In this document: piece after piece, positions 1 to 64,000 of the stretch
Layout of the letters: the number at the start of each line of letters is the position of its first letter
How positions within the stretch are numbered: the first letter of the stretch is position 1
Assembly (NCBI RefSeq): GCF_044647545.1
Contig: NZ_CP172818.1
Direction: 5' to 3' (one strand)
DNA: 64,000 nucleotides
DNA from: Escherichia coli
Lineage (GTDB): Bacteria > Pseudomonadota > Gammaproteobacteria > Enterobacterales > Enterobacteriaceae
Program-made: the position numbers and the translations under genes
The notes under the pieces: model-generated
What the model was told of the DNA's origin: nothing
The model's input: the letters and a program-made list of their open reading frames with translations, nothing else
Databases searched by the model: none

Positions 1-45
1 CAGGCCACAAGGCCAATGAGATAATGAGGCCCTTTAGTCGATTGA

Positions 46-3294
<3,249 letters not shown>

Positions 3295-3322
3295 AGGCAG
3301 TACATTAAAACAAGGAGCGGCA

Positions 3323-4234
3323 ATGTATTACGGGTTTGATATTGGTGGAACAAAAATTGCGCTAGGCGTGTTTGATAGCGGTCGGCAGTTGCAGTGGGAA
3401 AAGCGGGTGCCGACACCGCGTGACAGCTATGACGCATTTTTAGATGCAGTGTGTGAGCTGGTAGCTGAAGCTGACCAACGTTTTGGCTGTAAAGGCTCTG
3501 TCGGCATCGGTATTCCGGGAATGCCGGAAACAGAAGATGGTACGCTGTATGCCGCCAATGTCCCCGCTGCCAGCGGTAAACCGCTGCGTGCCGACCTGAG
3601 CGCACGTCTTGATCGCGATGTACGCCTTGATAACGATGCCAACTGTTTTGCCCTTTCAGAAGCCTGGGATGATGAATTTACTCAATATCCACTGGTGATG
3701 GGGTTGATTCTCGGCACCGGCGTTGGCGGTGGGCTGATTTTCAACGGCAAACCGATTACCGGTAAAAGCTACATTACCGGCGAGTTTGGCCATATGCGTC
3801 TGCCGGTTGATGCGTTAACCATGATGGGGTTGGATTTCCCGTTACGCCGCTGCGGCTGTGGTCAGCATGGCTGCATTGAAAATTATCTGTCTGGTCGCGG
3901 TTTTGCGTGGCTGTATCAACACTATTATCATCAACCGTTGCAGGCTCCTGAGATCATTGCGCTTTATGATCAAGGCGATGAGCAGGCAAGGGCGCACGTT
4001 GAGCGTTATCTGGATTTATTAGCGGTTTGTCTGGGAAATATCCTGACCATTGTTGACCCTGACCTGGTCGTCATTGGTGGTGGCTTATCGAATTTCCCGG
4101 CAATCACAACGCAACTGGCGGACAGGCTGCCTCGTCATCTCTTACCTGTAGCTCGTGTTCCGCGCATTGAACGCGCGCGCCACGGTGATGCGGGGGGAAT
4201 GCGTGGTGCGGCCTTCCTACATCTAACCGATTAA
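3323..4234 (+). CDS. nagK: N-acetyl-D-glucosamine kinase (ROK family)
   Basis: Track ORF trimmed to ATG 3323, preceded by AGGAG. ROK motifs DIGGTKIA and Zn site CGCGQHGC. Confidence 0.93.
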
Positions 4235-4249
4235 TCAACAGAGGTTGCT

Positions 4250-5071
4250 ATGCTGTCGCGTCGGGGTCATCGGTTAAGTCGTTTTCGTAAAAATAAACGC
4301 CGTCTGCGCGAGCGTTTGCGTCAGCGTATTTTTTTCAGAGATAAAGTGGTGCCGGAAGCAATGGAAAAACCAAGAGTACTCGTACTGACAGGGGCAGGGA
4401 TTTCTGCGGAATCAGGTATTCGTACCTTTCGCGCCGCAGATGGCCTGTGGGAAGAACATCGGGTTGAAGATGTGGCAACGCCGGAAGGTTTCGATCGCGA
4501 TCCTGAACTGGTACAAGCGTTTTATAACGCCCGTCGCCGACAGCTGCAGCAGCCAGAAATTCAGCCTAACGCCGCGCATCTTGCGCTGGCTAAACTGCAA
4601 GACGCCCTCGGCGATCGCTTTTTGCTGGTGACGCAGAATATCGACAACCTTCATGAGCGTGCCGGTAACACCAATGTTATTCATATGCATGGGGAACTGC
4701 TGAAAGTTCGTTGTTCACAAAGTGGTCAGGTTCTCGACTGGACCGGAGACGTTACCCCAGAAGATAAATGCCATTGCTGCCAGTTCCCGGCACCCTTGCG
4801 ACCGCACGTAGTGTGGTTTGGCGAAATGCCACTCGGCATGGATGAAATTTATATGGCGTTGTCGATGGCCGATATTTTCATTGCCATTGGTACTTCGGGG
4901 CATGTTTATCCAGCGGCTGGGTTTGTTCACGAAGCGAAACTGCATGGCGCGCACACCGTGGAACTGAATCTTGAACCAAGTCAGGTCGGTAATGAATTCG
5001 CCGAGAAATATTACGGCCCGGCAAGCCAGGTGGTGCCAGAATTTGTTGAAAAGTTGCTGAAGGGCTTATAA
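4250..5071 (+). CDS. cobB: NAD-dependent protein deacylase, Sir2 family (CobB)
   Basis: 273-aa ORF with Sir2 motifs [14 protein letters not shown] and QNIDNLH plus Cys pairs for Zn. Basic N-terminal extension; internal Met at [13 protein letters not shown]. Confidence 0.93.
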
Positions 5072-5083
5072 AGCGGGAAGCAT

Positions 5084-5180
5084 TGCCTGATGCGCTACGC
5101 TTATCAGGCCTACAAGGGGACGCAATTAATTGAATTTGCGGGTTTTGTGGGCCAGATAAGGCGTTCGCGCCGCATCCGGC
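5084..5180. repeat. REP/BIME-type extragenic palindromes
   Basis: gcctgatgcgctacgcttatcaggcctac (5084-5112) and gccagataaggcgttcgcgccgcatccggc (5151-5180) match the enterobacterial REP pattern. Lies between convergent cobB and ycfZ. Confidence 0.8.
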
Positions 5181-5208
5181 ATAATAGACGCACACTTTAC
5201 TGCCTCTT

Positions 5209-5997
5209 TTACCGTTTACTCGTCAATAACAACGCGGCAATAAACGTACAGACACCAATCAGCCCTGCCCAGAGCGGCGATATTCTGGTAATTGCAAAGC
5301 TATTATCGATATACAGGCATAAAGCCTGATAGCCCATATTGGCAACAGTCATCGCCACTGCAAACTTTAATGCATAATTAAGGCGCGTCGTGTAGTTAAA
5401 AAATGCCGTAAAGACGATGAATGCAACCGCCCAGGCAAAAAGGCCTAATGTCGTGGTACTGCCGGGAGGATCATTCTCCTGCTGTTGTCCGGGATGCGGA
5501 TAATATGTCAGTGGCGGCGTCGGTTGTTTTAATATCTGTGCTTGTAAAACAGCCAATGCATTATTGATTCCCTGATACCAGAGATCTACATGTAAATAAG
5601 CCAGAGTGTGATTTTCTACCAGAAGGCCGAGATGTTTATCGTCCATACTGCTTTCGACCTGGCCGTTGGTTATCATAATTAACCGTGGCTCGCGGGTAGT
5701 AAAGAGTAACAGAACACTTCCTTTTACATTACTCATTGAAGATGCCGCATGCGCCAGCATCGCTTTGCCATTTTGCCTGAGACTGGCTTCATTATTAATG
5801 TCGGGTAAAACCACAATAAACGGTACAACTCCGGTTTGTTGGCGAAAAAGTTCGGCTTTATGCGCGATCTCTTCAGCATCTGGTACAGTACCGGTAACAT
5901 CCGTAAAAAGTGTCTTCATTATTGGAATTAAGGGCTTACTGATTGCCGTCAGAGGCAGGAACATCAGTAAACTGAGCAGTATCATGATTTTTTTCAT
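5209..5997 (-). CDS. ycfZ: Inner-membrane protein YcfZ (function unknown)
   Basis: 262-aa ORF with signal-like N-terminus and C-terminal TM segments. Recognised as YcfZ. 4-nt overlap with ymfA. Confidence 0.85.
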
Positions 5998-6455
5998 GGG
6001 CGGGACTTCCGTTTCCTGCGTGTCTTTTTAGAGGAGGGCATACTGATTAATAAACCGACGGCGATAAAAATAACGCCCATAATGCCGATAAACCCCCATT
6101 TAAAAAAATTAACCCACGGGTTATTTATCTCAGCCTTTTCAGGATGTCCTGGAGAATAATAAACATTAACTTTATCGCCTTCGCTGTCTTCATAAAAATC
6201 GCTGCCAATACTCGAATTGAAAATTAGCGTGTAATCTGGCGTCGGACGAAAGGCAACGACGGGATACCACGAACCATTTTTACCCGTGCGATGAGAATGA
6301 CTGGAGTGCCAGACGGTATCAACAATGACGCCTTCAGTATGAATCGCGTCTTTGCTATAGGTGAACTGGTTATAAAAGATAACAACAGAAATGAGGATCA
6401 GTACCAGACCGATACCGAAGAATATACGAAAGAAAACTTTACTGTCCTGACTCAT
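5994..6455 (-). CDS. ymfA: Inner-membrane protein YmfA (DUF3592-like)
   Basis: Frame is open to 6497. I chose ATG 6455 (MSQDSKVFF) as the K-12-like start. Two TM segments flank a soluble domain. Confidence 0.75.
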
Positions 6456-6512
6456 TAGCCACATCCTTGCTAAATAAAAAACGGGCGGTAATACCACCGC
6501 CCGCTTGCTGAA

Positions 6513-7559
6513 TTAACGTCCTGCTTTCAGCTTCTGATAATACTCTTCATAAATGCTGCTGGCTACGCCAACGTCATTCTGCCATTCACCATTTTTAATG
6601 GTTTCAGCATCCGGGTAGAGCGTTTTATCGTTCGCCACTTCCGGACTTAACAGCTTACGCGCCGCAAGGTTTGGCGTTGGATAACCGATAGTTTCAGCAA
6701 CCTGTTTTGCCACATCCGGGCGCAGCAGGAAGTTGATCAATTTCAGCGCGCCTTCTTTGTTTTTGGCATTTGCCGGGATCGCCAGGCTGTCCATCCAGAA
6801 AATGCCGCCTTCTTTCGGCCACACCACGTCAATTGGCGTACCCGACTGCCGTGCAACGAAAGCAGAACCGTTCCAGATCATGCCGAGGTTAACTTCGCCT
6901 TCCATATACGGGTTAGCGGGGTTATCGGAGTTAAACGCCGCGACGTTTGGCATCAGTTTTTTCAGCTCGTTGTATGCAGCTTCAATCTCTTTCGGATCGG
7001 TGGTGTTACCGGAGTAGCCTAGCTTACGCAGCGCCATCTGGAACACTTCACGGGCATCGTCGGTCAGCAGCAGGCTGCCTTTGTACTCAGGCTTCCACAG
7101 ATCGGCCCAGCTGGTAACGGATTTCGGATCTACCGCATCACCGTTAACGCCAATCGCCGTCGCCCCCCAGATATACGGAATGGAGTAATCGTTATTCGGG
7201 TCAAACGGCTTATTGAGCATGTCTGGATCGAGATTGCTGAAGTTCGTTAACTTCGACTTGTCGATCTTCTGGATCATCCCTTCTTTACGCATTTTATCGA
7301 CGTAATAGGTTGAAGGAACCACCAGGTCATAGGCACCGTCTTTGTACGTTTTCAGCTTGGCATACATGGTTTCGTTCGACTCGTAAGTCGAATAGATAAC
7401 CTTAATACCGGTTTCTTTGGTGAACTGTTCAAGCAGTCCTGGCGGCACGTACTCGGTCCAGTTGTAGAAATACAGCGTGTTGTTGTCATCGGCGTGAGCG
7501 GCGCTCATGCCCAGTGCCAGAGCACCCGCCGCGAGCAGGTGGCGTGACCATTTTTTCAT
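6513..7559 (-). CDS. potD: Spermidine/putrescine periplasmic binding protein PotD
   Basis: 348-aa ORF with signal peptide MKKWSRHLLAAGALALGMSAAHA. Recognised as PotD. Confidence 0.95.
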   Translation of the reverse strand: MKKWSRHLLAAGALALGMSAAHADDNNTLYFYNWTEYVPPGLLEQFTKETGIKVIYSTYESNETMYAKLKTYKDGAYDLVVPSTYYVDKMRKEGMIQKIDKSKLTNFSNLDPDMLNKPFDPNNDYSIPYIWGATAIGVNGDAVDPKSVTSWADLWKPEYKGSLLLTDDAREVFQMALRKLGYSGNTTDPKEIEAAYNELKKLMPNVAAFNSDNPANPYMEGEVNLGMIWNGSAFVARQSGTPIDVVWPKEGGIFWMDSLAIPANAKNKEGALKLINFLLRPDVAKQVAETIGYPTPNLAARKLLSPEVANDKTLYPDAETIKNGEWQNDVGVASSIYEEYYQKLKAGR

Positions 7560-8350
7560 TTAACGTCCCCTGTGTTACCTTTCGTTTTATCACGAGCAAT
7601 AAGCTGGCTGGCAATTACCATCACCAGCGACAGCACCAGTAATATGGTTGCCAGCGCGTTAACTTCCGGCGATACGCCGACTTTGACCATCGAATAAATT
7701 TTTAACGGCAGAATTTCATAACTCGGCCCGGTGACAAACGAAGAAACTACTACATCGTCCATCGACAGGGTAAAGCTTAACACCCAGCCCGCCGCTACCG
7801 CTGGCATTGCCAGTGGCAGAATGATTTTTCGCAGAATGGTAAATTCGCTGGCACCGAGATCTTTCGCCGCTTCCAGCATTCGCACGTCAAAACCTTTCAG
7901 GCGCGAATACACTGTCACTACCACAAATGGCAGGCAGAAGGTGATATGCGAGAACAGCAGCGACCAGAAGCCAAGCTGAATACCCAGCAGCATAAACAGC
8001 ACCAGCAGCGAAATCGCCATCACGATATCTGGTGACATCATCACCACAAACAGCATTCCGCTAACGAACGGCTTACCACGAAAGCGATAACGGTACAGCG
8101 CAACTGCCGTCAGTGAACCGATAAGCGTAGCAAACGTCGCCGAAAACACCGCCATTGTTAGTGAATGCTGCGCTGCCTGTAACAGGCTGTCGTTGTTCAT
8201 CAGCAGGCTATACCATTTGGTGGTAAAACCTTGCCAGTTGATGCCAAAGCGCGAGCTGTTAAAGGAGTTCACAATCAAAATAATGATTGGGATATACAGG
8301 TACGCGTAGATAGCGGTCATAAAACCGCCGCGAAGCAGTCGACCGATCAT
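7556..8350 (-). CDS. potC: Spermidine/putrescine ABC permease PotC
   Basis: 264-aa polytopic ORF. 4-nt overlaps with potD and potB. Confidence 0.95.
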   Translation of the reverse strand: MIGRLLRGGFMTAIYAYLYIPIIILIVNSFNSSRFGINWQGFTTKWYSLLMNNDSLLQAAQHSLTMAVFSATFATLIGSLTAVALYRYRFRGKPFVSGMLFVVMMSPDIVMAISLLVLFMLLGIQLGFWSLLFSHITFCLPFVVVTVYSRLKGFDVRMLEAAKDLGASEFTILRKIILPLAMPAVAAGWVLSFTLSMDDVVVSSFVTGPSYEILPLKIYSMVKVGVSPEVNALATILLVLSLVMVIASQLIARDKTKGNTGDVK

Positions 8351-9204
8351 TCGAGTTCCACCTTCTTATTCAGCAAACGAGAAGCGCGCCAGTAAACCAG
8401 CAACATCAGGCCCATTACGATAGTCAGCGTAATGCTGGTGGCTGCACCAAACGGCCAGTCACGAATATTGAGGAACTGTACTTTGATGACGTTACCGATC
8501 AGCAGGTTTTTCGCACCGCCCATCAGGTCGGACACATAGAACAGGCCCATCGCTGGCAGCATCACCAGCAGACATCCGGCAATAATCCCCGGCATCGTCA
8601 GTGGAATAATGATGCGGATAAAAGTCTGTAACTTGCTGGCACCGAGATCGCGCGCCGCCTCAAGCAACGGCTTATCCAGTTTTTCGATACTGGAGTACAG
8701 CGGCATCACCATAAACGGCAGCAGAATGTAAACCAGACCGATAATCACCGCACTGGGCGTGAACATGATGCGAATTGGTGTATCGATAACGCCCAGCCAG
8801 AGCAAAAACTCGTTGAGATAGCCTTTGGTGCTGAGGAAAATTTTCAGCCCGTAGATACGAATCAATGAGTTGGTCCAGAACGGAACAATCAGCAGAAACA
8901 GCAGCAGCGGACGCACCTTGTGTGGCAACTTCGCCAGAAACCAGGCAAAAGGATAGCCCAGCACCAGGCAGGCGAGGGTGGCGATCAGCGCCATATTCAG
9001 CGAGTGCAATAGCACTTCAAAATAGAGCGGATCGAGCAGACGCGTGTAGTTATCCAGCGTAAAGACCATTTTGACGAAACTGGCGTCGTCGCGGGTCAAA
9101 AAGCTGGTGCCAATGATCATCAGGTTGGGCAGAAAGACAAACAACACAAGCCAACCGACAATAGTGACAATCACTACATTCTGGAACTTACTTGTGTTCT
9201 TCAT
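8347..9204 (-). CDS. potB: Spermidine/putrescine ABC permease PotB
   Basis: 285-aa ORF. An internal start near 9174 would give the shorter form I recall for K-12. Polytopic permease. Confidence 0.9.
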
Positions 9205-10324
9205 CAGCCAGTACGACCTCCCAGCTTTCTACCCAATTAATGGCCATTTTTTGGTCGAGAGAGTGGTCAAAGTCAGGATCGTCTTCATTGAAGAATTCGC
9301 TGACCATCACCATCTTGCCATTTTCCAGTTCAACAACCGACTCCAGCGTCATGCCTTTGTAGTTACGCTCGCGAACGTAACCAATCAGCCCTTCAGCGTG
9401 GTTGTCGTCGTTAATCTCTTCAACACGTAAGTCTTCCGGGCGCAGCAGAACATGCAGTTTTTGCCCCGGTTCAACGGCGAAGTTAACGTAGATATTACAT
9501 TCGCGGCCTTCAACGTTGGCGCGTACGCGCTGCTCGTCGAGACGTTCGATGACAGTGGCGTTAAACATATTGATTTCGCCAATAAACCCAGCAACAAACA
9601 GGTTTTTCGGCTCTTCATAGATTTCACGCGGCGTGCCGTCTTGCTCAATGCGACCATCGCGCATCACCACGATCCTGTCCGACATGGTAAGTGCTTCTTC
9701 CTGGTCGTGAGTCACGAACACGAATGTAATGCCAAGCTTACGCTGTAACGCTTTCAGCTCGTTCTGCATTTGCTTGCGCAGTTTGTAATCCAGCGCTGAG
9801 AGCGACTCATCCAGCAACAACAGACGAGGCTTGTTAACCACCGCGCGAGCAATGGCGACGCGTTGCTGTTGACCACCAGAGAGCTGATGCGGTTTGCGTT
9901 GAGCGAAGGTTTCCAGCTGCACCATCCGCAGGGCTTCCATCACGCGGGGCGTAATTTCAGCAGCGGGGGTTTTTTGCATGCGCAACCCAAAGGCCACATT
10001 TTCGAACACGGTCATGTGGGGGAAAAGTGCGTAGCTTTGGAAAACAGTATTCACATAGCGGTTTTCCGCCGGAACGTGGGTGATGTCCTCGTTATCCAGC
10101 ATGATACGTCCGGAATCAACAGTTTCCAGACCTGCAATCAGGCGAAGAACGGTTGTTTTACCGCAGCCAGAAGGGCCAAGCAGCGTGAGGAACTCGCCAT
10201 TGTTGATAGTCAGATCCAGCTGGGGAATGACCTCTTTACCATCAAAGCATTTGCGAATTCCCGCCAATTGCACCAGCGGTGAAAGCGAACTCGGTTGTTT
10301 ATTCAATTTTTTACTCTGTCCCAT
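9188..10324 (-). CDS. potA: Spermidine/putrescine ABC transporter ATPase PotA
   Basis: 378 aa. Walker [10 protein letters not shown], signature LSGGQQQR, Walker B LLLLDE. Confidence 0.95.
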
Positions 10325-10504
10325 GTAAACGCAACGGATGGCTTACCGATGCGGGGTTTGTGGTTAACCACCTTGGTGACTCTTAATGAGGGCGGTAATT
10401 CTACGGCAAACCGCTTGAATCGCCAATCTTTGTTGTGAATTACTGGCTTAGCTTTATATTCATTAAGGTAATGCTGATAAATATTCCCGCTTGCAGGGGT
10501 AAAA

Positions 10505-10518
10505 GTGACCTGACGCAA
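10505..10518 (+). promoter_or_regulatory. Candidate hybrid FNR/CRP site upstream of pepT
   Basis: GTGACctgaCGCAA is a partial match to TTGAT-N4-ATCAA. It is centred about 30 nt upstream of an AT-rich -10-like taataat (10540-10546). Class II geometry is inferred only. Confidence 0.35.
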
Positions 10519-10573
10519 TATTTGTCTTTTCTTGCTTCTTAATAATGTTGTCACAAAAAGTGAGGGTGACTAC

Positions 10574-11800
10574 ATGGATAAACTACTTGAGCGATTTTTG
10601 AACTACGTGTCTCTGGATACCCAATCAAAGGCAGGGGTGAGACAGGTTCCCAGCACGGAAGGCCAATGGAAGTTATTGCATCTGCTGAAAGAGCAGCTCG
10701 AAGAGATGGGGCTTATCAATGTGACCTTAAGTGAGAAGGGCACTTTGATGGCGACGTTACCGGCTAACGTCCCTGGCGATATCCCGGCGATTGGCTTTAT
10801 TTCTCATGTGGATACCTCACCGGATTGCAGCGGCAAAAATGTGAATCCGCAAATTGTTGAAAACTATCGCGGTGGCGATATTGCGCTGGGTATCGGCGAT
10901 GAAGTTTTATCACCGGTTATGTTCCCGGTGCTGCATCAGCTACTGGGTCAGACGCTGATTACCACCGATGGTAAAACCTTGTTAGGTGCCGATGACAAAG
11001 CAGGTATTGCAGAAATCATGACCGCGCTGGCGGTATTGCAACAAAAAAACATTCCGCATGGTGATATTCGCGTCGCCTTTACCCCGGATGAAGAAGTGGG
11101 CAAAGGGGCGAAACATTTTGATGTTGACGCCTTCGATGCCCGCTGGGCTTACACTGTTGATGGTGGTGGCGTAGGCGAACTGGAGTTTGAAAACTTCAAC
11201 GCCGCGTCGGTCAATATCAAAATTGTCGGTAACAATGTTCATCCGGGCACGGCGAAAGGCGTGATGGTAAATGCGCTGTCGCTGGCGGCACGTATTCATG
11301 CGGAAGTTCCGGCGGATGAAAGCCCGGAAATGACAGAAGGCTATGAAGGTTTCTATCACCTGGCGAGCATGAAAGGCACCGTTGAACGGGCCGATATGCA
11401 CTACATCATCCGTGATTTCGACCGTAAACAGTTTGAAGCGCGTAAACGTAAAATGATGGAGATCGCCAAAAAAGTGGGCAAAGGGTTACATCCTGATTGC
11501 TACATTGAACTGGTGATTGAAGACAGTTACTACAATATGCGCGAGAAAGTGGTTGAGCATCCGCATATTCTCGATATCGCCCAGCAGGCGATGCGTGACT
11601 GCGATATTGAACCGGAACTGAAACCGATCCGCGGCGGTACCGACGGCGCGCAGTTGTCGTTTATGGGATTACCGTGCCCGAACCTGTTCACTGGCGGTTA
11701 CAACTATCATGGTAAGCATGAGTTTGTGACTCTGGAAGGTATGGAAAAAGCGGTGCAGGTGATCGTCCGTATTGCCGAGTTGACGGCGCAACGGAAGTAA
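10574..11800 (+). CDS. pepT: Tripeptide aminopeptidase PepT (M20 family)
   Basis: Track ORF trimmed to ATG 10574 ([12 protein letters not shown]), 408 aa. Metal-site motifs SHVDT and GADDKAG. Confidence 0.94.
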
Positions 11801-11808
11801 GCGAAAAG

Positions 11809-11833
11809 GGATGCGGCATGTGATGCCGCATCC
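11809..11833. terminator. REP-like hairpin between convergent pepT and roxA
   Basis: 11-bp perfect stem ggatgcggcat/atgccgcatcc with a 3-nt loop. Weak T-runs, so termination is inferred. Confidence 0.5.
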
Positions 11834-11848
11834 GGCTTAAATCCAAAC

Positions 11849-12970
11849 TTACCCTTCGAAGAACCAGTATCCGCTATTGACCAGCGCCGCGAGCATCGCG
11901 AGGAATGACGGATCTTCCAGCGCATCGCCAAAATTCTCCGCGGTCAGCGCAATGTTGCTGGCGAGCGCATCCAGTGCCGGACGGTGCGGGGAATCGATCT
12001 TCTCACCATTGGCATACACATCGTCGCCAATGCGCAATACGCGCAGACCCCCCAGGCGCACCAGCACATCACCTTGTTTCAGCGCATCGTAGATTTCATC
12101 CGGCTGATAAGGCGGCTCTGGCGGCGCGATATCCAGTTCATGACGTGACTGGGATATAAACTCGCCAAACCATTGCTTAAAATGTTCCGGCTGGTTGATC
12201 AATTCGAGCATCATCTCACGCAGTTTATCCATCTCTTGCGGCAGAACGTCCGCAGGATGAGCGCGAGGTGGAACATCAGGATCGCTGTAGTAGTTGCCGC
12301 CCAGTTCACGTTGCAGCACATAATCGGCAAATCCACTAATCAGTTCCCGCGTATTTGGCGCGCGAAAACCTACGGAATAGTTCATCGCATTTTCCAGCGC
12401 GTAGCCTTCATGCGGGAATCCTGGCGGAATATAAAGAATATCACCAGGCTCCAGCTCTTCATCGATGATGGCTTCGAACGGATCGACCTGTAACAGATCC
12501 GGATGTGGGCAGTGCTGTTTCATTTGCAGCTTTTCACCCACTCGCCAGCGACGACGTCCGGTACCCTGAATAATAAACACGTCGTACTGATCGAGATGTG
12601 GGCCGACGCCGCCGCCAGGTACGGAAAAAGAGATCATCAGGTCATCAATACGCCAGTCCGGTAGTTCACGGAACGGTCGCATTAGCGCGGCGGTCGGCTC
12701 ATGCCAGTGGTTCACTGCCTGTACCAGTAACGACCAGTTGGTTTCACCGAGATGATCGTAGCTTTCGAACGGGCCGTGGCTGACCTGCCATTTGCCATCC
12801 TGGTGACTGACCAGTCGACTGTCGACTTCGCTTTCCATCGCCAGACCCGCCAACTCGTCTGGAGAGATCGGGTCAATAAAATTATTAAAGCCGCGTTTTA
12901 ACACCACCGGGCGTTTCTGCCAGTGACGTTCAAGAAAATCGGGCCAGTTAAGAGTGAGTTGGTATTCCAT
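11849..12970 (-). CDS. roxA: Ribosomal protein uL16 arginine hydroxylase (JmjC/cupin), RoxA/YcfD
   Basis: Track ORF trimmed to ATG 12970 (MEYQLTLNWPDF). Cupin Fe-site region GVGPHLDQYD. Confidence 0.9.
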   Translation of the reverse strand: MEYQLTLNWPDFLERHWQKRPVVLKRGFNNFIDPISPDELAGLAMESEVDSRLVSHQDGKWQVSHGPFESYDHLGETNWSLLVQAVNHWHEPTAALMRPFRELPDWRIDDLMISFSVPGGGVGPHLDQYDVFIIQGTGRRRWRVGEKLQMKQHCPHPDLLQVDPFEAIIDEELEPGDILYIPPGFPHEGYALENAMNYSVGFRAPNTRELISGFADYVLQRELGGNYYSDPDVPPRAHPADVLPQEMDKLREMMLELINQPEHFKQWFGEFISQSRHELDIAPPEPPYQPDEIYDALKQGDVLVRLGGLRVLRIGDDVYANGEKIDSPHRPALDALASNIALTAENFGDALEDPSFLAMLAALVNSGYWFFEG

Positions 12971-13045
12971 GTTAAGCATCCACAGGCTGGTATCTGCAAC
13001 CGATTATAACGGATGCTTAACGTAATGCGTGAAGTATGGACATAT

Positions 13046-14506
13046 TTATTCATCTTTCGGCGCAGAATGCTGGCGACCAAAAATCACCTCCATCCGCGCA
13101 CCGCCCATCATGCTCTCTCCGGCGACGATTTTACCCTCATATTGCTCGGTGATTTCGCGGGCTACCGCCAGCCCCACACCTTGCCCAGGGCGTAAAGTAT
13201 CAACCCGTTGACCACGGTCGAAAATGACCTCTCGCTTGCTTAATGGAATACCGGGGCCATCATCCTCGACCACAATATAGAGATGCTCGTCGGTTTGCCT
13301 TGCAGAAATTTCGACAAACTCGAGGCAATATTTACAGGCATTATCCAGCACATTGCCCATCACCTCGACAAAATCGTTCTGCTCACCAACAAAGCTGATC
13401 TCTGGCGAAATATCGAGAGAGATATTGACCCCTTTGCGTTGATACACTTTGTTCAGCGCCGAGGTGAGATTGTCCAGCAGTGGGGCGACCGGATGCAGTT
13501 CGCGGCTGAGCAATGTCCCGCCGCGCATACTGGCACGATGCAGGTAGTAGCCAATTTGCTGTGAAATGCGGCTGATTTGCTCCAGCATTACCGGCTCAGC
13601 ATCACTGACGCTCATCTTCTCACTACGCAGAGAACGCAGCGTACTTTGCAGCACCGCCAGTGGCGTTTTCAGACTATGGGTCAGGTCGGTGAGCGTTGTA
13701 CGATATTTGTCGTAACGTTCGCGTTCACTTTTTAACAATCGGTTCAGGTTTCGTACCAGACTTGTCAGTTCTCGCGTTGTGGCTGGATTGAGCAATTCGC
13801 GGTTATGTTCTTCCAGTTCGCGGACTTCTTTTGCCAGGGCTTCGATGGGGCGTAAACTCCACCAGGCGGCGACCCACAGCAGCGGGATCACTAACAGCAG
13901 ATTGGCTGAGAGCACATAGATAAACCAGCTCCAGACCATATAGGAACTTTTTAGCTCCACCGGAATGGTATCCACCACCACAATGGTTAACTTTGGCATC
14001 CGCGATGTTGCCGGGTAGACGTTTACCGCCACCGAGTGGGTCATCTCCGCGTCGTCATCATCTTCCCGCACTTCCTGCAACTGTTGCTGTATCGAATGAT
14101 CTCCACTCAGCAAGAGGCTGGTATCGTTAACATCCGCTTCAATTTCATGAAAACCATTCGATTTCAGCCAGTCAGGCTGGATCATCTTCATCAGCCAGGG
14201 CACGTCACGTTGCGCCCATAAAAGCTGCCCGTTCTCATCATAAATTAGCGTCATGGTGGGGCTTTGCTTGTCGATATTTTCGGGTAACTCGACATGCAAC
14301 TTATTGTTTTCCCACTTCGCAAGGGTATAGAACAGATTGCTCTCGCCACGTAACAGCCGAAACGTAGTTTTATCGAAACTGACGCTATAACCGATCAGCG
14401 CGACCATTCCGTAGGCAAGCGAAAGCACCAGTACTACCGCTGCCGTTGCCAACAGAAAACGTACCCGCAGCGAGAGCGGGAAAAAAAGACGCAGTAATTT
14501 TTTCAT
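13046..14506 (-). CDS. phoQ: Sensor histidine kinase PhoQ
   Basis: 486 aa with two TM segments. H-box [12 protein letters not shown]-lid DDGPGI and GQGVGLAV. Confidence 0.96.
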
Positions 14507-15177
14507 CAGCGCAATTCGAACAGATAGCCCTGGCCGCGAACGGTGGTAATCACTTCTTGCGGATATTGTGCCTGAATTTTTTTGCGCAGACGTCCCATCA
14601 GTACATCAATGGTATGGCTTTCCCGCAGCTCCGCATCCGGGTAGAGTTGTAGCATTAACGAATCTTTGCTGACCACTTTGCCATTATTGCGTATCAACGT
14701 TTCCATAATGGTGTATTCGAACGCGGTCAGTTTGATCACTTCGTCATTAATAGATAATTCACGGCGGGAGAGATCAACCTGAAACGGTGGTAGCGAAATG
14801 ACCTGTGAAGCCAGACCGCTATTACGCCGCATTAATGCCTGCATTCGCGCCATCACCTCTTCAATATGAAACGGTTTAGTCACGTAATCATCAGCACCGG
14901 CACTTAATACTTCGACTTTGTCCTGCCAGCTTTCACGGGCGGTTAATACCAGAATCGGCAGTGAAACATCATTGCTACGCCAGCGGCGAATCAGTGACAG
15001 ACCATCCTCGTCAGGCAATCCGAGATCGACAATCGCAATATCCGGTAAATGTTCATTGAGATAATAATCGGCTTCTTTGGCATCTTCTGCGTCATCGACC
15101 TGATGACCAGCATCCTGAATCTGAACTTTAAGGTGGTGACGTAACAACGCATTGTCTTCAACAACCAGTACGCGCAT
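14506..15177 (-). CDS. phoP: Response regulator PhoP (OmpR family)
   Basis: 223 aa with receiver domain (DLGLPDEDG) plus winged-helix C-terminus. ATGA overlap with phoQ. Confidence 0.96.
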
Positions 15178-15237
15178 TTTTATTTCTCCCTGTCTTAATT
15201 ATTAAAATAGTGTAACGCGATTATGTGGTTATGGGGG

Positions 15238-15254
15238 TAAACATTAAATAAACC
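15238..15254 (-). promoter_or_regulatory. PhoP box (autoregulated phoPQ promoter)
   Basis: The minus strand reads GGTTTAtttaaTGTTTA. This is a direct hexamer repeat with 5-nt spacer, about 60-77 nt upstream of the phoP ATG. Confidence 0.8.
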
Positions 15255-15310
15255 AGCGGGGGAGGGGAGGTAAAGTGAAAAAATAAAAAGCGGATAATCT
15301 TAATAAGCAG

Positions 15311-15333
15311 GCCGGACAGCATCGCTATCCGGC
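15311..15333 (-). terminator. REP-like hairpin downstream of purB
   Basis: gccgga...tccggc stem immediately 3' of the purB stop. Confidence 0.45.
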
Positions 15334-15345
15334 ACTGATACGAGT

Positions 15346-16719
<1,374 letters not shown>

Positions 16720-17361
16720 TCACAACTCCGGGGTTAAATGAGCAAGAATTTGTTTTGCCTGAGTGGTCAGGCGATTACGAGAAAACATCAGTTGCAGACG
16801 TCCGCCGCCAACCTGGTGCCAGAGCACGGCGGCGCGAATGCCTGCCAGCAGGGTTGCGCGAACTTTCGCCTGCACTTGTGGGCTTTGCAGTACAGCAGGG
16901 GAACCGGTTACCTGAATGCGCGGGCCAAGCGGGCTAATCACATCAACATAGATAGCAGCCATCGCGCTCATCAGCGTTTCGGACTGTAAATCGAAGTGTT
17001 CGAGCTGGCGTTGCAGGCCGTTGATCCGGTTGCCCAGAGTGTCGAGCGCACCTTTCGCTGAGGAGAGTTTGCGCTCAAGCACCATCAGGCTGAGTGTGTA
17101 GCGGGTTAATTCAGCGTTTAAGCCCTGGCGACTGCTGGCATTGAGCACGCCGAGCAGGGTTTCCAGCCCGACGCGCAGGTTGGCTTCGCTGCCGCCAAAA
17201 ACCGCCAGCGTTGAGCTGGGGTTCATATCGATAATACTGTTGAGTGAGACGTGTAGCGCATCGCCATCACAATGCCCCTGGTGAGCGAGTTGTTGCACCA
17301 GGCGTGCCGACTGACAAATACCGGCCAGGGCGAGGGTGATGTCATAGTAATTCTTTGCCAC
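16720..17361 (-). CDS. hflD: High-frequency-of-lysogenization protein HflD
   Basis: Frame is open to GTG 17367. GTG 17361 gives the (M)[13 protein letters not shown] form. Confidence 0.88.
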
Positions 17362-17396
17362 GTTCACTGCTTCCTTGTTTTAAGTAAAGATAATAA

Positions 17397-19018
<1,622 letters not shown>

Positions 19019-19027
19019 TTTGCATCC

Positions 19028-19681
19028 TTAATCTGTCGCGTCTCGCCATTCGCCATTGGCAAGATTATCCAAAGAGTAATCACCCATCGCATAGCGAATC
19101 AGTCGCAGCGTGGGGAAACCAACATGGGCGGTCATGCGGCGCACCTGGCGATTACGTCCTTCATATAAGGTGATCTTCAGCCAGCTGGTGGGAATACTTT
19201 TGCGTTCACGAATTGGTGGATTCCGCGGCCATAACCACGCGGGTTCGTCAACCAGCTCTACGCCTGCGGGCAGGGTAGGGCCATCATTTAAGGTTACGCC
19301 ATTGCGCAAGGCTTCAAGTGCGTCTTGTGTGGGAATACCTTCCACCTGCACATAATAGATTTTTCCGGTGCGTTTACCCGGCTGGGTTAAACGCGCCTGC
19401 AACGCGCCGTTATTGGTCAGCACCAGTAACCCTTCGCTATCGCGGTCAAGACGACCTGCTGCATAAACGCCCTGAACCGGGATGAATTCTTTTAATGTTT
19501 TGCGTCCGGCTTCATCGGTGAACTGCGGAAGAACATCGTAGGGTTTATTGAACAGGATCACACGCGTGGGCTGGTTTTCAGGTTTACGCTTAGTGGAGTG
19601 TTGCGAGTTTAGTCGACTAACCTGTTTTTTTCTAAAAGAAGTTTTTTGCATGGTATTTTCAGAGATTATGAATTGCCGCAT
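19028..19681 (-). CDS. rluE: 23S rRNA pseudouridine synthase RluE
   Basis: 217 aa. RsuA-family catalytic motif [17 protein letters not shown]. Confidence 0.92.
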
Positions 19682-19852
19682 TATAGCCTAATAACGCGCA
19701 TCTTTCATGACGGCAAACAATAGGGTAGTATTGACAAGCCAATTACAAATCATTAACAAAAAATTGCTCTAAAGCATCCGTATCGCAGGACGCAAACGCA
19801 TATGCAACGTGGTGGCAGACGAGCAAACCAGTAGCGCTCGAAGGAGAGGTGA

Positions 19853-21103
19853 ATGGAAAGTAAAGTAGTTGTTCCGGCACAAGGCAAGAAGATCACCCTG
19901 CAAAACGGCAAACTCAACGTTCCTGAAAATCCGATTATCCCTTACATTGAAGGTGATGGAATCGGTGTAGATGTAACCCCAGCCATGCTGAAAGTGGTCG
20001 ACGCTGCAGTCGAGAAAGCCTATAAAGGCGAGCGTAAAATCTCCTGGATGGAAATTTACACCGGTGAAAAATCCACACAGGTTTATGGTCAGGATGTCTG
20101 GCTACCTGCTGAAACCCTTGATCTGATTCGTGAATATCGCGTTGCCATCAAAGGCCCGCTGACCACTCCGGTTGGTGGTGGTATTCGCTCTCTCAACGTT
20201 GCTCTGCGCCAGGAACTGGATCTCTACATCTGCCTGCGTCCGGTACGTTACTATCAGGGCACTCCAAGCCCGGTTAAACACCCTGAACTGACCGATATGG
20301 TTATCTTCCGTGAAAACTCGGAAGACATTTATGCGGGTATCGAATGGAAAGCAGACTCTGCCGACGCTGAGAAAGTGATTAAATTCCTGCGTGAAGAGAT
20401 GGGCGTGAAGAAAATTCGCTTCCCGGAACATTGCGGCATCGGTATTAAGCCGTGTTCTGAAGAAGGCACCAAACGTCTGGTTCGTGCAGCGATCGAATAC
20501 GCAATTGCTAACGATCGTGACTCTGTGACCCTGGTGCACAAAGGCAACATCATGAAGTTCACCGAAGGCGCGTTTAAAGACTGGGGCTACCAGCTGGCGC
20601 GTGAAGAGTTTGGCGGTGAACTGATCGACGGCGGCCCGTGGCTGAAAGTTAAAAACCCGAACACCGGCAAAGAGATCGTCATTAAAGACGTGATTGCTGA
20701 TGCATTCCTGCAACAGATCCTGCTGCGTCCGGCTGAATATGATGTTATCGCCTGTATGAACCTGAACGGTGACTACATTTCTGACGCCCTGGCAGCGCAG
20801 GTTGGCGGTATCGGTATCGCCCCTGGCGCAAACATCGGTGACGAATGCGCCCTGTTTGAAGCCACCCACGGTACTGCGCCGAAATATGCCGGTCAGGACA
20901 AAGTAAACCCAGGCTCTATTATTCTCTCCGCTGAGATGATGTTACGCCATATGGGCTGGACTGAAGCCGCAGACTTGATTGTTAAAGGTATGGAAGGCGC
21001 AATCAACGCCAAGACTGTAACCTATGACTTCGAACGTCTGATGGAAGGCGCTAAACTGCTGAAATGTTCAGAGTTTGGTGACGCGATCATCAAGAATATG
21101 TAA
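19853..21103 (+). CDS. icd: Isocitrate dehydrogenase (NADP) Icd
   Basis: 416 aa with motif NLNGDYISD. The last 161 nt lie inside the prophage-flanking direct repeat. Confidence 0.97.
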
Positions 21104-21154
21104 TTACTACATGTGTTAAATATTGTAACGGGCGTATAACACGCCCGTTGTTTT
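20943..21154 (+). repeat. Left 212-bp direct repeat (icd 3' end plus terminator; attL side)
   Basis: Reads identically to 36118-36329 in my base-by-base comparison. Confidence 0.9.
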
Positions 21155-21156
21155 TT
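21127..21156 (+). terminator. icd Rho-independent terminator (copy 1)
   Basis: 9-bp stem aacgggcgt/acgcccgtt, 5-nt loop, then a T6 run. Confidence 0.85.
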
Positions 21157-21172
21157 GTTAGGCTGCTAACGG

Positions 21173-21205
21173 TTATCAAAATTTTATCAAAAAAAGTTAT
21201 CAAAA
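21173..21205 (+). repeat. Three direct TTATCAAAA copies (candidate integrase arm-type sites)
   Basis: TTATCAAAA at 21173, 21184 and 21197, just inside the left junction. A fourth copy in the same orientation lies at 35988-35996 near the right junction. Confidence 0.45.
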
Positions 21206-21518
21206 CCCCTCGGTAGTTTTGGGGTAGGCTGGCCGGTCAGGTGGTAGTTCTACTACTAGTCTCCCACATAGATATTCCTTAGCTTTTTATTATTGCTGGC
21301 GGACGCTCGTTAATATTTAAGGTCTTCATTGATTAAGACATCCCCAAAGTTAGTTATGTATTCACTGTTATTAGGACAATTATGAATTACCACTCCTTAC
21401 ACCCGCTCAAATATTGTTAAATTGCCGGTTTTGTATCAACTACTCACCCGGGACTCGCCAGGGGACAGCCAACAGGCATTGGGTGCAATCACCTTAGCGT
21501 TCAGGTACATGCGGAATG

Positions 21519-21543
21519 TAAAAAAGGCCGCGAGCGCGGCCCC
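21519..21543 (-). terminator. Rho-independent terminator of ymfE-ymfD
   Basis: The minus strand reads ggccgc-gctc-gcggcc followed by T6. It lies about 55 nt 3' of the ymfD stop. Confidence 0.75.
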
Positions 21544-21596
21544 TTCACATACATCTTTAGTACTGAGACTGTTTAACCTAGGGAATTATTATCGTA

Positions 21597-22262
21597 TTAT
21601 ATTGCATTACAACTCCCAACAGTGACATATGAACTTCCTGCTTTACTCCACGACTTTAATATTTCAAGGCCATGTGAAGAACATATTTCTTGCACTGCGA
21701 GTTCATCGAGTAATCCATAGTAAGAAACACTTTTTGAATTTTTGTAAATGTATCCGTAAAGATGTTTTCTTCCTGTTTCGTATTTTTTGAAGTATGAGCT
21801 TTTATATTGATTTACAATAAGAGTCTCACCTCCTGATTTTAGTAATCTCTTGATGCTAAGAACTATTTTGTCGATTGTATCCCGACAAGGAACGGCAGAG
21901 AGAACATTAGAGCAAAGGATGAAATCGTAACCCCCAATTATTTTGTCGACATCCTCGAAAGCAACTGTATTTGCATTTTTATAATATCGTGGGACATAGT
22001 CAATAATTTTAGTTTTAATTCCTCTAATAATTTGCTCTCTTTCAAGTTGCCTTTTCGAGTCTAGAAAAGTAACTTCATCAAATTTACTGATTAATTCATC
22101 AGAATATCTAAGTTTTCCGCAGCCAAAATCAAGGGCGTGGCCATTTTTCTCAATGCTTCTAATATACTCGCAAAGATATCTAGAGGGCATCGTATGAGGT
22201 TTTGCTGCATTCTCTGAGCGAATATTAACTCCGTGCATATTATAGTTCAAAGCAAGTACCAT
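21597..22262 (-). CDS. ymfD: Class I SAM-dependent methyltransferase YmfD (substrate unknown)
   Basis: 221 aa. Motif I ALDFGCGKLRY, acidic post-I FLDS, motif IV-like FILCSNVL. Very AT-rich. Start abuts the ymfE stop (TGAATG). Confidence 0.85.
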   Translation of the reverse strand: MVLALNYNMHGVNIRSENAAKPHTMPSRYLCEYIRSIEKNGHALDFGCGKLRYSDELISKFDEVTFLDSKRQLEREQIIRGIKTKIIDYVPRYYKNANTVAFEDVDKIIGGYDFILCSNVLSAVPCRDTIDKIVLSIKRLLKSGGETLIVNQYKSSYFKKYETGRKHLYGYIYKNSKSVSYYGLLDELAVQEICSSHGLEILKSWSKAGSSYVTVGSCNAI

Positions 22263-22976
22263 TCAATTAATGTTATTTTTAGTGAAAAATTCTTTTATTT
22301 TATCGTCCGGGATTTTTCCGACTTGACTTTCAGTTCTGGGCTTAACTGTCAAAGCAAAGATAATACCACTCACTGAGAATGATAAAATTACAAAAAAGAA
22401 TAAAGACAGCAAAGAACCTTCAACATGAAAAATATCCATTTGTTTGCAAAAAAAGATTATTAGGAAGGAAATTAATGCAATTATCGAAAATTCAAAAAAT
22501 ATCCAAAAATAGTATACTTTATTCCAGAAGAGTTCAATATAATGTTTGTCTTCAATTTTTCTTACTTCAGGGTAATATAGATTGCTCATTACATTGTGAG
22601 CTTCATCTTTATTTAATTTTCTGTTGACTCCAGCTCTCCGTGATAACGGTTTTATAATTAGATGCTTATCCCAAAGATATCGCACCCGAAGTAGTTTGGC
22701 TGCATTGTTATGTAGGTCTAACGCACCGCTAATTAAATATGCAAAAATCGCAAAAGCACAAGGTAATATACCAAAAGATAGTGCCCAATTAATAAAGCTC
22801 TCATGATCTTTAATAGGTGGGACATACTTGGTTGGTAATGTTATTAAAGGGATGTATTCGTAAATAACTAGAAGTATGCAATATATTAGCGTATTTAAGA
22901 AAGTTGCTTTATGAAGTTTAGGCAACATTTCATTATAATTTTTGGGGGGTTCGAACATATTATTCACCTGAGTCAC
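22263..22976 (-). CDS. ymfE: Polytopic inner-membrane protein YmfE (function unknown)
   Basis: 237-aa ORF with about 4 hydrophobic helices and alternative Met starts within the first 7 codons. Translationally coupled to ymfD. Confidence 0.8.
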   Translation of the reverse strand: MTQVNNMFEPPKNYNEMLPKLHKATFLNTLIYCILLVIYEYIPLITLPTKYVPPIKDHESFINWALSFGILPCAFAIFAYLISGALDLHNNAAKLLRVRYLWDKHLIIKPLSRRAGVNRKLNKDEAHNVMSNLYYPEVRKIEDKHYIELFWNKVYYFWIFFEFSIIALISFLIIFFCKQMDIFHVEGSLLSLFFFVILSFSVSGIIFALTVKPRTESQVGKIPDDKIKEFFTKNNIN

Positions 22977-23168
22977 GCTTTAGGATAGTGTAATGGTAAT
23001 ATTTAATTAAGTGTCATTATATACTTTTCAGTAGGTTAGTTACAATTTTTTGTATCTGTTCAGGCTGACCTAGCTTCGCTGACAGACAATATTGTGATCA
23101 GTAGCACGTATCGAGGAGGAGTAGCGCTACAAATTTGACGCTGGGTGAGAATCTGAAATTGATAGAAA

Positions 23169-23232
23169 TGAAATAATGAAATAATGAAATGATGAAATGA
23201 TGAAATGATGAAATGATGAAATGATGAAATGA
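23169..23232. repeat. 8-bp tandem repeat, 8 copies (2 x TGAAATAA + 6 x TGAAATGA)
   Basis: Counted directly in the sequence. Lies in the divergent ymfE/lit intergenic region. Confidence 0.95.
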
Positions 23233-23424
23233 TGACAGAGTGTCCAGTGGGCACGGATGGTGTCTTACGACATGCTTACCTTAATCGTTCCCAGTGTGCC
23301 TATAGCAGATATTCTAAACATGTCGATAATTCATTACGCATATAGTATCGAACATAGAAAAAACTGAAGATTCATCTTATTTTGTATATACTACCTAGCC
23401 CAACAATGTAGAGGTTAACGAAAA

Positions 23425-24318
23425 ATGCGCTCACCAATTTGTCATCTTTTCTCAGCAATTAATTCATCACCATTTAAGATTGCACCAGAGAAGGAGCAAG
23501 ATCTTAAAACGATAGTTGACGACAAAAAAATTATAATTTCAGTTGTGAGTGAACCTGGTTTTAATATCCGAGTCAGGAAGAATGAGAGTAATAATTCACA
23601 TGAAATAGTTCTAACAGTAGCTTCACTTGAATATATTTGGGCATTTTCCAATTTCTTTTGGGTTTTTACGCAAGAGTACTCCAAATCTCAGAAAAATAAT
23701 GATGAGCACTTTGATTTAACAGGAAAAAATAGGCTTAAAAAGTCTGATGAACTTCTTAAATGGGCAAGGAAAAACTTGCAAACAACAGGTTGCGAATCAT
23801 GGCCTAAAAAATGTCCCAAGCCAGAAGCATATTTACAAGGAAGCGAAGACTCACAAGTTGCTAGCGAGATATTTCTTTGTGCTATTGCTTGGATTCTTCA
23901 TCATGAAATAAGTCATGTTGTTTTACAGCATCCATTGGTCACTACAGCATTCTCCACTCAAGAGGAGCGTGAAGCAGATTCACATGCTACAAAATGGATA
24001 TTAGGCAACCTGTATGAATCCGCTCCTGAATTAAAGAAACGTGCACTTGGCATTGCTACGGCAGTGCTTTGTATACAAAGCTTAGAAGTTGAAAATTACT
24101 TCTGTTTACAAAATACACACCCAGCTGCATATGAGCGTATATATTCGAATATTTCATGCTACCCTGTCGGAAATGAAGAGTTGATTGAAGCTCTATGTAC
24201 AGTGATGCTTCAATATCTTTTCCATGGCAAAAATATCAATGTGAATCTAGATGGGGAGTCCTTTTCATCGATTTTAGGTGATCTTCTCTGTGATATTTCA
24301 CGTCTTACCAGTAACTGA
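23425..24318 (+). CDS. lit: Lit: phage-exclusion zinc metalloprotease (cleaves EF-Tu during T4 late gene expression)
   Basis: 297 aa with HExxH motif (HHEISH). Recognised as e14 Lit. Confidence 0.92.
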   Translation: MRSPICHLFSAINSSPFKIAPEKEQDLKTIVDDKKIIISVVSEPGFNIRVRKNESNNSHEIVLTVASLEYIWAFSNFFWVFTQEYSKSQKNNDEHFDLTGKNRLKKSDELLKWARKNLQTTGCESWPKKCPKPEAYLQGSEDSQVASEIFLCAIAWILHHEISHVVLQHPLVTTAFSTQEEREADSHATKWILGNLYESAPELKKRALGIATAVLCIQSLEVENYFCLQNTHPAAYERIYSNISCYPVGNEELIEALCTVMLQYLFHGKNINVNLDGESFSSILGDLLCDISRLTSN

Positions 24319-24408
24319 TATGGCTGTCCGCCGCTCGCTTAAAGTGGACTTTTTAGTTTTTATCATGTGCGGTGAGAAATTCAATGTGGCGTTGAGATGC
24401 TTAAAGGT

Positions 24409-25536
24409 TCACAACGCTACTTTGCTCCATCCTTTACCTCGATCATCATGATAACGATCGGTTTGTTGTTGTGTTTTATGACCAAGTAGTTTTTGTGTGT
24501 CTAACCCCTGTTCTTTATACAGACGTTCAGATAAAGACCTTTGCTCATGGAATGTCGCAGGTGAACCCTCTCCCCAGTCAATTCTTGCTAAATCTCTCGC
24601 TTTACTAAAATTCATCGTCAATGTATTGGCTTTAACCTGCGCTCCGCGCTCTGCTTGTGAAGTTGAACGAAAAAAATGCACTAAGTATGCACTGACTGCA
24701 TAGTCACGGCAGCGGGCTACTACATCGCGTAAACTCCAGTTAATCGCATTGAGGCGAAGAGAAAGAGGAATTGCGATTTTGCTCCCGGTCTTTTCCTGAA
24801 TGACATGAAGATGATCATCCCAAATATCGCTAAATTTCATACGCGAAATATCACCTAACCGCTGACCAGTAACCAGCGCTAACAGCATGGCATTTCCCAT
24901 GTAACGATGAGTAGCGTCTGCGATATCGAAGATTTTTTTCCATTCTTCAAGGCTCAGCCGTTGTCGGGTAATTTTTCTTCTTGGTTGTTTAGTGGCTAAT
25001 GCTGGGTTATAGCCAGGAGGTACTTCTCCGTAGTGCTGCGCCTCTTTGAAAACATCAATCAGGACGGAGCGAACTACTTGTGCCATTCTTGGCCGCCCAG
25101 CGGCGATATACTCATCAAGCAATTGTGCTATATCTCTGACATCAACGGCTGAGATCAACTTCATTCCTGCTCGTTCTCTGAGCAAGGATACTGGTTTAGC
25201 TTTTTGTTTATAGGTGTTGAGTCTTATATCACCACTTTTAAGCCTGTCATCCTGGATCGCTTGATAGCGATCTAACCAGGTTGACGTTGTGATAGCCTTT
25301 CCTTTGCTGGTTGCGATCCTGTCACTGATAGCCAGAATCTGCCGGGTTCTTTGTTCAGCCAGGCGAGTGTTGGCCTCAGTGGCAATAGCGATAGCTTCAG
25401 CTTCGTTTGTTCCCAAAGCATGGAATTTTCCTGTCACTGGATGCTTATACCGCCAATAGACTTTATTTACCTTCCTACTATAAAGCGGATATAAGTTAGG
25501 GACTGAAACATTATTCTTACGCGGTCTGGCTGCCAT
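24409..25536 (-). CDS. intE: Tyrosine integrase IntE
   Basis: 375 aa. Catalytic pattern R (GQRLGD), HxxR (HEQRSL) and H...Y (GHKTQQQTDRY). Confidence 0.94.
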   Translation of the reverse strand: MAARPRKNNVSVPNLYPLYSRKVNKVYWRYKHPVTGKFHALGTNEAEAIAIATEANTRLAEQRTRQILAISDRIATSKGKAITTSTWLDRYQAIQDDRLKSGDIRLNTYKQKAKPVSLLRERAGMKLISAVDVRDIAQLLDEYIAAGRPRMAQVVRSVLIDVFKEAQHYGEVPPGYNPALATKQPRRKITRQRLSLEEWKKIFDIADATHRYMGNAMLLALVTGQRLGDISRMKFSDIWDDHLHVIQEKTGSKIAIPLSLRLNAINWSLRDVVARCRDYAVSAYLVHFFRSTSQAERGAQVKANTLTMNFSKARDLARIDWGEGSPATFHEQRSLSERLYKEQGLDTQKLLGHKTQQQTDRYHDDRGKGWSKVAL

Positions 25537-25762
25537 TACTCAAAATCCGTTGCAAAAGTAATGAGTCATTTTTCTTGATTACAGGTGTTACCAACTCCCC
25601 AACTAACTCGGCGTCCTCACGCACTCGCCATAACCGGCCTTGTTTCATGGCCGGTGGACAAAATAAATTCTGCTTAGCATAACGACGCAATGTGGACACA
25701 CTTGGAGGATTACTTCTGTATTTTTCAGCAGCCCATTCTTCAAGAGTTAACATTTGAAGCAT
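25517..25762 (-). CDS. xisE: Excisionase XisE
   Basis: 81-aa small HTH-type protein. 20-nt overlap with the intE start. Confidence 0.85.
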   Translation of the reverse strand: MLQMLTLEEWAAEKYRSNPPSVSTLRRYAKQNLFCPPAMKQGRLWRVREDAELVGELVTPVIKKNDSLLLQRILSNGSQTA

Positions 25763-25829
25763 ATGCGATCACCTTATTACTACACTAACTGCTTAGTCTC
25801 ATCATATCGACCCTGCAAGGCCGATTAGT

Positions 25830-26120
25830 TTCTCCACAAAACAGAGAAGAACACCTGCGGCGGCAGCCGCCCGGATGGATTGGGTTATGAGCCCGTCGTC
25901 CGGTGATGCTCTTCTCTGTTTTGTAAAAAGGACGGTACCAGCCTGAAGCAAGGGTACAAACTGGTACCGCCAGGACTACACACAGCATAAAGTTGTGGTG
26001 CCGGGTGCCTCCCGGTGCCTGGCGAAGGTTGCACACCAGACGGGTGGGTATCCACAGAAGGTCGACTGTCAGCCTCAACCTTAACCCGCGTGCGCTGAGC
26101 CGCATTCACCACAACGCTAA
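25830..26120. other. GC-rich, stem-dense non-coding island (candidate structured RNA or leader)
   Basis: Perfect pairings at 25836-25850/25910-25924 (15 bp), 25933-25941/25961-25969 (9 bp), 25992-26000/26107-26115 (9 bp) and 26025-26031/26076-26082 (7 bp). Only overlapping low-quality ORFs are present. Confidence 0.3.
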
Positions 26121-26228
26121 GGATTCTCTTTGGTTGAAAATACTTAGCTGTTATGTGCCTGTCTTTTCACCACTTCAGGCTCGGTGGTATGCTGGAGTTC
26201 TCACACAGCCAGCAAGCAAGGAAACTTA

Positions 26229-26570
26229 ATGAACCAGTTTTATGTTCACGTTCGTCTATTTGAAGACACAGCCGAACAGACCAAAAAATTTGAAGAATTA
26301 ATGCTTAACTTTCTGTACCAGAAAACAGTTAAAGAGTCTGACGATAGCTGCTGCAGACTGATTCCAGAGGGATATATCCTCAAAAGTACAATGAACTGCC
26401 AACAAATCCTTGATCAAACATTTTCAATTGCTAACAGTGCCGGTGTTGACGCAAATATATTTGTCTGTAAATTTGAACAAAGCGCATGCTTACTTCCGTC
26501 TGCTTCCTTAGTTGGTAACGATTTCGTTCATTACGATCTTACGCCTAAGCCCATCAAGCTCGATTCTTAA
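26229..26570 (+). CDS. ymfI: Prophage protein YmfI (function unknown)
   Basis: Track ORF trimmed to ATG 26229 (MNQFYVHVRLFED), 113 aa. Confidence 0.7.
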   Translation: MNQFYVHVRLFEDTAEQTKKFEELMLNFLYQKTVKESDDSCCRLIPEGYILKSTMNCQQILDQTFSIANSAGVDANIFVCKFEQSACLLPSASLVGNDFVHYDLTPKPIKLDS

Positions 26571-26816
26571 AGCCTTAACCATTGTGTCGTGATAAACACG
26601 GCTCACCTTCTCTCCATTGCATGGCAGAGGGGTGAGTGTGTTAGCCATGAAATTCATGAACTCGGTTCGACCAGGGGCTTGCGCCCCGCAAGTCTTTAAT
26701 GCCTGTTTTGCTAACAAAATGCGGGCCTCAGTGCCTGCATTTGGCTCTATCTGCTGCAAACGTTTAGCGTCTTCCAGCAACAATGCGATCACATGCTTCA
26801 AATTCTGCTCATTCAT
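26508..26816 (-). CDS. ymfJ: Prophage protein YmfJ (function unknown)
   Basis: 102-aa ORF. Its 3' end overlaps ymfI convergently by 63 nt. Confidence 0.7.
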   Translation of the reverse strand: MNEQNLKHVIALLLEDAKRLQQIEPNAGTEARILLAKQALKTCGAQAPGRTEFMNFMANTLTPLPCNGEKVSRVYHDTMVKALRIELDGLRRKIVMNEIVTN

Positions 26817-26923
26817 CTATTCTCTCCACTGAAATCATCCGCTAACGAATCATCCCGGTCTTCGTACGTACCGGGCGGGCTACTTCGTGGGCGTCCTGCC
26901 TGTTTGTTGTTTCTCTTGGGTAC

Positions 26924-26952
26924 ATTATGTATCTCAAAGGTACATTGTCAAG
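26924..26952 (-). promoter_or_regulatory. Near-consensus sigma70 promoter reading toward ymfJ
   Basis: Minus strand: TTGACA (26952-26947), 17-nt spacer, CATAAT (26929-26924). Two ATGTACC repeats overlap it. Confidence 0.55.
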
Positions 26953-26953
26953 T

Positions 26954-26978
26954 ATAAAAAAACCTGCCGAAGCAGGTT
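26954..26978 (-). terminator. Rho-independent terminator of cohE
   Basis: The minus strand reads aacctgc-ttcg-gcaggtt followed by a T-run, directly 3' of the cohE stop. Confidence 0.75.
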
Positions 26979-26990
26979 CATAAACATTGA

Positions 26991-27665
26991 TTAGGCTTTG
27001 ATTTTGTATCTTCTTGGTTTTCCTGAGAAAATCACAGTACCAATTATAGAGCAATTACCGTTGATCTTAATGTAAGGCTCAGGCCAGTTTGGGTTTAACG
27101 CTTTGAGATAACGCTGTGTCCCATCTTCTATCAACCTTTTGAAGGTGGTTTCACCTGTATCGTGCATCAATGCAATAACGTCGTCACCGTGGCAGGCAGG
27201 TACTTCAGGATCGACAAAAATCATGTCTCCCGGGCGGTACTCATCAATCATTGAATCACCTATTACCCGCAAGATATAAGTCATTTCCCCACAGGGTACA
27301 GGGCAGGGATACGTTTCTGCTGTGCTCAAATCAACCTCAGAATATCCAACTTCTTTCCATGCTCCGGCCTGTACCCATGATATGACAGGGACTAATGTGA
27401 TTTGTTTATTAGTGATTGAAACATCAGGTTTTTTTGTGATGTTCGTTGTCTGGTGTTCTTGATCGAGCCATCCTACAGGCAGGTCGAAACATTTTTCGAT
27501 GTGTCGTGCCATGCTGTCACCGATATTTTTAGTAGCACCATCTCCCATAAACCTGCTGGTCTGGGTTGGCTCGCGATCAATCATAGTGGCAAAGGAAGAA
27601 TTCCCGCCAACACCATCTCTCAGTTTTCTGGCGTTAGACCGCCGGATGTCATGGATTGTTTTCAT
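26991..27665 (-). CDS. cohE: CI-like prophage repressor CohE (HTH + S24 self-cleaving peptidase)
   Basis: 224 aa. Cleavage-type Ala-Gly in WVQAGAW. Ser/Lys dyad motifs GDSM and FKRL. Confidence 0.9.
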   Translation of the reverse strand: MKTIHDIRRSNARKLRDGVGGNSSFATMIDREPTQTSRFMGDGATKNIGDSMARHIEKCFDLPVGWLDQEHQTTNITKKPDVSITNKQITLVPVISWVQAGAWKEVGYSEVDLSTAETYPCPVPCGEMTYILRVIGDSMIDEYRPGDMIFVDPEVPACHGDDVIALMHDTGETTFKRLIEDGTQRYLKALNPNWPEPYIKINGNCSIIGTVIFSGKPRRYKIKA

Positions 27666-27680
27666 AACGAAATTAAAACC

Positions 27681-27701
27681 CTTGTACCGTTAAGGTACAA
27701 G
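27681..27701. promoter_or_regulatory. Operator-like palindrome (TGTAC-N7-GTACA class)
   Basis: cttgtacc-gttaa-ggtacaag, with perfect 8-bp arms, in the cohE/croE divergent region. Confidence 0.6.
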
Positions 27702-27731
27702 TATCTTGAAGGTTCATTTCAATCATGTAAT

Positions 27732-27750
27732 ATGTACACCGGAGGTACAT
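27732..27750. promoter_or_regulatory. Operator-like palindrome (TGTAC-N7-GTACA class)
   Basis: atgtac-accggag-gtacat overlaps the croE Shine-Dalgarno GGAGG. Confidence 0.6.
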
Positions 27751-27755
27751 ATTGT

Positions 27756-27956
27756 ATGAAAGCGTATTGGGACTCTTTAACCAAAGAACAGCAGGGCGAG
27801 TTGGCCGGAAAAGTTGGCTCAACACCTGGCTACTTACGGCTGGTTTTCAATGGCTATAAAAAAGCCAGTTTTGTGCTGGCTAAAAAACTTGAGCAATACA
27901 CATCAGGTGCAATTACGAAATCTGACTTAAGACCGGATATCTATCCGAAAGATTAG
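27756..27956 (+). CDS. croE: Cro-like repressor CroE
   Basis: 66-aa tail of track ORF 27453-27956, starting at ATG 27756 after GGAGG. Divergent from cohE. Confidence 0.8.
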   Translation: MKAYWDSLTKEQQGELAGKVGSTPGYLRLVFNGYKKASFVLAKKLEQYTSGAITKSDLRPDIYPKD

Positions 27957-27987
27957 CAGAACACTTTCAATTTTTAACCACAGAACG

Positions 27988-28554
27988 ATGAGGCTAATCG
28001 TGGGTAAGCATCACTGGAAAATAGAAAAACAGCCTGAGTGGTACGTGAAAGCTGTCAGAAAAACTATCGCGGCGTTGCCGAGTGGTTACGCTGAAGCGGC
28101 TGACTGGCTCGATGTAACAGAAAACGCTTTATTCAACCGCCTTCGTGCAGATGGCGATCAGATTTTCCCGCTGGGATGGGCAATGGTTTTACAGCGTGCT
28201 GGTGGCACTCACTTCATTGCTGATGCTGTGGCGCAGTCTGCAAATGGCGTCTTTGTGTCTCTTCCTGACGTCGAGGATGTGGACAACGCCGATATTAACC
28301 AGCGTCTGCTGGAAGTCATTGAACAGATCGGCAGTTATTCAAAACAGATTCGTTCAGCAATCGAAGACGGTGTAGTGGAACCGCATGAGAAGACAGCAAT
28401 TAACGACGAGCTGTATCTCTCAATTTCGAAGCTGCAGGAGCATGCAGCACTTGTCTACAAAATTTTTTGCATTTCAGAAAGTAACGCCCGCGAGTGTGCA
28501 GCTCCGGGCGTCGTGGCGTCGATTGCTTCTGGTTGTGGAGAAACTAACGCATGA
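27988..28554 (+). CDS. ymfL: Prophage regulatory protein YmfL (CII-like)
   Basis: 188-aa ORF, first gene after croE. Start choice is uncertain. Confidence 0.75.
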
Positions 28555-28889
28555 ACAGTTTAACAACACACTACCGTCGCTCGCAACTGATTGCACTTCC
28601 TGTACCGGGTGGAAAAGCGAAGGTGGAGTATTGCTATGCAGTGAATGTACCAGGTGACAGGGAAATTGTAACCCACAGCTTTGCAGAGTGGGCTGTGGGT
28701 GATTTCAACCGGCAGAAGGAGACAGTCCTTTGCGACAAGTTAACCGCTGGTTCAAAGATCACTACGGAGTGCCCGTCAGAGTCATTCGTTGGGAGCCGGA
28801 AACACAACGGGTTATCTACCTCCGTGAAGGCTATGAACATGAATGCTTCAGTCCGGTCGAACAGTTTCGTCGTAAATTCAGGGAAATAG
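28551..28889 (+). CDS. ymfM: YmfM, prophage cell-division inhibitor candidate
   Basis: 112 aa with a 4-nt overlap with ymfL. Recognised as e14 YmfM. Confidence 0.75.
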
Positions 28890-28898
28890 AGGTCGGTC

Positions 28899-30266
28899 AT
28901 GAGCACTAAATTAACCGGCTATGTATGGGATGGTTGCGCTGCATCAGGCATGAAGTTATCCAGCGTGGCAATTATGGCCCGCCTGGCTGATTTCAGTAAT
29001 GACGAAGGTGTGTGCTGGCCATCAATTGAAACCATTGCCCGTCAGATTGGCGCGGGGATGAGTACCGTCAGAACGGCTATCGCACGGCTGGAAGCAGAAG
29101 GCTGGTTAACGCGTAAGGCGCGTCGCCAGGGTGATGGTTCATCACCCCACTGTGCGGTGGTGGATGAATATCACGAGCACGCCACCGATGCGCTTTATAC
29201 CACGATGCTTACCGGGATGGGGGCGCGACGTCAGCCACTGATGTGGGCCATCACCACCGCCGGGTACAACATTGAGGGGCCGTGCTACGACAAGCGGCGG
29301 GAAGTTATCGAGATGCTCAACGGTTCGGTACCCAACGATGAACTGTTCGGGATCATCTATACCGTTGACGAAGGCGATGACTGGACCGACCCGCAGGTGC
29401 TGGAAAAAGCCAACCCGAATATTGGCGTGTCGGTTTATCGCGAATTTTTGTTAAGTCAGCAGCAGCGTGCGAAAAATAACGCCCGTCTGGCAAACGTCTT
29501 TAAAACAAAACACCTCAATATCTGGGTGTCGGCGCGTTCGGCGTATTTCAACCTGGTGAGCTGGCAGAGCTGCGAGGATAAATCACTGACCCTTGAGCAG
29601 TTCGAGGGGCAGCCGTGCATTCTGGCCTTTGACCTGGCGCGTAAGCTGGATATGAACAGCATGGCGCGACTTTATACCCGCGAGATTGACGGTAAAACGC
29701 ATTACTACAGTGTGGCCCCGCGTTTCTGGGTACCGTATGACACGGTGTACAGCGTCGAGAAAAATGAAGATCGCCGGACAGCCGAACGCTTTCAGAAATG
29801 GGTGGAAATGGGCGTTCTGACTGTTACCGCTGGTGCGGAGGTGGATTATCGCTACATCCTCGAGGAGGCCAAAGCGGCGAACAAAATCAGCCCGGTCAGT
29901 GAGTCACCCATCGACCCCTTCGGGGCGACCGGGCTGTCGCATGACCTTGCTGATGAAGACCTGAACCCCATCACCATCATTCAGAACTACACCAACATGT
30001 CCGATCCGATGAAAGAGCTGGAAGCGGCGATTGAATCGGGGCGCTTTCATCATGACGGCAATCCCATCATGACCTGGTGTATCGGCAACGTGGTCGGCAA
30101 AACCATTCCGGGTAACGATGATGTGGTGAAGCCTGTCAAGGAGCAGGCGGAAAACAAAATCGATGGTGCGGTTGCACTGATTATGGCGATTGGCAGAGCA
30201 ATGCTGTACGAGAAAGAAGACACGCTGTCTGACCACATTGAGTCCTATGGGATCCGCTCGCTTTAA
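28899..30266 (+). pseudogene. oweE: Fusion of an HTH replication-type N-terminus to the C-terminal part of a terminase large subunit (oweE/ymfN)
   Basis: Residues 1 to about 88 form a winged-HTH-like segment ([16 protein letters not shown]). From [10 protein letters not shown] onward the protein is terminase-like and has no Walker A region. Confidence 0.8.
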
Positions 30267-30276
30267 CTGAGGTAAT

Positions 30277-30444
30277 TATGATCATGCTGATTCTCCGCCT
30301 CTGGTGGGCGGCGGTGCTTTTGCTGGCGTATGGTGCCGCTCATTTATCCCCCGGGGGTTTTGTTCCCGGGGCGTTGTGCCTGTTCTGGTCGTTGCTGGTG
30401 GCGCGAATCTGTTCGACACAGTCGTCTGTCGGCGGAGGTAAATA
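30277..30444 (+). CDS. ymfR: Small hydrophobic prophage protein (ymfR-like)
   Basis: My own translation gives 55 codons ([21 protein letters not shown]...), below the track cutoff. Lies between terminase and portal remnants. Confidence 0.4.
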
Positions 30445-30860
30445 GTGTTCTTTTCGGGATTATTTCAACGAAAAAGCGACGCACCGGTGACCACGCCAGC
30501 AGAGCTGGCGGATGCCATCGGGTTGTCCTACGACACCTATACCGGAAAGCAGATCAGCAGCCAGCGGGCCATGCGACTGACGGCGGTTTTTTCCTGTGTC
30601 AGGGTGCTGGCAGAGTCGGTCGGGATGTTGCCTGCAATCTGTATCACCTGAACGGCAGCCTGAAACAGAGAGCCACGGCGAGCGTCTGCATAGCTGATCT
30701 CCACGCATCCCAATGGCTATATGACGCCGCAGGAGTTCTGGGAGCTGGTGGTCACCTGTCTGTGCCTGCGGGAAACTTTTACGCCTACAAAGTGAAAGCA
30801 TTTGGCGAAGTGGCTGAAACTGCTGCCCGTCGATCCCGGCTGTGTGGTATATGCGCTGGG
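30445..30860 (+). pseudogene. beeE: Portal protein N-terminal remnant (beeE)
   Basis: GTG ORF MFFSGLFQRKSD...RAMRLTAVFSCVRVLAESVG is portal-like. Portal-like text continues in other frames (MTPQEFWELVV...GNFYAYKVKAFGEVAE), so it is frameshifted and then truncated. Confidence 0.7.
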
Positions 30861-31633
30861 AAGGTGTCAGCGATGGCCTGAAGGTGACCGCCGGGAGTGT
30901 TATTCAGCGCGATGACCTGGTGCAGTACACGACAACTGACGATGCAACCAGCTCCGGTGGTGTCCTGCGCGTGCCGATCACTTGCTCAACTACAGGCGCG
31001 GTCGGTAACGCTGACGACGGTACGGCATTAATCCTGGTCACGCCGGTGAATGGTCTGCCGTCTTCCGGTGTTGCAGATACCCTGACTGGCGGATTTGATA
31101 CTGAAGAGCTGGAAACGTGGCGCGCCCGCGTCATTGAGCGGTATTACTGGACGCCTCAGGGCGGGGCTGACGGGGACTATGTCGTCTGGGCTAAAGAAGT
31201 GTCAGGCATTACCCGTGCATGGACATACCGCCACTGGATGGGAACGGGGACTGTCGGTGTGATGATTGCCAGCAGTGACCTGATTAATCCCATTCCGGAA
31301 GAATCAACGGAAACGGCGGCAAGACAACACATTGAGCCACTGGCCCCGGTGGCAGGCTCTGATTTGTATGTATTCAGGCCGGTGGCGCATAAAGTGGATT
31401 TTCATATCCGCGTGACGCCGGACACACCGGAAATACGGGCTGCCATCACCGCGGAGTTGCGTTCGTTCCTGCTGCGTGATGGTTATCCGCAGGGAGAACT
31501 GAAGGTATCGCGTATCAGTGAGGCGATTTCCGGTGCGAACGGGGAATACAGCCATCAGTTGCTTGCACCGGCAGACAATATCTCCATTGCAAAAAATGAA
31601 CTGGCGGTTCTGGGGACGATTTCATGGACGTGA
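30842..31633 (+). pseudogene. jayE: Baseplate J-like protein, C-terminal fragment (jayE)
   Basis: 263-aa ORF lacking the N-terminal half of J-like baseplate proteins and abutting the portal remnant. Confidence 0.7.
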
Positions 31634-32208
31634 CAAACGATGATTACATCCGCCTGTTATCGGCACTGTTGCCGCCCGGTCCTGCATGGTCAGCCAGCGA
31701 TCCGGCGATTGCCGGTGCGGCACCTTCATTAACCCGCGTTCATCAGCGTGCGGATGCCCTGATGCGGGAGCTGGATCCGCGCACCACCACTGAACTGATA
31801 AACCGCTGGGAGCGTCTGTGCGGTCTGCCGGATGAATGTATTCCCGCAGGGACACAGACCCTTCGCCAGCGTCAGCAACGGCTGGATGCGAAGGTTAATC
31901 TGGCGGGCGGCATCAATGAGGATTTTTACCTTGCACAGCTTGCTGCCCTGGGCAGACCAGACGCCACTATCACGCGATACGATAAAAGCACGTTCACCTG
32001 CTCATCGGCCTGTACTGACGCAGTGAATGCGCCGGAATGGCGGTATTACTGGCAGGTCAACATGCCAGCCGCCACCAACACCACCTGGATGACATGTGGC
32101 GATCCCTGTGATTCCGCACTGCGTATCTGGGGCGACACCGTTGTCGAGTGCGTGCTTAACAAACTCTGCCCTTCGCATACCTACGTAATTTTTAAATATC
32201 CGGAGTAA
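31624..32208 (+). CDS. ymfQ: Tail/baseplate protein YmfQ (Mu gp48 / P2 I-like)
   Basis: 194 aa. Overlaps the jayE stop and immediately precedes the tail-fibre gene. Confidence 0.8.
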
Positions 32209-32211
32209 TCC

Positions 32212-32841
32212 ATGCATCGTATAGACACGAAAACCGCGCAGAAGGATAAGTTCGGCGCGGGTAAGAACGGTTTTACCCGTGGTAACCCCCAGACCGGCAC
32301 ACCTGCCACCGATCTGGATGATGACTACTTTGACATGTTGCAGGAAGAACTTTGTAGCGTGGTGGAGGCCTCCGGTGCCAGCCTGGAGAAAGGGCGGCAT
32401 GACCAGATGCTTACCGCACTTCGTGCGCTGCTGTTAAGCCGCAAGAATCCGTTTGGCGATATCAAATCGGATGGCACTGTGCAAACGGCTCTCGAAAACC
32501 TTAGTTTAGGAGAAGGAGCAAAACTCAATGCAGCAACGGCTACATTAGGACGCACCGGTTTCATAGCTATACCGGTTATGATTGGTGGTATTGAGCAATC
32601 AGTAATCATTCAGTGGGGGTGGAATGCCGCAAAAGCATCTGCCTCTGGGGGGGATGGAAATACAGTTGTATTCCCGGTTGCGTTTAATAATGCCTGTGTT
32701 GCCGTTGTTGCAAATTATGACAATGTCAGCGCACCTATCAATGCAGTGGCAACGGGGGGATATACAACCACTTCGTTTTTATTACGGTGCGCAGCTCAAA
32801 CGGGTAGTTATTACTATAACTGGATTGCTATTGGGTATTAA
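32212..32841 (+). CDS. stfP: Side tail fibre protein StfP (constant N-terminus joined to the currently expressed variable C-terminus)
   Basis: 209 aa. The crossover site lies inside the gene at codons for ALENLSLGEG. Confidence 0.85.
   Translation: MHRIDTKTAQKDKFGAGKNGFTRGNPQTGTPATDLDDDYFDMLQEELCSVVEASGASLEKGRHDQMLTALRALLLSRKNPFGDIKSDGTVQTALENLSLGEGAKLNAATATLGRTGFIAIPVMIGGIEQSVIIQWGWNAAKASASGGDGNTVVFPVAFNNACVAVVANYDNVSAPINAVATGGYTTTSFLLRCAAQTGSYYYNWIAIGY
32489..32514. other. Pin/Gin/Hin-type 26-bp crossover site (left)
   Basis: Its reverse complement TTCTCCTAAACT-AA-GGTTTTCGAGAG is inverted relative to the right site and shares the central AA. Confidence 0.8.
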
Positions 32842-32842
32842 G

Positions 32843-33319
32843 ATGAAAATATACTGTTGCTTAAATACCGTTGGTTTTTTTATGGATGGCTGTGGCGTCA
32901 TTCCGCCAGATTCTAAAGAAATAACGGCAGAACACTGGCAGTCATTATTAAAATCTCAAGCTGAAGGAGGCGTGATCGATTTTTCTGTTTTTCCTCCTTC
33001 TATTAAAGAGGTTATCCGTACTCATGATGATGAAGTCGCAGATGCGAACTTTCAAAAGCAGATGCTTATCTCTGATGCAACTGATTTTATCAATAGCAGA
33101 CAGTGGCAGGGTAAGGCTGCATTGGGAAGACTTAAAGAAGATGAGCTGAAACAATCTGATTTGTGGGCTGGATTATCTGGACGCACTGGCGCTGGTCGAT
33201 ACCGCCAGTGCGCCGGATCTGAATGGCCTACGCCTCCGGCAGTTCAGGCCAGTAAATATCCGGTACAGTGCTGGTATCCGTTGCCATCACCGCGTCAATG
33301 TAATCCAGCACGGCGTTAA
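32843..33319 (+). CDS. tfaP: Tail fibre assembly protein TfaP, apparently damaged near the C-terminus
   Basis: Starts at MKIYCCLNTVGFFMDGCGV. The conserved Tfa motif LDYLDALALVDTASAPDL is encoded in the +1 frame at 33168-33221, between in-frame conserved flanks. Confidence 0.6.
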   Translation: MKIYCCLNTVGFFMDGCGVIPPDSKEITAEHWQSLLKSQAEGGVIDFSVFPPSIKEVIRTHDDEVADANFQKQMLISDATDFINSRQWQGKAALGRLKEDELKQSDLWAGLSGRTGAGRYRQCAGSEWPTPPAVQASKYPVQCWYPLPSPRQCNPARR

Positions 33320-33830
33320 GTCGGGTGTTTTCTGTCTGCGTCAGCTTCCTCCCGGCCTGCAATTTCAGTTGAATCAGACTAATTGAAGCCATTGCAGTAT
33401 CAATCAGTGACTGGCGCTGTGCTTCTGCCGCTTCTATTGCGGCACCGTATTGTGCCTCGGTATCGGTTACCCATTTCTCACCATCCCATTTATCGTATGG
33501 TGTTAACGGAGCGATAGTGGTCATATTTTCAGGGTAATCCCCTGGCGCTGTGATTTCTTTTGGTTCTCCCGTTTCGGTGCTATAAACAATTTCACCGCGA
33601 TGGTCTGGCACATATTTCCACGAGTTCAAATCCGTTGAGCGGCAAATTGCATAACCCGTTTTATGTGTACCAGGTGCATCTAAACAAGAACATGCCGGGA
33701 TACCGACACCGACAGCAAGATATTCGGTTGATGTTGAGATATATTCCTGTGTCCCATTATCATAGTTATAAACGGTAATATCCCCTGCCTTTACCGCGAT
33801 CAGCGCATCATTTAATACAGCTCCACCCAT
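33228..33830 (-). CDS. tfaE: Tail fibre assembly protein TfaE
   Basis: 200 aa with conserved C-terminus LDYIDAVMATDTSTVPDIYWPELPEA. Its ATG overlaps the stfE stop (TAATG). Confidence 0.9.
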   Translation of the reverse strand: MGGAVLNDALIAVKAGDITVYNYDNGTQEYISTSTEYLAVGVGIPACSCLDAPGTHKTGYAICRSTDLNSWKYVPDHRGEIVYSTETGEPKEITAPGDYPENMTTIAPLTPYDKWDGEKWVTDTEAQYGAAIEAAEAQRQSLIDTAMASISLIQLKLQAGRKLTQTENTRLNAVLDYIDAVMATDTSTVPDIYWPELPEA

Positions 33831-34335
33831 TATGCAGCCCTCACGATATAATTAAATGAAATATTTCGTGGACGTGATTCGTTACCGAATTTATCTGAAC
33901 CATCAGTATTTCTCGCTGAATATGTTTGGAGGATTGTCCCTGATGATGGATTCGCATTATATTCATTTGTTCCTGCTGGATAGTATGACATTGCACTATT
34001 GTCATCTTTGAAAACAGCAGACATCAATCCATCACCACCACTTCCGTAAGCAGTTGTAAGAAATGACGGTGATCGAAAGAAAGACTATTTTGTGCCGAAA
34101 GTAAGGGAACGACCAGAATCTACCCCGCGCCCATCATCCCAGCCACGAATAAACTCACCACGTAAATCAGGCAATTTATTTGTCGGGTAAGCCTTCGCCA
34201 GTTTTGGATATTCAACGGCAGAAAAAGCCGCACCGTTGCATTTCAGCCAGCCAGTAGGCGGTGTGGCTGAAGGCCACGGAACAGGCACACCAACGGGTAA
34301 TGCCGAACCTTCTCCCAAACCAAGGTTTATGAAAA
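33830..34335 (-). pseudogene. stfE: Silent alternative tail-fibre C-terminal cassette StfE, with in-frame TAG
   Basis: Begins at the right crossover site (LGLGEGSALPVG). Track ORFs 34085-34390 and 33830-34027 are in one frame, interrupted only by TAG at 34085-34087. Confidence 0.8.
34310..34335. other. Pin/Gin/Hin-type 26-bp crossover site (right)
   Basis: TTCTCCCAAACC-AA-GGTTTATGAAAA, about 55 nt upstream of the pinE ATG. Confidence 0.85.
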
Positions 34336-34388
34336 TGCGGAATAAGCGGCAAATGGCATCATTCCTGCTTTTGTCAGGGAGAGCTACC

Positions 34389-34941
34389 ATGCTTATTGGC
34401 TATGTATGTGTGTCAACAAATGACCGAAACACAAATCTACAGCGTAATGCGCTGAACTGTGCAGGATGCGACTCATTTTTGAAGACAAGATAAGCGGTAC
34501 AAAGTCTGAAAGGCCGGGACTGAAAAAACTGCTCAGGACATTATCGGCAGGTGACACGCTGGTGGTCTGGAAACTGGACCGGCTGGGGCGTAGTATGCGG
34601 CATCTGGTCATTCTGGTTGAGGAGTTGCGCGAACGTGGCGTTAATTTTCGCAGCCTAACAGATGCTATTGATATCAGCACATTCGATGGGGCGTTTTTCT
34701 TTATGTGATGGGGGCCTTGGCTGAAATTGAGCGTGAACTGATTGTTGAACGAACAAAAGCTGGACTGGAAACTGCTCGTGCACAGGGACGAATTGGTGGA
34801 CGTCGTCCCAAACTTACACCAGAACAATGGGCACAAGCTGGACGATTAATTGCAGCAGGAACTCCTCGCCAGAAGGTGGCGATTATCTATGATGTTGGTG
34901 TGTCAACTTTGTATAAGAGGTTTCCTGCAGGGGATAAATAA
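34389..34941 (+). pseudogene. pinE: Serine DNA invertase PinE, inactivated
   Basis: Split over three frames (track ORFs ending 34493, 34708, 34941) by single-base losses near 34470 and 34702. The N-terminus reads YVCVSTNDRN where invertases have YVRVSTNDQN. Confidence 0.88.
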
Positions 34942-35047
34942 AGTTAAAGACACTTTGTGTACAAAAGAAAGTAAAACAACAGCAACTTGTTGCAATTTTA
35001 TCAATAAAAGTAGTATTGTCGTGAAAAATTGATTAAAGATTAATATT

Positions 35048-35881
35048 ATGCATGTTTTTGATAATAATGGAATTGAACTGAAAGCTGAGTGTTCGATAGG
35101 TGAAGAGGATGGTGTTTATGGTCTAATCCTTGAGTCGTGGGGGCCGGGTGACAGAAACAAAGATTACAATATCGCTCTTGATTATATCATTGAACGGTTG
35201 GTTGATTCTGGTGTATCCCAAGTCGTAGTATATCTGGCGTCATCATCAGTCAGAAAACATATGCATTCTTTGGATGAAAGAAAAATCCATCCTGGTGAAT
35301 ATTTTACTTTGATTGGTAATAGCCCCCGCGATATACGCTTGAAGATGTGTGGTTATCAGGCTTATTTTAGTCGTACGGGGAGAAAGGAAATTCCTTCCGG
35401 CAATAGAACGAAACGAATATTGATAAATGTTCCAGGTATTTATAGTGACAGTTTTTGGGCGTCTATAATACGTGGAGAACTATCAGAGCTTTCACAGCCT
35501 ACAGATGATGAATCGCTTCTGAATATGAGGGTTAGTAAATTAATTAAGAAAACGTTGAGTCAACCCGAGGGCTCCAGGAAACCAGTTGAGGTAGAAAGAC
35601 TACAAAAAGTTTATGTCCGAGACCCGATGGTAAAAGCTTGGATTTTACAGCAAAGTAAAGGTATATGTGAAAACTGTGGTAAAAATGCTCCGTTTTATTT
35701 AAATGATGGAAACCCATATTTGGAAGTACATCATGTAATTCCCCTGTCTTCAGGTGGTGCTGATACAACAGATAACTGTGTTGCCCTTTGTCCGAATTGC
35801 CATAGAGAATTGCACTATAGTAAAAATGCAAAAGAACTAATCGAGATGCTTTACGTTAATATAAACCGATTACAGAAATAA
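35048..35881 (+). CDS. mcrA: McrA, HNH endonuclease restricting modified-cytosine DNA
   Basis: 277 aa. C-terminal HNH region CENCGK...HHVIPLSSGGADTTDNCVALCPNCHRELH. Confidence 0.93.
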   Translation: MHVFDNNGIELKAECSIGEEDGVYGLILESWGPGDRNKDYNIALDYIIERLVDSGVSQVVVYLASSSVRKHMHSLDERKIHPGEYFTLIGNSPRDIRLKMCGYQAYFSRTGRKEIPSGNRTKRILINVPGIYSDSFWASIIRGELSELSQPTDDESLLNMRVSKLIKKTLSQPEGSRKPVEVERLQKVYVRDPMVKAWILQQSKGICENCGKNAPFYLNDGNPYLEVHHVIPLSSGGADTTDNCVALCPNCHRELHYSKNAKELIEMLYVNINRLQK

Positions 35882-36117
35882 AATTATTTATTAAAGTCAC
35901 ATTTAAGACGTAATACCCTACAGGGTAAAAATTTTCTCTGATCTTAACTTCTGCAAATGTTAACTGCTATTTTTATGCTAAAAATGGTTATCAAAACTCA
36001 AAAACACATGTTTATAATCAATGAGTTATAGAAATGCTAAGGGCTAATGAGTTATATGCAAATTAGTAAAATTATGTTGCTATGTCAGATAGTTACGATT
36101 TAGTCATCTAACTAATG

Positions 36118-36277
36118 TACGCCATATGGGCTGGACTGAAGCCGCAGACTTGATTGTTAAAGGTATGGAAGGCGCAATCAACGCCAAGACTGTAACCTAT
36201 GACTTCGAACGTCTGATGGAAGGCGCTAAACTGCTGAAATGTTCAGAGTTTGGTGACGCGATCATCAAGAATATGTA
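36118..36277 (+). pseudogene. icdC: Displaced icd 3' fragment (icdC)
   Basis: Identical to icd 20943-21103 and lacks the 5' 1.1 kb of the gene. Confidence 0.9.
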
Positions 36278-36329
36278 ATTACTACATGTGTTAAATATTG
36301 TAACGGGCGTATAACACGCCCGTTGTTTT
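36118..36329 (+). repeat. Right 212-bp direct repeat (attR side)
   Basis: Identical to 20943-21154. Includes the terminator hairpin at 36302-36324. Confidence 0.9.
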
Positions 36330-36380
36330 ATTTATGTGGGTATTATTAATAGCACATTGAGCATATTTATATGAAGCCCA

Positions 36381-36704
36381 TTACTTGAGCCCATATGGGC
36401 ATATTTTTATAATGCAACTATTATGCAAACATTTATTTGTTATTTTGCTTTCTCCTGGAGGACACTCTTGACTGCTTTTGAGTAAACTCCATAAATCCTT
36501 GTTGAATGGTGCGATGTTATAAATAGTAATAGGATATTCTTTATCCTTAAGGATAATACCAGATTTAACCGGTGTAAATATCCTGCCAGGAGGAAGAAAT
36601 ATAGTGGATTGATACCAGATGATCATTTTCATATCACCCCATATGGCTGAAAAAGATATGCCGCATGTAGGTTGAATTACCGTGTCAATTACTATCCACT
36701 TCAT
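36381..36704 (-). CDS. iraM: Anti-adaptor IraM (stabilises RpoS by blocking RssB)
   Basis: 107-aa ORF recognised as IraM/YcgW ([18 protein letters not shown]...). Confidence 0.88.
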
Positions 36705-37145
36705 TTGTTATGTCTTATCCCACGGTGCTTAATATAGTTCATTTGGATGTTCATTTCTTGATTTTGCATATGTGTATATTACTCCCAAAAAAATAAATTA
36801 ATTAAAAATTAATGTCATTATCTATATAAAACAAAATTTAAAGCAAGGAATCTCAATAGAGATTAAACAAAATGAGATTTAGTGAAAACATTAAATTATT
36901 CACTTCGTTTTAGATTTGTTTAGCTAAAATGTTATACATTCAAATGACTGAATATTCTGTAATTAAAACATAGCCTTTATGCTACTTTGAGCCAATTTGC
37001 TAAACATTATGGTTGGCCTTTTAATATAACGATAATGATGAATATAAGCATGACCTGAGAATAAGGTTTCAATTTTTTAGTTATATAAAAATGGTTAAAC
37101 CCGTTCCTGACTAAAATACATATAATCGGATGATGACTAAACCAA

Positions 37146-37220
37146 AACACATGTGCGTTAAGTATTGAAACGGGCGTATGGCACGCCCGTTGGTTTTATA
37201 AATATGTTAACCGTTATAAA
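37146..37220 (+). repeat. Degenerate third copy of the icd-terminator/att region
   Basis: acacatgtgcgttaagtattgaaacgggcgtatggcacgcccgttggtttt parallels acatgtgttaaatattgtaacgggcgtataacacgcccgttgtttt. The downstream taaccgttataaaa resembles taacggttatcaaaa of the e14 left arm. Confidence 0.6.
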
Positions 37221-37406
37221 ATAACGTATAGAAAGTCAAGTGATCACATTTCAAATATTAAGTTGATAGTATTGGCCTGGTGATTATTTATGGGTGGCAA
37301 TAAAAAGACAGTATTTATCATCCATAGGGATAGTCTCTGCACTTTTATTTCCATTATGCTAATGCCTTACTGAATTATGAAGCATTTCTTAAGCTTCCAA
37401 CTTTAG

Positions 37407-37811
37407 CTAGATTAATGGTTTATTGTTTTCTACATCTTCAATATATAAAAGCGTATTATCAATGGCGTAGTAACTGCGTTTGTTATGATTAACATCAGTA
37501 ACCCACCGGAAAACGCCCGCGTCTGCCAGTGTTGAACAGTATTCCCGAAATGTAGATTTTCCGCAAATATGAAGCAATGCGGCCTCTTTTATTTTAGCAG
37601 GGTTCTTGGTCGTACTAACTTTTAACAGGTTCCTGGTTCCTCTTAATAACAAAACCGTGTCATCGTGAGTAATAATTCTGATGTTATCCGTAGCTAGATA
37701 ATAAATGTAATGTGCAATACGGTGATGTTTTAATTCTGAATAAAACCAGGAGAAGTTTTGCTCTTTTCTCACTTGCTCAAACATCTTTTGAAAAACAACG
37801 ACCTGATCCAT
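37407..37811 (-). CDS. ycgX: DUF1398-family prophage-type protein YcgX
   Basis: 134-aa ORF recognised as YcgX. Confidence 0.82.
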   Translation of the reverse strand: MDQVVVFQKMFEQVRKEQNFSWFYSELKHHRIAHYIYYLATDNIRIITHDDTVLLLRGTRNLLKVSTTKNPAKIKEAALLHICGKSTFREYCSTLADAGVFRWVTDVNHNKRSYYAIDNTLLYIEDVENNKPLI

Positions 37812-38031
37812 CAGGATAATAACCTCTTGTTAGTTGTGAGACTGCGTAGTGTGCACGATCGGTTTTACCACTTCAATCTGGTCTGTCCTTTGGCTGTGAT
37901 ATGTACAAAGTGTGAAAGGGGGATTACCTGAATTCTCCCGGTGAGCATTTTGTAATGGACCAGCTCCGGTACAAACGCTGTTGTGGGTTCAGATTATAAC
38001 ATTCTGTCTAAGGGGCGGGATAAAGGTGAAA

Positions 38032-38763
38032 TTAGGGGGCATGGAAGATGACTTTATAACCTTGCTCACCCCAGTGTTGTAAAAGTTCGTTTTGCCTTCT
38101 CGTTGGTGCCATGCCTGTCCAGACAATTAATGTTTGCGTCGGGAACAGTTCCGGGCGCGGCGATTCAATGGGATCAGCAAGAACAGAAATGTGCCATCCT
38201 GACAATGATAAACGCCATGCTTCCAGCCACAATCGTGCTCTCTCTTCAACATTCCACGCCATCAGAATGGCTTCTTTACCGGGCTTACGGCGCATTTCGA
38301 AAAGCGAGGCTGCTGCGTATTCAATTAATGCGCCGTCAAACATACTGCTCATAATGCGGGAGGTGTTGTGATCAAGCACGAGACGCTGGCGAACAGGAAG
38401 GTAAACATGATTAATCAATTGATCTACTGGGTACTCTCGGCCCAGTGAAATAATTCTCGCGCGTAGTTTGGCAGGATTAGCCATACGAAGAATTGACATC
38501 ATCTCTTCTTGCAGGCGGCTCCAGTCATCTTCCGTATCCTGGCTGGTGGTTTCCAGTAATGCTTTAACTTTGCCTACAGGGACGCCATTACTTATCCAAC
38601 GCTTGATCTCTTCGATGCGTTGTATGTCTTCTTCATCAAAGAGTCGGTGTCCGCCTTCACTGCGCTGTGGTTTTAACAAACCGTAGCGGCGTTGCCAGGC
38701 CCGGAGAGTGACAGGATTAATCCCGCAACGTTCAGCAACATCACCAATGCTGTAATAAGCCAC
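38032..38763 (-). CDS. bluR: MerR-family repressor BluR (YcgE)
   Basis: 243 aa. N-terminal Mer[32 protein letters not shown]. Confidence 0.92.
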
Positions 38764-38814
38764 AATTCCTCCTTGCGGTCACAAATCTCCGTCGCCTGTA
38801 CACGACCCAATAAT

Positions 38815-38848
38815 ACTTTGTACAATATACGCTAAAATTGTACAAAGT
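38815..38848. promoter_or_regulatory. Perfect 12-bp-arm palindrome upstream of bluR
   Basis: actttgtacaat-N10-attgtacaaagt, located 52-85 nt upstream of the bluR ATG. Confidence 0.5.
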
Positions 38849-38967
38849 ATAAATAAGATTTCAGCTAAATTGAATGAAACATTATTTTTAATGTGGATTA
38901 AATTTAAACATAACGTATTCATTTTCACGATGATTTTCAGAAATCATACGAAATAATGTGCTGGAAA

Positions 38968-40179
38968 TTATTTTTTCTCCGGCCACGCAACTGAAGGGAT
39001 ACCATTCAATTTAGCTTTCGCAAACAGATCTCCCTGAAACATCTCAATTCCTGCAGATTCAAGCCACATCCACTCTTCTGGTGTTGTCACACCCATAGCA
39101 GAGACTTGAATTTCAAGTGATGTACAGCATTTTATGATCGCTTGAATAATTGCCTGCCGTGGCCCGCTTTTATGAACATTGGTAATCAATTCCTGACTGA
39201 TTTTAATTCTGTCAGGCTGGAAGCGTGACAGGAGTAACAAACCGGCAAAACCTGCGCCAAAATGATCAATTGCTACACTGATACCGGCAGCCTTAAGCGA
39301 TTTAATCGCTTCTGCAAACTCATCAAACCGAGATATGACTTCACTTTCAGTAAATTCAACGATGATTTGTTCAGGCACCAGAGCATTGGCCTTTATTTCA
39401 TCAAGTAAAAAAGAGACTGCGTCAGGTTCGTTAACCAGGGTCATAGGTAATAGATTGATTGAAATCATTTTATCACCGAGCTCAAGTGCGTGTGCCATCG
39501 CGAATGCAAGCGCCTTACTTTTGAGATCCGCTGTATAGATTTCCCCGTCTTTACGCTGCCCAACCGCTATAGCTGATGGGCTATCTTCATTTTTTTGCAC
39601 AATGGCTTCAAAAGCGATTATCCGCCGCGATAAGGGATCGACAATAGGATGAAAGGCAAAGTGGTCGTTTATAGTTGGTGAAAGGGTACAGGAATCAAGT
39701 TCTTTATCAGATCCGTCAGCGATAAAAAGCCAGGAGTCTTCGGCAGGGATCTCGAAATAGGTTGCTTGTTCGGTTGCAAGGACAAAAGTACGAAAAAATT
39801 GTAGCGCTCTGTCATCATAAGTTAGCTGAAATTTTGATGTGCCTTTGTCGAATACGGCCTGTAAAACGTCATCTCGCTCGTGCAGGCGCAAATCAAATAA
39901 TTCCATTCCCGCTTTGTCAAAACGGCGAGCAGGCGCGTAATCGCACATCAGCTCAACAATATTATAGTGCCGTGGATCCTGGCATATAGCCCGATATATC
40001 ATTTTAACCTGTTCTTCCGGACCTTCCAGAAGCTGGAAAAAATGAGAACCATTAAACAGTAAGATCCCTGTTACGTCAGACAGCATGTTCCTGCGATTTG
40101 CTATCGAAACCATTTCTTCGATTTTTTTGACAGGTTCGTCGTCACGTATATGGCTACGATAAATAAGGGTGGTAAGCAT
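38968..40179 (-). CDS. bluF: Blue-light sensor BluF (BLUF + degenerate EAL domain)
   Basis: Track ORF trimmed to ATG 40179 (MLTTLIYRS). BLUF core LLFNGSHFFQLLEG. The EAL position reads EAI. Confidence 0.92.
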   Translation of the reverse strand: MLTTLIYRSHIRDDEPVKKIEEMVSIANRRNMLSDVTGILLFNGSHFFQLLEGPEEQVKMIYRAICQDPRHYNIVELMCDYAPARRFDKAGMELFDLRLHERDDVLQAVFDKGTSKFQLTYDDRALQFFRTFVLATEQATYFEIPAEDSWLFIADGSDKELDSCTLSPTINDHFAFHPIVDPLSRRIIAFEAIVQKNEDSPSAIAVGQRKDGEIYTADLKSKALAFAMAHALELGDKMISINLLPMTLVNEPDAVSFLLDEIKANALVPEQIIVEFTESEVISRFDEFAEAIKSLKAAGISVAIDHFGAGFAGLLLLSRFQPDRIKISQELITNVHKSGPRQAIIQAIIKCCTSLEIQVSAMGVTTPEEWMWLESAGIEMFQGDLFAKAKLNGIPSVAWPEKK

Positions 40180-40426
40180 TAACTGTCCAGGGTAATGGGA
40201 GAGGCGAGAGTAAGACGGTAACAGACATATCTTCCGGTGTCTTTCTTTTAATACCAAAACATAACTGTTTCTTTACATTGATAAAAAATGGAAAAAGTTG
40301 AAGATGAGTTGGCGAAAATTTTTGTATAGGTTGTTATTTAAATGATGCAATATTTTTTATCATAACCTGTTGTTTTGTATGTATTAGCACTAAATGCAAA
40401 AAATTAATTTATCATTTTGTACACAT

Positions 40427-40447
40427 ATTTCGTACAAGTTTGCTATT
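40427..40447. promoter_or_regulatory. GTACAA palindrome in the ycgZ promoter region (candidate BluR operator)
   Basis: ttgtac-N9-gtacaa, located 46-66 nt upstream of the ycgZ ATG. Confidence 0.45.
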
Positions 40448-40492
40448 GTTACCTCACTTAACATTGATTAACATTTTTAACAGAGGCGTAGC

Positions 40493-40729
40493 ATGCATCA
40501 AAATTCAGTGACTTTAGATTCTGCGGGAGCAATCACTCGTTACTTTGCAAAAGCTAACTTGCCTACTCAGCAGGAAACTCTCGGAGAAATTGTGACTGAG
40601 ATTTTGAAAGATGGACGTAATCTGAGTCGAAAGTCGCTTTGTGCCAAACTTCTAGGTCGACTGGAACAAGCGACAGGGGAAGAGGAACAGAAACATTATA
40701 ATGCACTAATTGGGTTGCTTTTTGAATAA
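40493..40729 (+). CDS. ycgZ: Small two-component connector protein YcgZ
   Basis: 78-aa ORF, first gene of the ycgZ-ymgA-ariR-ymgC cluster. Confidence 0.88.
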   Translation: MHQNSVTLDSAGAITRYFAKANLPTQQETLGEIVTEILKDGRNLSRKSLCAKLLGRLEQATGEEEQKHYNALIGLLFE

Positions 40730-40771
40730 TGCAACAGCCTGATTATTTAACAGGTTAGCTATGAAGTCGTT

Positions 40772-41044
40772 ATGAAGACATCTGATAATGAAAGTACAAA
40801 ATATGAAATTACTGGCCAGGCGGTGCTCCAGATACTGCGCATGAAGATAAATTTTTCGTTGCAGACTCTTATTAAGCAATTACTCGTAATGAAATCTGTT
40901 GAGGAAAATGCTTTCCGACGAGATTTAATTGACAGCATAATTCGTGATTTTAGTAACAGTGATACAGGAGGGCCAAACAGAAGAACAGCGATAACTGACA
41001 ATAAAAGTATTTTCAATGGTAAGAAAATAAACAGAATACATTAA
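40772..41044 (+). CDS. ymgA: Small connector protein YmgA
   Basis: 90-aa ORF recognised as YmgA. Confidence 0.88.
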   Translation: MKTSDNESTKYEITGQAVLQILRMKINFSLQTLIKQLLVMKSVEENAFRRDLIDSIIRDFSNSDTGGPNRRTAITDNKSIFNGKKINRIH

Positions 41045-41072
41045 AATTTCATAAGTAAGATGAGAGGTTACT

Positions 41073-41339
41073 ATGCTTGAAGATACTACTATTCATAATG
41101 CAATAGCTGATAAAGCGTTATCAAGTTACTTTCGCAGTTCGGGTAATTTGTTAGAAGAAGAGTCAGCTGTGTTAGGGCAGGCTGTCACCAATTTAATGCT
41201 TTCAGGCGATAATGTTAATAATAAAAATATTATCTTAAGTCTGATACACTCCCTGGAAACAACAAATGATATCCTCAAAGCTGATGTGATCAGAAAAACA
41301 CTGGAAATCGTGTTGCGATACACAGCGGATGATATGTGA
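41073..41339 (+). CDS. ariR: AriR (YmgB), acid-resistance/biofilm regulator
   Basis: 88-aa ORF recognised as AriR. Confidence 0.88.
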
Positions 41340-41451
41340 CTTTTAATTATTAAGTATAAATTTATAGAAAACTCATTCATCTTATTTTTGTCTGTCGCTT
41401 TAGACTATACACAGCATAATTTTATTGGGTTAATATTTCTACGAGGCTGAC

Positions 41452-41700
41452 ATGAATAATTCAATCCCAGAGAGATTTATTTTGCAATGTGCTTTGTTTA
41501 AAAATCTCGAGAGGGAGGTGTTCATGACGCATGGGTATGTTGATAGTTATATTATTGATCAGGCTTTACGCTTGCGTTTAAAAGATGAAACCAGTGTGAT
41601 TCTTTCTGATCTCTATCTGCAAATATTGCAGTACATTGAAATGCATAAGACTACACTAACGGATATCATTATTAATGACAGGGAATCCGTGATCTCTTAG
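41452..41700 (+). CDS. ymgC: Small protein YmgC
   Basis: 82-aa ORF, last gene of the cluster. Confidence 0.8.
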   Translation: MNNSIPERFILQCALFKNLEREVFMTHGYVDSYIIDQALRLRLKDETSVILSDLYLQILQYIEMHKTTLTDIIINDRESVIS

Positions 41701-41794
41701 AACTTGAGTAAGGTTATAGAATAAACATCAGCTGTATTACCATGCTGGTGCAAAGTGAGCATTTCAGGCGTTATGCTTTCTTAATATGTCCGCA

Positions 41795-41848
41795 ATATCA
41801 GGTGTCAAGAATGGAGAGTTCTCGCTCTCCATTCTTGACACCTGATAT
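41795..41848. repeat. Perfect 24-bp-stem inverted repeat
   Basis: atatcaggtgtcaagaatggagag - ttctcg - ctctccattcttgacacctgatat. No flanking T-run. Confidence 0.9.
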
Positions 41849-42031
41849 CCCGCCTAATTTATTTTATCCTATCTACATTATGCTCAATAATTAATGGGTT
41901 AGATCAAGATGGAGAAAATTTTATCTTCGGCGTGGATATTTCTTATGCTCTCTACCATGCTCTCTGTAGACGCCAGCGCGAGCGAATGAACGTCATTTTC
42001 ATGTATTAAACCCTTTGTTCGGGACAAGCGA

Positions 42032-43555
42032 ATGCGCAATACACTCATACCCATCCTCGTTGCGATATGCTTGTTTATAACCGGTGTCGCTATTTTGAAC
42101 ATCCAGCTCTGGTACTCCGCAAAAGCAGAGTACCTGGCGGGAGCGAGATATGCCGCCAACAATATCAATCATATACTTGAAGAAGCATCACAGGCGACTC
42201 AAACAGCGGTTAACATTGCCGGGAAGGAATGCGACCTCGAGGAGCAATATCAGCTTGGCACTGAAGCAGCTCTGAAACCTCACCTGCGCACAATCATCAT
42301 TCTCAAACAGGGAACGGTCTGGTGTACATCCTTACCGGGGAATCGGGTCCTGCTGTCTCGTATTCCTGTTGTCCCGGACAGTAATTTACTGTTGGCTCCG
42401 GCAATCGACACCGTTAATAGATTACCTATCCTGCTCTATCAGAGCCAATTTGCAGATACGCGCATTTTGGTTACGATAAGTGATCAGCATATTCGCGGGG
42501 CGCTTAATGTACCCTTGAAAGGGGTAAGGTATGTATTACGCGTGGCGGATGACATTATTGGACCTACGGGTGATGTGATGACGCTTAATGGACATTATCC
42601 CTATACCGAGAAGGTTCACTCCACAAAATATCATTTCACTATTATCTTTAACCCGCCACCACTCTTTAGCTTCTACAGACTTATCGATAAAGGCTTTGGG
42701 ATATTGATATTTATTCTGTTAATCGCCTGCGCCGCTGCTTTGCTGCTTGATAGGTATTTCAATAAAAGCGCAACGCCTGAAGAGATCCTGCGACGGGCTA
42801 TAAATAATGGGGAGATCGTCCCTTTTTACCAACCTGTGGTAAATGGTCGGGAAGGGACATTGCGGGGAGTTGAGGTGTTAGCCCGCTGGAAACAACCTCA
42901 CGGTGGATATATATCACCCGCGGCATTTATTCCACTTGCTGAAAAATCCGGATTAATCGTTCCGCTTACGCAAAGCCTGATGAATCAGGTTGCCAGACAG
43001 ATGAACGCTATCTCGAGTAAACTGCCGGAGGGTTTTCATATTGGAATTAATTTTAGCGCCTCGCATATTATTTCGCCGACGTTTGTCGACGAGTGCTTAA
43101 ATTACCGTGACAGTTTTACCCGCCGCGATTTAAACCTCGTTCTGGAAGTCACCGAGCGTGAGCCATTAAATGTTGATGAAAGTCTGGTTCAGCGGTTGAA
43201 CATTCTGCATGAAAATGGTTTTGTCATCGCGCTGGATGATTTCGGTACTGGCTACTCAGGGCTTTCTTATCTGCATGACCTGCATATTGATTATATCAAA
43301 ATTGATCACAGTTTCGTTGGCCGCGTCAACGCAGACCCAGAATCAACCCGAATTCTGGATTGTGTATTGGATCTGGCGCGTAAACTTTCGATCAGTATCG
43401 TCGCTGAAGGTGTCGAAACGAAAGAACAACTTGATTATCTGAACCAAAATAATATCACATTTCAGCAGGGTTATTATTTCTATAAACCTGTTACATACAT
43501 CGACCTGGTCAAAATTATCCTTTCTAAACCGAAGGTGAAGGTTGTGGTTGAGTGA
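42032..43555 (+). CDS. pdeG: CSS-domain membrane c-di-GMP phosphodiesterase-family protein PdeG (YcgG)
   Basis: 507 aa with two TM segments flanking a periplasmic domain. EAL domain with EVLARW and DDFGTGYS. Confidence 0.9.
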   Translation: MRNTLIPILVAICLFITGVAILNIQLWYSAKAEYLAGARYAANNINHILEEASQATQTAVNIAGKECDLEEQYQLGTEAALKPHLRTIIILKQGTVWCTSLPGNRVLLSRIPVVPDSNLLLAPAIDTVNRLPILLYQSQFADTRILVTISDQHIRGALNVPLKGVRYVLRVADDIIGPTGDVMTLNGHYPYTEKVHSTKYHFTIIFNPPPLFSFYRLIDKGFGILIFILLIACAAALLLDRYFNKSATPEEILRRAINNGEIVPFYQPVVNGREGTLRGVEVLARWKQPHGGYISPAAFIPLAEKSGLIVPLTQSLMNQVARQMNAISSKLPEGFHIGINFSASHIISPTFVDECLNYRDSFTRRDLNLVLEVTEREPLNVDESLVQRLNILHENGFVIALDDFGTGYSGLSYLHDLHIDYIKIDHSFVGRVNADPESTRILDCVLDLARKLSISIVAEGVETKEQLDYLNQNNITFQQGYYFYKPVTYIDLVKIILSKPKVKVVVE

Positions 43556-43686
43556 AAATCGATCAGTAAGGCCATGGTGCGGTGTAATTATAGACAGCTA
43601 ATTAGCTCGTTGCCTCTTGTTACTATTGTTCATTATTTTGTTTGCTATAATTGTTTGAAAGTTTTGACAGGATTGCCATTAGTAGC

Positions 43687-43905
43687 ATGAACAATAGTAA
43701 TAATCTGGATTATTTCACTCTCTATATCATCTTTTCCATTGCATTTATGCTGATCACTCTCCTGGTCATCCTTATTGCAAAACCCAGTACCGGGCTGGGA
43801 GAAGTGCTTGTGACGATAAATTTGCTTAATGCCCTTGTTTGGCTGGCGATCAATCTGGTTAATCGATTAAGGGAAAGACTCGTCAGCCACAGGGATCAGC
43901 ACTAA
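43687..43905 (+). CDS. ymgF: Small inner-membrane protein YmgF
   Basis: Track ORF trimmed to ATG 43687 (MNNSNNLDYFTLYIIF). 72 aa, two TM segments. Confidence 0.78.
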   Translation: MNNSNNLDYFTLYIIFSIAFMLITLLVILIAKPSTGLGEVLVTINLLNALVWLAINLVNRLRERLVSHRDQH

Positions 43906-44304
43906 ACTTTCAGTTTCTCACTGTCAGTATGCGGCTGAATGGGTTGCTGGCAGTGAACGCCTGGATCATTGAAGGAAAGGTATTATTGCGCAAATAGTTG
44001 TCAACCCTGGTGTTATCACAGTTGTTTTTATATATCATCGAAATAATTCCCATGGCAACTATTAATAATTTTGATGTCGAAGAGTTATTTGTTAAACAAA
44101 ATCGTCACTCCAAAGTGATCAATGTCATGAAAATAAGGTGAAAAATGATAATGCTGACTTATTTATCATTTATGTATTGTCGCTGTTTATCTATTTAAAT
44201 TTCTTGTGCTTTTGTTTTTGTCTTTACCCTCCGTTTTGGTAATCTGAACTCATAGGTTATTTGACCAGGAATGTTTGTTAATCCAATGAATGGATGGTTA
44301 ATCT

Positions 44305-46953
44305 ATGAAACTGAAAAAACTCCCCGGGTTTAGTTTATGACTTATTGCTTTGGCGGTGGGTAATGCATATGCAACACAATTGTTGGATGATTATAGTATA
44401 ATTTCCTATATGACTGATGAAGAATCGCCGATTGAAATCAAAGATAATAATCCGATAAGTAATGGAGAGTATCTAACCACTGAAGACGAAAGCCATGCTG
44501 TGAAAGTGGATGACGGTGTAACTGGATATATAAATAATGCCAGTGTGATGACTAGTGGTGATGGATCTTATGGTATTTCTGTTGATAGTCAAAACAAAGT
44601 ATTATATATAAGCGATAGCGATATTAAGACCTCTGGAAGCGTATCTGACAAAGAAAATGGAGGGATAACAGCCAGCGCAGTAGTCAGTGAATTTGGTGGC
44701 ACCATCTTTATGAATGGTGATAATTCAGTCGAGTCGGGTGGGGCATATTCAGCGGGACTTTTAAGCCAGGTTAATGATTCTGAAAAGATGGTAAATAACA
44801 CCCGTCTTGAAACCACAGATAAAACGAACATTGTTACCTCTGGGGAAAATGCAGTAGGTGTTCTTGCATGTTCAAGTCCTGGAGAGTCTCGAACATGTGT
44901 CGATGCTGTAGATGATGAAGTTAGTGATTCTAACAGTTACGAAGTTATTAGCCGTGCTGATTTAAAAATGAATGGTGGTTCCATAACAACTAATGGCATT
45001 AATAGCTATGGTGCTTATGCTAATGGGAAAAAAGCATATATTAATTTAGATTATGTGGCACTTGAAACTGTGGCTGATGGAAGTTATGCAGTTGCTATTC
45101 GACAAGGTAACATTGATATAAAAAATAGTTCTATTACAACAACAGGCACTAAAGCCCCCATTGCAAAAATATACAATGGTGGAGAGTTATTTTTTTCCAA
45201 TGTCACCGCGGTATCAAAACAAGATAAAGGAATATCAATTGATGCATCAAATATCGATTCTCAAGCCAAAATAGCACTATTAAGTGTTGAACTTTCAAGT
45301 GCTTTGGATAGTATTGATGTTAACAAAACTACAACGGATGTAAGTATCCTTAATCGAAGTATTATCACACCTGGTAATAATGTTCTGGTTAATAATACTG
45401 GAGGTGACTTAAACATAATTTCGTCCGACTCTATTCTAAATGGAGCGACTAAACTCGTCAGCGGCACAACCACGCTGAAGCTTTCAGAAAATACAATCTG
45501 GAATATGAAAGATGACTCCGTTGTTACCCATCTGACTAATTCAGACAGTATTATCAATCTTTCGTATGATGATGGTCAAACATTTACCCAAGGAAAAACA
45601 TTAACCGTAAAAGGTAATTATGTCGGTAATAATGGTCAGCTTAATATCCGCACCGTATTAGGTGATGATAAATCGGCTACGGACAGACTTATTGTTGAGG
45701 GTAATACTTCGGGTTCAACTACCGTCTATGTGAAAAATGCTGGAGGAAGCGGCGCGGCCACGCTAAACGGGATCGAACTCATAACTGTGAATGGCGATGA
45801 ATCTCCAGCAGATGCCTTCAGATAAGGTGATGCAAGGATTGCAGCTGGAGCTTTCGAATATCAACTAAAACAACAAGGCAAAAACTGGTATTTGACAAGT
45901 TATCAGTCAGTGAATGAGGAGGATAACAGCTCAGAGGGAAATTCAGAATCAACAGAAACGCCTACCCCCGTTCTGCGCCCCGAAGCTGGAAGTTACGTCG
46001 CCAACCTGGCAGCCGCTAACACTCTTTTTGTTATGCGTCTGAACGATCGTGCAGGTGAAACGCGCTACATCGATCCTGTAACTGAACAGGAGCGTTCAAG
46101 CCGACTTTGGCTACGTCAAATTGGCGGGCATAATGCCTGGCGTGACAGCAACGGACAGTTGAGAACGACCTCGCATCGCTACGTCTCGCAGTTAGGGGCG
46201 GATCTGTTAACCGGTGGTTTTACCGACAGTGACAGTTGGCGTTTGGGAGTGATGGCTGGTTATGCCCGCGACTACAACTCAACTCATTCCAGCGTGTCGG
46301 ATTATCGTTCGAAAGGGAGTGTCAGAGGCTATAGCGCAGGGCTGTATGCCACCTGGTTTGCCGATGACATCAGTAAAAAAGGCGCATACATTGACGCCTG
46401 GGCGCAATATAGCTGGTTTAAAAACTCGGTGAAAGGGGATGAGTTAGCCTATGAATCCTATAGCGCGAAAGGCGCAACCGTCTCGCTGGAAGCGGGTTAC
46501 GGCTTTGCCCTGAATAAATCCTTTGGTCTGGAAGCGGCGAAATATACGTGGATCTTCCAGCCACAGGCACAGGCTATCTGGATGGGCGTCGATCATAATG
46601 CGCACACGGAAGCCAATGGCTCACGTATTGAGAATGACGCAAATAACAACTTCCAGACCCGACTTGGTTTCCGCACCTTTATTCGTACTCAGGAGAAAAA
46701 CAGCGGTCCTCACGGTGACGACTTTGAACCTTTTGTTGAAATGAACTGGATCCATAACAGTAAAGATTTTGCTGTCTCAATGAACGGTGTGAAAGTTGAA
46801 CAAGACGGGGCGCGTAATCTGGGGGAAATCAAACTTGGCGTAAATGGCAATCTGAATCCGGCGGCCAGTGTCTGGGGTAATGTGGGCGTGCAGCTGGGTG
46901 ATAATGGCTACAATGACACCGCAGTGATGGTGGGCCTGAAATATAAGTTCTGA
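44305..46953 (+). pseudogene. ycgH: Autotransporter YcgH, interrupted by two in-frame stops
   Basis: A single frame runs from ATG 44305 (MKLKKLPGFSL*LIALAVGNAYA) to 46953. TGA at 44338-44340, TAA at 45823-45825. C-terminal beta-barrel ends in KYKF. Confidence 0.88.
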
Positions 46954-46964
46954 TCCCCGTTAGC

Positions 46965-46994
46965 TAAAAAACCGCGTCGATTTCATCGACGCGG
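46965..46994 (-). terminator. Terminator of ymgG-ymgD (hairpin shared with the ycgH 3' end)
   Basis: 11-bp stem accgcgtcgat/atcgacgcggt, with a T6 run on the minus strand. Confidence 0.75.
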
Positions 46995-47008
46995 TAACAT
47001 ATTAAATA

Positions 47009-47338
47009 TTATTTTTTGCCGATAGCACGCATGGTGTCATCAATTGCCGTGATCAACAGCATTTGCGGGTCTTTAGCGCAAACCTGATTCAGTTTTTCTA
47101 CCACTTTGGCGCTCAGTTCCGGAGATTGCTCAATTTTTAAATCACGGCTGGCAACGCTGGCATTACCCATTACCGCAACAATTTCTGCAACCTGTGCGCT
47201 GTCAGTTTTTGCCATTTCGTTGGCTTCTGCGCAAGTAATATAGGTTTCTGACGGCAAACCGTTTTTAATATTATAGTCCTGCGCCCAGGTCATTGGTGCG
47301 AAAACAAACAGACCCGCCAGTAAAGCAAATTTTTTCAT
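47009..47338 (-). CDS. ymgD: Periplasmic protein YmgD
   Basis: Three adjacent Met codons are present. ATG 47338 gives MKKFALLAGLFVFAPMTWA, a signal peptide. Confidence 0.85.
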   Translation of the reverse strand: MKKFALLAGLFVFAPMTWAQDYNIKNGLPSETYITCAEANEMAKTDSAQVAEIVAVMGNASVASRDLKIEQSPELSAKVVEKLNQVCAKDPQMLLITAIDDTMRAIGKK

Positions 47339-47347
47339 CATCATTCC

Positions 47348-47692
47348 TTATTTCATTTTACCCAGAATTGCACCACCCGTACCGCCAATCACGGCACCTT
47401 TAATCGCCCCTTCGAGGCCATTGCCGGTCAGAACGCCAGTGACAGCACCAACGGCGGCACCCACTTTTGCACCTTTACGCGCATTTTTACCGTCGCGGCC
47501 TTTTTCTGTTACTGCACCAACACCAGCGCCAACAGCTGCACCTTTCAGTACGCCATTAACACCATTGCCAGTAAGTAAACCAACGCCTGCGCCTAGCAAT
47601 GCACCTTTCGTGGTGCGATTCATATCCGCCATCGCTGGCGTGGAGCAGAACAATGCTGAGATAAGCCCGAAGGCAAGTATTTTTTTCTTCAA
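47348..47692 (-). CDS. ymgG: Glycine-zipper protein YmgG
   Basis: 114 aa with signal peptide and repeated GxxxG/GAxVG glycine-zipper segments. Confidence 0.85.
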
Positions 47693-47967
47693 CTTAGATG
47701 TCCGGTATTAAGTAAGTTGCACACACAATAATTTCGTCTTCAATTAAGATCGGCTTAACTAAAGAACGCTCGCTATTATTCAGATAATTCAAAATGAGCG
47801 TGACTGTGATGATAGGAATTATGTTTTTTACGGGAATAAGAATAATCTCAAATGAGAAATAACTCATTGATTGACAATATTTTTATTCAAGAAGTGTCAT
47901 TGAGTGTTAATACAATGTTGTAAAGGTAAGATAATCTGATTTATGAATATTATTGTGTGATTTTTAT

Positions 47968-48153
47968 GTGAGCAGAAAATATTCATCAGCAATGATTACA
48001 TTAGTCATTTTATTTTGCCGACGGCCTCATTGTCGAAAAATAAGCGTACAACAGTATTATCAGAAAAGAGTGATTTTTTATCCAACTACACTTCAGCGCA
48101 CTGCGTTTAAAAAATGCCTCTTTCTTATGCGGGATATCATTATTTCATCATGA
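47968..48153 (+). CDS. ymgJ: Small hypothetical protein (ymgJ-like)
   Basis: Part of the 66-aa track ORF. GTG 47968 would give 61 aa. Assignment is from memory of a small ORF at this K-12 position, with no motif support. Confidence 0.3.
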
Positions 48154-48168
48154 TGTCTTTGATGAGCG

Positions 48169-48612
48169 GTGAACACAATACACCTGCGCTGTCTCTTCAG
48201 GATCAATCCCCTGGTCTGGTGCCTGCGGGCTGATGTTGCAGCAGAGCTAAGGTCACTTAGACGCTACTATCATTTATCCAATGGCATGGGGTCGAAATCA
48301 GTCGATACCCGCAGTATATATCGTGAACTGGGCGCAACGCTGAGTTACAACATGCGTCTGGGTAACGGTATGGAAGTTGAGCCGTGGTTGAAGGCGGCTG
48401 TGCGCAAAGAATTTGTCGATGATAACCGGGTGAAAGTGAATAATGACGGTAATTTTGTCAATGATTTGTCGGACAGACGTGGAATATACCAGGCAGGTAT
48501 TAAAGCCTCATTCAGCAGTTCGTTAAGCGGGCATCTCGGGGTGGGGTATAGCCATGGTGCCGGTGTGGAATCCCCGTGGAACGCGGTGGCTGGTGCGAAC
48601 TGGTCGTTCTGA
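48169..48612 (+). pseudogene. ycgI: Autotransporter beta-domain C-terminal fragment (ycgI)
   Basis: Only the last ~110 residues are barrel-like (…GVGYSHGAGVESPWNAVAGANWSF, terminal aromatic residue). No passenger or signal sequence. Confidence 0.75.
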
Positions 48613-48624
48613 CCATCAACGATT

Positions 48625-48652
48625 AAACTGCGCTTCGGCGCAGTTTCCGTTT
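48625..48652 (+). terminator. Rho-independent terminator after ycgI
   Basis: aaactgcgc-ttcg-gcgcagttt followed by ccgttt. Confidence 0.6.
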
Positions 48653-48919
48653 ACAGGATGTTAAAAGAGAAAATTCTGCGGCAAAAAAAGCCCGCCAGTT
48701 ACGGCGGGAAACCTCATCCTATGGGAGAACAATGAATAATGAAATTGCGGGGTTATCATCTCCCAGCATACCCATACTAACAATAAGGTTATTTACTCAG
48801 CCAGGTATAAACAATTTGTTCTGTGTGGGGGGAACGGCATTAAGGTGTAAAGGGGGGGAAGCAATGAGTAGCATCAGCAAGAATACTCGCCGCTCTTATC
48901 AAACGTGGATGAGGGGGAT

Positions 48920-48951
48920 GAAAAACTCAAGGCAGAGATGACTCTGCCTTG
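48920..48951 (-). terminator. Rho-independent terminator of minCDE
   Basis: 10-bp stem caaggcagag/ctctgccttg, with a T5 run on the minus strand, about 27 nt 3' of the minE stop. Confidence 0.8.
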
Positions 48952-48977
48952 AAGATAAATGCGCTTTTACAGCGGGC

Positions 48978-49244
48978 TTATTTCAGCTCTTCTGCTTCCG
49001 GTAAGGTCACGTTCAGCTCAAGAATAGAAATATCGCCATCTTTTTGCTCAAGCTGTACGGTTACCATCTCAGGATCAATTTGTACGTATTTACAAATGAC
49101 CTCAAGAATATCTTTACGCAACTGCGGCAGATAATGCGGTTCTGCATCGCTGCGACGGCGTTCAGCAACAATAATCTGCAGCCGTTCTTTTGCAATGTTG
49201 GCCGTGTTTTTCTTCCGCGAGAGAAAGAAATCGAGTAATGCCAT
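48978..49244 (-). CDS. minE: Cell-division topological specificity factor MinE
   Basis: 88-aa ORF ([22 protein letters not shown]...). Confidence 0.96.
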
Positions 49245-49247
49245 AAC

Positions 49248-50060
49248 TTATCCTCCGAACAAGCGTTTGAGGAAGCCTTTCTTCTCTTCTTCAATGAAGC
49301 GGAAAGGACGTTCTTCTCCCAACAGACGTTCTACGGTATCTGCGTAGGCTTTACCCGCATCGGCGTTAATGTCGAGGATGACCGGTTCACCCTGGTTAGA
49401 GGCGCGCAATACTGATTGATCCTCAGGGATCACACCGACGAGTTTGATGCGCAGGATCTCCAGCACATCTTCCATGCTCAGCATGTCACCTCTGCTTACG
49501 CGGCCTGGGTTATAGCGCGTTAACAGCAGGTGCTCTTTAATAGGCTCTTCGCCATTTTCTGCGCGGCGTGATTTCGACGCCAGAATGCCTAAAATACGGT
49601 CAGAGTCGCGTACTGAGGAGACTTCCGGGTTGGTGGTAATAATGGCTTCGTCTGCAAAATAGAGTGCCATTAGCGCACCGGTCTCAATCCCTGCCGGGGA
49701 GTCGCAAACAATAAATTCAAAGTCCATCGCTTTCAGATCATCAAGAACTTTGGCGACCCCTTCACGGGTGAGGGCATCTTTATCGCGAGTTTGCGATGCC
49801 GGAAGAATATAGAGATTTTCAGTACGCTTATCTTTAATTAACGCCTGATTTAGCGTTGCATCGCCCTGAATGACGTTGACGAAATCGTAAACGACCCGAC
49901 GTTCACAACCCATAATCAGGTCGAGATTACGCAGGCCGATATCAAAATCTATCACGACAGTTTTCTTTCCCTTCTGGGCCAAACCAGTGGCGATGGCCGC
50001 GCTGGAGGTTGTCTTACCAACACCCCCTTTGCCCGAAGTAACAACAATAATGCGTGCCAT
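49248..50060 (-). CDS. minD: Septum-site-determining ATPase MinD
   Basis: 270 aa with deviant Walker A GKGGVGKTT. Confidence 0.97.
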   Translation of the reverse strand: MARIIVVTSGKGGVGKTTSSAAIATGLAQKGKKTVVIDFDIGLRNLDLIMGCERRVVYDFVNVIQGDATLNQALIKDKRTENLYILPASQTRDKDALTREGVAKVLDDLKAMDFEFIVCDSPAGIETGALMALYFADEAIITTNPEVSSVRDSDRILGILASKSRRAENGEEPIKEHLLLTRYNPGRVSRGDMLSMEDVLEILRIKLVGVIPEDQSVLRASNQGEPVILDINADAGKAYADTVERLLGEERPFRFIEEEKKGFLKRLFGG

Positions 50061-50083
50061 AGAAATTCCTTGTTAAAAAGGGA

Positions 50084-50779
50084 TCAATTTAACGGTTGAA
50101 CGGTCAAAGCGTTTTCAACTAACTGCAGTCGTGCCGCTTTGCCATAAAATTCTGCTGGGATTTGATCACTCAGCCAGTATTCACCTGCGATGGACACCAG
50201 TTCCGCCATCAGGTTCGTACAAAATATTTGCGTTTCCCGGTTACCACTTGCCCCTGCCAGCGCACGACCGCGCATCATGCCATAGACATGAATGTTACCA
50301 TCGGCAATCAATTCGGCCCCAGCGCTAACGTGGCTTGTAACAATCAGATCACATTGTGGAGCATAAATACGCTGACCGGAACGCACCGGGGTATCTATTA
50401 AACGCGTTTTTGTGACCGGCGTTGTATTTTGCGCTGGAGCCTGCGGTGCGGGAGCTGGACGCGGCGCTTTTTCCTTTCCTTCCGTCAGGATAGGCAGCCC
50501 CATTTTTTCAATTTCGGCTTTAAGTTGCGCATCTTTGCAGCCACTTACGCCAATAACCCGCAAACCGGTTGCCGAAACCGCCTTATGCATCGCTGACCAG
50601 TTTACCGGGTCTTCCAGTGCACTGACGTTGAGTACAACGGGGGCATGTTTTAAAAATGCGGGGGCCTGAGCGATTTTGTCTTCCAGCGCCTGATGGATAA
50701 CCTTAGGTTCTGCCTCATGCAGATGAACCACAGATAAAGTGAAGCTACTGCCTTTAAGCTCGATTGGCGTGTTTGACAT
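50084..50779 (-). CDS. minC: Septum-site-determining protein MinC
   Basis: Track ORF trimmed to ATG 50779 ([13 protein letters not shown]), 231 aa. Confidence 0.95.
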
Positions 50780-51298
50780 CCTGGCCTTACTCAATTAGCT
50801 ATTAATCATCGCCAGCGCGCGATGATGTTCCGAAGACTATAAGGCATGTTATAGTCTGGATTATATTGAGGCAAGTCACCCTCCCATTTATTCAGAGTAA
50901 AAGTCTATTCTGTGATAAATGGCGCTGATACATAGCTTAAAAAATACCCTTGTCAATCAACCCATTGCCGTCGTACTTTTGATTGTTCTTATTTACGCTT
51001 CCTTTTTCCACACCCTAATCGTGACAGCATCTCCAGACCTGTTTAAATATCCAGTATTGAGGCAAGTGTATTTTTTCACCACGCCAGGTTTTCTTAACTT
51101 TCCATTTTTTGCGGCATCATTAAAGAACAGATACCCGTTATCTTAATATCCGCCACAGAATTGCTCTATCATAGAAACCGCAGAAGACGTCTGATACTTC
51201 TGTCAGGTCATCGTAACTCGTCCAGGTCAGCGGTTTTGATTACGGATTGATGACGAAATGAGCATAAGTGTTGTACGGTTGGATTATCAGGATGTGCT

Positions 51299-51667
51299 AT
51301 GAATATGATGCGTATTATTTATATCGGATTGTCAGGTGTGGGGATGATGTTCTCATCAATGGCGTCTGGAAATGACGCTGGCGGACTTCAATCTCCGGCG
51401 TGCGGCGTTGTTTGCGACTCGTATATTTGTGTTAACTCAGATGGCATTTCCCCAGAGTTAACAAGGAAATATCTCGGCGAAAAAGCCGCTGAAAACTTAC
51501 AATCAGTACAAGGTTACGATCCCAGCGAATTTACATTCTCTAACGGTGTATTTTGCGATGTTAAAGAAAAATTATGTCGTGATGATCGTTATTTTGGTGT
51601 AGATGGTAAGCGGAGTGGAAAAATCAATCAAACCACCACAAAGATGTTATTTATGTGTCGTGAGTGA
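51299..51667 (+). CDS. ycgJ: Periplasmic protein YcgJ (function unknown)
   Basis: 122 aa with signal-like N-terminus and several Cys residues. Confidence 0.8.
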   Translation: MNMMRIIYIGLSGVGMMFSSMASGNDAGGLQSPACGVVCDSYICVNSDGISPELTRKYLGEKAAENLQSVQGYDPSEFTFSNGVFCDVKEKLCRDDRYFGVDGKRSGKINQTTTKMLFMCRE

Positions 51668-51769
51668 TGTCTTGTTTACATGATGTTCTATTCGTCATTA
51701 ACCTCTTGAGCGACAGAGAGGAGTGGGGCGTTAACGTTTATGACGGGGAGAGTCCCCGTCGGTTGACAT

Positions 51770-52171
51770 TTACTTAATTTGAATATCGACGTTATATTTT
51801 TTAGTTTTGTTTTTACGGGCGTCGTTTCGGGTTTGCAGCACTCGCAGCTCATATTTGCCAGAAGCAGGGAGTGCGTATTGTCCGTGACTATCGAGTTCTG
51901 GGGAATATCTGGATAAATCAACAGAATCATCGATTCCTGGCCCGAAGAGGTAAGTATCAGCGCCTTCATTAGAGATACTCACATGCACTTTCTGACCTTT
52001 TTTGGCATAGAAGGTATATGTATCGTAATCGTATCCCTTTATTTCGCCGGAGTACTGAGCGCTGCTATGGCCTTTTCTGAACTCAACATTGACATTCTTA
52101 CCCGCAGCAAAGCTCGTGGAGGTTAGCAGTGCAAGCAACAATACAGCCTTACTGATGCCCTTAATTTTCAT
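51770..52171 (-). CDS. pliG: Periplasmic inhibitor of g-type lysozyme PliG (YcgK)
   Basis: 133 aa with signal peptide [22 protein letters not shown]. Recognised as YcgK/PliG. Confidence 0.88.
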
Positions 52172-52378
52172 TGGTAGTCTCCTGTTCAGAATGAGTACGA
52201 TGAACTGTTATAATATAACAATTCATCACAGGAGAATTCCAGTGGCTTTCCTGCGTTCGGTTAAATCCCGGCGCGGCATTTTTGCCGGGGGATCACTTAT
52301 TAAGGGCGCATGGACTGAACAAACCGCAGAAATCTACAGCTGGCTGGCTTGTGGCGCGGGTTTCATTGATGTTAGCTT

Positions 52379-52705
52379 ATGCCAAAACCTGGCATCTTAA
52401 AGAGTAAAAGTATGTTTTGTGTGATTTATCGAAGCAGCAAGCGTGACCAGACCTATTTATATGTCGAAAAAAAAGACGATTTTTCGCGTGTTCCTGAGGA
52501 ACTGATGAAAGGTTTTGGTCAGCCTCAGTTAGCGATGATTCTGCCGCTGGATGGGCGGAAGAAACTGGTCAATGCCGATATTGAAAAGGTTAAACAGGCA
52601 TTAACCGAGCAAGGTTACTATTTGCAGTTACCGCCACCACCCGAAGATTTGCTGAAGCAACATCTTTCCGTCATGGGGCAGAAAACAGACGACACGAACA
52701 AATAA
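52379..52705 (+). CDS. ycgL: YcgL-domain protein
   Basis: 108-aa ORF recognised as YcgL. Confidence 0.85.
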
Positions 52706-52776
52706 CCGACATCCGGCGGTGGCATTATCTTTGTCGGCGCGGGTTTTCATATCCACGATAAGGTGAGGGGAACGTT

Positions 52777-53436
52777 ATGTATCAACATCACAACTGGCAA
52801 GGTGCGCTGCTGGATTATCCGGTGAGTAAAGTAGTCTGTGTTGGCAGTAACTATGCCAACCATATTAAAGAGATGGGCAGCGCAGTGCCCGAAGAGCCAG
52901 TGCTGTTTATTAAACCAGAAACGGCACTGTGCGATCTGCGGCAGCCATTGGCGATCCCATCCGATTTCGGTTCAGTTCATCATGAAGTCGAACTGGCGGT
53001 ATTGATTGGCGCGACGCTGCGTCAGGCTACGGAAGAGCATGTCCGCAAAGCCATTGCCGGTTATGGCGTGGCGCTCGATCTGACATTGCGTGATGTTCAG
53101 GGAAAAATGAAGAAAGCCGGGCAGCCGTGGGAAAAGGCTAAAGCGTTTGACAACTCTTGTCCGCTTTCCGGGTTTATTCCCACGGCGGAATTTACCGGCG
53201 ACCCGCAAAATACAACGCTGGGCCTGAGCGTAAACGGCGAACAACGCCAGCAAGGTACGACTGCGGACATGATCCATAAAATCGTTCCGCTGATCGCTTA
53301 TATGAGCAAGTTCTTTACCCTCAAGGCCGGTGACGTTGTGCTGACAGGCACGCCTGATGGCGTCGGCCCGTTGCAAAGCGGTGATGAGCTGACAGTCACT
53401 TTTGATGGGCATTCTTTGACAACTCGCGTTTTGTAA
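52777..53436 (+). CDS. ycgM: Fumarylacetoacetate-hydrolase-family protein YcgM
   Basis: 219 aa. FAH-fold motifs ([27 protein letters not shown]). Confidence 0.88.
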
Positions 53437-53512
53437 TACTTTTTGCCGCCTGAAAGCGACGGCAAAACTTGCATCGCTGTGCCAGACTGGTTATAAGGTG
53501 CGTTTTAACGTA

Positions 53513-53974
53513 ATGGCGGAACACCTGATGAGCGATGTACCTTTCTGGCAAAGTAAAACCCTGGACGAAATGAGCGATGCGGAATGGGAGTCGTTGTGTG
53601 ATGGTTGCGGTCAGTGTTGCCTGCATAAACTGATGGATGAAGACACCGACGAAATCTACTTCACTAACGTCGCCTGTCGCCAGCTCAATATTAAAACCTG
53701 TCAATGTCGGAACTACGAACGTCGTTTCGAGTTTGAACCTGACTGCATTAAATTAACCCGTGAAAATCTGCCAACATTCGAATGGCTGCCAATGACCTGC
53801 GCTTATCGCTTGCTGGCGGAAGGTAAAGATTTACCTGCGTGGCATCCGCTGCTTACTGGTTCGAAAGCGGCAATGCATGGCGAACGTATCTCTGTGCGTC
53901 ATATCGCAGTGAAAGAATCAGAAGTGATTGACTGGCAGGATCATATCTTAAATAAACCTGACTGGGCGCAGTGA
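53513..53974 (+). CDS. ycgN: UPF0260 Cys-rich protein YcgN
   Basis: Track ORF trimmed to ATG 53513 ([13 protein letters not shown]). Cys cluster CDGCGQCC. Confidence 0.85.
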
Positions 53975-54180
53975 TAAATTTAATAGATGTTGATGGGGGC
54001 TTTCTTAATATACGTCTGGATGCTCGCCATTTCGTAGCCCTGTTTTTGAAAGCGCTCTGTCATAATGAGAGTTACCCGATACCTTATTATCAACAGGTAA
54101 CTCTCAATCTTTAAAAAACGTCTGTATTTTTAAATGTGATAAACTTTATACCTTGAGTACATGGAGAGAATAATCGCTGA

Positions 54181-55092
54181 TCAGACTTCAGGTACCTCAA
54201 AGAGTGTCTTCTTACCGTGTCTTTTCTGATACTCATTACAGGTGTTAATCATTTTTTTGGCCGCTTCTTTTAGCAAAGAAAGCATTAAATCATCATAATC
54301 AACGTAGAATCTGGTTGTTTCAGTTTCCGTTTTTATCTCCCCGATGGCGGCTATTTCGGTGGTTAATTTCAATTTGGCGGCATCGATATCTTTATTCGCT
54401 TGTTTAACCGTGTTAGACAGGGTGGTAAAGAAACTCTGCACAGATTTTAACTTGTTCTTCAATTCTGGAATCAGTTTCCCTTCAACTACGCCCGCAGCAA
54501 TAGAATAGGAAATGATTAAACCAAATGGACCGGCGACGACACCGGCTGCGGCACCGGCATACGCTTCCTTCCTGATTTTATCTACCTGTGACTGGAAATA
54601 GCTGCTTTTTTCTGAAAAATCATTGGTTAACTGGCTATCTAACGCCAGCAGTTTCCCGGAAGCGTTGTTGAAACTTTGTGAGCTTACCAGCAGGGATTTT
54701 TGCGCTTCATTCAGCTTCGTGATACCGTCATCCAGTACCTTAATGAGAATGTCTTTCTGGGCGGATGCTTTCTTCTCATTGTACTCATCAAATAGCAAAA
54801 TATACGCTGCGAGCAATTGCGTCGCAACACCACACCATTCATACACTGTTTGGGTTGCTTCAAAATACTTATCCTGGCTATCCATAAGTAAGGTTTTAAT
54901 ATCGCCAACTAAAACGGAGGCTGCCTGTGAATACTCCTGTTTAAAGCGACTTAACTCTTTTATGGTTTCATCAAAGGTCTGCCAGGGGATGACCTGATCG
55001 AGATATTTATTATAAAGATCTAATGCTCCATCTGCGGTTTCGATTGCGTTTTTAACTACCTCTACCGTTTTATCTGCAACGATTTCAGTCAT
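54181..55092 (-). CDS. hlyE: Pore-forming haemolysin E (ClyA/HlyE/SheA)
   Basis: Track ORF trimmed to ATG 55092 (MTEIVADKTVEVVKNAIETADGALD), 303 aa. Confidence 0.94.
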   Translation of the reverse strand: MTEIVADKTVEVVKNAIETADGALDLYNKYLDQVIPWQTFDETIKELSRFKQEYSQAASVLVGDIKTLLMDSQDKYFEATQTVYEWCGVATQLLAAYILLFDEYNEKKASAQKDILIKVLDDGITKLNEAQKSLLVSSQSFNNASGKLLALDSQLTNDFSEKSSYFQSQVDKIRKEAYAGAAAGVVAGPFGLIISYSIAAGVVEGKLIPELKNKLKSVQSFFTTLSNTVKQANKDIDAAKLKLTTEIAAIGEIKTETETTRFYVDYDDLMLSLLKEAAKKMINTCNEYQKRHGKKTLFEVPEV

Positions 55093-55218
55093 AATCATTC
55101 GCCTCTTTAAATATATAAATTGTAATGAAACTCCTGTTTTACAACTATTAAAGAATTTTACTTCATCTAATTCATAGTTAGCCGGGCGGGATGCGTCAAT
55201 GTCTTTATTTCTATTAAT

Positions 55219-55232
55219 ATGATAAATATCAA
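55219..55232 (-). promoter_or_regulatory. FNR/CRP-type site in the hlyE promoter
   Basis: The minus strand reads TTGATatttATCAT, a 9/10 match to TTGAT-N4-ATCAA, about 130 nt upstream of the hlyE ATG. Confidence 0.6.
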
Positions 55233-55424
55233 ACAATGTTTAATGTCATTATGGCTGATGCTTCTATTCTATTTTTTAGCCGGGTGATATTTTTCATTTC
55301 TGCTGGATGAGCGTCGTCGCCAGAAGGCGCGTGAGCACAGGATAAGAGAACGAAAAATCAGCAGTCTATGCAGCGACAAATATTGATAGCCTGAATCAGT
55401 ATTGATCTGCTGGTAAGAACAGAC

Positions 55425-55444
55425 TACTGTATATAAAAACAGTA
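55425..55444 (+). promoter_or_regulatory. LexA (SOS) box of umuDC
   Basis: TACTGTATATAAAAACAGTA is a perfect CTGT-N8-ACAG palindrome 20 nt upstream of the umuD ATG. Confidence 0.93.
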
Positions 55445-55463
55445 TAACTTCAGGCAGATTATT

Positions 55464-55883
55464 ATGTTGTTTATCAAGCCTGCGGATCTCCGCGAAATTG
55501 TGACTTTTCCGCTATTTAGCGATCTTGTTCAGTGTGGCTTTCCTTCACCGGCCGCAGATTACATTGAACAGCGCATCGATCTGAATCAACTGTTGATCCA
55601 GCATCCCAGCGCGACTTACTTCGTCAAAGCAAGTGGTGATTCTATGATTGATGGTGGAATTAGTGACGGTGATTTACTGATTGTCGATAGCGCTATTACC
55701 GCCAGCCATGGTGATATTGTCATCGCTGCTGTTGACGGCGAGTTTACGGTGAAAAAATTGCAACTACGCCCGACGGTACAGCTTATTCCCATGAACAGCG
55801 CGTACTCGCCCATTACCATCAGTAGTGAAGATACGCTGGATGTCTTTGGTGTGGTGATCCACGTCGTTAAGGCGATGCGCTGA
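55464..55883 (+). CDS. umuD: UmuD, DNA polymerase V accessory subunit (S24 self-cleaving)
   Basis: 139 aa. Cleavage site CGFPSPA, Ser/Lys dyad GDSM and VKKL. Confidence 0.96.
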
Positions 55884-57151
55884 TGTTTGCCCTCTGTGAT
55901 GTAAACGCGTTTTATGCCAGCTGTGAGACGGTGTTTCGCCCTGATTTATGGGGTAAACCAGTGGTTGTGCTATCGAATAATGACGGTTGCGTTATCGCCC
56001 GAAACGCTGAGGCAAAGGCGCTGGGTGTTAAAATGGGCGATCCCTGGTTCAAACAAAAAGATCTGTTTCGTCGCTGTGGCGTGGTTTGCTTTAGCAGCAA
56101 TTATGAGCTTTACGCAGACATGAGCAATCGGGTGATGTCGACGCTGGAAGAACTATCGCCCCGCGTCGAGATTTACAGTATTGATGAGGCATTCTGCGAT
56201 CTGACCGGTGTGCGTAATTGTCGCGATCTGACTGATTTTGGCAGAGAAATTCGCGCAACGGTGCTACAACGAACCCATCTTACTGTTGGTGTGGGGATCG
56301 CCCAGACCAAAACGCTGGCTAAGCTTGCCAATCATGCGGCAAAAAAATGGCAGCGGCAGACGGGTGGGGTGGTGGATTTATCAAATCTGGAACGCCAGCG
56401 TAAATTAATGTCTGCTCTCCCCGTGGATGAAGTCTGGGGGATTGGACGGCGGATCAGCAAAAAACTGGATGCGATGGGGATCAAAACCGTTCTCGATTTG
56501 GCGGATACAGATATCCGGTTTATCCGTAAACATTTTAATGTCGTGCTCGAAAGAACGGTGCGTGAACTGCGCGGCGAACCCTGTTTGCAACTGGAAGAGT
56601 TTGCACCGACGAAGCAGGAAATTATCTGTTCCCGTTCGTTTGGTGAACGCATCACGGATTATACGTCGATGCGGCAGGCCATTTGTAGTTACGCTGCCCG
56701 GGCGGCGGAAAAACTTCGCAGCGAGCATCAATATTGTCGGTTTATCTCCACGTTTATTAAGACGTCACCATTTGCGCTCAATGAACCTTATTACGGCAAT
56801 AGCGCGTCGGTAAAACTGCTGACGCCCACTCAGGACAGCAGGGATATCATTAACGCCGCTACGCGATCTCTGGATGCCATCTGGCAAGCGGGCCATCGTT
56901 ATCAAAAAGCGGGCGTGATGCTGGGGGATTTCTTCAGTCAGGGAGTCGCGCAGCTCAATTTATTCGATGACAACGCACCGCGCCCCGGGAGTGAGCAATT
57001 GATGGCGGTAATGGATACGCTAAATGCTAAAGAGGGCAGAGGAACACTCTATTTTGTCGGGCAGGGGATCCAGCAACAATGGCAGATGAAGCGTGCCATG
57101 CTTTCACCACGTTATACAACGCGAAGTTCTGATTTACTGCGGGTCAAATAA
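55883..57151 (+). CDS. umuC: UmuC, DNA polymerase V catalytic subunit (Y family)
   Basis: 422 aa with motifs DVNAFYASCE and SIDEAF. ATG overlaps the umuD TGA. Confidence 0.96.
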   Translation: MFALCDVNAFYASCETVFRPDLWGKPVVVLSNNDGCVIARNAEAKALGVKMGDPWFKQKDLFRRCGVVCFSSNYELYADMSNRVMSTLEELSPRVEIYSIDEAFCDLTGVRNCRDLTDFGREIRATVLQRTHLTVGVGIAQTKTLAKLANHAAKKWQRQTGGVVDLSNLERQRKLMSALPVDEVWGIGRRISKKLDAMGIKTVLDLADTDIRFIRKHFNVVLERTVRELRGEPCLQLEEFAPTKQEIICSRSFGERITDYTSMRQAICSYAARAAEKLRSEHQYCRFISTFIKTSPFALNEPYYGNSASVKLLTPTQDSRDIINAATRSLDAIWQAGHRYQKAGVMLGDFFSQGVAQLNLFDDNAPRPGSEQLMAVMDTLNAKEGRGTLYFVGQGIQQQWQMKRAMLSPRYTTRSSDLLRVK

Positions 57152-57163
57152 ACATAGCGGCAG

Positions 57164-57189
57164 GAAAAAAGCGCTCCCGCAGGAGCGCT
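57164..57189 (-). terminator. Hairpin terminator between convergent umuC and dsbB
   Basis: agcgctcc-cgca-ggagcgct, with a T-run on the minus strand (A6 on plus). Confidence 0.7.
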
Positions 57190-57196
57190 GAATGGA

Positions 57197-57727
57197 TTAG
57201 CGACCGAACAGGTCACGTTTTTTCGCTTTAAACGGCTGGGAAATCACCACCAGCACCGCGACAATCAGGTAAGCGATAAAAATACCGAGCAACCACTGCG
57301 GCATTTCCAGACCTAAAAAATCCCACTGACGCTCGGCACAATCGCCAGAGGCGACAAACACTTGCGGCACCCATTTATCCAGCGGCAGCCATTCCGGGAA
57401 ACGAACCATAAAATCACAGGTGGCAAACGGCGAAGGATAGAGCTGAAGCATGGTGTGCTCGTAAGTTAACTGCACACCGCGGAACGCACTATACAACCAG
57501 ATAACCATCGCTACATAACGCAGTGGCGTTTTTGGGGCGATCGCGCCAATCAGCGCAGCACCCAGAACGCCGAATAATGCGCAGCGTTCATAAATACAGA
57601 GCACGCAAGGTTTCAGTAACATCACATGCTGGAACCACAGCGCCGTCAGTTCCAGTGCCAGAGCAGTAAACGCCATCAACAGCCACGCGCCCCGGCCTTG
57701 TGAACATTGGTTCAAAAATCGCAACAT
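57197..57727 (-). CDS. dsbB: Disulfide oxidoreductase DsbB
   Basis: Trimmed to ATG 57727 ([15 protein letters not shown]). 176 aa, four TM segments, CVLC redox pair. Confidence 0.95.
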
Positions 57728-57829
57728 AATCATTTCCCTGCAATATGCATAGAGTGCGCAGTTTAAACCAATTCATTCGCTGCGCCACCAGGAGGCAGCA
57801 AAAATAGGACGCAATTGGACAATTATCGG

Positions 57830-57863
57830 GCGAAAAGGCAAACCGGGCATTTATATGCCCGGT
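57830..57863 (-). terminator. Terminator of nhaB
   Basis: 9-bp stem accgggcat/atgcccggt. The minus strand follows with tttgcctttt. Confidence 0.6.
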
Positions 57864-57872
57864 AAGTTGTTA

Positions 57873-59414
57873 TCAAAGCGTTGCTATCCAGCCCATTTGC
57901 ATAAACCATTCGGTTACAGGGGCAAGCGTAAACTCGACGCAGAGCAGTCCGACGAGTGTCAGTACGAGGGTGTAAGGCAGGGCCATCCACACCATGCGGC
58001 CATAAGAGAGGCGAATCAATGGCGCGAGTGCAGAGGTCAGCAGGAACAGGAACGCAGCCTGACCGTTCGGTGTAGCGACAGAGGGCAGATTGGTACCGGT
58101 ATTAATGGCGACCGCCAGCAGCTCGTATTGCTTCAACGTGATAGCGCCACTTTCCATTGCCGCTTTCGCTTCGTTGATATAAATCGTCCCCACGAAGACA
58201 TTATCCGAAATGGATGACAGCAGGCCGTTAAAAATATAGAACAACGACAGCTGGGCGTGTTCCGATGCCTGTAGGACAAAATGAATGATTGGTGAGAACA
58301 GTTGCTGATCAATAATTACCGCGACGACCGAGAAAAAGACAGTCAACAGTGCGGTGAATGGCAGAGATTCGGTGAAGGCTTTACCGATAGCATGTTCATC
58401 AGTGACACCAGTCAATGATGTCGCCAGAATAATGACCGACAAACCAATCAGGCCAACCTCCGCCAGATGCAACGCCAGCGCGGTGACCAGCCAGACGCCG
58501 ATAATCGCCTGGACAATCAGACGAATTTTATCCTGACGGGTACGCTGGTGGCGACTTTGATCGTCAAACTGTTGCAGCACTTCGCGGACTTTCTCCGGCA
58601 GCGTTTCGCCGTAGCCAAAACAACGCAGCTTCTCCACCAGCAGGCAGGTCAACAGGCCACAAATCAGAACCGGAACGGTCACTGGCGACATGCGCAGGAA
58701 GAAATCGCCAAAATGCCAGCCAGCTGCTTTAGCGATGATCAAGTTCTGTGGTTCGCCCACCATGGTCATCACGCCGCCTAATGCGGTGCCAACACCGGCA
58801 TGCATCATCAGGCTGCGCAAAAAGCCACGGAACTGTTCCAGAACCACTTTGTAATGCTTGTCGATATGACTATCGTCTTGCAGGTCGGTATCTTCAGTAC
58901 GGGAAGAGGCAACACGATGATAAATACCATAAAAACCGACTGCGACGCTGATCACCACCGCCACGACGGTTAAGGCATCGAGGAACGCGGAGAGGAACGC
59001 CGCCGCCATGCAAAAAGAGAGCGACAGCAGCATTTTGGAGCGAATGCTTAGCAGCAAACGGGTAAATATGAACAGCAACAGCTGTTTCATAAAATAGATA
59101 CCCGCCACCATAAACATCAGTAACAGCAAGACTTCAAGATTCGCCGCCACCTCTTCACGAACATGTTCCGCGCTGGTCATGCCGATGAATACCGCTTCGA
59201 TAGCCAACAGACCACCGGGGAGCAGCGGATAGCATTTGAGGGCCATCGCCAGAGTGAAAATAAATTCCGCCACCAGCAGCCAACCGGCAACAAAGGGGCT
59301 GATGATGAAAATTAACGGATTAAGAATTAAGAAAATAATGAGGGCGAGTTTGTACCAGTCGGGGGACTGGCCCAAAAAATTGCGCCATAGCGCACGGCCC
59401 CAGGAGATCTCCAT
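57873..59414 (-). CDS. nhaB: Na+/H+ antiporter NhaB
   Basis: Trimmed to ATG 59414 ([22 protein letters not shown]). 513 aa, polytopic. Confidence 0.95.
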
Positions 59415-59636
59415 GATGGTTTCCCTTACCTTAGAAATAATCAATGATGTTTTTATCTTAGAACGCAAAGCTTAACGGTCAGGAGGGGATCGAGGCAAGT
59501 GTTGATGGTCTGGAGAAAAGAGATGTAGAAAATGAAGCCTTGATCCCTTTTTTCTTCTTTTTGTGTGCTATCAGCGTAGATAGCCCTCTGGTATGATGAG
59601 TCCAACTTTGTTTTGCTGTGTTATGGAAATCTCACT

Positions 59637-60356
59637 ATGGTCATTAAGGCGCAAAGCCCGGCGGGTTTCGCGGAAGAGTACATTATTGAAAGTATCTGGA
59701 ATAACCGCTTCCCTCCCGGGACTATTTTGCCCGCAGAACGTGAACTTTCAGAATTAATTGGCGTAACGCGTACTACGTTACGTGAAGTGTTACAGCGTCT
59801 GGCACGAGATGGCTGGTTGACCATTCAACATGGCAAGCCGACGAAGGTGAATAATTTCTGGGAAACTTCCGGTTTAAATATCCTTGAAACACTGGCGCGA
59901 CTGGATCACGAAAGTGTGCCGCAGCTTATTGATAATTTGCTGTCGGTGCGTACCAATATTTCCACTATTTTTATTCGCACCGCGTTTCGTCAGCATCCCG
60001 ATAAAGCGCAGGAAGTGCTGGCTACCGCTAATGAAGTGGCCGATCACGCCGATGCCTTTGCCGAGCTGGATTACAACATATTCCGCGGTCTGGCGTTTGC
60101 TTCCGGCAACCCGATTTACGGTCTGATCCTTAACGGGATGAAAGGGCTGTATACGCGCATTGGTCGTCACTATTTCGCCAATCCGGAAGCGCGCAGTCTG
60201 GCGCTGGGTTTCTACCACAAACTGTCGGCGTTGTGCAGTGAAGGCGCACACGATCAGGTATACGAAACAGTGCGTCGCTATGGGCATGAGAGCGGCGAGA
60301 TTTGGCACCGGATGCAGAAAAATCTGCCGGGTGATTTAGCCATTCAGGGGCGATAA
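59637..60356 (+). CDS. fadR: Fatty-acid metabolism regulator FadR (GntR family)
   Basis: Trimmed to ATG 59637 ([15 protein letters not shown]). [25 protein letters not shown]. Confidence 0.96.
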
Positions 60357-60375
60357 TCCCTTCCGTTTAAAAAGC

Positions 60376-60399
60376 AAACCCCTCAAACGAGGGGTTTTT
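60376..60399 (+). terminator. Bidirectional Rho-independent terminator (fadR / ycgB)
   Basis: aaacccctc-aaac-gaggggttt, with T5 after it and an A-run before it. Confidence 0.85.
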
Positions 60400-60407
60400 G
60401 GTTGTTT

Positions 60408-61940
60408 TTACAGATTTCCCATTCTTGGCGGGCAACGTTCCAGCAACTCGACGCTGCCGTCTTCGTTTTGCTGTTCCAGCATCACATCAAATCCCCACAG
60501 GCGATGCACATGCTTCAGTACTTCTTTGCGCCCCCGATCCAGCGGTGCGCGATTATGTGGAATGTAACGCAGCGTCAGCGAACGGTCGCCGCGCAAATCC
60601 ACGTTCCAGATCTGAATATTCGGCTCCAGATTACTTAAATTATATTGCGACGATAACCGGTTACGGATCTCCCGATAACCTTCTTCATTATGAATAGCGG
60701 AAATCTCCAGATAATTATGCCGATCGTCGTCCAGCACGGTGAAGAAGCGGAAATCACGCATCACTTTCGGTGATAGGAACTGACTGATAAAGCTCTCATC
60801 TTTGAAATCACGCATCGCAAAATGTAATGTGTCCAGCCAGTCAGAACCGGCGATATCCGGGAACCAGTATTTGTCTTCTTCCGTTGGCGACTGACAAATC
60901 CGTTTAATATCCTGGAACATGGCGAACCCGAGGGCATACGGGTTGATGCCGCTGTACCACGGGCTGTTATAGGGCGGCTGGAAGACCACATTGGTGTGGC
61001 TGTGCAAAAACTCCAGCATAAAACGTTCCGTTACTTTCCCTTCATCATACAGATGGTTAAGGATGGTGTAGTGCCAGAAGGTCGCCCAGCCTTCGTTCAT
61101 CACCTGAGTCTGTTTTTGCGGATAAAAATACTGGCTCACCTTACGCACAATACGCAGGATTTCACGCTGCCATGATTCCAGCAGTGGCGCATTTTTCTCC
61201 ATAAAATAGAGCAAGTTTTCTTGTGGTTCGGACGGATAGCGGCGCGCTTCAGCAACCGTTTTCTCTTCCTCGCGCTTCGGCAGGGTACGCCAGAGCATAT
61301 TGACCTGACTTTGCAGATACTCTTCGCGACTTTTCTGCCGGGCTTTCTCTTCTTGCAGCGAGATTTTTTGCGGGCGTTTGTACCGGTCCACGCCGTAGTT
61401 CATCAGCGCGTGGCACGAGTCCAGAAGCCGTTCTACTTCATCAACGCCATAACGTTCTTCGCACTCGGTAATATATTTACGGGCAAAAATCAGATAATCG
61501 ACAATCGAACTGGCGTCGGTCCAGCTACGGAATAAGTAATTGTTTTTGAAGAAAGAGTTATGCCCATAGCAGGCGTGTGCCATCACCAGCGCTTGCATGG
61601 TAATGGTGTTTTCTTCCATCAGGTAAGCGATACACGGGTTAGAGTTAATGACGATTTCATAGGCCAGTCCTTGCTGACCGTGCTTATACAGCCGTTCAGT
61701 CTCGATAAACTTTTTACCGAATGACCAGTGCGGATAGTTAATTGGCATGCCGACGCTGGAGTAGGCATCCATCATCTGTTCTGAGGTTATCACTTCAATC
61801 TGGTGCGGGTAGGTATCCAGCCGGTAGAGTTTCGCCACCCGGTCTATCTCTGCCAGATAAACATCCAGCAGGTCGAACGTCCAGTCGGGTCCATCGCTCA
61901 AACGTGTGGTGTCCTTATTCATAGAATCGATCGTCGCCAT
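60408..61940 (-). CDS. ycgB: SpoVR-family protein YcgB
   Basis: 510-aa ORF recognised as YcgB. Confidence 0.92.
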   Translation of the reverse strand: MATIDSMNKDTTRLSDGPDWTFDLLDVYLAEIDRVAKLYRLDTYPHQIEVITSEQMMDAYSSVGMPINYPHWSFGKKFIETERLYKHGQQGLAYEIVINSNPCIAYLMEENTITMQALVMAHACYGHNSFFKNNYLFRSWTDASSIVDYLIFARKYITECEERYGVDEVERLLDSCHALMNYGVDRYKRPQKISLQEEKARQKSREEYLQSQVNMLWRTLPKREEEKTVAEARRYPSEPQENLLYFMEKNAPLLESWQREILRIVRKVSQYFYPQKQTQVMNEGWATFWHYTILNHLYDEGKVTERFMLEFLHSHTNVVFQPPYNSPWYSGINPYALGFAMFQDIKRICQSPTEEDKYWFPDIAGSDWLDTLHFAMRDFKDESFISQFLSPKVMRDFRFFTVLDDDRHNYLEISAIHNEEGYREIRNRLSSQYNLSNLEPNIQIWNVDLRGDRSLTLRYIPHNRAPLDRGRKEVLKHVHRLWGFDVMLEQQNEDGSVELLERCPPRMGNL

Positions 61941-62156
61941 ACGCGCACCTCATTGTTGTCGGCGCTCTCTGTGTGGAGCACCTCATTTCAAGCATAGAAC
62001 ACCTGTTAAAAACCGCGTCGCCGGAGAATTTTTTTCTTTGCGATTTCTTATTATTAGAGTGCCACTAATCCGCTTCTGAACGGAATTTTATGCTGGATAA
62101 AAAGGGCGTTCAGCAGGAGATACTAAAGACGCCATATTGCCGCAGAGTCAGGGAGA

Positions 62157-62172
62157 TGTGAGCCAGCTCACC
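62157..62172 (+). promoter_or_regulatory. CRP-binding site upstream of dadA
   Basis: TGTGA-gccagc-TCACC is a 9/10 match to TGTGA-N6-TCACA, about 100 nt upstream of the dadA ATG. Confidence 0.6.
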
Positions 62173-62224
62173 ATAAAAAAGCCATATGTTGAATAATATT
62201 TTCAACTGAGTTATCAAGATGTAA

Positions 62225-63568
<1,344 letters not shown>

Positions 63569-63577
63569 GGAAACGAG

Positions 63578-64000
63578 ATGACCCGTCCGATACAGGCCAG
63601 CCTCGATCTGCAGGCATTAAAACAGAATCTGTCCATTGTCCGGCAGGCCGCGCCGCACGCGCGCGTTTGGTCGGTGGTAAAAGCGAATGCTTACGGGCAC
63701 GGTATTGAGCGTATCTGGAGCGCGCTAGGGGCCACCGATGGCTTTGCATTACTTAATCTGGAAGAGGCAATAACGTTACGTGAGCGCGGCTGGAAAGGAC
63801 CGATCCTGATGCTGGAGGGATTTTTCCATGCACAGGATCTGGAGATTTATGACCAGTACCGCCTGACCACCTGCGTCCACAGCAACTGGCAGCTCAAAGC
63901 ACTGCAAAATGCGCGGCTAAAAGCGCCGTTGGATATTTATCTTAAAGTGAACAGTGGGATGAATCGGTTGGGCTTCCAGCCCGATCGCGTGCTTACCGTC
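63578..64000 (+). CDS. dadX: Catabolic alanine racemase DadX (5' part; runs off the window)
   Basis: My own translation from ATG 63578 gives [18 protein letters not shown]...[10 protein letters not shown] (PLP-lysine motif). The frame is open to the window end. Confidence 0.93.

Follow-up and report, generated by a model that had tools for sequence, protein, structure and literature searches.

Why do the two copies of the icd 3' end that flank an e14 prophage in this Escherichia coli chromosome agree at every position, when those of K-12 differ? The K-12 icd::e14 insertion and its icd/icdC pair, described by Hill, Gray & Brody (1989) and Brody & Hill (1988) as relayed in PMC13626634 and PMC4759930, show 28 differences over 212 nt (12 coding, 16 downstream). 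K-12 icd and icdC are also distinguished by two residue changes, D398E and D410E (sequence comparison; PMC4759930), just as a sequence-only reading of the locus had stated. In the window analyzed here, meaning the whole stretch of 64,000 nucleotides, the corresponding count is zero. Most probably the phage-borne copy was homogenised by homologous recombination; the main rival is an element that already matched its host at entry.

The region is the cryptic prophage e14, which occupies its canonical site at the icd 3' end and has a copy of that end at each junction (Table 1); the boundaries are the same as in K-12. It was rightly recognized from the letters alone as an e14-type prophage flanked by the duplicated icd end and terminator. 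The prophage has a G+C content of 45% (51% in the left flank) and is 97.1% identical to K-12 e14 over 99% of the query. Its gene order over about 15 kb is ymfD-ymfE-lit-intE-xisE ... ymfK ... pinE-mcrA, and YmfD and YmfE, like both proteins of the IntE/XisE recombination module, are 100% identical to their K-12 counterparts. The late genes show truncations and fusions as in K-12 e14, including portal and baseplate fragments and a single 455-aa match (99% identity) to the K-12 ymfN fusion region. The insertion site, the homology boundaries (ATG...CCCGTTGTTTT), the gene order and the defective architecture are thus common to both: this is the defective 15-kb e14 known from K-12, down to its gene fusions and fragments, and it is non-infectious. 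Unlike K-12 e14, the window element has an attR core lacking one T, a frameshifted pinE and a disrupted ymfH. The match to K-12 e14 is a mosaic: 21155-25500, about 26500-28000 and 35000-36116 contain no difference, and 30000-34999, the tail-fibre and invertible/invertase region, diverges by 4-25%. A closer e14, or a donor of this divergent tail region, was sought in 5,426 complete genomes, and none was closer than K-12. An Rfam scan of 19000-38000 returned no family match. YmfK (the LexA-like repressor), IntE and XisE are intact; SOS-inducible excision and reintegration are putative properties of the element.

Table 1. Features of the icd-e14 region, in window coordinates.
Feature	Position	Strand	Basis or comparison
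icd, isocitrate dehydrogenase, 416 aa	19853-21103	+	ORF list; last 161 nt inside left repeat
attL core, ATGTTACGCCA	20939-20949	+	counterpart of K-12 11-bp crossover core ATGCTGCGCCA
Left repeat copy (attL side; icd 3' end, stop codon, terminator)	20943-21154	+	212/212 = right copy
icd predicted intrinsic terminator hairpin, left copy, then T run	21125-21151	+	terminator scan
e14-family cryptic prophage, unique DNA (14,963 nt)	21155-36117	.	
lit, cell-death peptidase	23425-24318	+	protein 100% = K-12 Lit
intE, tyrosine integrase	24409-25536	-	100% = K-12 IntE over 375 aa
xisE, excisionase	25517-25762	-	100% = K-12 XisE over 81 aa
ymfK, LexA-like e14 repressor	26991-27665	-	protein 100% = K-12 YmfK; annotation
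pinE invertase, pseudogene in three reading-frame pieces	34389-34938	+	K-12 PinE tblastn, different frames, 71-96% identity; indels
mcrA, 5-methylcytosine-specific endonuclease	35048-35881	+	protein 100% = K-12 McrA
attR core minus one T, ATG-TACGCCA, 10 nt rather than 11	36115-36124	+	sequence comparison
Right repeat copy (attR side)	36118-36329	+	212/212 = left copy
icdC pseudogene fragment	36118-36278	+	tblastn match to Icd residues 364-416
Second icd terminator hairpin copy	36300-36326	+	sequence same as 21125-21151
iraM, first chromosomal gene past element	36381-36704	-	97% = K-12 IraM

Exact comparison and a repeat finder both matched 20943-21154 with 36118-36329 at 212/212 positions. 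The perfect 212-bp repeat reported in the sequence-only reading is therefore real, and the alignment of both segments that it had called for gave zero mismatches. The two copies start 15,175 nt apart. Without a gap, identity stops at both edges and extends not one base further on either side; permitting a 1-nt gap adds three bases, ATG, to the match at the left edge. Both copies consist of 161 nt from the end of icd, TAA included, followed by 51 nt with the terminator hairpin and the first Ts, and both encode the same C-terminal peptide. As the copies are identical throughout, the crossover point cannot be read within the 212 nt, which agrees with what had been said of it before.

The hairpin within the 51 nt after the icd stop reads GTAACGGGCGT-ATAAC-ACGCCCGTTGT, followed by the first Ts. 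With a stem of 10-11 bp, a 5-nt loop and a T run, it has the features of a predicted intrinsic (Rho-independent) terminator, and the RNA fold of the left copy has a centroid energy of -15.8 kcal/mol (z = -2.1). At first, 13 other junctions (IMG/VR, metagenomes, GTDB and K-12) suggested that the hairpin type could tell host from phage origin, since in 13/13 of them the K-12 phage-borne hairpin (AACGGGAGCGTAACGCTCCCGTT) adjoins the e14 P' arm. As a clean marker it was rejected: the window-type hairpin stands beside a P'-like arm in at least 170 natural genomes and is also carried by free phage 21-family genomes, both of which count against it.

Like phage 21 and other lambdoids that integrate in icd, the element brings with it a copy of the final ~161 nt of the gene and of the terminator, and so leaves icd intact after integration. 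This phage-borne target-gene end and terminator, typical of phage 21, is the left repeat in the window. The left repeat is thus the element-side copy that now serves as the working end of icd, and the right repeat (icdC) is the host's end of the gene, displaced by the insertion. Chance need not be considered for two identical copies of 212 nt; the relevant yardstick is how far the copies diverge in other carriers of icd prophages, and in four of these they differ at 28, 11, 18 and 12 of 212 positions. (Two copies of the icd end occur in roughly 1,900 complete genomes.) Of the four, the first is K-12 and the second is strain BS-04, whose e14 has an attL copy that is neither of the K-12 type nor of the type of its own attR. 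The third, strain PAR, has a lambdoid remnant with sitABCD at icd and a duplicated icd end, and shares with the window the start of the e14 P' arm, being otherwise a different prophage; the fourth, strain NDM1, has a complete lambdoid prophage at icd, again a different one, with a duplicated icd end. PAR, NDM1 and the window have the same Icd protein (WP_000444487.1). A divergent element-borne icd end, by which integration or excision changes two Icd residues, is not what the window has, with its 0 differences; divergent copies are a property of the K-12 lysogen and not of the e14 family (11 differences in BS-04).

The host chromosome, from E. coli, hardly differs from those of e14-free ST648-type strains. 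Its flanks show 99.98% identity to e14-free ST648, with 0 indels and 8 SNPs over about 38 kb, and no difference right up to both element boundaries; on the right, the first 3.8 kb from 36118 are identical and the first SNP lies at 39917. The icd gene itself has 0 nucleotide differences from ST648, and its protein is 99.5% identical to K-12 Icd, D398E and E414K being the sole differences. The empty site rebuilt from the window, 1212 nt long, is present with 100% identity in at least 40 e14-free genomes. Since the rebuilt site matches e14-free genomes and the flanks match ST648, both 212-nt copies are the lineage's own icd allele, and the comparison with e14-free alleles that had been proposed earlier identifies them with the native single-copy form. 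The working icd end is phage-borne in K-12, whereas in the window it is the host's native allele (E398, K414). The gene bears no scar from the insertion because its native C-terminus and terminator have been rebuilt exactly. Import of e14 by homologous recombination in the flanks was also considered and rejected, the flanks being free of donor DNA.

The accuracy of these flanks bears on the idea that assembly or polishing let one near-repeat copy overwrite the other while the true copies differ, which we regard as barely credible. Suspicious left-anchored changes in the icd-end block of some public K-12-like assemblies lend it some colour; however, flanks that over about 38 kb depart from ST648 by no indel and just 8 SNPs indicate an accurate assembly, the element does not reproduce any reference, copies with 8-30 differences would assemble separately, and a 1-nt indel directly outside the repeat distinguishes the two junctions.

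The same flanks fit site-specific integration, being without donor DNA and identical to ST648 up to both boundaries, and they favor a match at entry. According to this explanation, which is possible but on the unlikely side, an e14 circle whose icd segment already equalled the host allele integrated via IntE at the core, with no later change; a previous host carrying that allele would have homogenised it or been its source. The BS-04 attL copy shows that e14 travels with varied copies, and copies encoding IIKNM with the same hairpin are common on other icd prophages and free phages. However, an exact 212/212 match would be needed, and the window icd-end allele is found at ≥99% identity in only 86/5,425 genomes; among the matches listed for genomes with this allele there was no closer e14. 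Phage 21 and its relatives ev017, 4A7 and Perceval carry in their attP the same icd 3' segment and terminator with the same boundaries, and no phage-borne copies are closer to that of the window than those of this phage family, which differ from it at 8-10 positions. The copies in free phage genomes are 94-96.7% identical to the window copy and none matches it fully; these phages differ from the window element in being complete, in their P' arm (int adjoins attP) and in their P arms. The exact window copy is absent from 13 other e14-type attL/attP junctions and from 18 other P-arm junctions, and none of the phage, IMG/VR, metagenome and genome junctions examined carries it. The element would still have to be homogenised beforehand in a host with this allele, which shifts the mechanism and does not replace it, and e14 lacks head genes, so that a helper or another transfer route would be needed.

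The window copy differs from the copy of K-12 e14 itself at 30/212 positions, whereas the e14 DNA adjoining the two copies matches K-12 e14 without a single difference for 4.3 kb on the left side and for 1.1 kb on the right side. Because e14 DNA identical to that of K-12 abuts a copy with 30 differences, the replaced segment ends exactly at the homology boundaries, as is expected of homology-driven exchange. On sequence grounds, native-allele copies beside K-12-identical e14 DNA point to replacement by homologous recombination rather than a lucky match. We therefore think it probable that the element-side copy differed at first and that homologous recombination then overwrote it with the host allele. 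This could have occurred by gene conversion of the element-side copy from the attR copy, or by its exchange with the same allele from e14-free relatives; either route would leave an element-side copy equal to the host allele over the whole homology block. Of the two origins offered in the sequence-only reading, conversion-type replacement is thus favored, and "very recent integration of a phage" would require another vehicle, since the element is defective and not infectious.

The attL copies found in nature combine host-like with phage-like stretches in a mosaic, and exchange at the icd-end block is therefore frequent. Wang, Whittam and Selander reportedly found in 1997 that host and phage-borne segments had exchanged the 3' ~165 bp of icd repeatedly. 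That picture fits the mosaic alleles found here, and the window is its end state, in which both copies of a lysogen are fully identical; no description of such complete identity was found in the accessible literature. Several observations weigh against homogenisation. Conversion of the whole 212 nt from a K-12-type copy leaves at most 11 nt of flanking identity per end, which is awkward for a single RecA event; conversion would be easier from an incoming copy that was already similar, such as that of BS-04, which has 8 differences, the last of them some 30 nt short of the end. BS-04 itself has an e14 with a non-K-12 copy unlike its own attR, and therefore elements with host-like copies move between hosts. 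The sole within-pedigree partial tracts from icdC to icd (RP437 and clone 5A; PD007 and BHUCD02) may be artefacts of read mapping or reference-guided assembly. Several tract-bearing assemblies have MG1655-like lengths, which suggests reference-guided assembly, and the 4-SNP tract of RP437 and 5A, whose SNPs are also listed in PMC13626634 (Table 1), is precisely the pattern expected of reads that come from a subpopulation without e14 after its excision. These left-anchored tracts, considered as a graded series of conversion in K-12-like genomes, were accordingly down-weighted. The direction and timing of homogenisation are not readable from one sequence.

The empty sites bear on a further alternative, in which the ancestor of the ST648-like clade already had an e14 whose ends were homogenised, and all sampled relatives have lost it through IntE/XisE or through RecA across the repeat, so that the window preserves the ancestral state. 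Exact loss by either route would yield the empty site found in the relatives, and K-12 e14 excises readily on SOS induction (PMC13626634). However, none of the listed genomes that share the identical empty site, at least 40 in number, has e14, the occurrence of e14 segments with 100% identity to K-12 and BS-04 despite unrelated backgrounds speaks for a recent horizontal spread, and homogenisation would still be required; this relic scenario is highly improbable.

The homogenised ends have consequences for how the element might leave. In K-12, e14 has an 11-bp core (Fig. 3 legend of PMC4759930, interpreting Hill et al. 1989), and crossover takes place within it, at the left edge (PMC4759930, PMC13626634). 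An 11-nt core, in the CTG or TTA form, is present in 18/18 other e14 P-arm junctions examined (the TTA form in 7/18). In the window, the attL and attR cores are not one identical 11-bp sequence; the 1-nt deletion at attR, just outside the repeat and overlooked in the earlier reading, is unique to the window among 19 e14 junctions. Because the attR core lacks one T, IntE/XisE excision of the window element may be impaired or mutagenic; if strand exchange took place to the left of the attR indel, excision would put a frameshift into icd (ATGTACGCC). The identical 212-nt direct repeat is a plausible, putative RecA substrate, and RecA-dependent crossing-over anywhere within it would restore the ancestral site exactly (ATGTTACGCC, icd intact).

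The use of icd by e14 is already textbook, the element and the site are known, and the variation is modest. What the window contributes is a natural lysogen whose duplicated gene end shows no difference at all and equals the host's own allele. Tentatively, and as a combination that we consider doubtful, the host allele overwrote the phage-borne icd end after integration, the attR T was then lost, IntE/XisE excision became blocked, and clean loss is now left only to RecA acting in the 212-nt repeat. If this joint reading is true, the locus would represent concerted evolution of an att duplication and a natural switch from site-specific to homology-dependent excision. The core mutation separates the two routes of loss and, combined with the identical ends, offers a clean genetic test of the shares of RecA and integrase in wild prophage loss. 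The window is a concrete case of phage-borne gene ends and host alleles homogenising at a known recombination hot spot. In practice this matters because icd serves as an MLST locus, and the 3' end of the gene is prone to such exchanges.

Exact comparison and a repeat finder confirmed the perfect 212-bp direct repeat that the sequence-only reading had claimed around the prophage: the two copies match at 212 of 212 positions, and ungapped identity extends not one base further on either side. Each copy holds the final 161 nt of icd with its TAA stop, followed by 51 nt comprising a hairpin (GTAACGGGCGT/ATAAC/ACGCCCGTTGT) and the first Ts, contents likewise described earlier and borne out by the icd coordinates, a terminator scan and an RNA fold. 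The same C-terminal Icd peptide is encoded by both copies.

Positions of features at and within the e14 element in the window
Feature	Coordinates	Remark
icd	19853-21103	from the ORF list
Left repeat copy (attL)	20943-21154	working icd end
Right repeat copy (attR)	36118-36329	icdC fragment
attR core	36115-36124	one T missing relative to attL
stfE, tail-fibre gene adjoining pinE	33830-34390	only 56% identity to K-12
pinE, invertase	34389-34938	split into three frames by three frameshifting indels

Outside e14, the window shares 99.98% identity with ST648, a strain that has no e14, with three mismatches in 17.7 kb of left flank (none in icd), one in the first 8.3 kb of right flank, and no indel in 38 kb of flank except for the T absent from the attR core. 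This last observation speaks against an assembly artefact as the source of the repeat identity, which is very improbable. When the empty site was rebuilt by joining 20443-21154 to 36330-36829, it was found at 100% identity, as a single piece of 1212 nt, in at least 40 e14-free genomes; the 212-nt segment itself occurs at ≥99% identity in only 86 of 5,425 genomes. Both copies equal the single icd end of those e14-free genomes, in the comparison of alleles that had been proposed as a check. Together with the ST648-like flanks, this match indicates that both copies are this lineage's native icd end and that e14 arrived without accompanying donor DNA. Two other differences from ST648 were observed: at ~19630-19645, between rluE and icd, the arrangement is K-12-like and 1.5 kb inserted in ST648 (with a DUF1493 gene and one of the STM2901 family) is absent from the window, and at 44372-45959, within an autotransporter adhesin gene, 1.6 kb is swapped for an equally long divergent segment (best ~68% identity) in surroundings 99.97% identical to ST648.

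Other prophages at icd have the same arrangement with unlike copies. The K-12 icd/icdC pair has the boundaries seen in the window but differs at 28/212 positions, 12 coding (giving D398E and D410E, in line with the two C-terminal changes, not named there, that the sequence-only reading mentioned) and 16 downstream, including another hairpin. The copies differ at 11 positions in the e14 of the chicken isolate BS-04, 18 in PAR (a lambdoid remnant with sitABCD) and 12 in NDM1 (a complete lambdoid prophage), compared with none in the window. Among free phages, the attP of phage 21, ev017 and relatives holds the corresponding icd-end segment, bounded identically, at 94-96.7% identity to the window copy; the exact window copy was found in none of these, nor at 13 other e14-type P'-arm junctions (IMG/VR, metagenome contigs, a GTDB representative genome, K-12, BS-04) or 18 other P-arm junctions (IMG/VR contigs, K-12 and BS-04 included). 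The compared icd ends are patchworks of stretches that they share, in keeping with the turnover by recombination at the 3' end of icd reportedly described by Wang, Whittam & Selander in 1997. A second icd-end copy is present in ~35% of complete E. coli genomes (7,350 places in 5,425 genomes). Icd protein WP_000444487.1 is annotated in the unrelated strains PAR, X14-3, NDM1, ST648 and BHUCD02, whether icd finishes in the host copy or in copies of different prophages.

According to passages on K-12 e14 excision (PMC4759930; PMC13626634; citing Hill et al. 1989, Brody & Hill 1988), crossover takes place at the left edge, within a core of 11 bp (ATGCTGCGCCA); therefore, the left copy is the element's and the right copy the host's. 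The left copy of the window differs from that of K-12 at 30/212 positions, while the e14 DNA abutting both copies is identical to K-12; the replaced stretch thus appears to end precisely at the limits of homology, the signature of homology-dependent exchange. Since the flanks lack donor DNA, e14 probably entered through IntE at the core, which would leave the host's own icd end at attR, so that attL alone requires explanation. The element-borne copy would then have been overwritten by homologous recombination, either through gene conversion from the attR copy or with e14-free relatives supplying the same allele. Of the two origins offered by the sequence-only reading, gene conversion or recent entry of a matching phage, such overwriting is favoured with some confidence, and matching entry ranks second. 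One-step conversion of a K-12-type copy is awkward, as the identity remaining on either flank would be just ~11 nt; conversion would be easier from an already similar copy such as the BS-04 type (8 differences, the last ~30 nt from the end). The main rival, that e14 had picked up precisely this copy in a previous host that shared the allele, is possible but clearly less probable, and still requires homogenisation somewhere; an ancestral e14 subsequently lost from all sampled relatives is unlikely. The left part of attL carries partial tracts of icdC type in RP437, lab clone 5A, PD007 and BHUCD02. The K-12-derived assemblies RP437 and 5A, in which e14 is present, have the first four icd/icdC markers at attL switched to icdC type and an unaltered attR, reflecting either true gene conversion or an artefact of mapping caused by e14-excised cells. 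Such tracts would be direct evidence of conversion if real, but count as weak because they may be artefacts of mapping or reference-guided assembly.

With a 1-nt gap, three more bases match at the left edge of the repeat, where the attL core is ATGTTACGCCA and the attR core ATG-TACGCCA. This missing T is the sole case among 19 e14 P-arm junctions, the other 18 all having 11 nt (CTG form in 11, TTA form in seven). Tyrosine recombinases require matching overlap regions, so the deletion may impair excision by IntE/XisE.

Between the copies lie 14,963 nt of cryptic prophage e14, closest to that of K-12 (97.1% identical across 99% of the query); a search of 5,426 complete genomes of E. coli gave no closer e14. 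Gene order is as in K-12 (ymfD, ymfE, lit, intE, xisE, ymfH-L, fused or truncated late genes, the invertible tail-fibre segment, pinE, mcrA), and IntE, XisE, YmfK, Lit, McrA, YmfD, YmfE, YmfI, YmfJ and YmfT are 100% identical to the K-12 proteins; ymfH is disrupted. With pinE split and stfE divergent, the P region, invertible in principle, is probably locked. Upstream of lit, 23160-23247 carries ~10 copies of a tandem 8-nt unit (ATGAAATG / ATGAAATA), an array identical to that of K-12. The element is a mosaic relative to K-12, with no differences at 21155-25500 (ymfD to intE), ~26500-28000 (ymfI to ymfT) and 35000-36116 (mcrA), and 4-25% divergence with many small indels at 30000-34999. Over 21353-25353 and 34853-35853, the BS-04 e14 matches those of the window and K-12 without a difference; it diverges from 26853. 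Because segments are identical in three unrelated host backgrounds and neighbouring ones are 4-25% apart, recent horizontal spread of a defective e14 plus mosaic recombination is suggested.

Both e14 and its icd site are already known; what varies here, modestly but genuinely, is that the two ends are perfectly identical and of host type and that the attR core carries a deletion. In this lysogen, icd is restored with its exact native C-terminus and terminator. If strand exchange occurs left of the indel, excision is predicted to bring a frameshift into icd; the deletion may make excision mutagenic. The identical 212-nt direct repeats, 15 kb apart, are a plausible candidate substrate for RecA-dependent precise deletion, whose product would equal the site of e14-free relatives and bear no distinguishing mark.

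What the first reader, a model, noticed from the sequence alone, without database searches (positions are those of the whole stretch)
21519..22976. Uncharacterised membrane-protein / SAM-methyltransferase operon (ymfE-ymfD) in the att-proximal cargo next to Lit
ymfE (about 4 TM helices) and ymfD are translationally coupled (TGAATG). ymfD is a class I methyltransferase with motif I ALDFGCGKLRY. They have their own strong terminator at 21519-21543. They lie between the attachment repeat and intE in a markedly AT-rich stretch, the slot where temperate phages carry morons and defence genes. The neighbouring gene is the abortive-infection protease lit. To my knowledge neither protein has an assigned function. 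A membrane protein paired with a methyltransferase could be a superinfection-exclusion or nucleic-acid-modifying defence or counter-defence module, but this is inference from context only.
Basis: inference. Interest (0 to 1): 0.6.

Follow-up and report, generated by a model that had tools for sequence, protein, structure and literature searches.

The report
Membrane protein plus methyltransferase cassette
The two uncharacterised e14 prophage genes ymfE and ymfD are one conserved, mobile two-gene unit found across about ten bacterial phyla, and its context suggests, without proving, a new kind of anti-phage system that could be tested directly in E. coli K-12.

Summary
ymfE (four-helix inner-membrane protein) and ymfD (class I SAM methyltransferase) abut as TGA|ATG. 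They end in a strong terminator and lie in 31-37% GC DNA between the e14 attachment repeat and lit/intE.

- The stated refutation test, no co-conservation outside e14, fails. The two genes are adjacent on one strand in 37 of 39 genome loci spanning about ten phyla, in 42 of 43 informative metagenome loci, and in prophage contigs.
- Both gene orders occur. In two diverged lineages the genes are fused into one protein.
- Three diverged relatives carry a TIR domain on the YmfE C-terminus and still keep the methyltransferase next door.
- In other E. coli the same icd-intE slot holds a Septu-like pair or DarTG. Elsewhere the pair sits beside Lamassu, Hachiman or STING.
- YmfE matches no Pfam, NCBIfam, PHROG or PADLOC family and no solved fold.
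- YmfD lacks DNA-methyltransferase motifs and resembles small-molecule and tRNA methyltransferases.

Best reading, by inference only: a membrane-anchored, non-DNA-methylating defence cassette. No phenotype and no substrate are known, and most non-prophage neighbourhoods look ordinary.

The parts
22263..22958 (-). ymfE: four-helix inner-membrane protein, 231 aa from the conserved ATG. RefSeq uses the GTG at 22967; the longest ORF starts at 22976. It has a basic 69-residue cytoplasmic helical domain between TM2 and TM3. It founds an uncatalogued family.
21597..22262 (-). ymfD: cytoplasmic class I SAM-dependent methyltransferase, 221 aa, of a distinct subfamily. The subfamily is marked by an N-terminal hairpin with the motif I(R/K)SEN(A/T)AK(P/S) and by motif I, LDFGCGKLRY.
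   Evidence: Pfam. Family invariants include D45, G47, D68, E103 and N119. AlphaFold pLDDT 90, pTM 0.88. The Foldseek top hits are Trm9, DhpI, MfnG, NNMT, TehB and CypM, at TM 0.53-0.63 and 9-20% identity. No DNA-methyltransferase motifs. dN/dS about 0.25.
22260..22265 (-). TGA|ATG junction: the ymfE stop abuts the ymfD start, with no obvious ribosome-binding site. This fits termination-reinitiation coupling.
   Evidence: Sequence. Relatives abut, overlap or are 3-15 nt apart.
21520..21541 (-). Intrinsic terminator of the ymfE-ymfD unit: a 6-bp GC stem, a GCTC loop and T6.
   Evidence: Sequence. Fold of -21.1 kcal/mol, z = -3.26.
23016..23045 (-). Candidate sigma-70 promoter of ymfE (TTGTAA, 18 nt spacer, TATAAT; 10 of 12 matches). 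This is a consensus match only.
   Evidence: The number of promoter-like sites in the region does not exceed chance. The region is reported as an H-NS-bound 'promoter island' (PMC3661553).
20943..21154 (.). Left e14 attachment repeat (the icd 3' end), which bounds the cargo slot. Its partner is at 36118-36329.
   Evidence: 212-nt direct repeat, 100% identical, spacing 15175.
23425..24318 (+). lit: a known abortive-infection protease and neighbouring cargo of the same slot. It is not part of the pair.
   Evidence: PADLOC Lit, E = 8.5e-124. RefSeq annotation 'cell death peptidase Lit'.

Best explanation
ymfE-ymfD is a self-contained, horizontally mobile two-gene cassette whose products act as one membrane-anchored complex.

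- **YmfE.** It is an N-in/C-in inner-membrane protein with four helices. It has a conserved basic cytoplasmic domain and invariant polar residues at and inside the membrane (H83, R93, E156).
- **YmfD.** It is a catalytically intact class I SAM methyltransferase held at the cytoplasmic C-terminal face of YmfE. Its substrate is not DNA. The substrate is most likely membrane-proximal: YmfE itself, a lipid, or a small anionic molecule or RNA.
- **Proposed role.** The cassette is most likely an anti-phage (abortive-infection or exclusion) system carried as prophage cargo. YmfE would be the membrane sensor and scaffold to which cytoplasmic enzymatic modules attach: the methyltransferase always, and a TIR NADase in some lineages.

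Shown here: the module structure, topology, fold class, mobility and genomic contexts. Inferred: the physical complex, the non-DNA substrate and the defence role.
For: **The pair is one unit**
- The two genes are adjacent on the same strand in 37 of 39 genome loci from about ten phyla. The two exceptions are a contig end and a marginal methyltransferase hit.
- They are adjacent in 42 of 43 metagenome loci that have at least 800 nt on both sides.
- 28 of the 30 prophage contigs in IMG/VR have ymfE next to ymfD. One has only a displaced IS-split fragment, and one begins at ymfD.
- Both gene orders occur. No third gene is conserved.
- Natural YmfE-YmfD fusions exist in two lineages that are 41% identical. 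One of them is seen on four contigs.
- Pairwise identities of the two proteins correlate (r = 0.98 overall; 0.75 among distant pairs).
- Both genes are under purifying selection.

**Conflict context**
- Lit is the neighbour.
- The same icd-intE slot holds a PtuA-like ATPase plus an HNH protein, or DarTG, in other E. coli.
- Lamassu lies directly upstream in L012 and near the pair in L006. Hachiman lies directly upstream in L014. More LmuB and SNF2-type neighbours appear in metagenome loci.
- A variant pair sits in a different lambdoid prophage slot beside a SMEK-domain protein.
- Three YmfE-TIR fusions, 32-43% identical to each other, each keep a full-length YmfD-family gene next door. One of them lies 1.2 kb from a prokaryotic STING gene.

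**Substrate is not DNA**
- No DNA-methyltransferase motifs or families.
- The structural neighbours are small-molecule and tRNA methyltransferases.

**Regulation**
- The locus is AT-rich and reported as H-NS bound (for the unreadable preprint).
- It is not SOS-induced.
Against: - No phenotype of any kind is on record for either gene in the papers I could read.
- Known defence genes lie within a few genes of the pair in only a minority of non-enterobacterial loci, roughly 10 of about 65. Most neighbours are ordinary or unknown genes such as LysR regulators, hydrolases and nitroreductases. That is well below the association used to nominate defence families.
- YmfE was absent from 50,697 sequenced phage genomes.
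- TIR fusions are rare: 3 of the 150 listed representatives and none of 67 metagenome loci.
- The physical interaction and the substrate are untested.
- A methyltransferase is an unusual defence component unless it modifies DNA.
Confidence: 0.5

Rival explanations
1. Small-molecule or lipid modification module unrelated to phage. YmfD would methylate a membrane lipid head group, a quinone-like compound or a toxic anion that YmfE binds, presents or exports. The benefit would be resistance or envelope remodelling, in the manner of the membrane-protein and methyltransferase pair TehA/TehB or of phospholipid N-methyltransferases.
For: - YmfD passes the Pfam TehB domain threshold (22.6 against 20.4 bits). 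Its nearest structures are small-molecule methyltransferases such as DhpI, NNMT, TehB and MfnG.
- Fusions place the methyltransferase within a few residues of the membrane protein.
- Many neighbours outside prophages are stress or xenobiotic-type genes: nitroreductase, FMN reductase, hydrolases, LysR and AraC regulators.
- YmfE has invariant charged residues in and near the membrane, as a transporter or a membrane enzyme would.
Against: - YmfD scores far below the TehB equivalog cut-offs (30 against 218 bits).
- YmfE matches no transporter or enzyme family, TehA included.
- TIR fusions, and repeated placement in prophage defence slots and next to Lamassu or Hachiman, are not expected for a metabolic module.
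- No neighbouring pathway genes are conserved.
Confidence: 0.2
2. Addiction (toxin-antitoxin-like) module. YmfE would be a toxic membrane protein that YmfD keeps harmless. The pair would stabilise the mobile elements that carry it, with no dedicated anti-phage role.
For: - The cassette is compact, mobile, tightly coupled and patchily distributed.
- It lies next to hokD in one prophage.
- H-NS silencing is typical of toxic horizontally acquired genes.
Against: - Both proteins evolve slowly under purifying selection, and they are sometimes fused into one polypeptide. Fusion is hard to reconcile with a labile-antitoxin logic.
- e14 excises freely without reported killing.
- One enterobacterial locus keeps YmfD without YmfE rather than the reverse.
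- IS-disrupted ymfE copies with an intact ymfD exist.
Confidence: 0.12
3. DNA or other nucleic-acid modification by an orphan methyltransferase, either for epigenetic control or as counter-defence protecting the prophage genome.
For: - There is a weak PADLOC match to the methyltransferase mad2 of the MADS system (E = 8.6e-5, SAM-binding region only).
- Prophages often carry orphan DNA methyltransferases.
- Trm9, a tRNA methyltransferase, is the top structural hit, so an RNA substrate stays open.
Against: - No (D/N/S)PP(Y/F/W), PCQ or ENV motif.
- No Pfam DNA-methyltransferase family at E <= 1.
- A target-recognition domain is absent from this 221-aa single-domain protein.
- An obligate membrane partner is unexplained under this model.
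- A ymfD knockout showed no specific role in mRNA m6A (PMC12096079). This is a weak test, because the gene is probably silent in the laboratory.
Confidence: 0.06
4. In K-12 the pair is an inert relic: intact but permanently silenced cargo of a defective prophage, with no present function in this strain.
For: - e14 is defective and is lost without a fitness cost in several laboratory lineages.
- The locus is H-NS bound.
- Transcripts barely respond to SOS induction.
- The K-12 allele occurs only in the K-12 lineage among complete E. coli genomes (282 of 5426, all at least 99% identical).
Against: - Both K-12 reading frames are intact and keep every family-invariant residue.
- The promoter-like site, the coupling junction and the terminator are intact.
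- Lit, in the same silenced slot, is a functional defence gene.
- This reading concerns expression in one strain, not what the cassette does.
Confidence: 0.12

Closest known systems
RexA/RexB of phage lambda and Kiwa (KwaA/KwaB): prophage or island two-gene exclusion systems that pair a four-helix membrane protein with a cytoplasmic partner
   Same: A two-gene cassette, a small polytopic inner-membrane protein plus a soluble partner, and carriage as lambdoid prophage cargo or in defence islands. This resemblance in logic rests on established knowledge of those systems.
   Different: No sequence relationship: YmfE and YmfD hit no RexB, RexA, KwaA or KwaB model in PADLOC. The soluble partner here is an intact SAM methyltransferase, which neither of those systems has. 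No exclusion phenotype has been shown.
TehA/TehB tellurite-resistance pair (membrane protein plus class I SAM methyltransferase)
   Same: A membrane protein is encoded next to a small class I methyltransferase. YmfD passes the Pfam TehB domain threshold and aligns structurally with TehB.
   Different: YmfD is far below the TehB equivalog cut-offs. YmfE is a four-helix protein with no match to TehA or SLAC1. The genomic contexts differ: prophage hot spots and TIR fusions.
TIR-domain immune proteins of bacteria (Thoeris ThsB, TIR effectors of CBASS and Pycsar, membrane-anchored TIR proteins)
   Same: Three diverged family members carry a C-terminal TIR_2 domain on YmfE. It keeps the W-x-x-x-E motif, which in characterised TIR NADases holds the catalytic glutamate (the motif's meaning is from established knowledge).
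   Different: The e14 YmfE has no TIR domain. No ThsA, cyclase or other signalling partner is present. A methyltransferase partner is not known in any TIR system.
CheR and chemoreceptors (a methyltransferase tethered to the C-terminus of a membrane receptor, methylating its cytoplasmic helices)
   Same: An analogy in possible mechanism only. A class I methyltransferase would be obligatorily associated with a membrane protein that has a conserved helical cytoplasmic domain and a conserved C-terminal tail. Fusions attach the methyltransferase at that tail.
   Different: No homology to CheR (no CheR Pfam match). There is no demethylase partner. Methylation of YmfE has not been shown.
Methylation-based defence systems (restriction-modification, BREX, DISARM, MADS)
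   Same: They contain a SAM methyltransferase and lie in defence contexts. YmfD has a weak match to mad2.
   Different: YmfD has no DNA-methyltransferase motifs or target-recognition domain. There is no nuclease, ATPase or other partner from those systems.

Membership tests
Class I (Rossmann-fold) SAM-dependent methyltransferases | Glycine-rich motif I (E/D-x-G-x-G-x-G-like) after strand 1 | tested here: met
   LDFGCGKL is present. D45, G47, C48 and K50 are invariant in 25 family members.
Class I (Rossmann-fold) SAM-dependent methyltransferases | Acidic residue at the end of strand 2 (ribose binding) and an acidic residue after strand 3 | tested here: met
   D68 and E103 are invariant and lie at the ends of predicted strands 63-68 and 97-101. 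Their role is inferred from the canonical fold.
Class I (Rossmann-fold) SAM-dependent methyltransferases | Curated family score and seven-stranded alpha/beta fold | tested here: met
   Methyltransf_12 scores 33.2 (cut-off 30), Methyltransf_23 27.4 (27), and Methyltransf_11 23.4 (21.2). Foldseek probability is 1.0 to many class I methyltransferases.
DNA amino-methyltransferases (N6-adenine, N4-cytosine) | Motif IV (D/N/S)-P-P-(Y/F/W), and a match to N6_N4_Mtase, MethyltransfD12 or related families | tested here: not met
   The motif is absent, and YmfD contains no PP dipeptide at all. No such Pfam family appears at E <= 1.
DNA cytosine-C5 methyltransferases | PCQ and ENV catalytic motifs | tested here: not met
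   Neither motif is present. No DNA_methylase Pfam match.
TehB tellurite-resistance methyltransferase with its TehA partner | Equivalog-level score to TehB | tested here: not met
   NCBIfam TehB models score 30.4, 21.6 and 16.5 bits, against cut-offs of 218-303. Only the generic Pfam TehB domain threshold is passed.
TehB tellurite-resistance methyltransferase with its TehA partner | A partner membrane protein of the TehA/SLAC1 family | tested here: not met
   YmfE and 56 relatives match no such family.
Known or candidate anti-phage systems in PADLOC-DB 2.0 | Significant match of both components to the models of one system | tested here: not met
   YmfE has no match. YmfD has only a match to mad2 at E = 8.6e-5 over the SAM-binding region.
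Anti-phage defence systems in general (operational definition) | Protection against phage when expressed in a sensitive host | not testable with these tools
No such result appears in the papers I could read. One preprint that mentions the 'ymfE locus' and 'ymfE and lit' could not be opened.
Anti-phage defence systems in general (operational definition) | Enrichment next to known defence genes or in mobile-element hot spots | tested here: inconclusive
   Strong in E. coli prophage slots and in several Pseudomonas loci. Elsewhere only a minority of loci qualify. No matched background was computed.
TIR-domain immune proteins | Presence of a TIR domain | tested here: not met
   The e14 YmfE ends 26 residues after TM4 and has no TIR match. 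Only the relatives P0282, P0303 and P0339 carry TIR_2 (E = 2e-20 to 6e-24).
SLATT and other catalogued membrane effector domains (Cap15 TM and similar) | Sequence match to the Pfam models | tested here: not met
   No SLATT match in 57 family members at E <= 0.5. There is a single noise-level Cap15_TM hit (E = 0.16) in one member. Similarity at the fold level could not be tested against those families.

The most novel reading that the evidence does not exclude
A SAM-dependent methyltransferase that does not act on DNA is the core enzymatic component of an immune system. YmfD, docked on the membrane protein YmfE, would methylate YmfE itself, a lipid, or a phage or host protein or RNA at the inner face of the membrane. 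That methylation, or its failure when a phage depletes SAM or shuts off the host, would switch YmfE into a lethal or excluding state. In some lineages it would switch the TIR domain fused to YmfE instead. This would be a new biochemical principle for anti-phage defence, encoded in E. coli K-12 itself and hidden by H-NS silencing.
Probability: 0.3. Interest if true: 0.85.

Novelty: new variant of a known kind. Interest (0 to 1): 0.62.

Why it matters
ymfD and ymfE are among the remaining function-unknown genes of the best-studied bacterium. This analysis turns them from two anonymous prophage ORFs into the founding example of a widespread, strictly paired cassette with about 540 diverged lineages in about ten phyla. 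The membrane component belongs to no catalogued family.

If the defence reading is right, it adds a system with a component type not seen before in immunity: a non-DNA class I methyltransferase bound to a membrane protein. It would also link that system to TIR signalling, and it would show that H-NS-silenced prophage slots in laboratory strains still hide immune genes. The icd-intE slot also emerges as a prophage defence hot spot with further unknown cargo.

The whole hypothesis can be tested with standard K-12 genetics.

Tried and rejected
**YmfE against known families and folds**
- Family searches of YmfE in Pfam, NCBIfam, PHROGs and PADLOC found nothing. Scanning 57 relatives gave only noise.
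- Foldseek against viral models returned nothing with E < 1.
- The AlphaFold-database library was unavailable.

**YmfD against solved structures**
- A profile search found only E of about 0.006 to generic methyltransferases.

**Searches for a third gene or a phage origin**
- Clustering 286 neighbours revealed no conserved third gene. Only a subfamily has an extra Cys-rich gene, and that gene has no Pfam or PDB match.
- tblastn of YmfE against 50,697 phage genomes found no match.
- A YmfE-based scan of viral contigs failed because the derived peptide pattern was too narrow. The YmfD-based scan worked.

**Literature**
- No functional study turned up. Papers list the genes only as part of e14 deletions or transcriptome tables.
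- The m6A study found no specific role for ymfD.
- The methylation-free strain ER2796 lacks e14, so it says nothing about YmfD.
- The 2026 H-NS preprint that mentions ymfE 11 times and ymfD never could not be opened. Phrase probes showed only 'ymfE locus' and 'ymfE and lit'.

**Ideas considered and rejected**
- A restriction-modification or BREX-type DNA methyltransferase: the motifs are absent.
- A TehAB homologue: cut-offs are not met and there is no TehA-like partner.
- A chance adjacency of two genes: refuted by the co-conservation and the fusions.
Full report
**1. What is in the sequence**

The window is E. coli K-12. The region 21400-23420 is 100% identical to MG1655 and occurs in 282 of 5426 complete E. 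coli genomes, all at 99% identity or more.

- On the minus strand, an ORF of 221 aa (21597-22262, ymfD) follows directly after an ORF at 22263-22976 (ymfE).
- RefSeq starts ymfE at the GTG at 22967, giving 234 aa. Twenty homologues start at the methionine encoded at 22958, giving 231 aa.
- The junction reads AATTGA|ATGGTA. The stop is followed at once by the start, with no purine-rich ribosome-binding site.
- Fifty-five nucleotides after the ymfD stop lies the hairpin GGCCGC-GCTC-GCGGCC plus T6 (21520-21541). It folds at -21.1 kcal/mol, z = -3.3 against shuffles.
- GC content falls to 0.31-0.37 between 21500 and 24000, against about 0.50-0.53 in icd.
- e14 is bounded by a 212-nt perfect direct repeat at 20943-21154 and 36118-36329. 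The pair and lit therefore fill the space between the left attachment repeat and intE (24409-25536).
- The gene at 23425-24318 is Lit.

**2. The two proteins**

YmfD:
- It passes the Pfam gathering scores of four class I methyltransferase families, though narrowly.
- Its AlphaFold model (pLDDT 90, pTM 0.88) is a Rossmann-type methyltransferase with an N-terminal beta-hairpin.
- Its closest solved structures are Trm9, DhpI, MfnG, NNMT, TehB and CypM. These act on small molecules, a peptide or tRNA. The matches have TM-scores of 0.53-0.63 and 9-20% identity. Sequence search of the PDB finds nothing better than E = 0.006.
- The family has its own signature. It comprises an invariant N-terminal I(R/K)SEN(A/T)AK(P/S) motif, motif I LDFGCGKLRY, DS..QL.R.Q, C.NVLSA(I/V)P and NQ...S.YF, plus invariant acidic residues D45, D68 and E103 at the canonical SAM-binding positions.
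- It has no (D/N/S)PP(Y/F/W), PCQ or ENV motif.

YmfE:
- It has four hydrophobic segments. Across the family, lysine plus arginine average 2.2 in the N-terminus, 0.9 in loop 1, 12.8 in the central loop, 0.6 in loop 3 and 4.0 in the C-terminus. This gives an N-in/C-in topology with a 69-residue basic cytoplasmic domain.
- The model is confident (pLDDT 90.2, pTM 0.84) and all-helical.
- It matches no family in Pfam, NCBIfam, PHROGs or PADLOC. Neither do 56 relatives.
- Residues L12, H83, R93, Y129, W152 and E156 are invariant over relatives as low as 17% identical. W152 and E156 lie inside TM3.

**3. The pair is one unit**

- A search with a YmfD alignment in one genome per species gave 39 loci. 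They come from Gamma- and Alphaproteobacteria, Planctomycetota, Acidobacteriota, Nitrospirota, Thermodesulfobacteriota and other deltaproteobacterial MAGs, Binataceae, Dormiibacterota, Gemmatimonadota and Bacillota.
- A YmfE profile finds a homologue directly adjacent on the same strand in 37 of these. One exception is a contig that ends just after ymfD. The other is a marginal methyltransferase hit.
- Three small contigs labelled Scatousia, Haemophilus and Streptomyces carry near-enterobacterial copies and are probably contamination.
- In metagenomes, 42 of 43 loci with at least 800 nt on both sides have the partner.
- In IMG/VR, 30 prophage-derived contigs carry the enterobacterial variant of ymfD. 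Twenty-eight have ymfE next to it. One of these copies, and the only ymfE remnant in a further contig, are interrupted. The last contig begins at ymfD.
- The order is E-D in most loci and D-E in others.
- No third gene is conserved among 286 neighbours. A subfamily has an extra Cys-rich gene between the two, and it matches no known family.
- Two natural fusions of full-length YmfE to full-length YmfD exist. One is seen on four contigs. The two are 41% identical to each other, so the fused form is old and maintained. In one fusion the linker is only about eight residues, which puts the methyltransferase at the membrane surface.
- Pairwise identities of the two proteins correlate across loci (r = 0.98; 0.75 for distant pairs).
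- Both genes are under purifying selection, with median dN/dS of 0.25 for YmfD and 0.09 for YmfE.
- A whole-library profile search counts 543 YmfE-family representatives at 50% identity, almost all about 233 aa long.

**4. Context**

- Among E. coli genomes with an IntE-like integrase at icd, the slot between icd and the integrase holds different cargo:
  - a PtuA-type ATPase (E = 2e-239) with an HNH partner (PDC-M01B, E = 1e-114);
  - DarT plus DarG;
  - a 348-aa unknown;
  - a 1040-aa plus a 156-aa unknown.
  This is a defence hot spot in the sense established for P2 and P4 prophages.
- A second allele of the pair, 60-69% identical in protein, occurs in 153 of 5426 E. coli genomes. It sits in a different lambdoid prophage at ompW, between hokD/rem and a SMEK-domain protein, on the opposite strand to the phage genes. 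The cassette therefore moves between prophage cargo slots.
- In Pseudomonas loci, Lamassu (L012) or Hachiman (L014) ends 90-160 bp upstream of ymfE. Lamassu or a type II methyltransferase lies within about 2.5 kb in two others.
- Further LmuB and SNF2/HKD-type neighbours appear in metagenome loci.
- Resolvases, integrases and transposases recur.
- The limit of this evidence: in most non-enterobacterial loci the neighbours are ordinary or unknown genes. I did not compute a matched background.

**5. The TIR fusions**

- Three family members (388-395 aa, 32-43% identical to each other) carry a full TIR_2 domain (E = 2e-20 to 6e-24) on the cytoplasmic C-terminus of YmfE. They keep the W-x-x-x-E motif.
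- Each still has a full-length YmfD-family gene immediately beside it. Two are co-directional with a 3-nt gap, and one is divergent.
- One of them lies 1.2 kb from a prokaryotic STING gene.
- TIR domains in bacteria are, by established knowledge, immune NADases or signal generators.
- The TIR and, in the E-D fusions, the methyltransferase attach at the same end of YmfE. This suggests that YmfE is a membrane platform for cytoplasmic enzymatic modules.
- TIR fusions are rare: 3 of the 150 listed representatives and none of 67 metagenome loci.

**6. Literature**

- I found no functional assignment. RefSeq calls the products 'protein YmfE' and 'class I SAM-dependent methyltransferase'.
- A 2025 study tested a ymfD knockout for mRNA m6A and found no specific role (PMC12096079).
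- The region is listed as an H-NS-bound promoter island (PMC3661553). Neither gene responds to SOS induction, although other e14 genes do (PMC11002266).
- Other papers mention the genes only within e14 deletions.
- A 2026 preprint on H-NS silencing of antiviral immunity mentions ymfE 11 times, including 'ymfE locus' and 'ymfE and lit', and never mentions ymfD. It could not be opened. Its content is therefore unknown and could bear on novelty.

**7. Interpretation**

Shown here:
- a strictly paired, mobile, selectively maintained cassette of a new four-helix membrane family and a distinct, catalytically intact class I methyltransferase subfamily;
- placement in prophage defence slots;
- occasional TIR fusion.

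Inferred:
- The two proteins form a complex at the inner face of the membrane.
- The substrate is not DNA and is membrane-proximal.
- The cassette is an anti-phage system, with YmfE as sensor and scaffold.

I put the defence reading at about 0.5. The main rival is a small-molecule or lipid modification module of the TehAB type (0.2). It is favoured by the structural neighbours and by many ordinary neighbourhoods, but it does not explain the TIR fusions or the hot-spot placement. An addiction module (0.12), nucleic-acid modification (0.06) and silence in K-12 (0.12, which is compatible with the others) follow.

**8. Novelty and score**

The genes are annotated but uncharacterised. The family-level picture drawn here was not found in any library or paper I could read:
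- obligate pairing across phyla;
- natural fusions;
- TIR-bearing relatives;
- the icd-intE hot spot.

If it is a defence system, it follows the familiar format of a prophage-borne two-gene cassette pairing a membrane protein with a soluble partner. Its components are unprecedented in that role. I therefore rate it a new variant of a known kind and give it an interest of 0.62. It is directly testable in K-12, but it rests on context alone.

Noticed in passing
window 23168-23235: A near-perfect 8-bp tandem repeat (ATGAAATG, 8.5 copies, 98% matches) lies in the divergent intergenic region between lit and ymfE. Its role is unknown; a regulatory or H-NS-related one is possible.
   Followed up: no
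L088:5914-6960; L089:2881-6003 and 6430-6900: In e14-like prophages of other E. coli, the icd-intE slot holds proteins with no PADLOC match (348 aa; 1040 aa plus 156 aa). Elsewhere the same slot holds Septu-like or DarTG systems, so these are candidate new defence genes.
   Followed up: partly
L084:8662-9180; L019:1596-2063; L085:8766-9305; also L018 and L023: A subfamily, mostly from Acidobacteriota and soil metagenomes, has a third gene between ymfE and ymfD homologues. It encodes a protein of about 155-172 aa, rich in Cys (motifs HLWA.YV.GF and RC.NFRF), with no Pfam or PDB match.
   Followed up: partly
PLSDB records OR902851.1 and OR902858.1 (hits H31, H32): Two 15.19-kb E. coli 'plasmid' records carry ymfE at 99-100% identity. 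Their size equals the e14 element (15,175 bp between the attachment repeats), so they are probably excised e14 circles.
   Followed up: no
window 22958-22976: The ymfE start codon is ambiguous. The longest ORF starts at GTG 22976, and RefSeq uses GTG 22967. All homologues begin at the ATG at 22958 (MFEPPKNYNEML...).
   Followed up: yes
L047:13978-14877: The second E. coli allele of the pair sits beside a SMEK-domain protein. That protein matches the N-terminal domain of an Argonaute-associated PADLOC model (E = 1e-20). The locus is in a lambdoid prophage at ompW, next to hokD.
   Followed up: partly
L096:6986-7660: One enterobacterial metagenome locus has a YmfD homologue with no YmfE gene or remnant within 7 kb. 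It is the only clear break of the pairing.
   Followed up: partly
L003, L004, L005: Contigs of 2-3 kb in assemblies labelled Candidatus Scatousia, Haemophilus sp. and Streptomyces sp. carry pairs 67-69% identical to e14's, like the enterobacterial allele. They are probably contaminating or mis-binned contigs.
   Followed up: no
L081:10312-13210: Next to one metagenomic pair lies a 741-aa GHKL-type ATPase (HATPase_c_3) with a 226-aa partner, and an integrase fragment is nearby. This may be another conflict system.
   Followed up: no
window 21125-21151: The icd terminator hairpin lies inside the e14 attachment repeat and is duplicated at the right end of e14. A diverged third copy lies 867 bp further on.
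   Followed up: no

Follow-up and report, generated by a model that had tools for sequence, protein, structure and literature searches.

Short sequence units repeated head to tail in bacterial control regions belong to several described kinds of loci, and the nearest to the one analysed here are the variable-number tandem repeats (VNTRs), or microsatellites, of MLVA. The array of 8-bp units between the divergent genes ymfE and lit of prophage e14 resembles them in its short head-to-tail units, in its intergenic location and in strain differences by whole units on near-identical flanks. It differs from typical VNTR loci in lying in a rare mobile element (282 of 5426 complete Escherichia coli genomes, nearly all of them K-12 lineages), and we are not aware of an MLVA scheme that includes it. 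Our analysis indicates that the array is probably a VNTR made by slippage in AT-rich foreign DNA, which sits in a shared upstream region, has no dedicated function and, by way of spacing or phase, exerts a modest effect at best.

Another kind of counterpart is the contingency locus with a simple-sequence repeat (SSR) at a promoter, as in the TA repeats between the -35 and -10 elements of Haemophilus influenzae hifA/hifB and the TAAA tract upstream of Neisseria meningitidis nadA. The e14 locus is like such loci in having a non-triplet unit in the control region and natural variation in copy number, and like hifA/hifB in its divergent promoters. However, the e14 array does not lie between the -35 and -10 elements of the mapped promoters but upstream of either -35 box, at a distance of more than 120 bp, and the wild arrays are very short (three units). 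A tract of the nadA type is the nearer analogy, if the e14 array acts at all. To our knowledge, phase variation in E. coli usually relies on DNA inversion or Dam methylation.

The array can also be compared with the extended -10 promoters and "promoter islands" found in E. coli DNA of horizontal origin, with which it shares the repeated TGnAATRAT motif in AT-rich foreign DNA and the binding of RpoD in vitro, but it has no mapped transcription start. Promoter islands have not, as far as we know, been described as overlapping sites set at a strict 8-bp period by a tandem repeat. Contiguous short repeats serve as protein-binding sites in the 7-bp heptad arrays of the omega repressor and in the tetramer boxes of 8-bp period bound by ParG, and the bar minigenes of phage lambda sequester peptidyl-tRNA. 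The product of the gene next to the array, Lit, is a textbook example of an abortive-infection enzyme. How strongly it acts depends to a large extent on how much of it is expressed, and its native regulation is barely described.

The array and its place in e14

The window, that is the whole stretch of 64 kb that was analysed, covers the icd/e14 prophage region of E. coli K-12 with the gene order icd(+), ymfD(-), ymfE(-), lit(+), intE(-), xisE(-). The products of the genes around the array are a methyltransferase-like protein (ymfD), a membrane protein (ymfE) and a peptidase (lit), and the ymfD-ymfE-lit module of e14 is AT-rich and horizontally acquired. The array is housed in the 448-bp spacer between ymfE and lit (22977-23424). 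It ends 193 nt before the lit ATG and starts 193 nt from the GTG of a 237-aa ymfE ORF, in agreement with the distance of about 190 nt to both genes in the earlier note; the annotated ymfE start (22967) is 202 nt away. The features of the region are collected in Table 1.

Table 1. Positions of the array, its flanking repeat, promoters and genes in the window
Feature	Position	Strand	Remarks
Two "a" units, TGAAATAA x2	23169-23184	+	a-unit number 1, 2 or 3 among alleles
Six "g" units, TGAAATGA x6	23185-23232	+	g-unit number 2 or 6 among alleles; G>A in unit 6 of one allele
Degenerate proto-repeat TGAAATTGATAGAA, left flank	23155-23168	+	the copy spanning 23160-23191 matches the reference copy at 78% identity
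Mapped lit promoter	23364-23401	+	-35-like CTGAAG 23364-69 (weak), -10 TATACT 23387-92, TSS 23401 (+/-2)
Mapped ymfED promoter	23008-23045	-	-35 TTGTAA 23045-40, 18-bp spacer, -10 TATAAT 23021-16, TSS 23008
In-silico sigma-70 promoter TTGATA(23159-64)-15 bp-AATAAT(23180-85)	23159-23185	+	TG at 23177-78; -10 across the junction of units 2 and 3
lit, cell-death peptidase (Peptidase_U49), T4-exclusion gene	23425-24318	+	ATG at 23425
ymfE	22263-22967	-	divergent operon with ymfD
ymfD, downstream of ymfE	21597-22262	-	

Direct reading gives two copies of TGAAATAA (23169-23176 and 23177-23184), then six copies of TGAAATGA and then TGACAGAG; below, the two units are abbreviated as a and g, respectively. 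Tandem Repeats Finder (TRF) delimits the array to 23168-23235 with a period of 8, 8.5 copies, 98% matches and a score of 122, and a second repeat search returned the same register. The description of the array as two plus six 8-bp units, 64 bp in total, is thus exact, and with eight head-to-tail units at 98% matches and this score the array is as near-perfect as a VNTR is expected to be. The second-best tandem array of the 64-kb window scores 49. The G+C content falls from 47% in the window to 35% in the ymfE-lit spacer and 22% in the array. The degenerate copy in the left flank is the likely seed from which the array expanded.

A two-unit pattern, with at most 2 mismatches allowed, matched the window 10 times; shuffled sequences gave 2.0 +/- 1.3 matches and none of the 100 shuffles reached 10. 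Eight of the ten matches are the array itself, and the scan of the 64-kb window found no occurrence of the two-unit motif in other regulatory DNA of e14, such as its immunity region.

A 64-aa ORF on the minus strand (23060-23254) runs over the array. It appears because TCATTTCA, the unit as read on that strand, is free of stop codons in all three frames, while on the plus strand every frame meets TGA or TAA within a few units. When the spacers were rebuilt with 3, 4, 8 and 9 units, the N- and C-terminal frames were joined differently in each allele. No protein is therefore conserved, since each allele fuses different upstream and downstream frames, and we reject this ORF as a gene, in line with the earlier note, which had called coding unlikely. 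The array is also free of a recognizable RNA constraint. An Rfam search at E<=1 returned a sole chance match to a C/D-box family (E 0.41, 16 bits against a gathering score of 36). No hairpin or cruciform was found at the array; the fold z-scores are 0.24 and -0.44, and neither strand beats its shuffles. In this freedom from both coding and structured-RNA constraint the array again resembles a VNTR.

The array is not a constant companion of lit. When the 700 bp in front of lit homologues were examined in seven other contexts, no comparable repeat was found, the best TRF results being two-copy chance repeats. Lit homologues with 73-74% amino acid identity lack the array, and only the proximal ~100 nt of their spacer, which includes the promoter and start-site region, can be aligned. 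The array was present at none of three Lit loci in viral contigs that were obtained with a Lit profile search, and blastn of the spacer against 50,697 phage genomes gave no match. On the other hand, more than 120 stretches from unrelated bacteria and archaea, as well as 30 viral contigs, carry arrays of the type (TGAAATRA)n with n>=3; these reach 16 units and are spread over Bacteroidota, archaea, Vibrio, giant-virus contigs and others. The occurrence of the motif in unrelated genomes argues that it is a generic, slippage-prone, AT-rich microsatellite that was expanded by chance in e14, and not a conserved part of a lit cassette.

The neighbourhoods of distant Lit homologues differ from each other. 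The gene lies directly upstream of AbiTii-family and HNH genes (L195-L198), beside DUF2290 and HAD_SAK_2 genes (L185-L190) or between fragments of a Y2-transposase (L183-L184), which would fit Lit being a mobile cargo gene of defence islands.

Several further elements of e14 were noticed on the way. A 210-bp copy of the icd 3' end at 36120-36329, 86% identical to ~20894-21103, is the displaced icd 3' end at the other end of e14. It marks the far boundary of the prophage, which therefore spans about 20.9-36.1 kb of the window, or ~15.2 kb. Inside the left end of e14, just past the icd stop (21103) and a terminator-like hairpin (~21127-21157), there are three direct copies of (G)TTATCAAAA with a period of 11-12 bp (21172-21205). 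These might be protein-binding sites, e.g. arm-type sites of the integrase or Xis sites, but their distance of ~280 bp to the apparent att junction is large for arm sites. The array itself was considered as a set of integrase arm sites and rejected: some 2.3 kb separate it from the icd/att junction, and the TTATCAAAA repeats closer to att have a different motif. Directly to the right of the array, a G+C-rich patch in the AT-rich DNA (23233-23262) contains the small palindromes GACAgagTGTC and GTGTCCagtGGGCAC (imperfect), and an 11-nt inverted repeat, CGACATGCTTA / TAAACATGTCG, follows at 23268-23325. The palindromes and the inverted repeat are possible operator-like elements, and they do not change between alleles.

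Mapped promoters and promoter-like motifs

In the SMRT-Cappable-seq data of Yan et al. (2018; PMC6131387, Supplementary Data 2) the operon b1139 (lit) starts at 1198671 on the forward strand and the operon b1138|b1137 (ymfE-ymfD) at 1198278 on the reverse strand. Window positions are obtained from NC_000913.3 coordinates by subtracting 1175270, a conversion that was checked on icd (1195123 = 19853), on the lit ATG and on the icd start site of Kim et al. (2012). The transcription start sites (TSSs) then fall at 23401 for lit and 23008 for ymfED. Each start fits the local sequence, being placed a short way downstream of a good -10 box. The lit leader between the TSS and the ATG has 24 nt. The ymfED promoter is strong, with a hexamer match of 10/12 in a promoter scan. 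Kim et al. (2012) give a second ymfE 5' end at window position 22986, and their table holds no lit TSS.

Relative to these start sites the array occupies -169 to -232 of lit and -161 to -224 of ymfED; its centre is at 23200.5 and the midpoint of the two TSSs at 23204.5. Its distance from either -35 box exceeds 120 bp, and it lies outside both core promoters and both mapped transcripts. The array therefore has no means of changing the -35/-10 spacing in the working promoters, and the shift of promoter-element spacing that the earlier note had expected from a change in copy number falls away. The only core promoter or defined regulatory site that overlaps the array is a promoter predicted in silico and unverified.

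This prediction has its origin in the repeat unit. Each unit together with the next T reads TGnAATRAT, a sequence similar to an extended -10 element with both -11A and -7T. The form TGAAATAAT (5/6 plus TG) occurs twice and the form TGAAATGAT (4/6 plus TG) six times, so that on sequence the array does qualify as a series of extended -10 elements. A TTGATA in the left flank stands 15 bp upstream of the second AATAAT. Shimada et al. (2014; PMC3946193, Table 1) predicted the lit promoter to be TTGATA-15-AATAAT and that of ymfED to be TTGTAA-18-TATAAT; these promoter picks were made in silico. In genomic SELEX the RpoD holoenzyme binds the ymfE-lit spacer in vitro without other factors (PMC3946193; PMC5811629, legend of Figure 4). 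The mapped lit TSS is 209 bp further downstream than the predicted promoter. The SMRT-Cappable-seq supplements (PMC6131387) list no entry whose coordinate begins with 11983-11985 and thus no TSS at the array (~1198439-1198502), and neither they nor the table of Kim et al. (2012) record a primary 5' end ~7 nt downstream of the extended -10-like motifs. The composition of the array affects the predicted promoter: in going from agg to aagg, i.e. from one to two a-units, the hexamer at the 15-bp position changes from AATGAT (4/6) to AATAAT (5/6).

Copy-number alleles

The spacer was found in 282 of the 5426 complete E. coli genomes, and a blastn search aimed at diverged copies returned the same 282 records and nothing further. 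All but one of them (281) align in one piece with at least 99% identity over 448 bp. A single 8-bp indel in the 448-bp spacer would lower the identity to 98.2% or less; an alignment of this quality leaves no room for it, and all 281 genomes therefore have the 8-unit array aagggggg. Going by name and size, they are overwhelmingly K-12 derivatives (MG1655, W3110, BW25113, J53, C600, HB101 and evolved lines). The remaining complete genome, that of the clinical strain 1297KP, has the array agg and two SNPs in the spacer. Queries with the 4-unit and the 3-unit allele found this single 3-unit strain and no other shorter allele among the complete genomes.

Contigs that encode the Lit variant of 1297KP (P0075) added eight further agg arrays and one aagg. 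This wild haplotype differs from K-12 by 12 SNPs in 2.5 kb of flank and carries agg in nine of its samples and aagg in the tenth. Two more arrays were found on K-12-type flanks (0 and 1 SNP, up to 2.5 kb compared): aaagggggg in a metagenome contig (L003) and aagggagg in a Logan contig (L176). The chromosomal or distal e14 DNA of both is 1-2% divergent from K-12, and they therefore come from wild strains. A search of metagenomes with a 25-mer of the left flank returned 2 loci. In the 13 non-K-12 samples there are five alleles and both unit types vary, with three units as agg (nine times), four as aagg, nine as aaagggggg and eight with a point change as aagggagg.

The alleles thus differ by whole units on flanks that are constant but for 0-12 SNPs (up to 2.5 kb of flank), as in VNTR loci. 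Since the array changed within each haplotype while the surrounding kilobases did not, its length likely varies by replication slippage. The slipped-strand variability that the earlier note suggested checking by copy number across e14 carriers is borne out by these natural alleles, which go in whole-unit steps. Rapid switching is not demonstrated by the allele spectrum, given that the consensus of K-12 does not vary and that the array most often seen in wild strains has only three units. Length differs between wild strains and is invariant in the 281 K-12-type consensus genomes, where consensus assemblies are blind to minority variants.

Some records call for care when the copy number is read. 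Two 15.19-kb circular "plasmids" of E. coli c41 and c44 in PLSDB (OR902851.1 and OR902858.1; L178 and L179) carry the K-12 Lit and the 8-unit array. Their size fits excised e14 circles that were deposited as plasmids, and their ymfE and int genes are split in a way that looks like long-read indel errors. Short-k-mer assemblies of K-12 stop inside the array, as in two Logan contigs of 9117 bp (L164 and L177) that start with ...TGAAATGA x3, and the block-size histogram of K-12 Lit is dominated by contigs below 10 kb. The array is a systematic assembly breakpoint, and the copy number is therefore unreadable from such short-k-mer contigs.

Explanations of the array

An effect of the array on transcription is plausible, because the sigma-70 holoenzyme alone binds the spacer in vitro and the array is built of extended -10-like motifs. 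It could be that the array is itself promoter DNA, acting either as a distal second lit promoter with a leader of ~233 nt or as a non-productive cluster of RNA polymerase that competes with the two real promoters. Our scan finds TTGATA-15-TGaAATAAT in any allele with at least two a-units, and the identical pair is the lit promoter listed for the spacer that is bound by the RpoD holoenzyme in vitro (PMC3946193; PMC5811629). However, that listing is an in-silico pick within a low-resolution SELEX-chip peak, for which the strong ymfED promoter could suffice, and the 15-bp spacer is poor. Moreover, the sole recorded lit TSS is that at 23401, with none for lit in Kim et al. (2012), and the array coordinates are empty in the SMRT-Cappable-seq supplements. 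We therefore regard promoter activity of the array as unlikely. An extension of the same idea would combine it with slippage: a change between one and at least two a-units would make or weaken TTGATA-15-TGaAATAAT and the number of units would re-phase the upstream region, so that the array might act as a stochastic tuner of Lit and YmfED. This reading of the motifs and alleles is, in our estimate, quite unlikely; if it were true, an SSR-type contingency switch would operate on a phage-defence gene in E. coli. Alternatively, slippage at a useful frequency might switch or tune lit and/or ymfED from a distance, through length or helical phase and e.g. through H-NS assembly, as a form of bet-hedging in costly phage exclusion. 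The perfect repeat of a unit that is not a multiple of three, its intergenic position between divergent promoters, the AT-rich module and the five alleles among 13 wild samples with near-identical flanks would all suit such a contingency locus, and the dosage of lit matters for phage exclusion (PMC7553319). Nevertheless, the array is outside both core promoters, the 281 K-12-type genomes are invariant, nine of the ten samples of the wild haplotype have 3 units, which we judge too few for frequent slippage, and the other Lit loci have no array. The evidence on H-NS at e14 is mixed: strong H-NS sites are almost absent in e14 according to genomic SELEX (PMC5811629), while the abstract of a 2026 preprint reports that immunity loci are bound and silenced by H-NS. 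The text of the preprint names both ymfE and lit, and the terms "tandem repeat" and "phase varia..." do not occur in it. Altogether a contingency locus seems improbable to us. Thus, of the phase-variation device proposed in the earlier note, a real, non-coding repeat with whole-unit variation stands, and the switch is not supported: the array is in neither core promoter, all 281 K-12-type genomes have 8 units and the commonest wild allele has 3.

Two further explanations give the units themselves a function. As contiguous short direct repeats upstream of two promoters they could be a row of sites for a specific DNA-binding protein, which was also the alternative offered in the earlier note. 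Arrays of operators or iterons have a cognate protein, a motif that recurs at other controlled sites and a presence and number of sites that are conserved among relatives. Here, in contrast, the motif has no second copy in the 64-kb window, the immunity region of e14 included, none of the adjacent genes is a candidate partner (given the products of ymfD, ymfE and lit), the number of sites ranges from 3 to 9 within e14, and the homologous Lit loci of seven other contexts have no array; a binding-site array is thus very unlikely. The plus strand can also be read as a chain of Met-Lys-stop minigenes (ATG-AAA-TGA / ATG-AAA-TAA) similar to lambda bar, in which eight AUG-AAA-stop units follow each other and each stop overlaps the next AUG. 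A bar-type minigene has a Shine-Dalgarno sequence, an AUG, one or two codons and a stop on a transcribed strand. The units of the array do have the AUG-AAA-stop, but no Shine-Dalgarno sequence precedes any of them, no mapped plus-strand transcript runs over the array, as the lit TSS is 169 nt downstream, and the wild allele has three units only, which makes a minigene chain hardly credible.

The preferred reading, a VNTR of no dedicated function, would work as follows. An octanucleotide microsatellite would arise and change its length by replication slippage in the ymfD-ymfE-lit module of e14. Each unit gained or lost would resize the shared upstream region by 8 bp, or about -86 degrees of helical phase, and this would be its sole direct physical effect. 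The array would be near-neutral under selection, and any effect on lit or ymfED would be modest and quantitative at most. The repeat, its whole-unit polymorphism, its position relative to the published TSSs, its non-coding status and its absence at other Lit loci are observations; slippage and the lack of a dedicated function are what they suggest, and neutrality we infer from an absence of evidence. Because all 281 K-12-type genomes have 8 units, there is no sign of a rapid switching that became fixed over a century of laboratory lineages. What speaks against a near-neutral VNTR is the suggestive position of the array at the centre of a divergent control region beside a toxic abortive-infection gene whose level of expression matters, its length and perfection, which are unusual for E. 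coli (it has the top TRF score in 64 kb), and the binding of the sigma-70 holoenzyme to the spacer together with the extended -10-like motifs.

In practice the array is a strain-variable marker inside e14 that breaks short-k-mer assemblies, and it accounts for the in-silico "lit promoter" having been set ~210 bp upstream of the later-mapped start. If the repeat number did tune lit, K-12 with 8 units and the wild e14 carriers with mostly 3 would differ in phage exclusion, and lit would join the rare defence genes of E. coli that are under simple-sequence contingency control. Cells that overexpress lit from multicopy Dub-seq fragments are protected against several phages (PMC7553319). Besides the repeat number, the P0075 haplotype differs from K-12 at two positions of the spacer, 23328 (A>G) and 23398 (G>A). 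The latter precedes the mapped lit TSS by 3 nt, and a difference in expression between K-12 and wild e14, if there is any, could come from this SNP instead of the repeat.

Follow-up and report, generated by a model that had tools for sequence, protein, structure and literature searches.

A divergent, pseudoknotted relative of the STnc100 and PasD RNAs in the early-left operon of an e14-type prophage of Escherichia coli

The chromosomal segment of Escherichia coli analysed here (64,000 nucleotides of NZ_CP172818.1, assembly GCF_044647545.1, hereafter the window) contains an e14-type prophage whose divergent genes xisE and ymfI are separated by a GC-rich, stem-dense spacer, and the question is whether this spacer specifies a structured RNA, a small protein, or a scaffold that acts as DNA. 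The spacer comprises positions 25763-26228 (25763+465), its end being set by the ATG of ymfI at 26229. The GC-richness pointed out in an earlier note on this DNA is real: G+C content is 0.52-0.57 over 25800-26200, versus 0.40-0.47 in xisE/intE and 0.39 in ymfI. All four of the perfect complementarities that the note had listed were found again: a 15-bp pair (25836-25850/25910-25924), which lengthens to 25 nt at 84% complementarity; two 9-bp pairs (25933-25941/25961-25969 and 25992-26000/26107-26115); and a 7-bp pair (26025-26031/26076-26082). These four stems resolve into three functional parts: two of them (P1 and a pseudoknot) lie in a structured core, and of the other two, one is part of an intrinsic terminator and the second of a long hairpin.

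The structural signal is that of the minus strand, the same strand as xisE-intE. Folding of the minus strand over 25790-26200 yields -176.5 kcal/mol, versus -133.6 ± 5.7 kcal/mol for dinucleotide shuffles (z -7.5; 0 of 100 shuffles), and the plus strand of the same interval reaches a z of only -3.6, which assigns a strand where the earlier note had left it open. Folded piecewise, the terminator hairpin has a z of -5.1, the long hairpin -7.3, the hairpin at 26116-26148 -6.4, and the core alone only -2.4, so that support for the core is mainly comparative and comes less from folding energy.

A scan with Rfam covariance models identified a significant match to STnc100 (RF02076) on the minus strand at 25922..26137, which runs end to end (model positions 1-206 of 206) at a sub-threshold score. 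The score of 39.5 bits lies under the gathering score of 47, and a gathering-threshold scan of the window omits the region; the E-value is 7.9e-7 in a 1.2-kb scan and 4.2e-5 in the whole 64-kb window, where it is the sole such match. Phage SfV has the same match and no second copy in its genome. Every relative of this type tested scored 31.9-39.5 bits, all below the gathering score. The earlier note recognised no named RNA family in the spacer; the element does resemble STnc100 and its relative PasD, although it stays below the Rfam threshold. Within the STnc100/PasD superfamily of prophage RNAs, the core is placed in a divergent group, here called type 2.

The core (25992..26115, minus strand) is 124 nt long and consists of five helices, P1 to P5, round one junction, together with the pseudoknot, an arrangement common to approximately 270 relatives in phages and Enterobacterales. 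A minimum free energy fold of the core gives back P1, P2, P4 and P5; the pseudoknot is not drawn in the consensus structure line of Rfam STnc100. The 5' strand of P1, GUUGUGGUG (26107..26115), pairs with its 3' strand, CACCACAAC (25992..26000), and is followed by a conserved junction, AAU (26104-26106). Elements of the L150 and L005 types in other prophages have different cores on the same P1 stem. P2 is a hairpin (GCGGC-UCAGC-GC(A)CGC, 26088..26103) with a bulged A and a UNNGC loop. Just 3' of P2 is the 5' strand of the pseudoknot, AAGGUUG (26076..26082), which pairs with CAACCUU (26025-26031) in the loop of the P4 hairpin (GUCUGGUG / CGCCAGGC, 26017..26041); a local hairpin, 26082-26075 / 26065-26058, would compete with this pairing. 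P5 (CCGGG-AGGCA-CCCGG, 26001..26015) lies within a 22-nt motif, CACCGGGAGGCACCCGGCACCA, and appears in upper case (highly conserved) in the Rfam consensus. Over 120 viral contigs and over 120 species genomes have exact copies of the 22-nt motif, and the invariance of P5 in the alignments stems from how the sequences were collected. With its 5-bp stem and 5-nt loop, P5 is the size of a boxB hairpin, a resemblance only.

The fold is conserved and covarying. Compensatory changes across relatives were found in both the 9-bp pair that forms P1 and the 7-bp pair that forms the pseudoknot. Among 54 representatives, one of the outer pairs of P1 is GC in 26, AU in 23 and GU in four, and the next pair is CG in 18, UA in 13 and UG in nine. 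Over P1 and P2 together, 91.4% of alignment cells are paired, and 68 both-side changes were counted, versus 31 ± 9 in shuffled alignments (0 of 500 as high). P2 keeps the shape of the canonical hairpin CCCCC-UGUGC-GG(A)GGG; of its five pairs, three are G-C where the canonical helix has C-G, U-A pairs occur in a third variant, and 97.4% of P2 cells are paired. MAFFT alignments set P3 and P4 out of register between subtypes, and RNAalifold therefore gives back only P1, P2 and P5; since pair counting was unusable for P4 and the pseudoknot for the same reason, these were assessed by an alignment-free parse with permutation tests. Of 90 family members, 87 have an equivalent pseudoknot pairing, in many different sequences, with a mean run of 6.47 bp versus 4.59 ± 0.17 bp in permutations (0 of 2000 as high), and the short helix at the base of P3 is supported in the same way (3 of 2000). 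The pseudoknot is kept in every type 2 relative inspected: type 2 members of Buttiauxella, Lelliottia, Pantoea and Pseudescherichia retain P1, P2, P5 and the pseudoknot, although their sequences differ.

Several features of STnc100 recur in this element: the closing stem with GGUGAAU ... CACCA; the invariant hairpin CCGGGAGGCACCCGG, of which P5 (26015-26001) is identical to the consensus; the shape of P2 with its bulged A and UNNGC loop; the pseudoknot that joins the P4 loop to the segment following P2; an intrinsic terminator at the 3' end; and location in a prophage. Between the first hairpin of STnc100 (CCCCC-UGUGCG-GAGGG) and its counterpart here (GCGGC-UCAGC-GCACGC), the sequence is not conserved; the helix, bulged A and UNNGC loop are kept through changes on both sides of the stem. 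In contrast to STnc100, which stands alone in the late region, the core described here is embedded in the early-left operon, lacks a sigma-70 promoter abutting P1, is followed by an extra long hairpin, and has a long-looped terminator with five U. Canonical relatives possess their own promoter and a strong terminator and are located upstream of lysis genes; relatives are also found in phage P1 and in the late operons of Stx phages and of Fels-1. PasD1 and PasD2, prophage sRNAs of enteropathogenic E. coli, are structural homologues of STnc100 (Zhu, Shabalina, Storz; 10.64898/2026.05.13.724894); PasD RNAs are detected in abundance by Hfq RIL-seq and are located in lambdoid prophages (10.64898/2026.05.13.724894), and both STnc100 and PasD are reported to be Hfq-associated (10.64898/2026.05.13.724894; PMC12370729). 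PasD is encoded in the late region beside Q and lpxR, and its likeness to the present element is one of published description rather than of sequences. Another prophage sRNA, svsR/co293 of NC-SV and e14 (PMC12803456), was considered and rejected as a different RNA of 77 nt, from the 3' end of cI or near icd.

On the 3' side of the core lies T1, an intrinsic terminator (25925..25971, minus strand) with a 15-bp stem (25971-25957/25945-25931), which includes one of the 9-bp pairs noted before (25933-25941/25961-25969), and a U-tract at 25929-25925. Its loop is long, and its tract of five U is short compared with a typical Hfq-binding tail. A compensatory change in T1 (GGUACC to GGUGCC/GGCACC) is present in sequences L178 and L214, and in ST64B-type phages the same U-tract follows a stem of entirely different sequence (GUCGGCGUC/GACGCCGAC). 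P1 and T1 are separated by 20-60 nt of spacer, which is variable and unrelated among members, and the terminators are non-homologous between clusters. The long hairpin LH (25836..25924, minus strand) begins directly after the U-tract of T1 and has a branched top on a 21-bp base stem, the base of which is the 15-bp pair; 98.7% of base-stem cells are paired, with one both-side change (G-C to A-U) and three one-sided changes that preserve pairing. A small hairpin (25806..25825, minus strand) between LH and the first open reading frame keeps its stem in the variants GACCUUGCAGGGUC and GCCCCUACGGGGGC. Directly 5' of P1 is a further minus-strand hairpin, H0 (GCUAAGUAUUUUC / GAGAAUCCUUAGC, 26116..26148). 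The right-hand border of the module is a 35-bp segment (26154..26188, minus strand) conserved in lambda, P22, HK620 and others, with 94% identity to P22 29650-29684, just upstream of PsieB. This segment was rejected as a terminator, having no U-tract and an ordinary folding energy (z -0.06).

Together these parts form a mobile module (25798..26193, minus strand) that is common to SfV (99.2% identity), SfIV, phage Kati and many E. coli prophages; approximately half of all complete E. coli genomes carry it, and it occurs across Enterobacterales. In each case the module separates the first early-left gene from the repressor side, with the same map position in SfV, S88, 0H24 and ST64B. In the e14-type prophage of the window it abuts xisE directly, in place of yfdP-yfdT, and in SfV it lies 3 kb from xis-int. 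RefSeq records for the type 2 region show a hypothetical or frameshifted coding sequence, or no annotation. In the K-12 copy, P5, the most conserved hairpin, has undergone a deletion and a substitution (CACCGGG-GGCACCCGACACCA), and T1 and LH are altered at many positions. In Buttiauxella, Lelliottia and Pseudescherichia, type 2 cores without a terminator are located 10-60 nt before the ribosome-binding site of the first early-left open reading frame, and in these genera P1 is lengthened to 15-22 bp. Neighbouring open reading frames are co-oriented downstream of the element in 113 of 159 cases, a test too crude to split action in cis from action in trans.

The minus strand is transcribed in uninduced K-12, with RNA 3' ends at the U-tract of T1 and just past P1. 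Term-seq of K-12 mapped minus-strand 3' ends at 1201195, 1201257 and 1201423 (PMC7815308, supplementary file 1). Position 1201195 is the last U of T1, 1201257 is 4 nt downstream of the 3' strand of P1 (window 25988), and 1201423, a strong 3' end, corresponds to window 26155 in the 35-bp segment; the distances between these ends, 62 and 166 nt, agree exactly with the sequence. The K-12 copy behind these data is the one with the damaged P5. ECS171 is a 68-nt minus-strand RNA just upstream (PMC3175480, supplement), and its end coincides with the 3' end at 1201423. The structured RNA suspected in the earlier note is supported by covariation across a large family, by a full-length covariance-model match and by the published 3'-end mapping in K-12.

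A promoter scan of the spacer found none, and H0 holds, by eye, a weak promoter-like match 22 nt upstream of P1 (AAGACA 17 bp upstream of a -10 TATTTT at 26142-26137; 26165-26137 overall) that is not conserved in other type 2 members. By the same strict rule, a sigma-70 promoter directly before P1 was found in none of 61 type 2 cores versus 58 of 174 canonical members. The element is located in the early-left operon, approximately 780 nt downstream of a PL-type promoter (26908..26951, minus strand) with a -35 TTGACA at 26951-26946 and a -10 CATAAT at 26929-26924, which match the consensus at 11 of 12 positions. Two operator-like palindromes, TGTAC-N7-GTACA (26908-26924 and 26928-26944), overlap this promoter and match three copies of the same repeat between cohE and croE.

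The element is probably the locus of a prophage regulatory RNA that is released at T1, with T1 also serving to insulate xis-int. It would be a minus-strand non-coding RNA locus within the leftward early operon, downstream of the repressor-controlled PL-type promoter and made up of three parts: the 124-nt core (26115-25992), T1 (25971-25925) and LH (25924-25836) just ahead of the first gene. The core and T1 would be freed as a stable RNA of roughly 125-210 nt, which by analogy with STnc100 and PasD may act in trans. PasD gives the best indication of how members of the superfamily may act, namely by Hfq-dependent base pairing. In the lysogen, T1 may halt unrepressed leftward transcription before it reaches xis-int. 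LH is conceivably an RNase III-type processing or stability element that would uncouple the RNA from the downstream mRNA.

A cis-acting role for the core, as an early-left leader that confers put-like resistance to T1 or other terminators, or that senses a ligand or protein to control read-through, translation or stability, has a low but appreciable probability. The core is always within the early-left transcription unit on the 5' side of the first open reading frame, type 2 cores have no promoter of their own beside P1, and the conserved junction nucleotides and pseudoknot are typical of RNAs recognised by shape. The terminator-less cores with long P1 stems directly before a Shine-Dalgarno sequence favour the same role, and look more like a cis-acting leader. 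There are terminators between PL and xis-int, yet no N homologue is present among the annotations of e14 and SfV, and no boxA (YGCUCUUWA, at most one mismatch, both strands) was found in 24518-27044. The put sites of HK022 offer a parallel, as structured leader RNAs in the early operons of an N-less lambdoid phage with downstream terminators to be passed for expression of xis-int; put RNA suppresses such terminators in cis by binding the zinc-binding domain of RNA polymerase. However, put is about 70 nt long with two stem-loops, whereas the core has 124 nt, five helices and a pseudoknot; a blastn-short comparison of the spacer with the HK022 early region (putL and putR located by eye) returned chance words of 9-11 nt, leaving no sequence similarity to either site. 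In HK022 the PL and PR operons each contain a put site (PMC9378689), whereas SfV has a single copy of the core, none of it in the PR operon, and the window also has one. Canonical relatives are, unlike put, stand-alone terminated genes before lysis genes, where constitutive antitermination would be harmful. The multi-helix, P1-closed conserved domain matches that of a terminating riboswitch, but the variable spacer between P1 and T1 and the absence of T1 from several type 2 members mean that there is no overlap of sensor and expression platform, and no terminator competing with the sensor, as such a riboswitch needs. T1 also terminates in K-12, though the K-12 core is damaged. It is rather doubtful that the pseudoknotted core is a cis device that would decide, by binding polymerase directly as a functional analogue of HK022 put or by sensing a factor, whether polymerase from PL passes T1. 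The PL leaders of lambda and P22 (with tL terminators, an N-leader RNase III site and sib) have the same position relative to the repressor, PL/OL and xis-int, the 35-bp segment in common beside sieB/ral, terminators between PL and int, and an RNase III site, which the long duplex of LH may also be; they differ in having N and boxA, and have no counterpart of the structured core, the 35-bp border segment alone being shared.

It is unlikely that the element is an inert relic in the defective e14-type prophage and functional only in intact SfV- or ST64B-like phages: e14 is defective and has lost the early-left genes between the element and xis, and the K-12 copy has already decayed in P5, T1 and LH, but the window copy shows no damage at any conserved position and shares 99.2% identity with its counterpart in SfV, a viable phage, and even the K-12 copy is transcribed and ended at T1. 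That xisE-intE lie close by in e14, and that inverted repeats are so dense, might suggest that the spacer acts as DNA, whether as a recombination or regulatory scaffold with Int, Xis, IHF or repressor sites or by forming cruciforms. This alternative, also raised in the earlier note, found no support and is very improbable: in SfV the module is 3 kb away from xis-int, and late operons with no recombinase nearby contain relatives; G-U pairs and compensatory changes keep a pairing that is relevant in RNA only, with one strand favoured; the operator motif TGTAC-N7-GTACA is absent from the spacer; and RNA 3' ends fall on predicted RNA features. A small protein encoded here, whether YmfH or the product of a 106-aa frame, is scarcely credible. 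The three frames described before do exist, two overlapping on the minus strand (106 and 75 aa, 25785..26112) and one on the plus strand (78 aa, 25993-26229); ymfH is annotated in K-12-type genomes, and most of the 42 unique copies examined keep the 106-aa frame open. However, all three are judged spurious, as the note had held: no Pfam family was found in the spacer frames, variable sites are distributed 21/22/31 over the codon positions, the products are rich in Arg, Pro and Gly as GC-rich non-coding DNA would give, and the conserved nucleotides track RNA helices rather than codons. K-12 YmfH is composed of pieces of three reading frames of the spacer sequence joined by indels, and therefore represents no conserved protein; RefSeq calls the frame frameshifted in most other genomes. 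Neither a conserved frame nor a coding-type substitution pattern was found among the copies. The K-12 "gene" ymfH (b1142) is an artefact of a decayed structured-RNA copy.

A phantom gene, ymfH, thus drops from the best-studied bacterial genome, and a decayed structured RNA takes its place. STnc100-type RNAs are more than simple hairpin sRNAs, possessing a five-helix pseudoknotted core with invariant junction nucleotides, and they include a type 2 subfamily under the Rfam threshold that heads the early-left operon of SfV-, ST64B- and e14-like prophages. The position of this subfamily between PL and xis-int raises the question of how N-less lambdoid prophages silence, and then start, their excision. 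If the core were a cis device, the STnc100 superfamily would constitute a new and widespread class of RNAs that control phage transcription, the expression of xis-int and excision of e14, as well as early-left genes, would be under the control of the core, and the L150 and L005 cores would be interchangeable specificity cassettes.

The e14-type prophage that adjoins icd in the window has the gene order lit, intE (24409-25536, minus strand), xisE (25517-25762, minus), ymfI (ATG at 26229, plus), ymfJ (26508-26816, minus), cohE/ymfK, encoding a LexA-like repressor (26991-27665, minus), and croE. The spacer between xisE and ymfI encodes, on the minus strand, a pseudoknotted RNA that is conserved and shows covariation; this bears out the structured RNA proposed, without a strand, in an earlier note. 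The GC-rich character remarked there is evident (0.52-0.57 in 25800-26200, versus approximately 0.40-0.47 to the left and 0.39 to the right), and an inverted-repeat search recovered all four reported complementarities, of which the 15-bp pair (25836-25850 with 25910-25924) can be lengthened to 25 nt with 84% complementarity. For 25790-26200 the folding energy of the minus strand is -176.5 kcal/mol, versus -133.6 +/- 5.7 for shuffles (z -7.5), and the plus strand has a z of only -3.6, confirming that the fold signal is specific to the minus strand.

A permissive covariance-model scan against Rfam, a check suggested in the earlier note, gave a significant, full-length, sub-threshold alignment to STnc100 (RF02076) on the minus strand at 26137-25922 (model positions 1-206 of 206; 39.5 bits, E 7.9e-7, gathering score 47). 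It is the only such match in the 64-kb window besides C0299 RNA (RF00119; 55326-55404, plus strand, 107.7 bits), the sole match there above its gathering threshold. STnc100 is a prophage small RNA of no established function, located directly downstream of stx2B and abundant in vesicles of Shiga-toxin strains (PMC12370729); it is reported to be a structural homologue of the Hfq-bound EPEC small RNAs PasD1 and PasD2 (Zhu, Shabalina and Storz, 10.64898/2026.05.13.724894). Among comparison loci from other genomes and phages (L-numbers, in their own coordinates), phage 933W has a canonical STnc100 of 207.7 bits (L133:3878-4137) directly downstream of stx2B, convergent with and abutting the anti-sRNA AsxR on the opposite strand. 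Fels-1 has two or three tandem STnc100-type RNAs between Q and the holin gene (L134:3496-5251), and tandem copies also occur in several Superficieibacter genomes (L270, L271). Phage P1 has a sub-threshold, core-only STnc100-like element (37.8 bits; L136:2904-3024) that is flanked by dmt and a gene for an SPFH-domain protein and is upstream of ban.

The family was collected with the 20-nt motif CCGGGAGGCACCCGGCACCA in viral contigs and in one genome per species, yielding at least 120 viral and at least 120 species-genome loci; genera among the genome matches listed include Escherichia, Shigella, Enterobacter, Klebsiella, Raoultella, Kosakonia, Citrobacter, Buttiauxella, Trabulsiella, Pantoea and Erwinia. 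Most of the 271 unique occurrences among the matches listed have just the motif and GGUGAAU in common with the window and differ in sequence elsewhere. Aligned members have one common architecture: the closing stem P1, (N)GUGGUG ... CACCAC(N), with the junction AAU; P2, a hairpin with a bulged A and the loop UNNGC; P3, a short helix closing a variable insert; P4, a hairpin followed by the dinucleotide CA; and P5, CCGGG-AGGCA-CCCGG, followed by the 3' strand of P1. The strand directly after P2 pairs with the P4 loop in a pseudoknot (CCAGUC/GACUGG, AUCAGCA/UGCUGAU, CUGGUGU/ACACCGG, AGACUGACAAA/UUUGUCAGUCU, and AAGGUUG/CAACCUU in the window copy) that is absent from the consensus structure line shown with the Rfam STnc100 match. 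In an alignment-free parse, 87 of 90 unique cores had a pseudoknot of at least 5 bp, and its mean run over 36 distinct loops was 6.47 bp, versus 4.59 +/- 0.17 when permuted (0 of 2000 as high); the base helix of P3 is short but exceeds the permutation expectation (3 of 2000). In a 54-sequence alignment of P1, P2 and P5, 91.4% of cells are paired, versus 39-49% with partners slid by 1-3 columns, and 68 cells changed on both sides, versus 31 +/- 9 in shuffles (none of 500 as high). The search motif fixed P5 and the five inner pairs of P1, hence their invariance, and comparative information is confined to P2, P3, P4, the pseudoknot and the outer pairs of P1. The covariation named as a further check in the earlier note is present, both in double-sided changes and in the pseudoknot.

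Within the core of the window copy (26115-25992), the reported 9-bp pair 25992-26000/26107-26115 is P1 and the 7-bp pair 26025-26031/26076-26082 is the pseudoknot. Its P2 (26103-26088) reads GCGGC-UCAGC-GC(A)CGC, versus the canonical CCCCC-UGUGC-GG(A)GGG: the pairs are flipped, and the helix, bulge and loop motif are unchanged. This copy belongs to a divergent subfamily, type 2, with members in ST64B, Buttiauxella, Lelliottia, Pseudescherichia and Pantoea that keep P1, P2, P5 and a pseudoknot of very different sequence, and that score 31.9-39.5 bits, all below the Rfam threshold. Canonical members often have a sigma-70 promoter ending approximately 7 nt before P1 (58 of 174 by a strict rule), with a strong terminator following P1 at a distance of 20-60 nt, and are therefore stand-alone genes; by the same rule, none of 61 type-2 members has a sigma-70 promoter abutting P1.

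Two further structures follow the core. A 15-bp stem (25971-25957/25945-25931) has the 9-bp pair 25933-25941/25961-25969 at its centre and, with the CUUUUU tract after it (25929-25925), is an intrinsic terminator, T1 (fold z -5.1). Its stem has a compensatory A-U to G-C change in relatives, and ST64B-type phages have an unrelated terminator stem with the same U-tract. The 15-bp pair of the earlier note forms the base of LH, a long hairpin (25924-25836; z -7.3). In its 21-bp lower stem 98.7% of cells are paired across 19 variants; one pair has a double change (G-C to A-U) and three changes on a single side keep pairing, in a sample of limited variation for which the search pattern set part of the 5' arm. 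T1 and LH are a module separate from the core: they were found in 64 of 122 loci after no core or after cores without the P5 motif (L150 and L005 types). The latter have a shared P1 stem, GUUGUGGU(G)AAU...CACCACAAC, look like interchangeable cassettes, and gave no match in Rfam. The L150 core (approximately 260 nt upstream of its T1) and L005:5176-5400 are different structured cores in the same slot.

T1 is a working terminator, and the element lies inside a repressor-controlled operon. A leftward promoter between ymfJ and cohE (TTGACA 26951-26946, 16-bp spacer, CATAAT 26929-26924) matches 11 of 12 consensus positions and is preceded by the intrinsic terminator of cohE (26979-26960). Two operator-like TGTAC-N7-GTACA palindromes overlap it (26908-26924 and 26928-26944), and three matching palindromes lie between cohE and croE (27683-27749). 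Judged by sequence, 26908-26951 is a PL/OL arrangement, from which leftward transcription passes through ymfJ, antisense to ymfI, and through the element into xisE-intE; the core starts approximately 780 nt downstream of the promoter, and T1 ends 163 nt before xisE.

Term-seq of MG1655 (Adams et al. 2021; PMC7815308, supplementary file 1) placed three minus-strand 3' ends at the element: 1201195, the last U of the T1 U-tract (window 25925); 1201257, 4 nt after the P1 3' strand (25988); and a strong end, 1201423, after a 35-bp hairpin (26155); their spacings of 62 and 166 nt agree exactly with the sequence. ECS171, a 68-nt minus-strand RNA (Shinhara et al. 2011; PMC3175480 supplement), corresponds to 26224-26157 and has its 3' terminus at 1201423; it runs antisense across the ymfI start and ribosome-binding site and could be an antisense regulator of that gene. 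Transcription of the minus strand therefore takes place in a lysogen without induction, with T1 terminating in vivo and the core protecting a 3' end, as seen in K-12, whose P5 is damaged. A Reg-Seq preprint (PMC12132413) groups intE-xisE-ymfH into a single operon, with a start site that is active under gentamicin alone.

Megablast recovered all or part of the spacer in 2,784 of 5,426 complete E. coli genomes, with query coverage of at least 80% in 1,497. Over 25798-26193 the identity to phage SfV is 99.2%, and the module is also present in SfIV and phage Kati. Its position is the same in SfV, S88, 0H24 and strain 117, with the repressor side on one flank and the first early-left gene on the other, and it is on the strand of the early-left genes (yfdP, yfdQ, yfdR ... 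xis, int). The early-right region of SfV (L012:27603-27791), ST64B and related prophages (L135, L005, L150) has isrK and C4 RNAs, components of a P1/P7-type immI antisense immunity system. On its right the module is bounded by a 35-bp segment (26154-26188) with 94% identity in lambda, P22, HK620, ST104 and many others; the P22 copy (29650-29684) is directly upstream of the sieB promoter PsieB, between ral and sieB. This segment marks an RNA 3' end, although it has no U-tract and an ordinary folding energy.

In K-12-type genomes the RefSeq label of the module is 'ymfH', and most of the other records inspected have 'frameshifted hypothetical protein'; a protein gene is unlikely. The ORFs of 106, 75 and 78 amino acids are present, as stated in the earlier note, which called their products typical of non-coding GC-rich DNA; none has a Pfam family, and variable sites are spread over codon positions as 21/22/31. 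K-12 YmfH begins in the frame of the 75-aa ORF, shifts to the 106-aa frame at a P5 deletion and to a third frame (49-aa ORF) at a T1-loop indel; the annotated ORF exists because of these indels and, surviving just by frame hopping, is not a conserved gene. The K-12 copy (L002:3001-3464; 92.5% identity) is damaged: P5, the most conserved hairpin, has lost 1 nt and has a G-to-A change, and T1, including its loop, and LH have many changes. The window copy is intact, and an inert relic is also unlikely. Unlikely too, for pairing that favours one strand, is the recombination or regulatory scaffold at the DNA level that the earlier note had offered as an alternative.

The main rival, a rather improbable one, is a leader that acts in cis as a put-like antiterminator or as a sensor. 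It would suit the lack of a promoter beside type-2 cores and the position of some members directly before a ribosome-binding site: some type-2 cores without T1 and LH lie 10-60 nt before that of the first early-left ORF, and in Lelliottia, Pseudescherichia and Buttiauxella (L251:2315-2443, L252:4084-4214, L297:3699-3814) cores have a longer P1, of 15-22 bp, and the Shine-Dalgarno sequence of that ORF follows them after 10-60 nt with no terminator between. Against it, the element has no similarity to put and no boxA, occurs in single copy per phage, and has a variable and optional terminator. We infer, with somewhat better than even confidence, a stable trans-acting RNA: core and T1 would be released together and act in trans like the relatives STnc100 and PasD, reported to be Hfq-associated; T1 would also keep unrepressed leftward transcription from xis-int in the lysogen; and LH would have an RNase III-type role in processing or stability.

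The RNA family was already known. New relative to the Rfam model and the literature examined are the assignment of the e14 'ymfH' region to the STnc100/PasD-type family, the type-2 subfamily missed by the Rfam threshold, the five-helix pseudoknotted architecture, and the location of the element, with T1 and LH as added modules, at the start of the early-left operon.

Follow-up and report, generated by a model that had tools for sequence, protein, structure and literature searches.

A mosaic, frameshifted pin gene in the e14 P-segment inversion switch of an Escherichia coli chromosome

The e14 P segment and its setting

The stretch of Escherichia coli DNA analysed here (64 kb, hereafter the window) carries a tail-fibre DNA-inversion switch at icd, flanked by ymfQ and mcrA. 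It is the known e14 P segment/pin switch of E. coli K-12 and not a novel system. Upstream of the switch lie icd, lit and intE, and downstream lies mcrA; from ymfI to iraM, gene order and gene fusions match those of K-12 e14 at 96-100% identity, and the terminase, portal and baseplate genes are fused or partial and collinear with their K-12 e14 counterparts. The element is identified as e14 by its position at icd, by the presence of intE, lit, ymfK and mcrA, and by structural genes truncated as in K-12. A preliminary description of this DNA had recognised a tail-fibre inversion switch of the Gin/Hin/Pin type, which is supported. The features of the region are as follows.

32212-32841, plus strand: stfP (ycfK), the expressed fusion of the constant N-terminal part with the StfP variable C-terminus; intact ORF, 209 aa
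32489-32514, minus strand: left crossover site pixL, reading TTCTCCTAAACT-AA-GGTTTTCGAGAG on the minus strand
32843-33319, plus strand: tfaP, assembly chaperone for StfP, damaged; delimited by alignment to K-12
33228-33830, minus strand: tfaE, chaperone for the silent cassette; intact ORF, 200 aa
33830-34335, minus strand: stfE, silent alternative tail-fibre C-terminal cassette
34283-34731: putative recombination patch of the type seen in prfC-adjacent truncated pin relics
34310-34335, plus strand: right crossover site pixR, reading TTCTCCCAAACC-AA-GGTTTATGAAAA
34389-34941, plus strand: pin pseudogene in three frames (pieces 34389-34493, 34472-34708 and 34696-34941)
34410-34473: predicted recombinational enhancer, located through its homology to hin

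The two 26-bp sites are inverted with respect to each other and identical in their AA core, and the 64-kb window contains no others of their kind. Searching with a 19-nt core pattern and allowing at most three mismatches gave two matches, compared with 0.03 expected from shuffled sequence, and the pair was also the top inverted repeat in a repeat search, its arms being 1791 nt apart; coordinates, orientation and central AA thus agree with those first described. In its working form, such a switch depends on the small serine invertase Pin, assisted by host Fis, which binds an enhancer located in the 5' end of pin. Pin swaps DNA between the two inverted sites, and inversion joins the constant tail-fibre N-terminus either to StfP, with TfaP as its chaperone, or to StfE, with TfaE. 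The single assembled sequence has the segment in the StfP-fused orientation, as had been proposed, and the related record CP092703.1 shares it.

With no complete E. coli genome matching the switch at more than 92%, a Shigella flexneri source was considered; against it, the chromosomal flank is 100% identical to that of E. coli ST648-type strains, and e14 is absent at icd in those flank-matching strains. A search of complete genomes for an inverted copy of the exact P segment, as a proxy for inversion, gave no match above 92.6%. Exact protein matches were found neither for the window TfaE nor for the 80-aa pin fragment, and a scan of genome contigs for the R7C/Q13R allele was also negative; StfP pointed to CP092703.1 alone, and McrA is too widespread to be informative.

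Lesions in pin and in the rest of the switch

With K-12 PinE as query, tblastn returned pin pieces at 34389-34490, 34472-34702 and 34696-34938 in frames +3, +2 and +1, that is, with two net -1 shifts, confirming the earlier reading of a broken invertase gene in three frames. The first piece reads MLIGYVCVSTNDRNTNLQRNALNCAGCDSFLKTR followed by a stop, the second ends in FDGAFFFM and a stop, and the third shares 96% identity with PinE. At the first lesion, a G has been lost between 34471 and 34472, outside any homopolymer and alongside a G>C change. The second had been taken for a single 1-nt loss; while the breaks do lie near 34470 and 34702, as described, this one is a cluster of three indels, made up of an inserted T at 34682 and, at about 34698-34700, two shortened T runs (T6>T5 and T4>T3). 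The inserted T and the T6>T5 contraction compensate each other and turn PMGR into FDGA, and T4>T3 yields the stop. Two of these indels sit in T runs, the commonest place for sequencing errors.

Substitutions add to the damage, namely R7C (34407-34409), Q13R (34425-34427) and D16N (34434-34436). Mutation of Y6, R8, S10, D36, R68 or R71 in Tn3 resolvase greatly reduces cleavage and recombination (PMC2794168). The window Pin keeps Y5, S9, D33, R65 and R68, including the arginines of LDRLGR, but has Cys at the equivalent of Tn3 R8, so that its catalytic set is incomplete and the reported loss of a catalytic-pocket Arg holds; the equivalent of Tn3 Q14 is also altered (Q13R). Pfam still recognises Resolvase and HTH_7 in the pin remnants, although premature stops leave no intact invertase gene, and tblastn found no second PinE homologue in the 64-kb window. 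As judged from its sequence, with two frame breaks, R7C, Q13R and the PMGR>FDGA exchange, the pin gene is non-functional. Programmed frameshifting as a rescue was set aside on reasoning alone, as two shifts would be needed and R7C would persist.

The crossover sites had been called intact, which overstates their condition: compared with the working K-12 sites, the left one carries C7T and C12T in its inner half-site and the right one C15G in its outer half-site. A search of 5,426 complete E. coli genomes gave no full-length match with the left-site substitutions, which affect among others an otherwise invariant C beside the core. With a shared AA core and half-sites near consensus, the window sites may nevertheless still be functional. 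The working K-12 pixR also deviates at the base beside the core.

In switches of this class, the enhancer lies towards the 5' end of the invertase gene and has two Fis sites spaced by about 48 bp. The hin enhancer starts 99 bp from hixL and contains two 15-bp Fis cores with ATTTA and TAATG between them (PMC3798978), a published layout that the hin locus fits. By homology, the predicted proximal Fis core of the window (34410-34424, GTGTCAACAAATGAC) is intact, and the predicted distal core (34459-34473, GTGCAGGATGCGA^CT) is broken by a 1-nt deletion, with loss of the conserved terminal C. This deletion is the same one that causes the first pin frameshift, and it suggests an enhancer damaged at its distal Fis site.

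The tail-fibre genes are affected as well. The StfP reading frame (Pfam Gp53-like_C, E = 8e-16) has a Gly>Ser replacement caused by the left-site C12T. In tfaP, a +1 at about 33165 and a -1 at about 33219 put 18 codons of the conserved C-terminus out of frame, and the normal stop is lost (158 aa vs the usual 137); the Caudo_TAP match covers only profile positions 58-106 of 131, at threshold score. TfaE is 84% identical to its K-12 counterpart (Caudo_TAP, E = 4e-32). The silent stfE cassette contains an in-frame TAG at 34087-34085; it aligns with K-12 StfE in a single tblastn frame at 56% identity, its distal half is non-homologous, and its Pfam match is Collar. A 1-nt deletion at 34338, in the pix-pin intergenic region, shifts the K-12 StfE start codon out of frame. 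Damage therefore extends past the invertase to the left site, the predicted enhancer, stfE, tfaP and the pix-pin intergenic region. All three of pin, stfE and tfaP merit pseudogene flags in an annotation.

Mosaic structure and authenticity of the lesions

The window is identical to K-12 over 32510-33155 and again from 34732 to about 36000, tracts that cover stfP-tfaP and the 3' third of pin through mcrA, and is divergent over 33155-34731. Of the two options in the preliminary description, a mosaic or a decaying allele, the mosaic is upheld by this K-12 identity on both sides, whereas decay in place is contradicted by the character of the patch at 34283-34731, in which 43 informative sites agree with a relic and 2 with K-12. 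Along the first 345 nt of pin, identity to the prfC-linked truncated relics of FORC_082, L3Cip3 and 50EVAW is 96%; R7C is already present in these relics, and 43 further markers are shared with them. These relics end after codon 115 and are fused to an S24 peptidase fragment; their truncation point corresponds to window position 34731, at most 3 nt from the mosaic joint. Unlike them, the window has a K-12-type pin 3' end and extra private frameshifts, and about ten of its private changes are missing from the known relics. No donor was found for the tfaE/stfE part (33155-34283), where the relic loci are at most 88% identical.

We propose that the dead 5' two-thirds of pin and the adjacent tfaE/stfE DNA would have entered by homologous recombination. 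The pin portion would derive from a truncated, already inactive paralogue of the prfC-linked type, and the patch would stop where the homology of that paralogue stops. Direction and donor are deduced from the pattern of identities, which suggests that most of the damage arrived with DNA from a paralogue that was dead beforehand, rather than building up in place. A bolder version, in which a functional e14 invertase was killed in one step by gene conversion from the dead truncated paralogue, with a tract reaching the end of homology, is in our view less likely than not. If true, pseudogene-templated conversion would give cryptic prophage relics a means of disabling working genes in sister prophages, and here it would bar the host from making the anti-T2 factor StfE2 of the K-12 model (Kirigo et al., 2025). 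The sharp joint at the end of the truncated paralogue's homology offers, in any case, a clean example of recombination among prophage remnants spreading dead alleles.

Such a tract invites the question of whether it could have arisen during assembly or polishing, through reads from a paralogous relic or homopolymer errors, the true gene being intact and K-12-like. Mis-mapped polishing reads would indeed give a relic-like tract stopping exactly at the end of paralogue homology, and two of the indels lie in T runs. Moreover, CP092703.1, the only public record sharing the alleles of the window lineage, has an intact, K-12-like pin and a K-12-like tfaP 3' end. That record is itself suspect, however, since Ns are dotted over its polymorphic positions and it resembles a consensus whose construction is uncertain. 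Neither the first frameshift nor the +T insertion lies in a homopolymer run, the ten or so private changes go beyond the known relics, and no pin paralogue could account for the independent damage to tfaP, stfE, the left site and the intergenic region. Base quality, too, is high: over the 25-kb chromosomal flank, 479 substitutions separate the window from K-12, with 376 of the 444 genic ones at codon position 3, and there are only 4 indel columns, 3 of them intergenic. We consequently hold an artefact to be very unlikely and regard the lesions as genuine rather than as sequencing noise. The notion of the window as K-12 sequence with simulated noise was likewise rejected, the differences being clustered and biased to third codon positions.

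Capacity for inversion and relation to known systems

A broken invertase gene need not immobilise the segment if an invertase encoded elsewhere, whether PinQ/PinR-like or a Pin from another prophage, acts in trans on adequate sites. The identical AA cores and near-consensus half-sites are compatible with a switch that is still active in this manner; the median E. coli genome carries Pin-type sequences at 2 places, and over-produced PinQ has been reported to invert the e14 P segment of K-12 in trans, to 88%. On the other hand, deleting pinE from K-12 reportedly leaves the segment locked, in the very StfP orientation seen here, despite chromosomal pinQ and pinR. No second invertase homologue was found in the 64 kb of the window, the predicted distal Fis core is disrupted, the conserved C beside the core of the left site is privately altered, and the stop codon in the silent cassette argues for disuse. 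Continued switching is thus improbable, though less so than an assembly artefact. Rescue by an invertase in trans is doubtful because the damage reaches beyond pin, and even with such an enzyme inversion would likely be impaired.

Least credible of all is a strict shufflon, meaning a multi-site, multi-segment system served by a tyrosine recombinase and now locked, an idea that can for practical purposes be dismissed. The locus shares with it only the theme of alternative C-terminal cassettes exchanged by inversion. The window has exactly two sites in 64 kb, bounding one invertible segment, and the recombinase remnants are Resolvase and HTH_7, of the serine family, rather than the tyrosine recombinase Rci; for these reasons it is no shufflon of the R64 type, and the label, used in the preliminary description, is best avoided.

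We therefore favour, with considerable confidence, a decaying relic of the e14 P-segment/pin switch, in which Pin can no longer be made and the segment would be fixed in the StfP-fused form unless an invertase is provided in trans. Given the broken invertase gene and the damage to several other parts, the segment is probably stuck in that orientation. The dead pin is a case of ordinary decay within an already known system, and since e14 is defective and makes no virions, no host-range switch is at stake. On its own, this naturally inactivated version of a textbook inversion switch, sitting in a defective prophage, carries little weight. A recent report does give it a possible use: inversion of the e14 P segment is described as producing a chimeric StfE2 that blocks adsorption of phage T2 (Kirigo et al., 2025), and a natural pinE-null, StfP-locked strain with the StfE start out of frame (34338 deletion) would test that claim.

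The closest known system is K-12 e14 itself (stfP-tfaP-tfaE-stfE-pinE-mcrA), to which the window is equal in locus, gene order, orientation, site positions and prophage context. It differs in its twice-frameshifted pin with R7C, in the divergent DNA that replaces 33155-34731, in two left-site substitutions, in the nonsense codon of stfE and in the frameshifted patch of tfaP. In Shigella flexneri, the defective pinF is reportedly another pin allele inactivated in nature and carried by an e14-like element (Tominaga et al., J Bacteriol 1991); the chromosomal flank of the window matches E. coli ST648-type strains. The Salmonella Hin/hix-Fis system, which serves as the mechanistic reference for this subclass of DNA invertases, likewise has 26-bp AA-core sites and an enhancer within the invertase coding sequence, near its 5' end; the predicted pin Fis cores are at homologous positions, but about 10-11 bp (one helical turn) nearer to pixR than the hin cores to hixL, and the predicted distal core of the window, unlike that of hin, is broken. 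Hin, moreover, toggles a promoter, whereas the pin system exchanges tail-fibre cassettes. The same logic as in the pin system, with a serine invertase beside a segment of alternative tail-fibre C-termini and chaperones, governs the G segment/gin of Mu and the C segment/cin of P1 (PMC12529663). In Mu and P1 the switches work and control the host range of viable phages, whereas the prophage in the window is defective and its switch has decayed.

The P segment and its e14-type host

Gene order in the window runs lolC ... phoPQ ... purB ... icd, followed by an e14-type cryptic prophage and then by iraM, bluRF and further genes. Judged by homology, the locus is the known P/pin switch of e14, a member of the Hin/Gin/Cin/Pin class, with the following features.

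Features of the prophage and its switch
about 21.1-36.0 kb: e14-type cryptic prophage, directly after icd
before stfP: ymfQ, first gene of the tail-fibre end
32212-32841: stfP, ORF intact, one Gly>Ser change inside the crossover site
32489-32514, minus strand: left crossover site (pixL), TTCTCCTAAACT-AA-GGTTTTCGAGAG
32843-33319: tfaP
33228-33830, minus strand: tfaE, ORF intact
33830-34335, minus strand: stfE cassette
34310-34335, plus strand: right crossover site (pixR), TTCTCCCAAACC-AA-GGTTTATGAAAA
34389-34941: pin
34410-34424: proximal Fis core predicted by homology to hin, intact
34459-34473: distal Fis core predicted by homology to hin, holding a 1-nt deletion, terminal C lost
35048-35881: mcrA

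The prophage shares gene order and orientation with K-12 e14, even in its truncated and fused structural genes. The prophage defence genes lit and mcrA and the integrase are intact ORFs, which fits retention of useful cargo during erosion of the tail module. The chromosomal flank (5000-20000) matches ST648-type E. coli (IMT16316, ECONIH1) at 100% identity; these strains lack a prophage at icd. The window's e14 (21100-36000) is identical to that of K-12 over several kb-sized stretches. Finding a K-12-type e14 on such a distant chromosome implies that the element moved horizontally or recombined. A second patch, at 29000-31000 in the ymfN-ymfR region, where the terminase, portal and baseplate genes are already truncated, differs from both K-12 and CP092703.1 by clustered substitutions and about 20 indel columns. 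It points to continuing neutral decay or to one more recombination patch.

The two 26-bp sites lie exactly where the preliminary description had placed them. No other such site occurs in the 64 kb (chance expectation, 0.03 matches), and the pair forms the region's top inverted repeat. To call the sites intact, as had also been done, is an overstatement. The left site differs from K-12 at two positions, both in the inner half-site, one of them a C adjoining the core that is constant in the other 11 loci examined; over the 71-bp left-site region, no complete E. coli genome surpassed the K-12 allele (2 mismatches) at full length. The right site carries one change; since pixR of K-12, although a working site, shows a deviation of its own at the corresponding base of the outer half-site, the site changes are not necessarily disabling.

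Damage to pin and the tail module

Alignment of K-12 PinE with the window gives three pieces, one each in frames +3, +2 and +1. The first two end in NCAGCDSFLKTR and FDGAFFFM, each followed by a stop, and the third is 96% identical to PinE. Pfam places Resolvase profile positions 34-114 in the second piece and positions 116-144 together with HTH_7 in the third. The active-site block reads YVCVSTNDRN, so that Arg7, the equivalent of R8 in Tn3/gamma-delta resolvase, is Cys, while the remaining catalytic arginines (LDRLGR) are kept. In Tn3 resolvase, catalysis is greatly reduced by mutation of Y6, R8, S10, D36, R68 or R71 (PMC2794168). The broken, three-frame gene without its catalytic arginine that had been described from the sequence is thus borne out.

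At the first break, a G is missing between 34471 and 34472 and a neighbouring base is changed (G>C), outside any homopolymer. The second lesion comprises three indels: a T insertion at 34682 and a T6>T5 contraction cancel out, turning the conserved PMGR into FDGA, and a T4>T3 contraction causes the stop. Five or six indels in a 400-bp stretch of pin are more than the general error rate explains. Across the 25-kb chromosomal flank, 479 substitutions separate the window from K-12, with 376 of the 444 in-gene changes at third codon positions. Just four indel columns occur, and three of these are intergenic. Sequence quality is therefore good and the divergence genuinely evolutionary. A 1-nt insertion at 5069 relative to K-12, near the cobB 3' end, shortens that ORF to 273 aa and appears to be a lineage allele, not an error, because ST648-type strains match the region at 100%. 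In a megablast of window 1-25000 against K-12 the match begins at base 33, leaving bases 1-32 unaligned.

The Hin enhancer starts 99 bp from hixL, and ATTTA and TAATG separate its two 15-bp Fis cores (PMC3798978), a description matched by GTGTCAACAATTGAC and GTGCAAATTGTGACC in a Salmonella hin locus. The homologous cores in pin are GT(A/G)TCAACAAATGAC and GTGCAGGATGCGAGC; we infer their placement, which would put them nearer to the crossover site, pixR, than in hin, by one helical turn or about 10 bp.

Among the tail genes, stfP and tfaE retain intact ORFs. The stfE cassette is a single frame but contains an in-frame TAG (34087-34085), and in tfaP a +1/-1 pair scrambles 18 codons of the conserved C-terminus, the normal stop being read through. 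The pixR-pin spacer has six private changes within about 25 nt, one of which, a 1-nt deletion at 34338, breaks the frame between the cassette and the start codon used by stfE in K-12. On the minus strand (34336-34390), the open frame instead runs back to an ATG at 34390, overlapping the pin start; the leader of any StfE/StfE2-type product would therefore differ from K-12. As a functional switch the locus is deficient: the recombinase gene is broken, the set of catalytic residues is incomplete and the enhancer is doubtful.

Origin of the dead pin allele

The window equals K-12 over 32510-33155 and from 34732 to about 36000, and diverges over 33155-34731. Within 34283-34731, 43 informative sites agree with truncated pin relics adjoining prfC in FORC_082, L3Cip3 and 50EVAW and two with K-12, in keeping with the mosaic gene proposed earlier. 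These relics already have R7C and are cut off after codon 115, corresponding to window 34731. As the last relic-type marker lies at 34728 and K-12-type sequence begins at 34732, the joint coincides with the end of relic homology within 3 nt. All of the roughly 10 window-private pin changes fall within the patch and none in the following stretch of about 1.27 kb, so the lesions are older than the joint. On the simplest reading, the dead pin arose when the gene recombined with, or was converted by, a paralogue that was dead beforehand; a mechanism such as synthesis-dependent strand annealing with heteroduplex correction to the homology end would yield exactly such a joint. The donor of 34283-34731 was not found, no complete genome exceeding 96.3% identity over this stretch, and the tfaE/stfE part had no close relative among the loci examined.

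The relics sit in a conserved prophage remnant with a P-segment-like module, the truncated pin being fused to an S24/LexA-family peptidase fragment and neighboured by genes for an SDH-family Clp-fold serine proteinase and a dinI-like product. In E. coli QDFD216 (locus L015, 4515-5069), which has a fuller Mu-like tail module, the pin ORF is of full length (184 codons). Roughly its first 200 nt belong to the R7C type and are joined to a different pin 3' part, showing that this segment moves between pin genes. This gene, too, may be a mosaic that encodes no active invertase, although annotation treats it as intact.

CP092703.1 (1209790-1230419, aligning to window 22235-42813) is the only public record with the window's lineage-specific alleles; its pin is intact and K-12-like. 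Single Ns are scattered at its polymorphic positions, and three patches, one of them covering pin, have gone back to K-12 sequence (about 29250-30750, 33150-33250 and 34337-34731). The record has the look of a consensus, either reference-guided or mixed.

Functional consequences and known switches

As e14 is a defective prophage, virion host range is not at stake. By analogy with K-12, the P segment would be expected to stay in the StfP-fused orientation. An invertase elsewhere in the genome might rescue inversion in trans, as Pin-like loci are common in E. coli, although the predicted enhancer lesion makes such rescue less likely; within the 64-kb window no second PinE homologue was found. 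For K-12, Kirigo et al. (2025) report that PinE inverts the P segment, as does over-produced PinQ in trans, and that inversion yields StfE2, a chimera able to block the adsorption of T2.

The mildly interesting points are confined to the proposed pseudogene-templated origin of the dead pin and to the strain as a natural pinE-null. The preliminary reading of a locked shufflon is partly supported: pin is broken and the segment sits in the StfP-fused orientation, but the label must go, because two sites and a serine recombinase do not make a shufflon. The pinF gene of Shigella flexneri, carried by an e14-like element, was reportedly described earlier as a naturally defective pin. The type of system is already known, and nothing is new at that level.

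Follow-up and report, generated by a model that had tools for sequence, protein, structure and literature searches.

Phage 21 and the e14 element reportedly attach at the 3' end of icd, as Hill, Gray & Brody in 1989 and Wang et al. in 1997 are said to have described. At such attachment sites the incoming element supplies a replacement 3' end and terminator for its target and leaves a duplicated terminator. The iraM locus described here shares that icd target. It differs from the e14 and phage 21 sites in that the duplicated unit is 51 nt rather than 212 nt at its outer copy (copy 3 below), which lacks icd coding sequence, triple arm repeats and a nearby integrase. In the tRNA/tmRNA island model, and in 'grounded' prophages, remnants are likewise flanked by a duplicated target-gene 3' end (PMC6379469). 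Like those islands, the iraM module has direct repeats of a 3' region around low-GC cargo, an empty site with one copy and occasional precise loss; unlike them, it is flanked by an mRNA terminator, retains only 0.8 kb with a single functional gene, and is lost through variable crossovers that look homologous rather than integrase-driven. CIMEs and tandem accretion yield a similar array by serial use of one attachment region, here icd-e14-repeat-iraM-repeat, but their excision occurs at a fixed att crossover, whereas two iraM deletions described below cross over at different points. The iraM locus is a tidy example of an element remnant bounded by two copies of its target's 3' end, and it reveals no new mechanism.

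The cargo also has described relatives. Lambdoid morons of the same family (55-71% identity), comprising IraM-like genes beside stx2 in Stx2/Stx2c phages and IraL of CFT073, resemble iraM in being single antisense genes, but chromosomal iraM lies inside no recognizable prophage. Strain CFT073 is without iraM and carries its homologue iraL on a potB-associated island; a promoter belonging to iraL itself has been mapped (PMC4045071). The same study described iraM as variably present and prophage-associated, placing it 'on the e14 prophage' (PMC4045071). The horizontal origin and patchy distribution of iraM are therefore already in print and are not new here.

The window, by which we mean the whole 64,000-nucleotide stretch of DNA that was analyzed, contains the E. 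coli icd locus with an e14-type prophage inserted in it. Its source strain is not K-12, a K-12 genome being 93.5% identical over positions 36330-37420, and only 83 of 5091 matching records reach at least 99% identity to that segment. The features of the locus are as follows.

19853-21103, plus strand: icd (isocitrate dehydrogenase), the target gene (translation MESKVV...AIIKNM*; icd annotation in matching genomes), its final ~160 nt inside the e14 att repeat
20943-21154, plus strand: e14-type attL repeat, made of the icd 3' end and terminator copy 1 (hairpin at about 21125-21151)
21155-36117, no strand: body of the e14-type prophage (from sequence and alignment)
35048-35881, open reading frame: mcrA-like HNH gene at the right end of the e14-type prophage
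36118-36329, plus strand: attR repeat, made of a displaced icd' fragment (icdC-like, open reading frame 36126-36278) and terminator copy 2
36284-36331, plus strand: terminator copy 2 (ACATGTG...hairpin...GTTTTAT), left member of the 51-nt direct repeat (from alignment)
36332-37148, no strand: unique part of the iraM module, 29.9% GC, missing as a block in iraM-less genomes
36381-36704, minus strand: iraM (RssB anti-adaptor; iraM annotation in matching genomes; phrog_4407)
36963-37007, minus strand: ymgK, a 14-codon open reading frame in the iraM upstream region (mapped from RefSeq annotation)
37149-37199, plus strand: terminator copy 3 (hairpin 37169-37191), right member of the 51-nt direct repeat
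37200-37243, plus strand: flank of native chromosome (B'), 'ataaatatgttaaccgttataaaataacgtat...', which in iraM-less strains immediately follows their single terminator
37244-37354, minus strand: ymgL, a small annotated open reading frame (mapped from RefSeq annotation)
37407-37811, minus strand: ycgX (DUF1398 / phrog_413), 36.8% GC

The two e14 att repeats (20943-21154 and 36118-36329) form a 212-nt direct repeat that is 100% identical, and the e14 left arm holds three TTATCAAAA repeats, presumed to be arm-type sites. Rightward from the attR repeat the gene order is iraM, ymgK, ymgL, ycgX, bluR, bluF. This agrees with the gene content that the original prediction had given, with iraM (plus ymgK) between copies 2 and 3 and with ymgL and ycgX past copy 3. 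No Rfam family matched within 20500-38000.

A third copy of the icd terminator had been predicted to the right of e14, and it was borne out at 37149-37199. This segment can be aligned to the terminator part of each e14 att repeat (21109-21150 and 36284-36331) and is 86% identical to the icd terminator region over 44 nt. Its local alignment score of 67 compares with 22.4 +/- 2.6 for dinucleotide shuffles (z=17), none of 500 of which reached it, and a repeat search of the window placed the three terminator copies in one family at 100, 98 and 86% identity. The similarity is more than that of a hairpin alone: the 20 unpaired nt upstream (ACATGTG..TTAAGTATTG) were matched by only 4 of 500 shuffles. 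Homology between copies 2 and 3 stops at GTTTTAT, past which the flanks are unrelated, and this right edge lies at most 2 nt from the point where the homology of phage 21 and e14 with the chromosome ends. A 51-nt direct repeat, made up of copies 2 and 3, encloses an 814-bp, 30%-GC module containing iraM, its long regulatory region and ymgK. Copy 3 is marked by signature changes, namely a GTG-CG-TT insertion, an A>G change, loop AA>GG and a G within the T-run. Among the IMG/VR loci, GTGCGTTAAGT together with the GG loop occurs in 19 of 19 copy 3s and in none of the icd-adjacent copies, and all 19 copy 3s show GTG-CG-TTAAGT.

Comparing the region downstream of icd across E. coli with and without iraM had been suggested as a check, and it showed the module to be bounded by the terminator copies. 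Our sample was 5426 complete E. coli genomes, searched with 36330-37420 as query at a coverage threshold of 80%. iraM with copy 3 was present in 3846 of the 5426 (at least 80% of the query matched). In about 1240 of the 5088 matching genomes the match spans less than 80% of the query, and the partial matches that were sampled (H32-H39) start at query positions 819-840, corresponding to 37148-37169 of the window, inside copy 3. With a junction-specific query, icd('), terminator and ymgL proved contiguous in at least 1037 of the 5426 genomes. At these iraM-less junctions icd or icd' runs straight into the terminator, followed by the "ataaatatgttaaccgttataaaat" flank, ymgL and ycgX, and in all iraM-less genomes examined the single terminator passes directly into the 'ataaatatgttaaccgttataaaataacgtat' flank. 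The icd' at some of the junctions is the attR of a phage-21-type prophage that carries sitABCD. Prophage-free iraM-less sites include those of E2348/69 and ATCC 25922, examples taken from the best matches to a query that passed 80% in almost all genomes, and an O78:H4 strain without iraM has a single terminator with an IS200 just past the T-run.

The iraM segment is a discrete presence/absence unit with limits exactly at the two terminator copies. What varies between strains is 36332-37148 together with one copy of the repeat, an 865-bp indel. Because copy 3 and its right flank directly follow icd in iraM-less strains, they are the native icd terminator and native chromosome: copy 3 is orthologous to the sole icd terminator of iraM-less E. 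coli, and it is a true paralogous copy of the present icd terminator and the original chromosomal one. A prophage-free iraM-positive site reads icd-term-iraM-ymgK-copy 3-ymgL-ycgX, hence iraM is present without e14, and in this window it lies outside the e14 attR repeat. These arrangements correct the published statement that iraM is on e14 (PMC4045071). The duplicated icd terminators around iraM provide a structural explanation for the roughly one-fifth of E. coli strains that are without iraM, which is useful for work on RpoS regulation across E. coli lineages and for engineering of the icd/e14 region. An iraM gene with no att-like remnant was sought as evidence against the original prediction. 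Only one iraM-positive genome without copy 3 was seen among those examined (L173), where iraM is kept and copy 3 is gone through an IS1-associated deletion, which leaves the prediction standing on this point.

Several properties of the module point outside the E. coli chromosome. GC content is 29.9% in the iraM module, 50.3% in icd and 47.1% in the window, with ymgL and ycgX at 31-37%. IraM fell into 32 clusters in a set of 5.8 billion proteins, and all the source names given are Escherichia. The window's IraM matches phrog_4407 at 4.5e-51 and RefSeq calls its orthologues anti-adapter protein IraM; the PF11183 (PmrD family) label is a precomputed Pfam tag on 28 of the 32 clusters, and hmmscan of the window protein against Pfam-A gave no hit at E<=0.01. 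IraM relatives at 62-71% identity whose context was examined are single antisense genes between Q/stx2 and nanS-p/holin in lambdoid (Stx-type) prophages. A 70%-identical relative of YcgX in E. albertii is likewise an antisense gene, between Rz and Nu1 in lambdoid prophages. The order and orientation of iraM and ycgX match those of their relatives in the phage late region, the relatives having been seen in different prophages. YcgX homologues are also found at a different chromosomal locus in cryptic Escherichia, and the bluRF-ycgZ-ymgAB module of C. freundii lies elsewhere, not beside icd, and is without ycgX.

Taken with the flanking target repeats and the one-copy empty sites, the atypical GC and the prophage relatives of its cargo give the iraM module the features of an islet. 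On the best reading, an earlier event at the 3' end of icd left iraM behind as cargo. The original prediction had spoken of serial integrations with iraM as cargo. The discreteness of the unit, its 30% GC and its prophage relatives uphold the cargo part, but copy 3 is not a fossil att and what lies beyond it is native flank. Our data suggest that a PhoP-controlled host stress regulator began as a prophage moron left at a phage integration hotspot.

We consider it moderately probable that the module arose by a single old insertion at the icd terminator of an element with its own terminator copy, probably an icd-integrating prophage that was later deleted. That all copy 3s examined share the signature changes argues for one insertion of the module. 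The donor would have brought its own copy of the icd terminator region, and the most economical source would be a prophage of the e14/21 class, since a phage of this class can leave icd intact only if it brings the icd 3' end and terminator with it. We infer a path in two steps. A prophage whose icd' terminator was directly followed by an iraM-like moron would have integrated at icd, and a single internal deletion would then have removed the phage from a point upstream of iraM as far as about 20 nt beyond the stop codon of the displaced icd'. Integration followed by deletion would account for the carried terminator, for the end of copy 2 homology at the phage 21/e14 limit and for the arbitrary left edge of copy 3. 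Since the insertion, the icd-proximal copy would have terminated icd and, on the other strand, iraM.

Some observations weigh against a prophage donor. Searches of INPHARED and IMG/VR turned up no phage in which iraM adjoins an icd' terminator, and the IMG/VR matches at 93-97% identity are apparently prophage predictions that overrun into chromosomal iraM. The iraM module retains no integrase and no arm-type sites, and comparison of the e14 (left and right), phage 21 and sit phage arms with the module and with the ymgL-ycgX flank gave only chance-level similarity. DNA homology between chromosomal iraM and the phage iraM-like genes is limited to coding sequence, which would also tell against this donor. 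The open reading frames of 36332-37148 include no recombinase gene, and the recombinase of the iraM element is presumed lost.

An unlikely alternative is that the 51-nt copies are the attL and attR of an otherwise unrecognized integrative element, since decayed to iraM, whose recombinase targets the icd terminator hairpin itself rather than the coding position in icd at which e14 and phage 21 insert. The duplication covers only about 51 nt and is sharply delimited at either end, like that of islands which duplicate a tRNA gene 3' end, and this fits the idea, as does an empty site with exactly one copy. Against it, no such integrase or element was found, and the icd-adjacent terminators in phage and IMG/VR sequences precede only phage-21, e14 or iraM types or the native flank. 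Recent deletions bear on the same question. A synthetic junction query revealed precise loss of the module in two singleton genomes on K-12-type flanks. In one (L177), a left part of copy 2 type is joined to the copy 3 flank, with the crossover right of the loop; in the other (L178), icd' runs into a terminator that has every signature change of copy 3, and the crossover is at the left edge (ACATGTG). Crossovers at different positions of the repeat indicate homologous rather than fixed-core site-specific recombination, and there is no sign of an integrase acting on copy 2 or copy 3. The 51-nt repeats still permit rare precise loss of iraM by homologous recombination. In a further genome (L174) an IS1 is at the site and iraM through ariR is deleted.

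Because precise loss occurs, the absence of iraM in the E2348/69-type and O78:H4-type lineages could be secondary. This opens a further reading, which we hold to be improbable, in which iraM and both terminators are ancestral to E. coli, the terminator having been duplicated locally, and the E2348/69-type (B2) and O78:H4-type sites are deletions. Repeat-mediated precise loss has indeed been seen twice. Single-nucleotide differences in the flanks are linked to iraM status in the IMG/VR loci, and the iraM-less and iraM-positive flanks form old, distinct haplotype classes, as ancestral presence would also allow. The iraM-less flanks of E2348/69 type are the most divergent in the sample, at 2.8-3.4% from iraM-positive flanks, whereas the O78:H4 iraM-less flank is 1.65-2.3% from iraM-positive flanks and 2.5-2.7% from the E2348/69 type. 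With the O78:H4 flank nearer to iraM-positive flanks, one gain explains what otherwise needs two losses, so that a single gain of iraM appears slightly more parsimonious on these flank distances. Ancestral presence also sits poorly with the 30% GC of the module and with the relatives of IraM, no chromosomal-type cluster being named for another species and those examined being prophage morons; the insertion between duplicated terminators would still need explaining. No unoccupied icd-downstream site was recovered for E. albertii, E. fergusonii or the cryptic clades. A scan of genome contigs for the hairpin pattern returned loci of E. albertii, Escherichia sp. MOD1, C. braakii and Citrobacter sp., all with phage-21- or e14-type prophages, and a C. 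amalonaticus icd locus that ends 380 nt downstream.

We give little credence to a broader proposal in which the icd terminator hairpin, in addition to the coding position where e14 and phage 21 insert, is itself an attachment site for an undiscovered recombinase and the low-GC series iraM-copy 3-ymgL-ycgX represents successive deposits of lambdoid antisense morons. If true, it would make the icd 3' end an accretion hotspot that wires a phage gene into PhoP/RpoS control.

It is quite improbable that copy 3 is the fossil att of an earlier e14-like element, with a right-arm remnant on its left and a left-arm remnant on its right, as in an attP or a tandem-prophage junction. The original prediction had leaned this way in calling copy 3 a degenerate att and in likening both its flanks to e14 arms. 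The degeneracy of copy 3 amounts to 3-4 changes over its 51 nt, which equals what neutral drift would give at the 6.4% flank divergence between iraM-positive and iraM-less haplotype classes (ymgL region). To its left, 37085-37135 resembles the e14 right arm no better than AT-rich DNA would by chance (30 of 500 shuffles, and 73-147 of 500 under three softer scorings). There is no icd coding similarity there either, anchored alignments over 30-170 nt being reached by 420-877 of 1000 shuffles. Only the final 51 nt, the terminator region, are present at copy 3, compared with the icd 3'-end copy of about 209-212 bp in e14 and phage 21. Copy 3 does not reach the left edge of icd homology, where phage and chromosome sequences switch, and the CGCCATATGGGCTGG region at that edge is presumably the location of the Int core. 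No integrase, excisionase or other phage gene was found beside copy 3, whose neighbors are iraM, ymgK, ymgL, ycgX and bluR.

The right side of copy 3 offers such an att fossil somewhat more. The 'taaccgttataaaat' there resembles the first e14 arm repeat, 'taacggttatcaaaat' of the left arm, at a marginal level (21-61 of 1000 anchored shuffles); G(C/T)TAACnnTTATnAAAAT is common to e14 left-arm variants, the C. amalonaticus icd flank and the E. coli flank; and the next gene, ycgX, belongs to a prophage family. Yet there is one imperfect TTATAAAA rather than the triple arm repeats of e14 (three TTATCAAAA) or phage 21 (three TTCCCCAAAA), and the sequence is the same chromosomal flank that every iraM-less genome examined carries. 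It is closer to the icd-downstream flank of C. amalonaticus (...AAAATAAC) than to e14, the C. amalonaticus and E. coli flanks sharing ...TTATnAAAATAAC, and the e14 left-arm variants resemble both. In C. amalonaticus this flank is followed by a convergent gene whose predicted C-terminus looks, by eye, like that of a PagC/Ail/Lom-type outer-membrane protein. The weak e14 likeness is better read as phage homology or common ancestry reaching slightly past the terminator than as a fossil phage arm.

The 11-mer CCATATGGGCT occurs in the window only at 20947, at 36122 and inside iraM. As it joins the icd att edge to the iraM 3' end, we considered it as a pseudo-core and rejected it: it encodes the family-wide CPYGL motif and is in inverted orientation, and the match is probably coincidental.

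Finally, chance or convergence between unrelated Rho-independent terminators, both GC-rich hairpins with T-runs in AT-rich DNA, is extremely improbable as a source of the copy 3 similarity, given that identity spans the loop as well as the unpaired upstream stretch and that copy 3 is positionally orthologous to the icd terminator of iraM-less genomes.

Copy 2 contains a terminator-like site at 36300-36326 (-18.7 kcal/mol, z -3.9) between the convergent icd and iraM. Copy 3 has one at 37169-37191, with 9 pairs, 6 of them GC, the tail GGTTTTATAA and -16.8 kcal/mol, as expected of an intrinsic (Rho-independent) terminator; in this window its stem is intact and its T-run interrupted. On the minus strand copy 3 follows ymgL at a distance of about 55 nt, where by prediction it could terminate ycgX-ymgL transcription before the iraM promoter. 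In the K-12/Shigella haplotype, the commonest, copy 3 has a stem mismatch and folds at -10.1 kcal/mol (z -0.16), and copy 3 is decaying in most lineages.

Although iraM of K-12 has been described as 'found on the e14 prophage' (PMC4045071), the gene lies outside the e14 attR repeat in this stretch (36118-36704 of the window), contrary to that placement. Genomes without e14 carry iraM at the same place (L004, a prophage-free icd site, and L175, the closest genome). IraM homologues are tagged PF11183 (PmrD family) in precomputed annotations, and an hmmscan search of the window's IraM protein (36381-36704) against current Pfam-A returned no match at E<=0.01. In L175, phoP and phoQ (7882-10013 of that locus) stand ~6 kb upstream of icd (16199-17449). 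Magnesium starvation is described in the literature as inducing iraM, and the same signal is sensed by PhoP/PhoQ.

The chromosomal arrangement from iraM to ycgX (window 36381-37811) has the order and orientation seen in the lambdoid late region, where an IraM-like gene (8001-8324 of prophage locus L166) and a DUF1398/YcgX-like gene (6001-6405 of L183) each occur as antisense single genes. The order Q-[iraM-like]-nanS-p-lysis-[DUF1398]-Nu1 is a composite, the two genes having been observed in different prophages. Despite this agreement in order, the third icd terminator copy and native flank separate iraM from ycgX in the chromosome.

The 11-mer CCATATGGGCT occurs three times in the window, against 0.03 occurrences expected.

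Occurrences of CCATATGGGCT in the window
20947-20957 and 36122-36132, plus strand: first and second copies, at the left boundary of each e14 att repeat within icd
36388-36398, minus strand: third copy, inverted, at the iraM 3' end within the palindrome GCCCATATGGGC

The left edge of the att repeats, with CCATATGGGCT, marks the start of phage homology to icd. Within iraM the 11-mer encodes the CPYGL motif, which is family-wide and is encoded by other codons in the phage homologues. Its triple occurrence is probably a coincidence, with that of a pseudo-core only a candidate role.

We compared the e14 arm using positions 21155-21210 of the window together with loci L128, L161, and L009. Three TTATCAAAA repeats lie in the e14 left arm (21155-21210); the equivalent position in phage 21 is taken by three copies of TTCCCCAAAA. 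Variants of this arm ('ttttatgtaagtttgctaacggttatcaaaa') align ungapped, at ~78% identity, with the chromosomal flank downstream of icd in C. amalonaticus, which suggests that phage-borne icd homology formerly ran past the terminator. A short-unit array is also present towards the left side of this e14-type prophage:

23160-23247: 8-nt tandem array of ATGAAATA / ATGAAATG, ~10 units

The window carries a rare iraM-ymgL haplotype (36330-37420), matched at >=99% identity in only 83 of 5091 matching records; 4869 fall at 90-95%, so that E. coli strains show unusually high polymorphism in this non-coding tract. C. freundii (L169-L172) also has a conserved bluF-bluR-ycgZ-ymgA/B module, but there it neighbours gdhA and a fimbrial operon instead of icd, which makes the placement next to icd in E. 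coli a lineage-specific one.

The AT-rich interval from iraM to the third terminator copy (36330-37150) is a repeatedly used IS1 target. Several unrelated genomes have IS1 insertions or IS1-bounded deletions there (L013, L173, L174, L175, and database match H25), and in the O78:H4 strain L176 an IS200 directly follows the single icd terminator.
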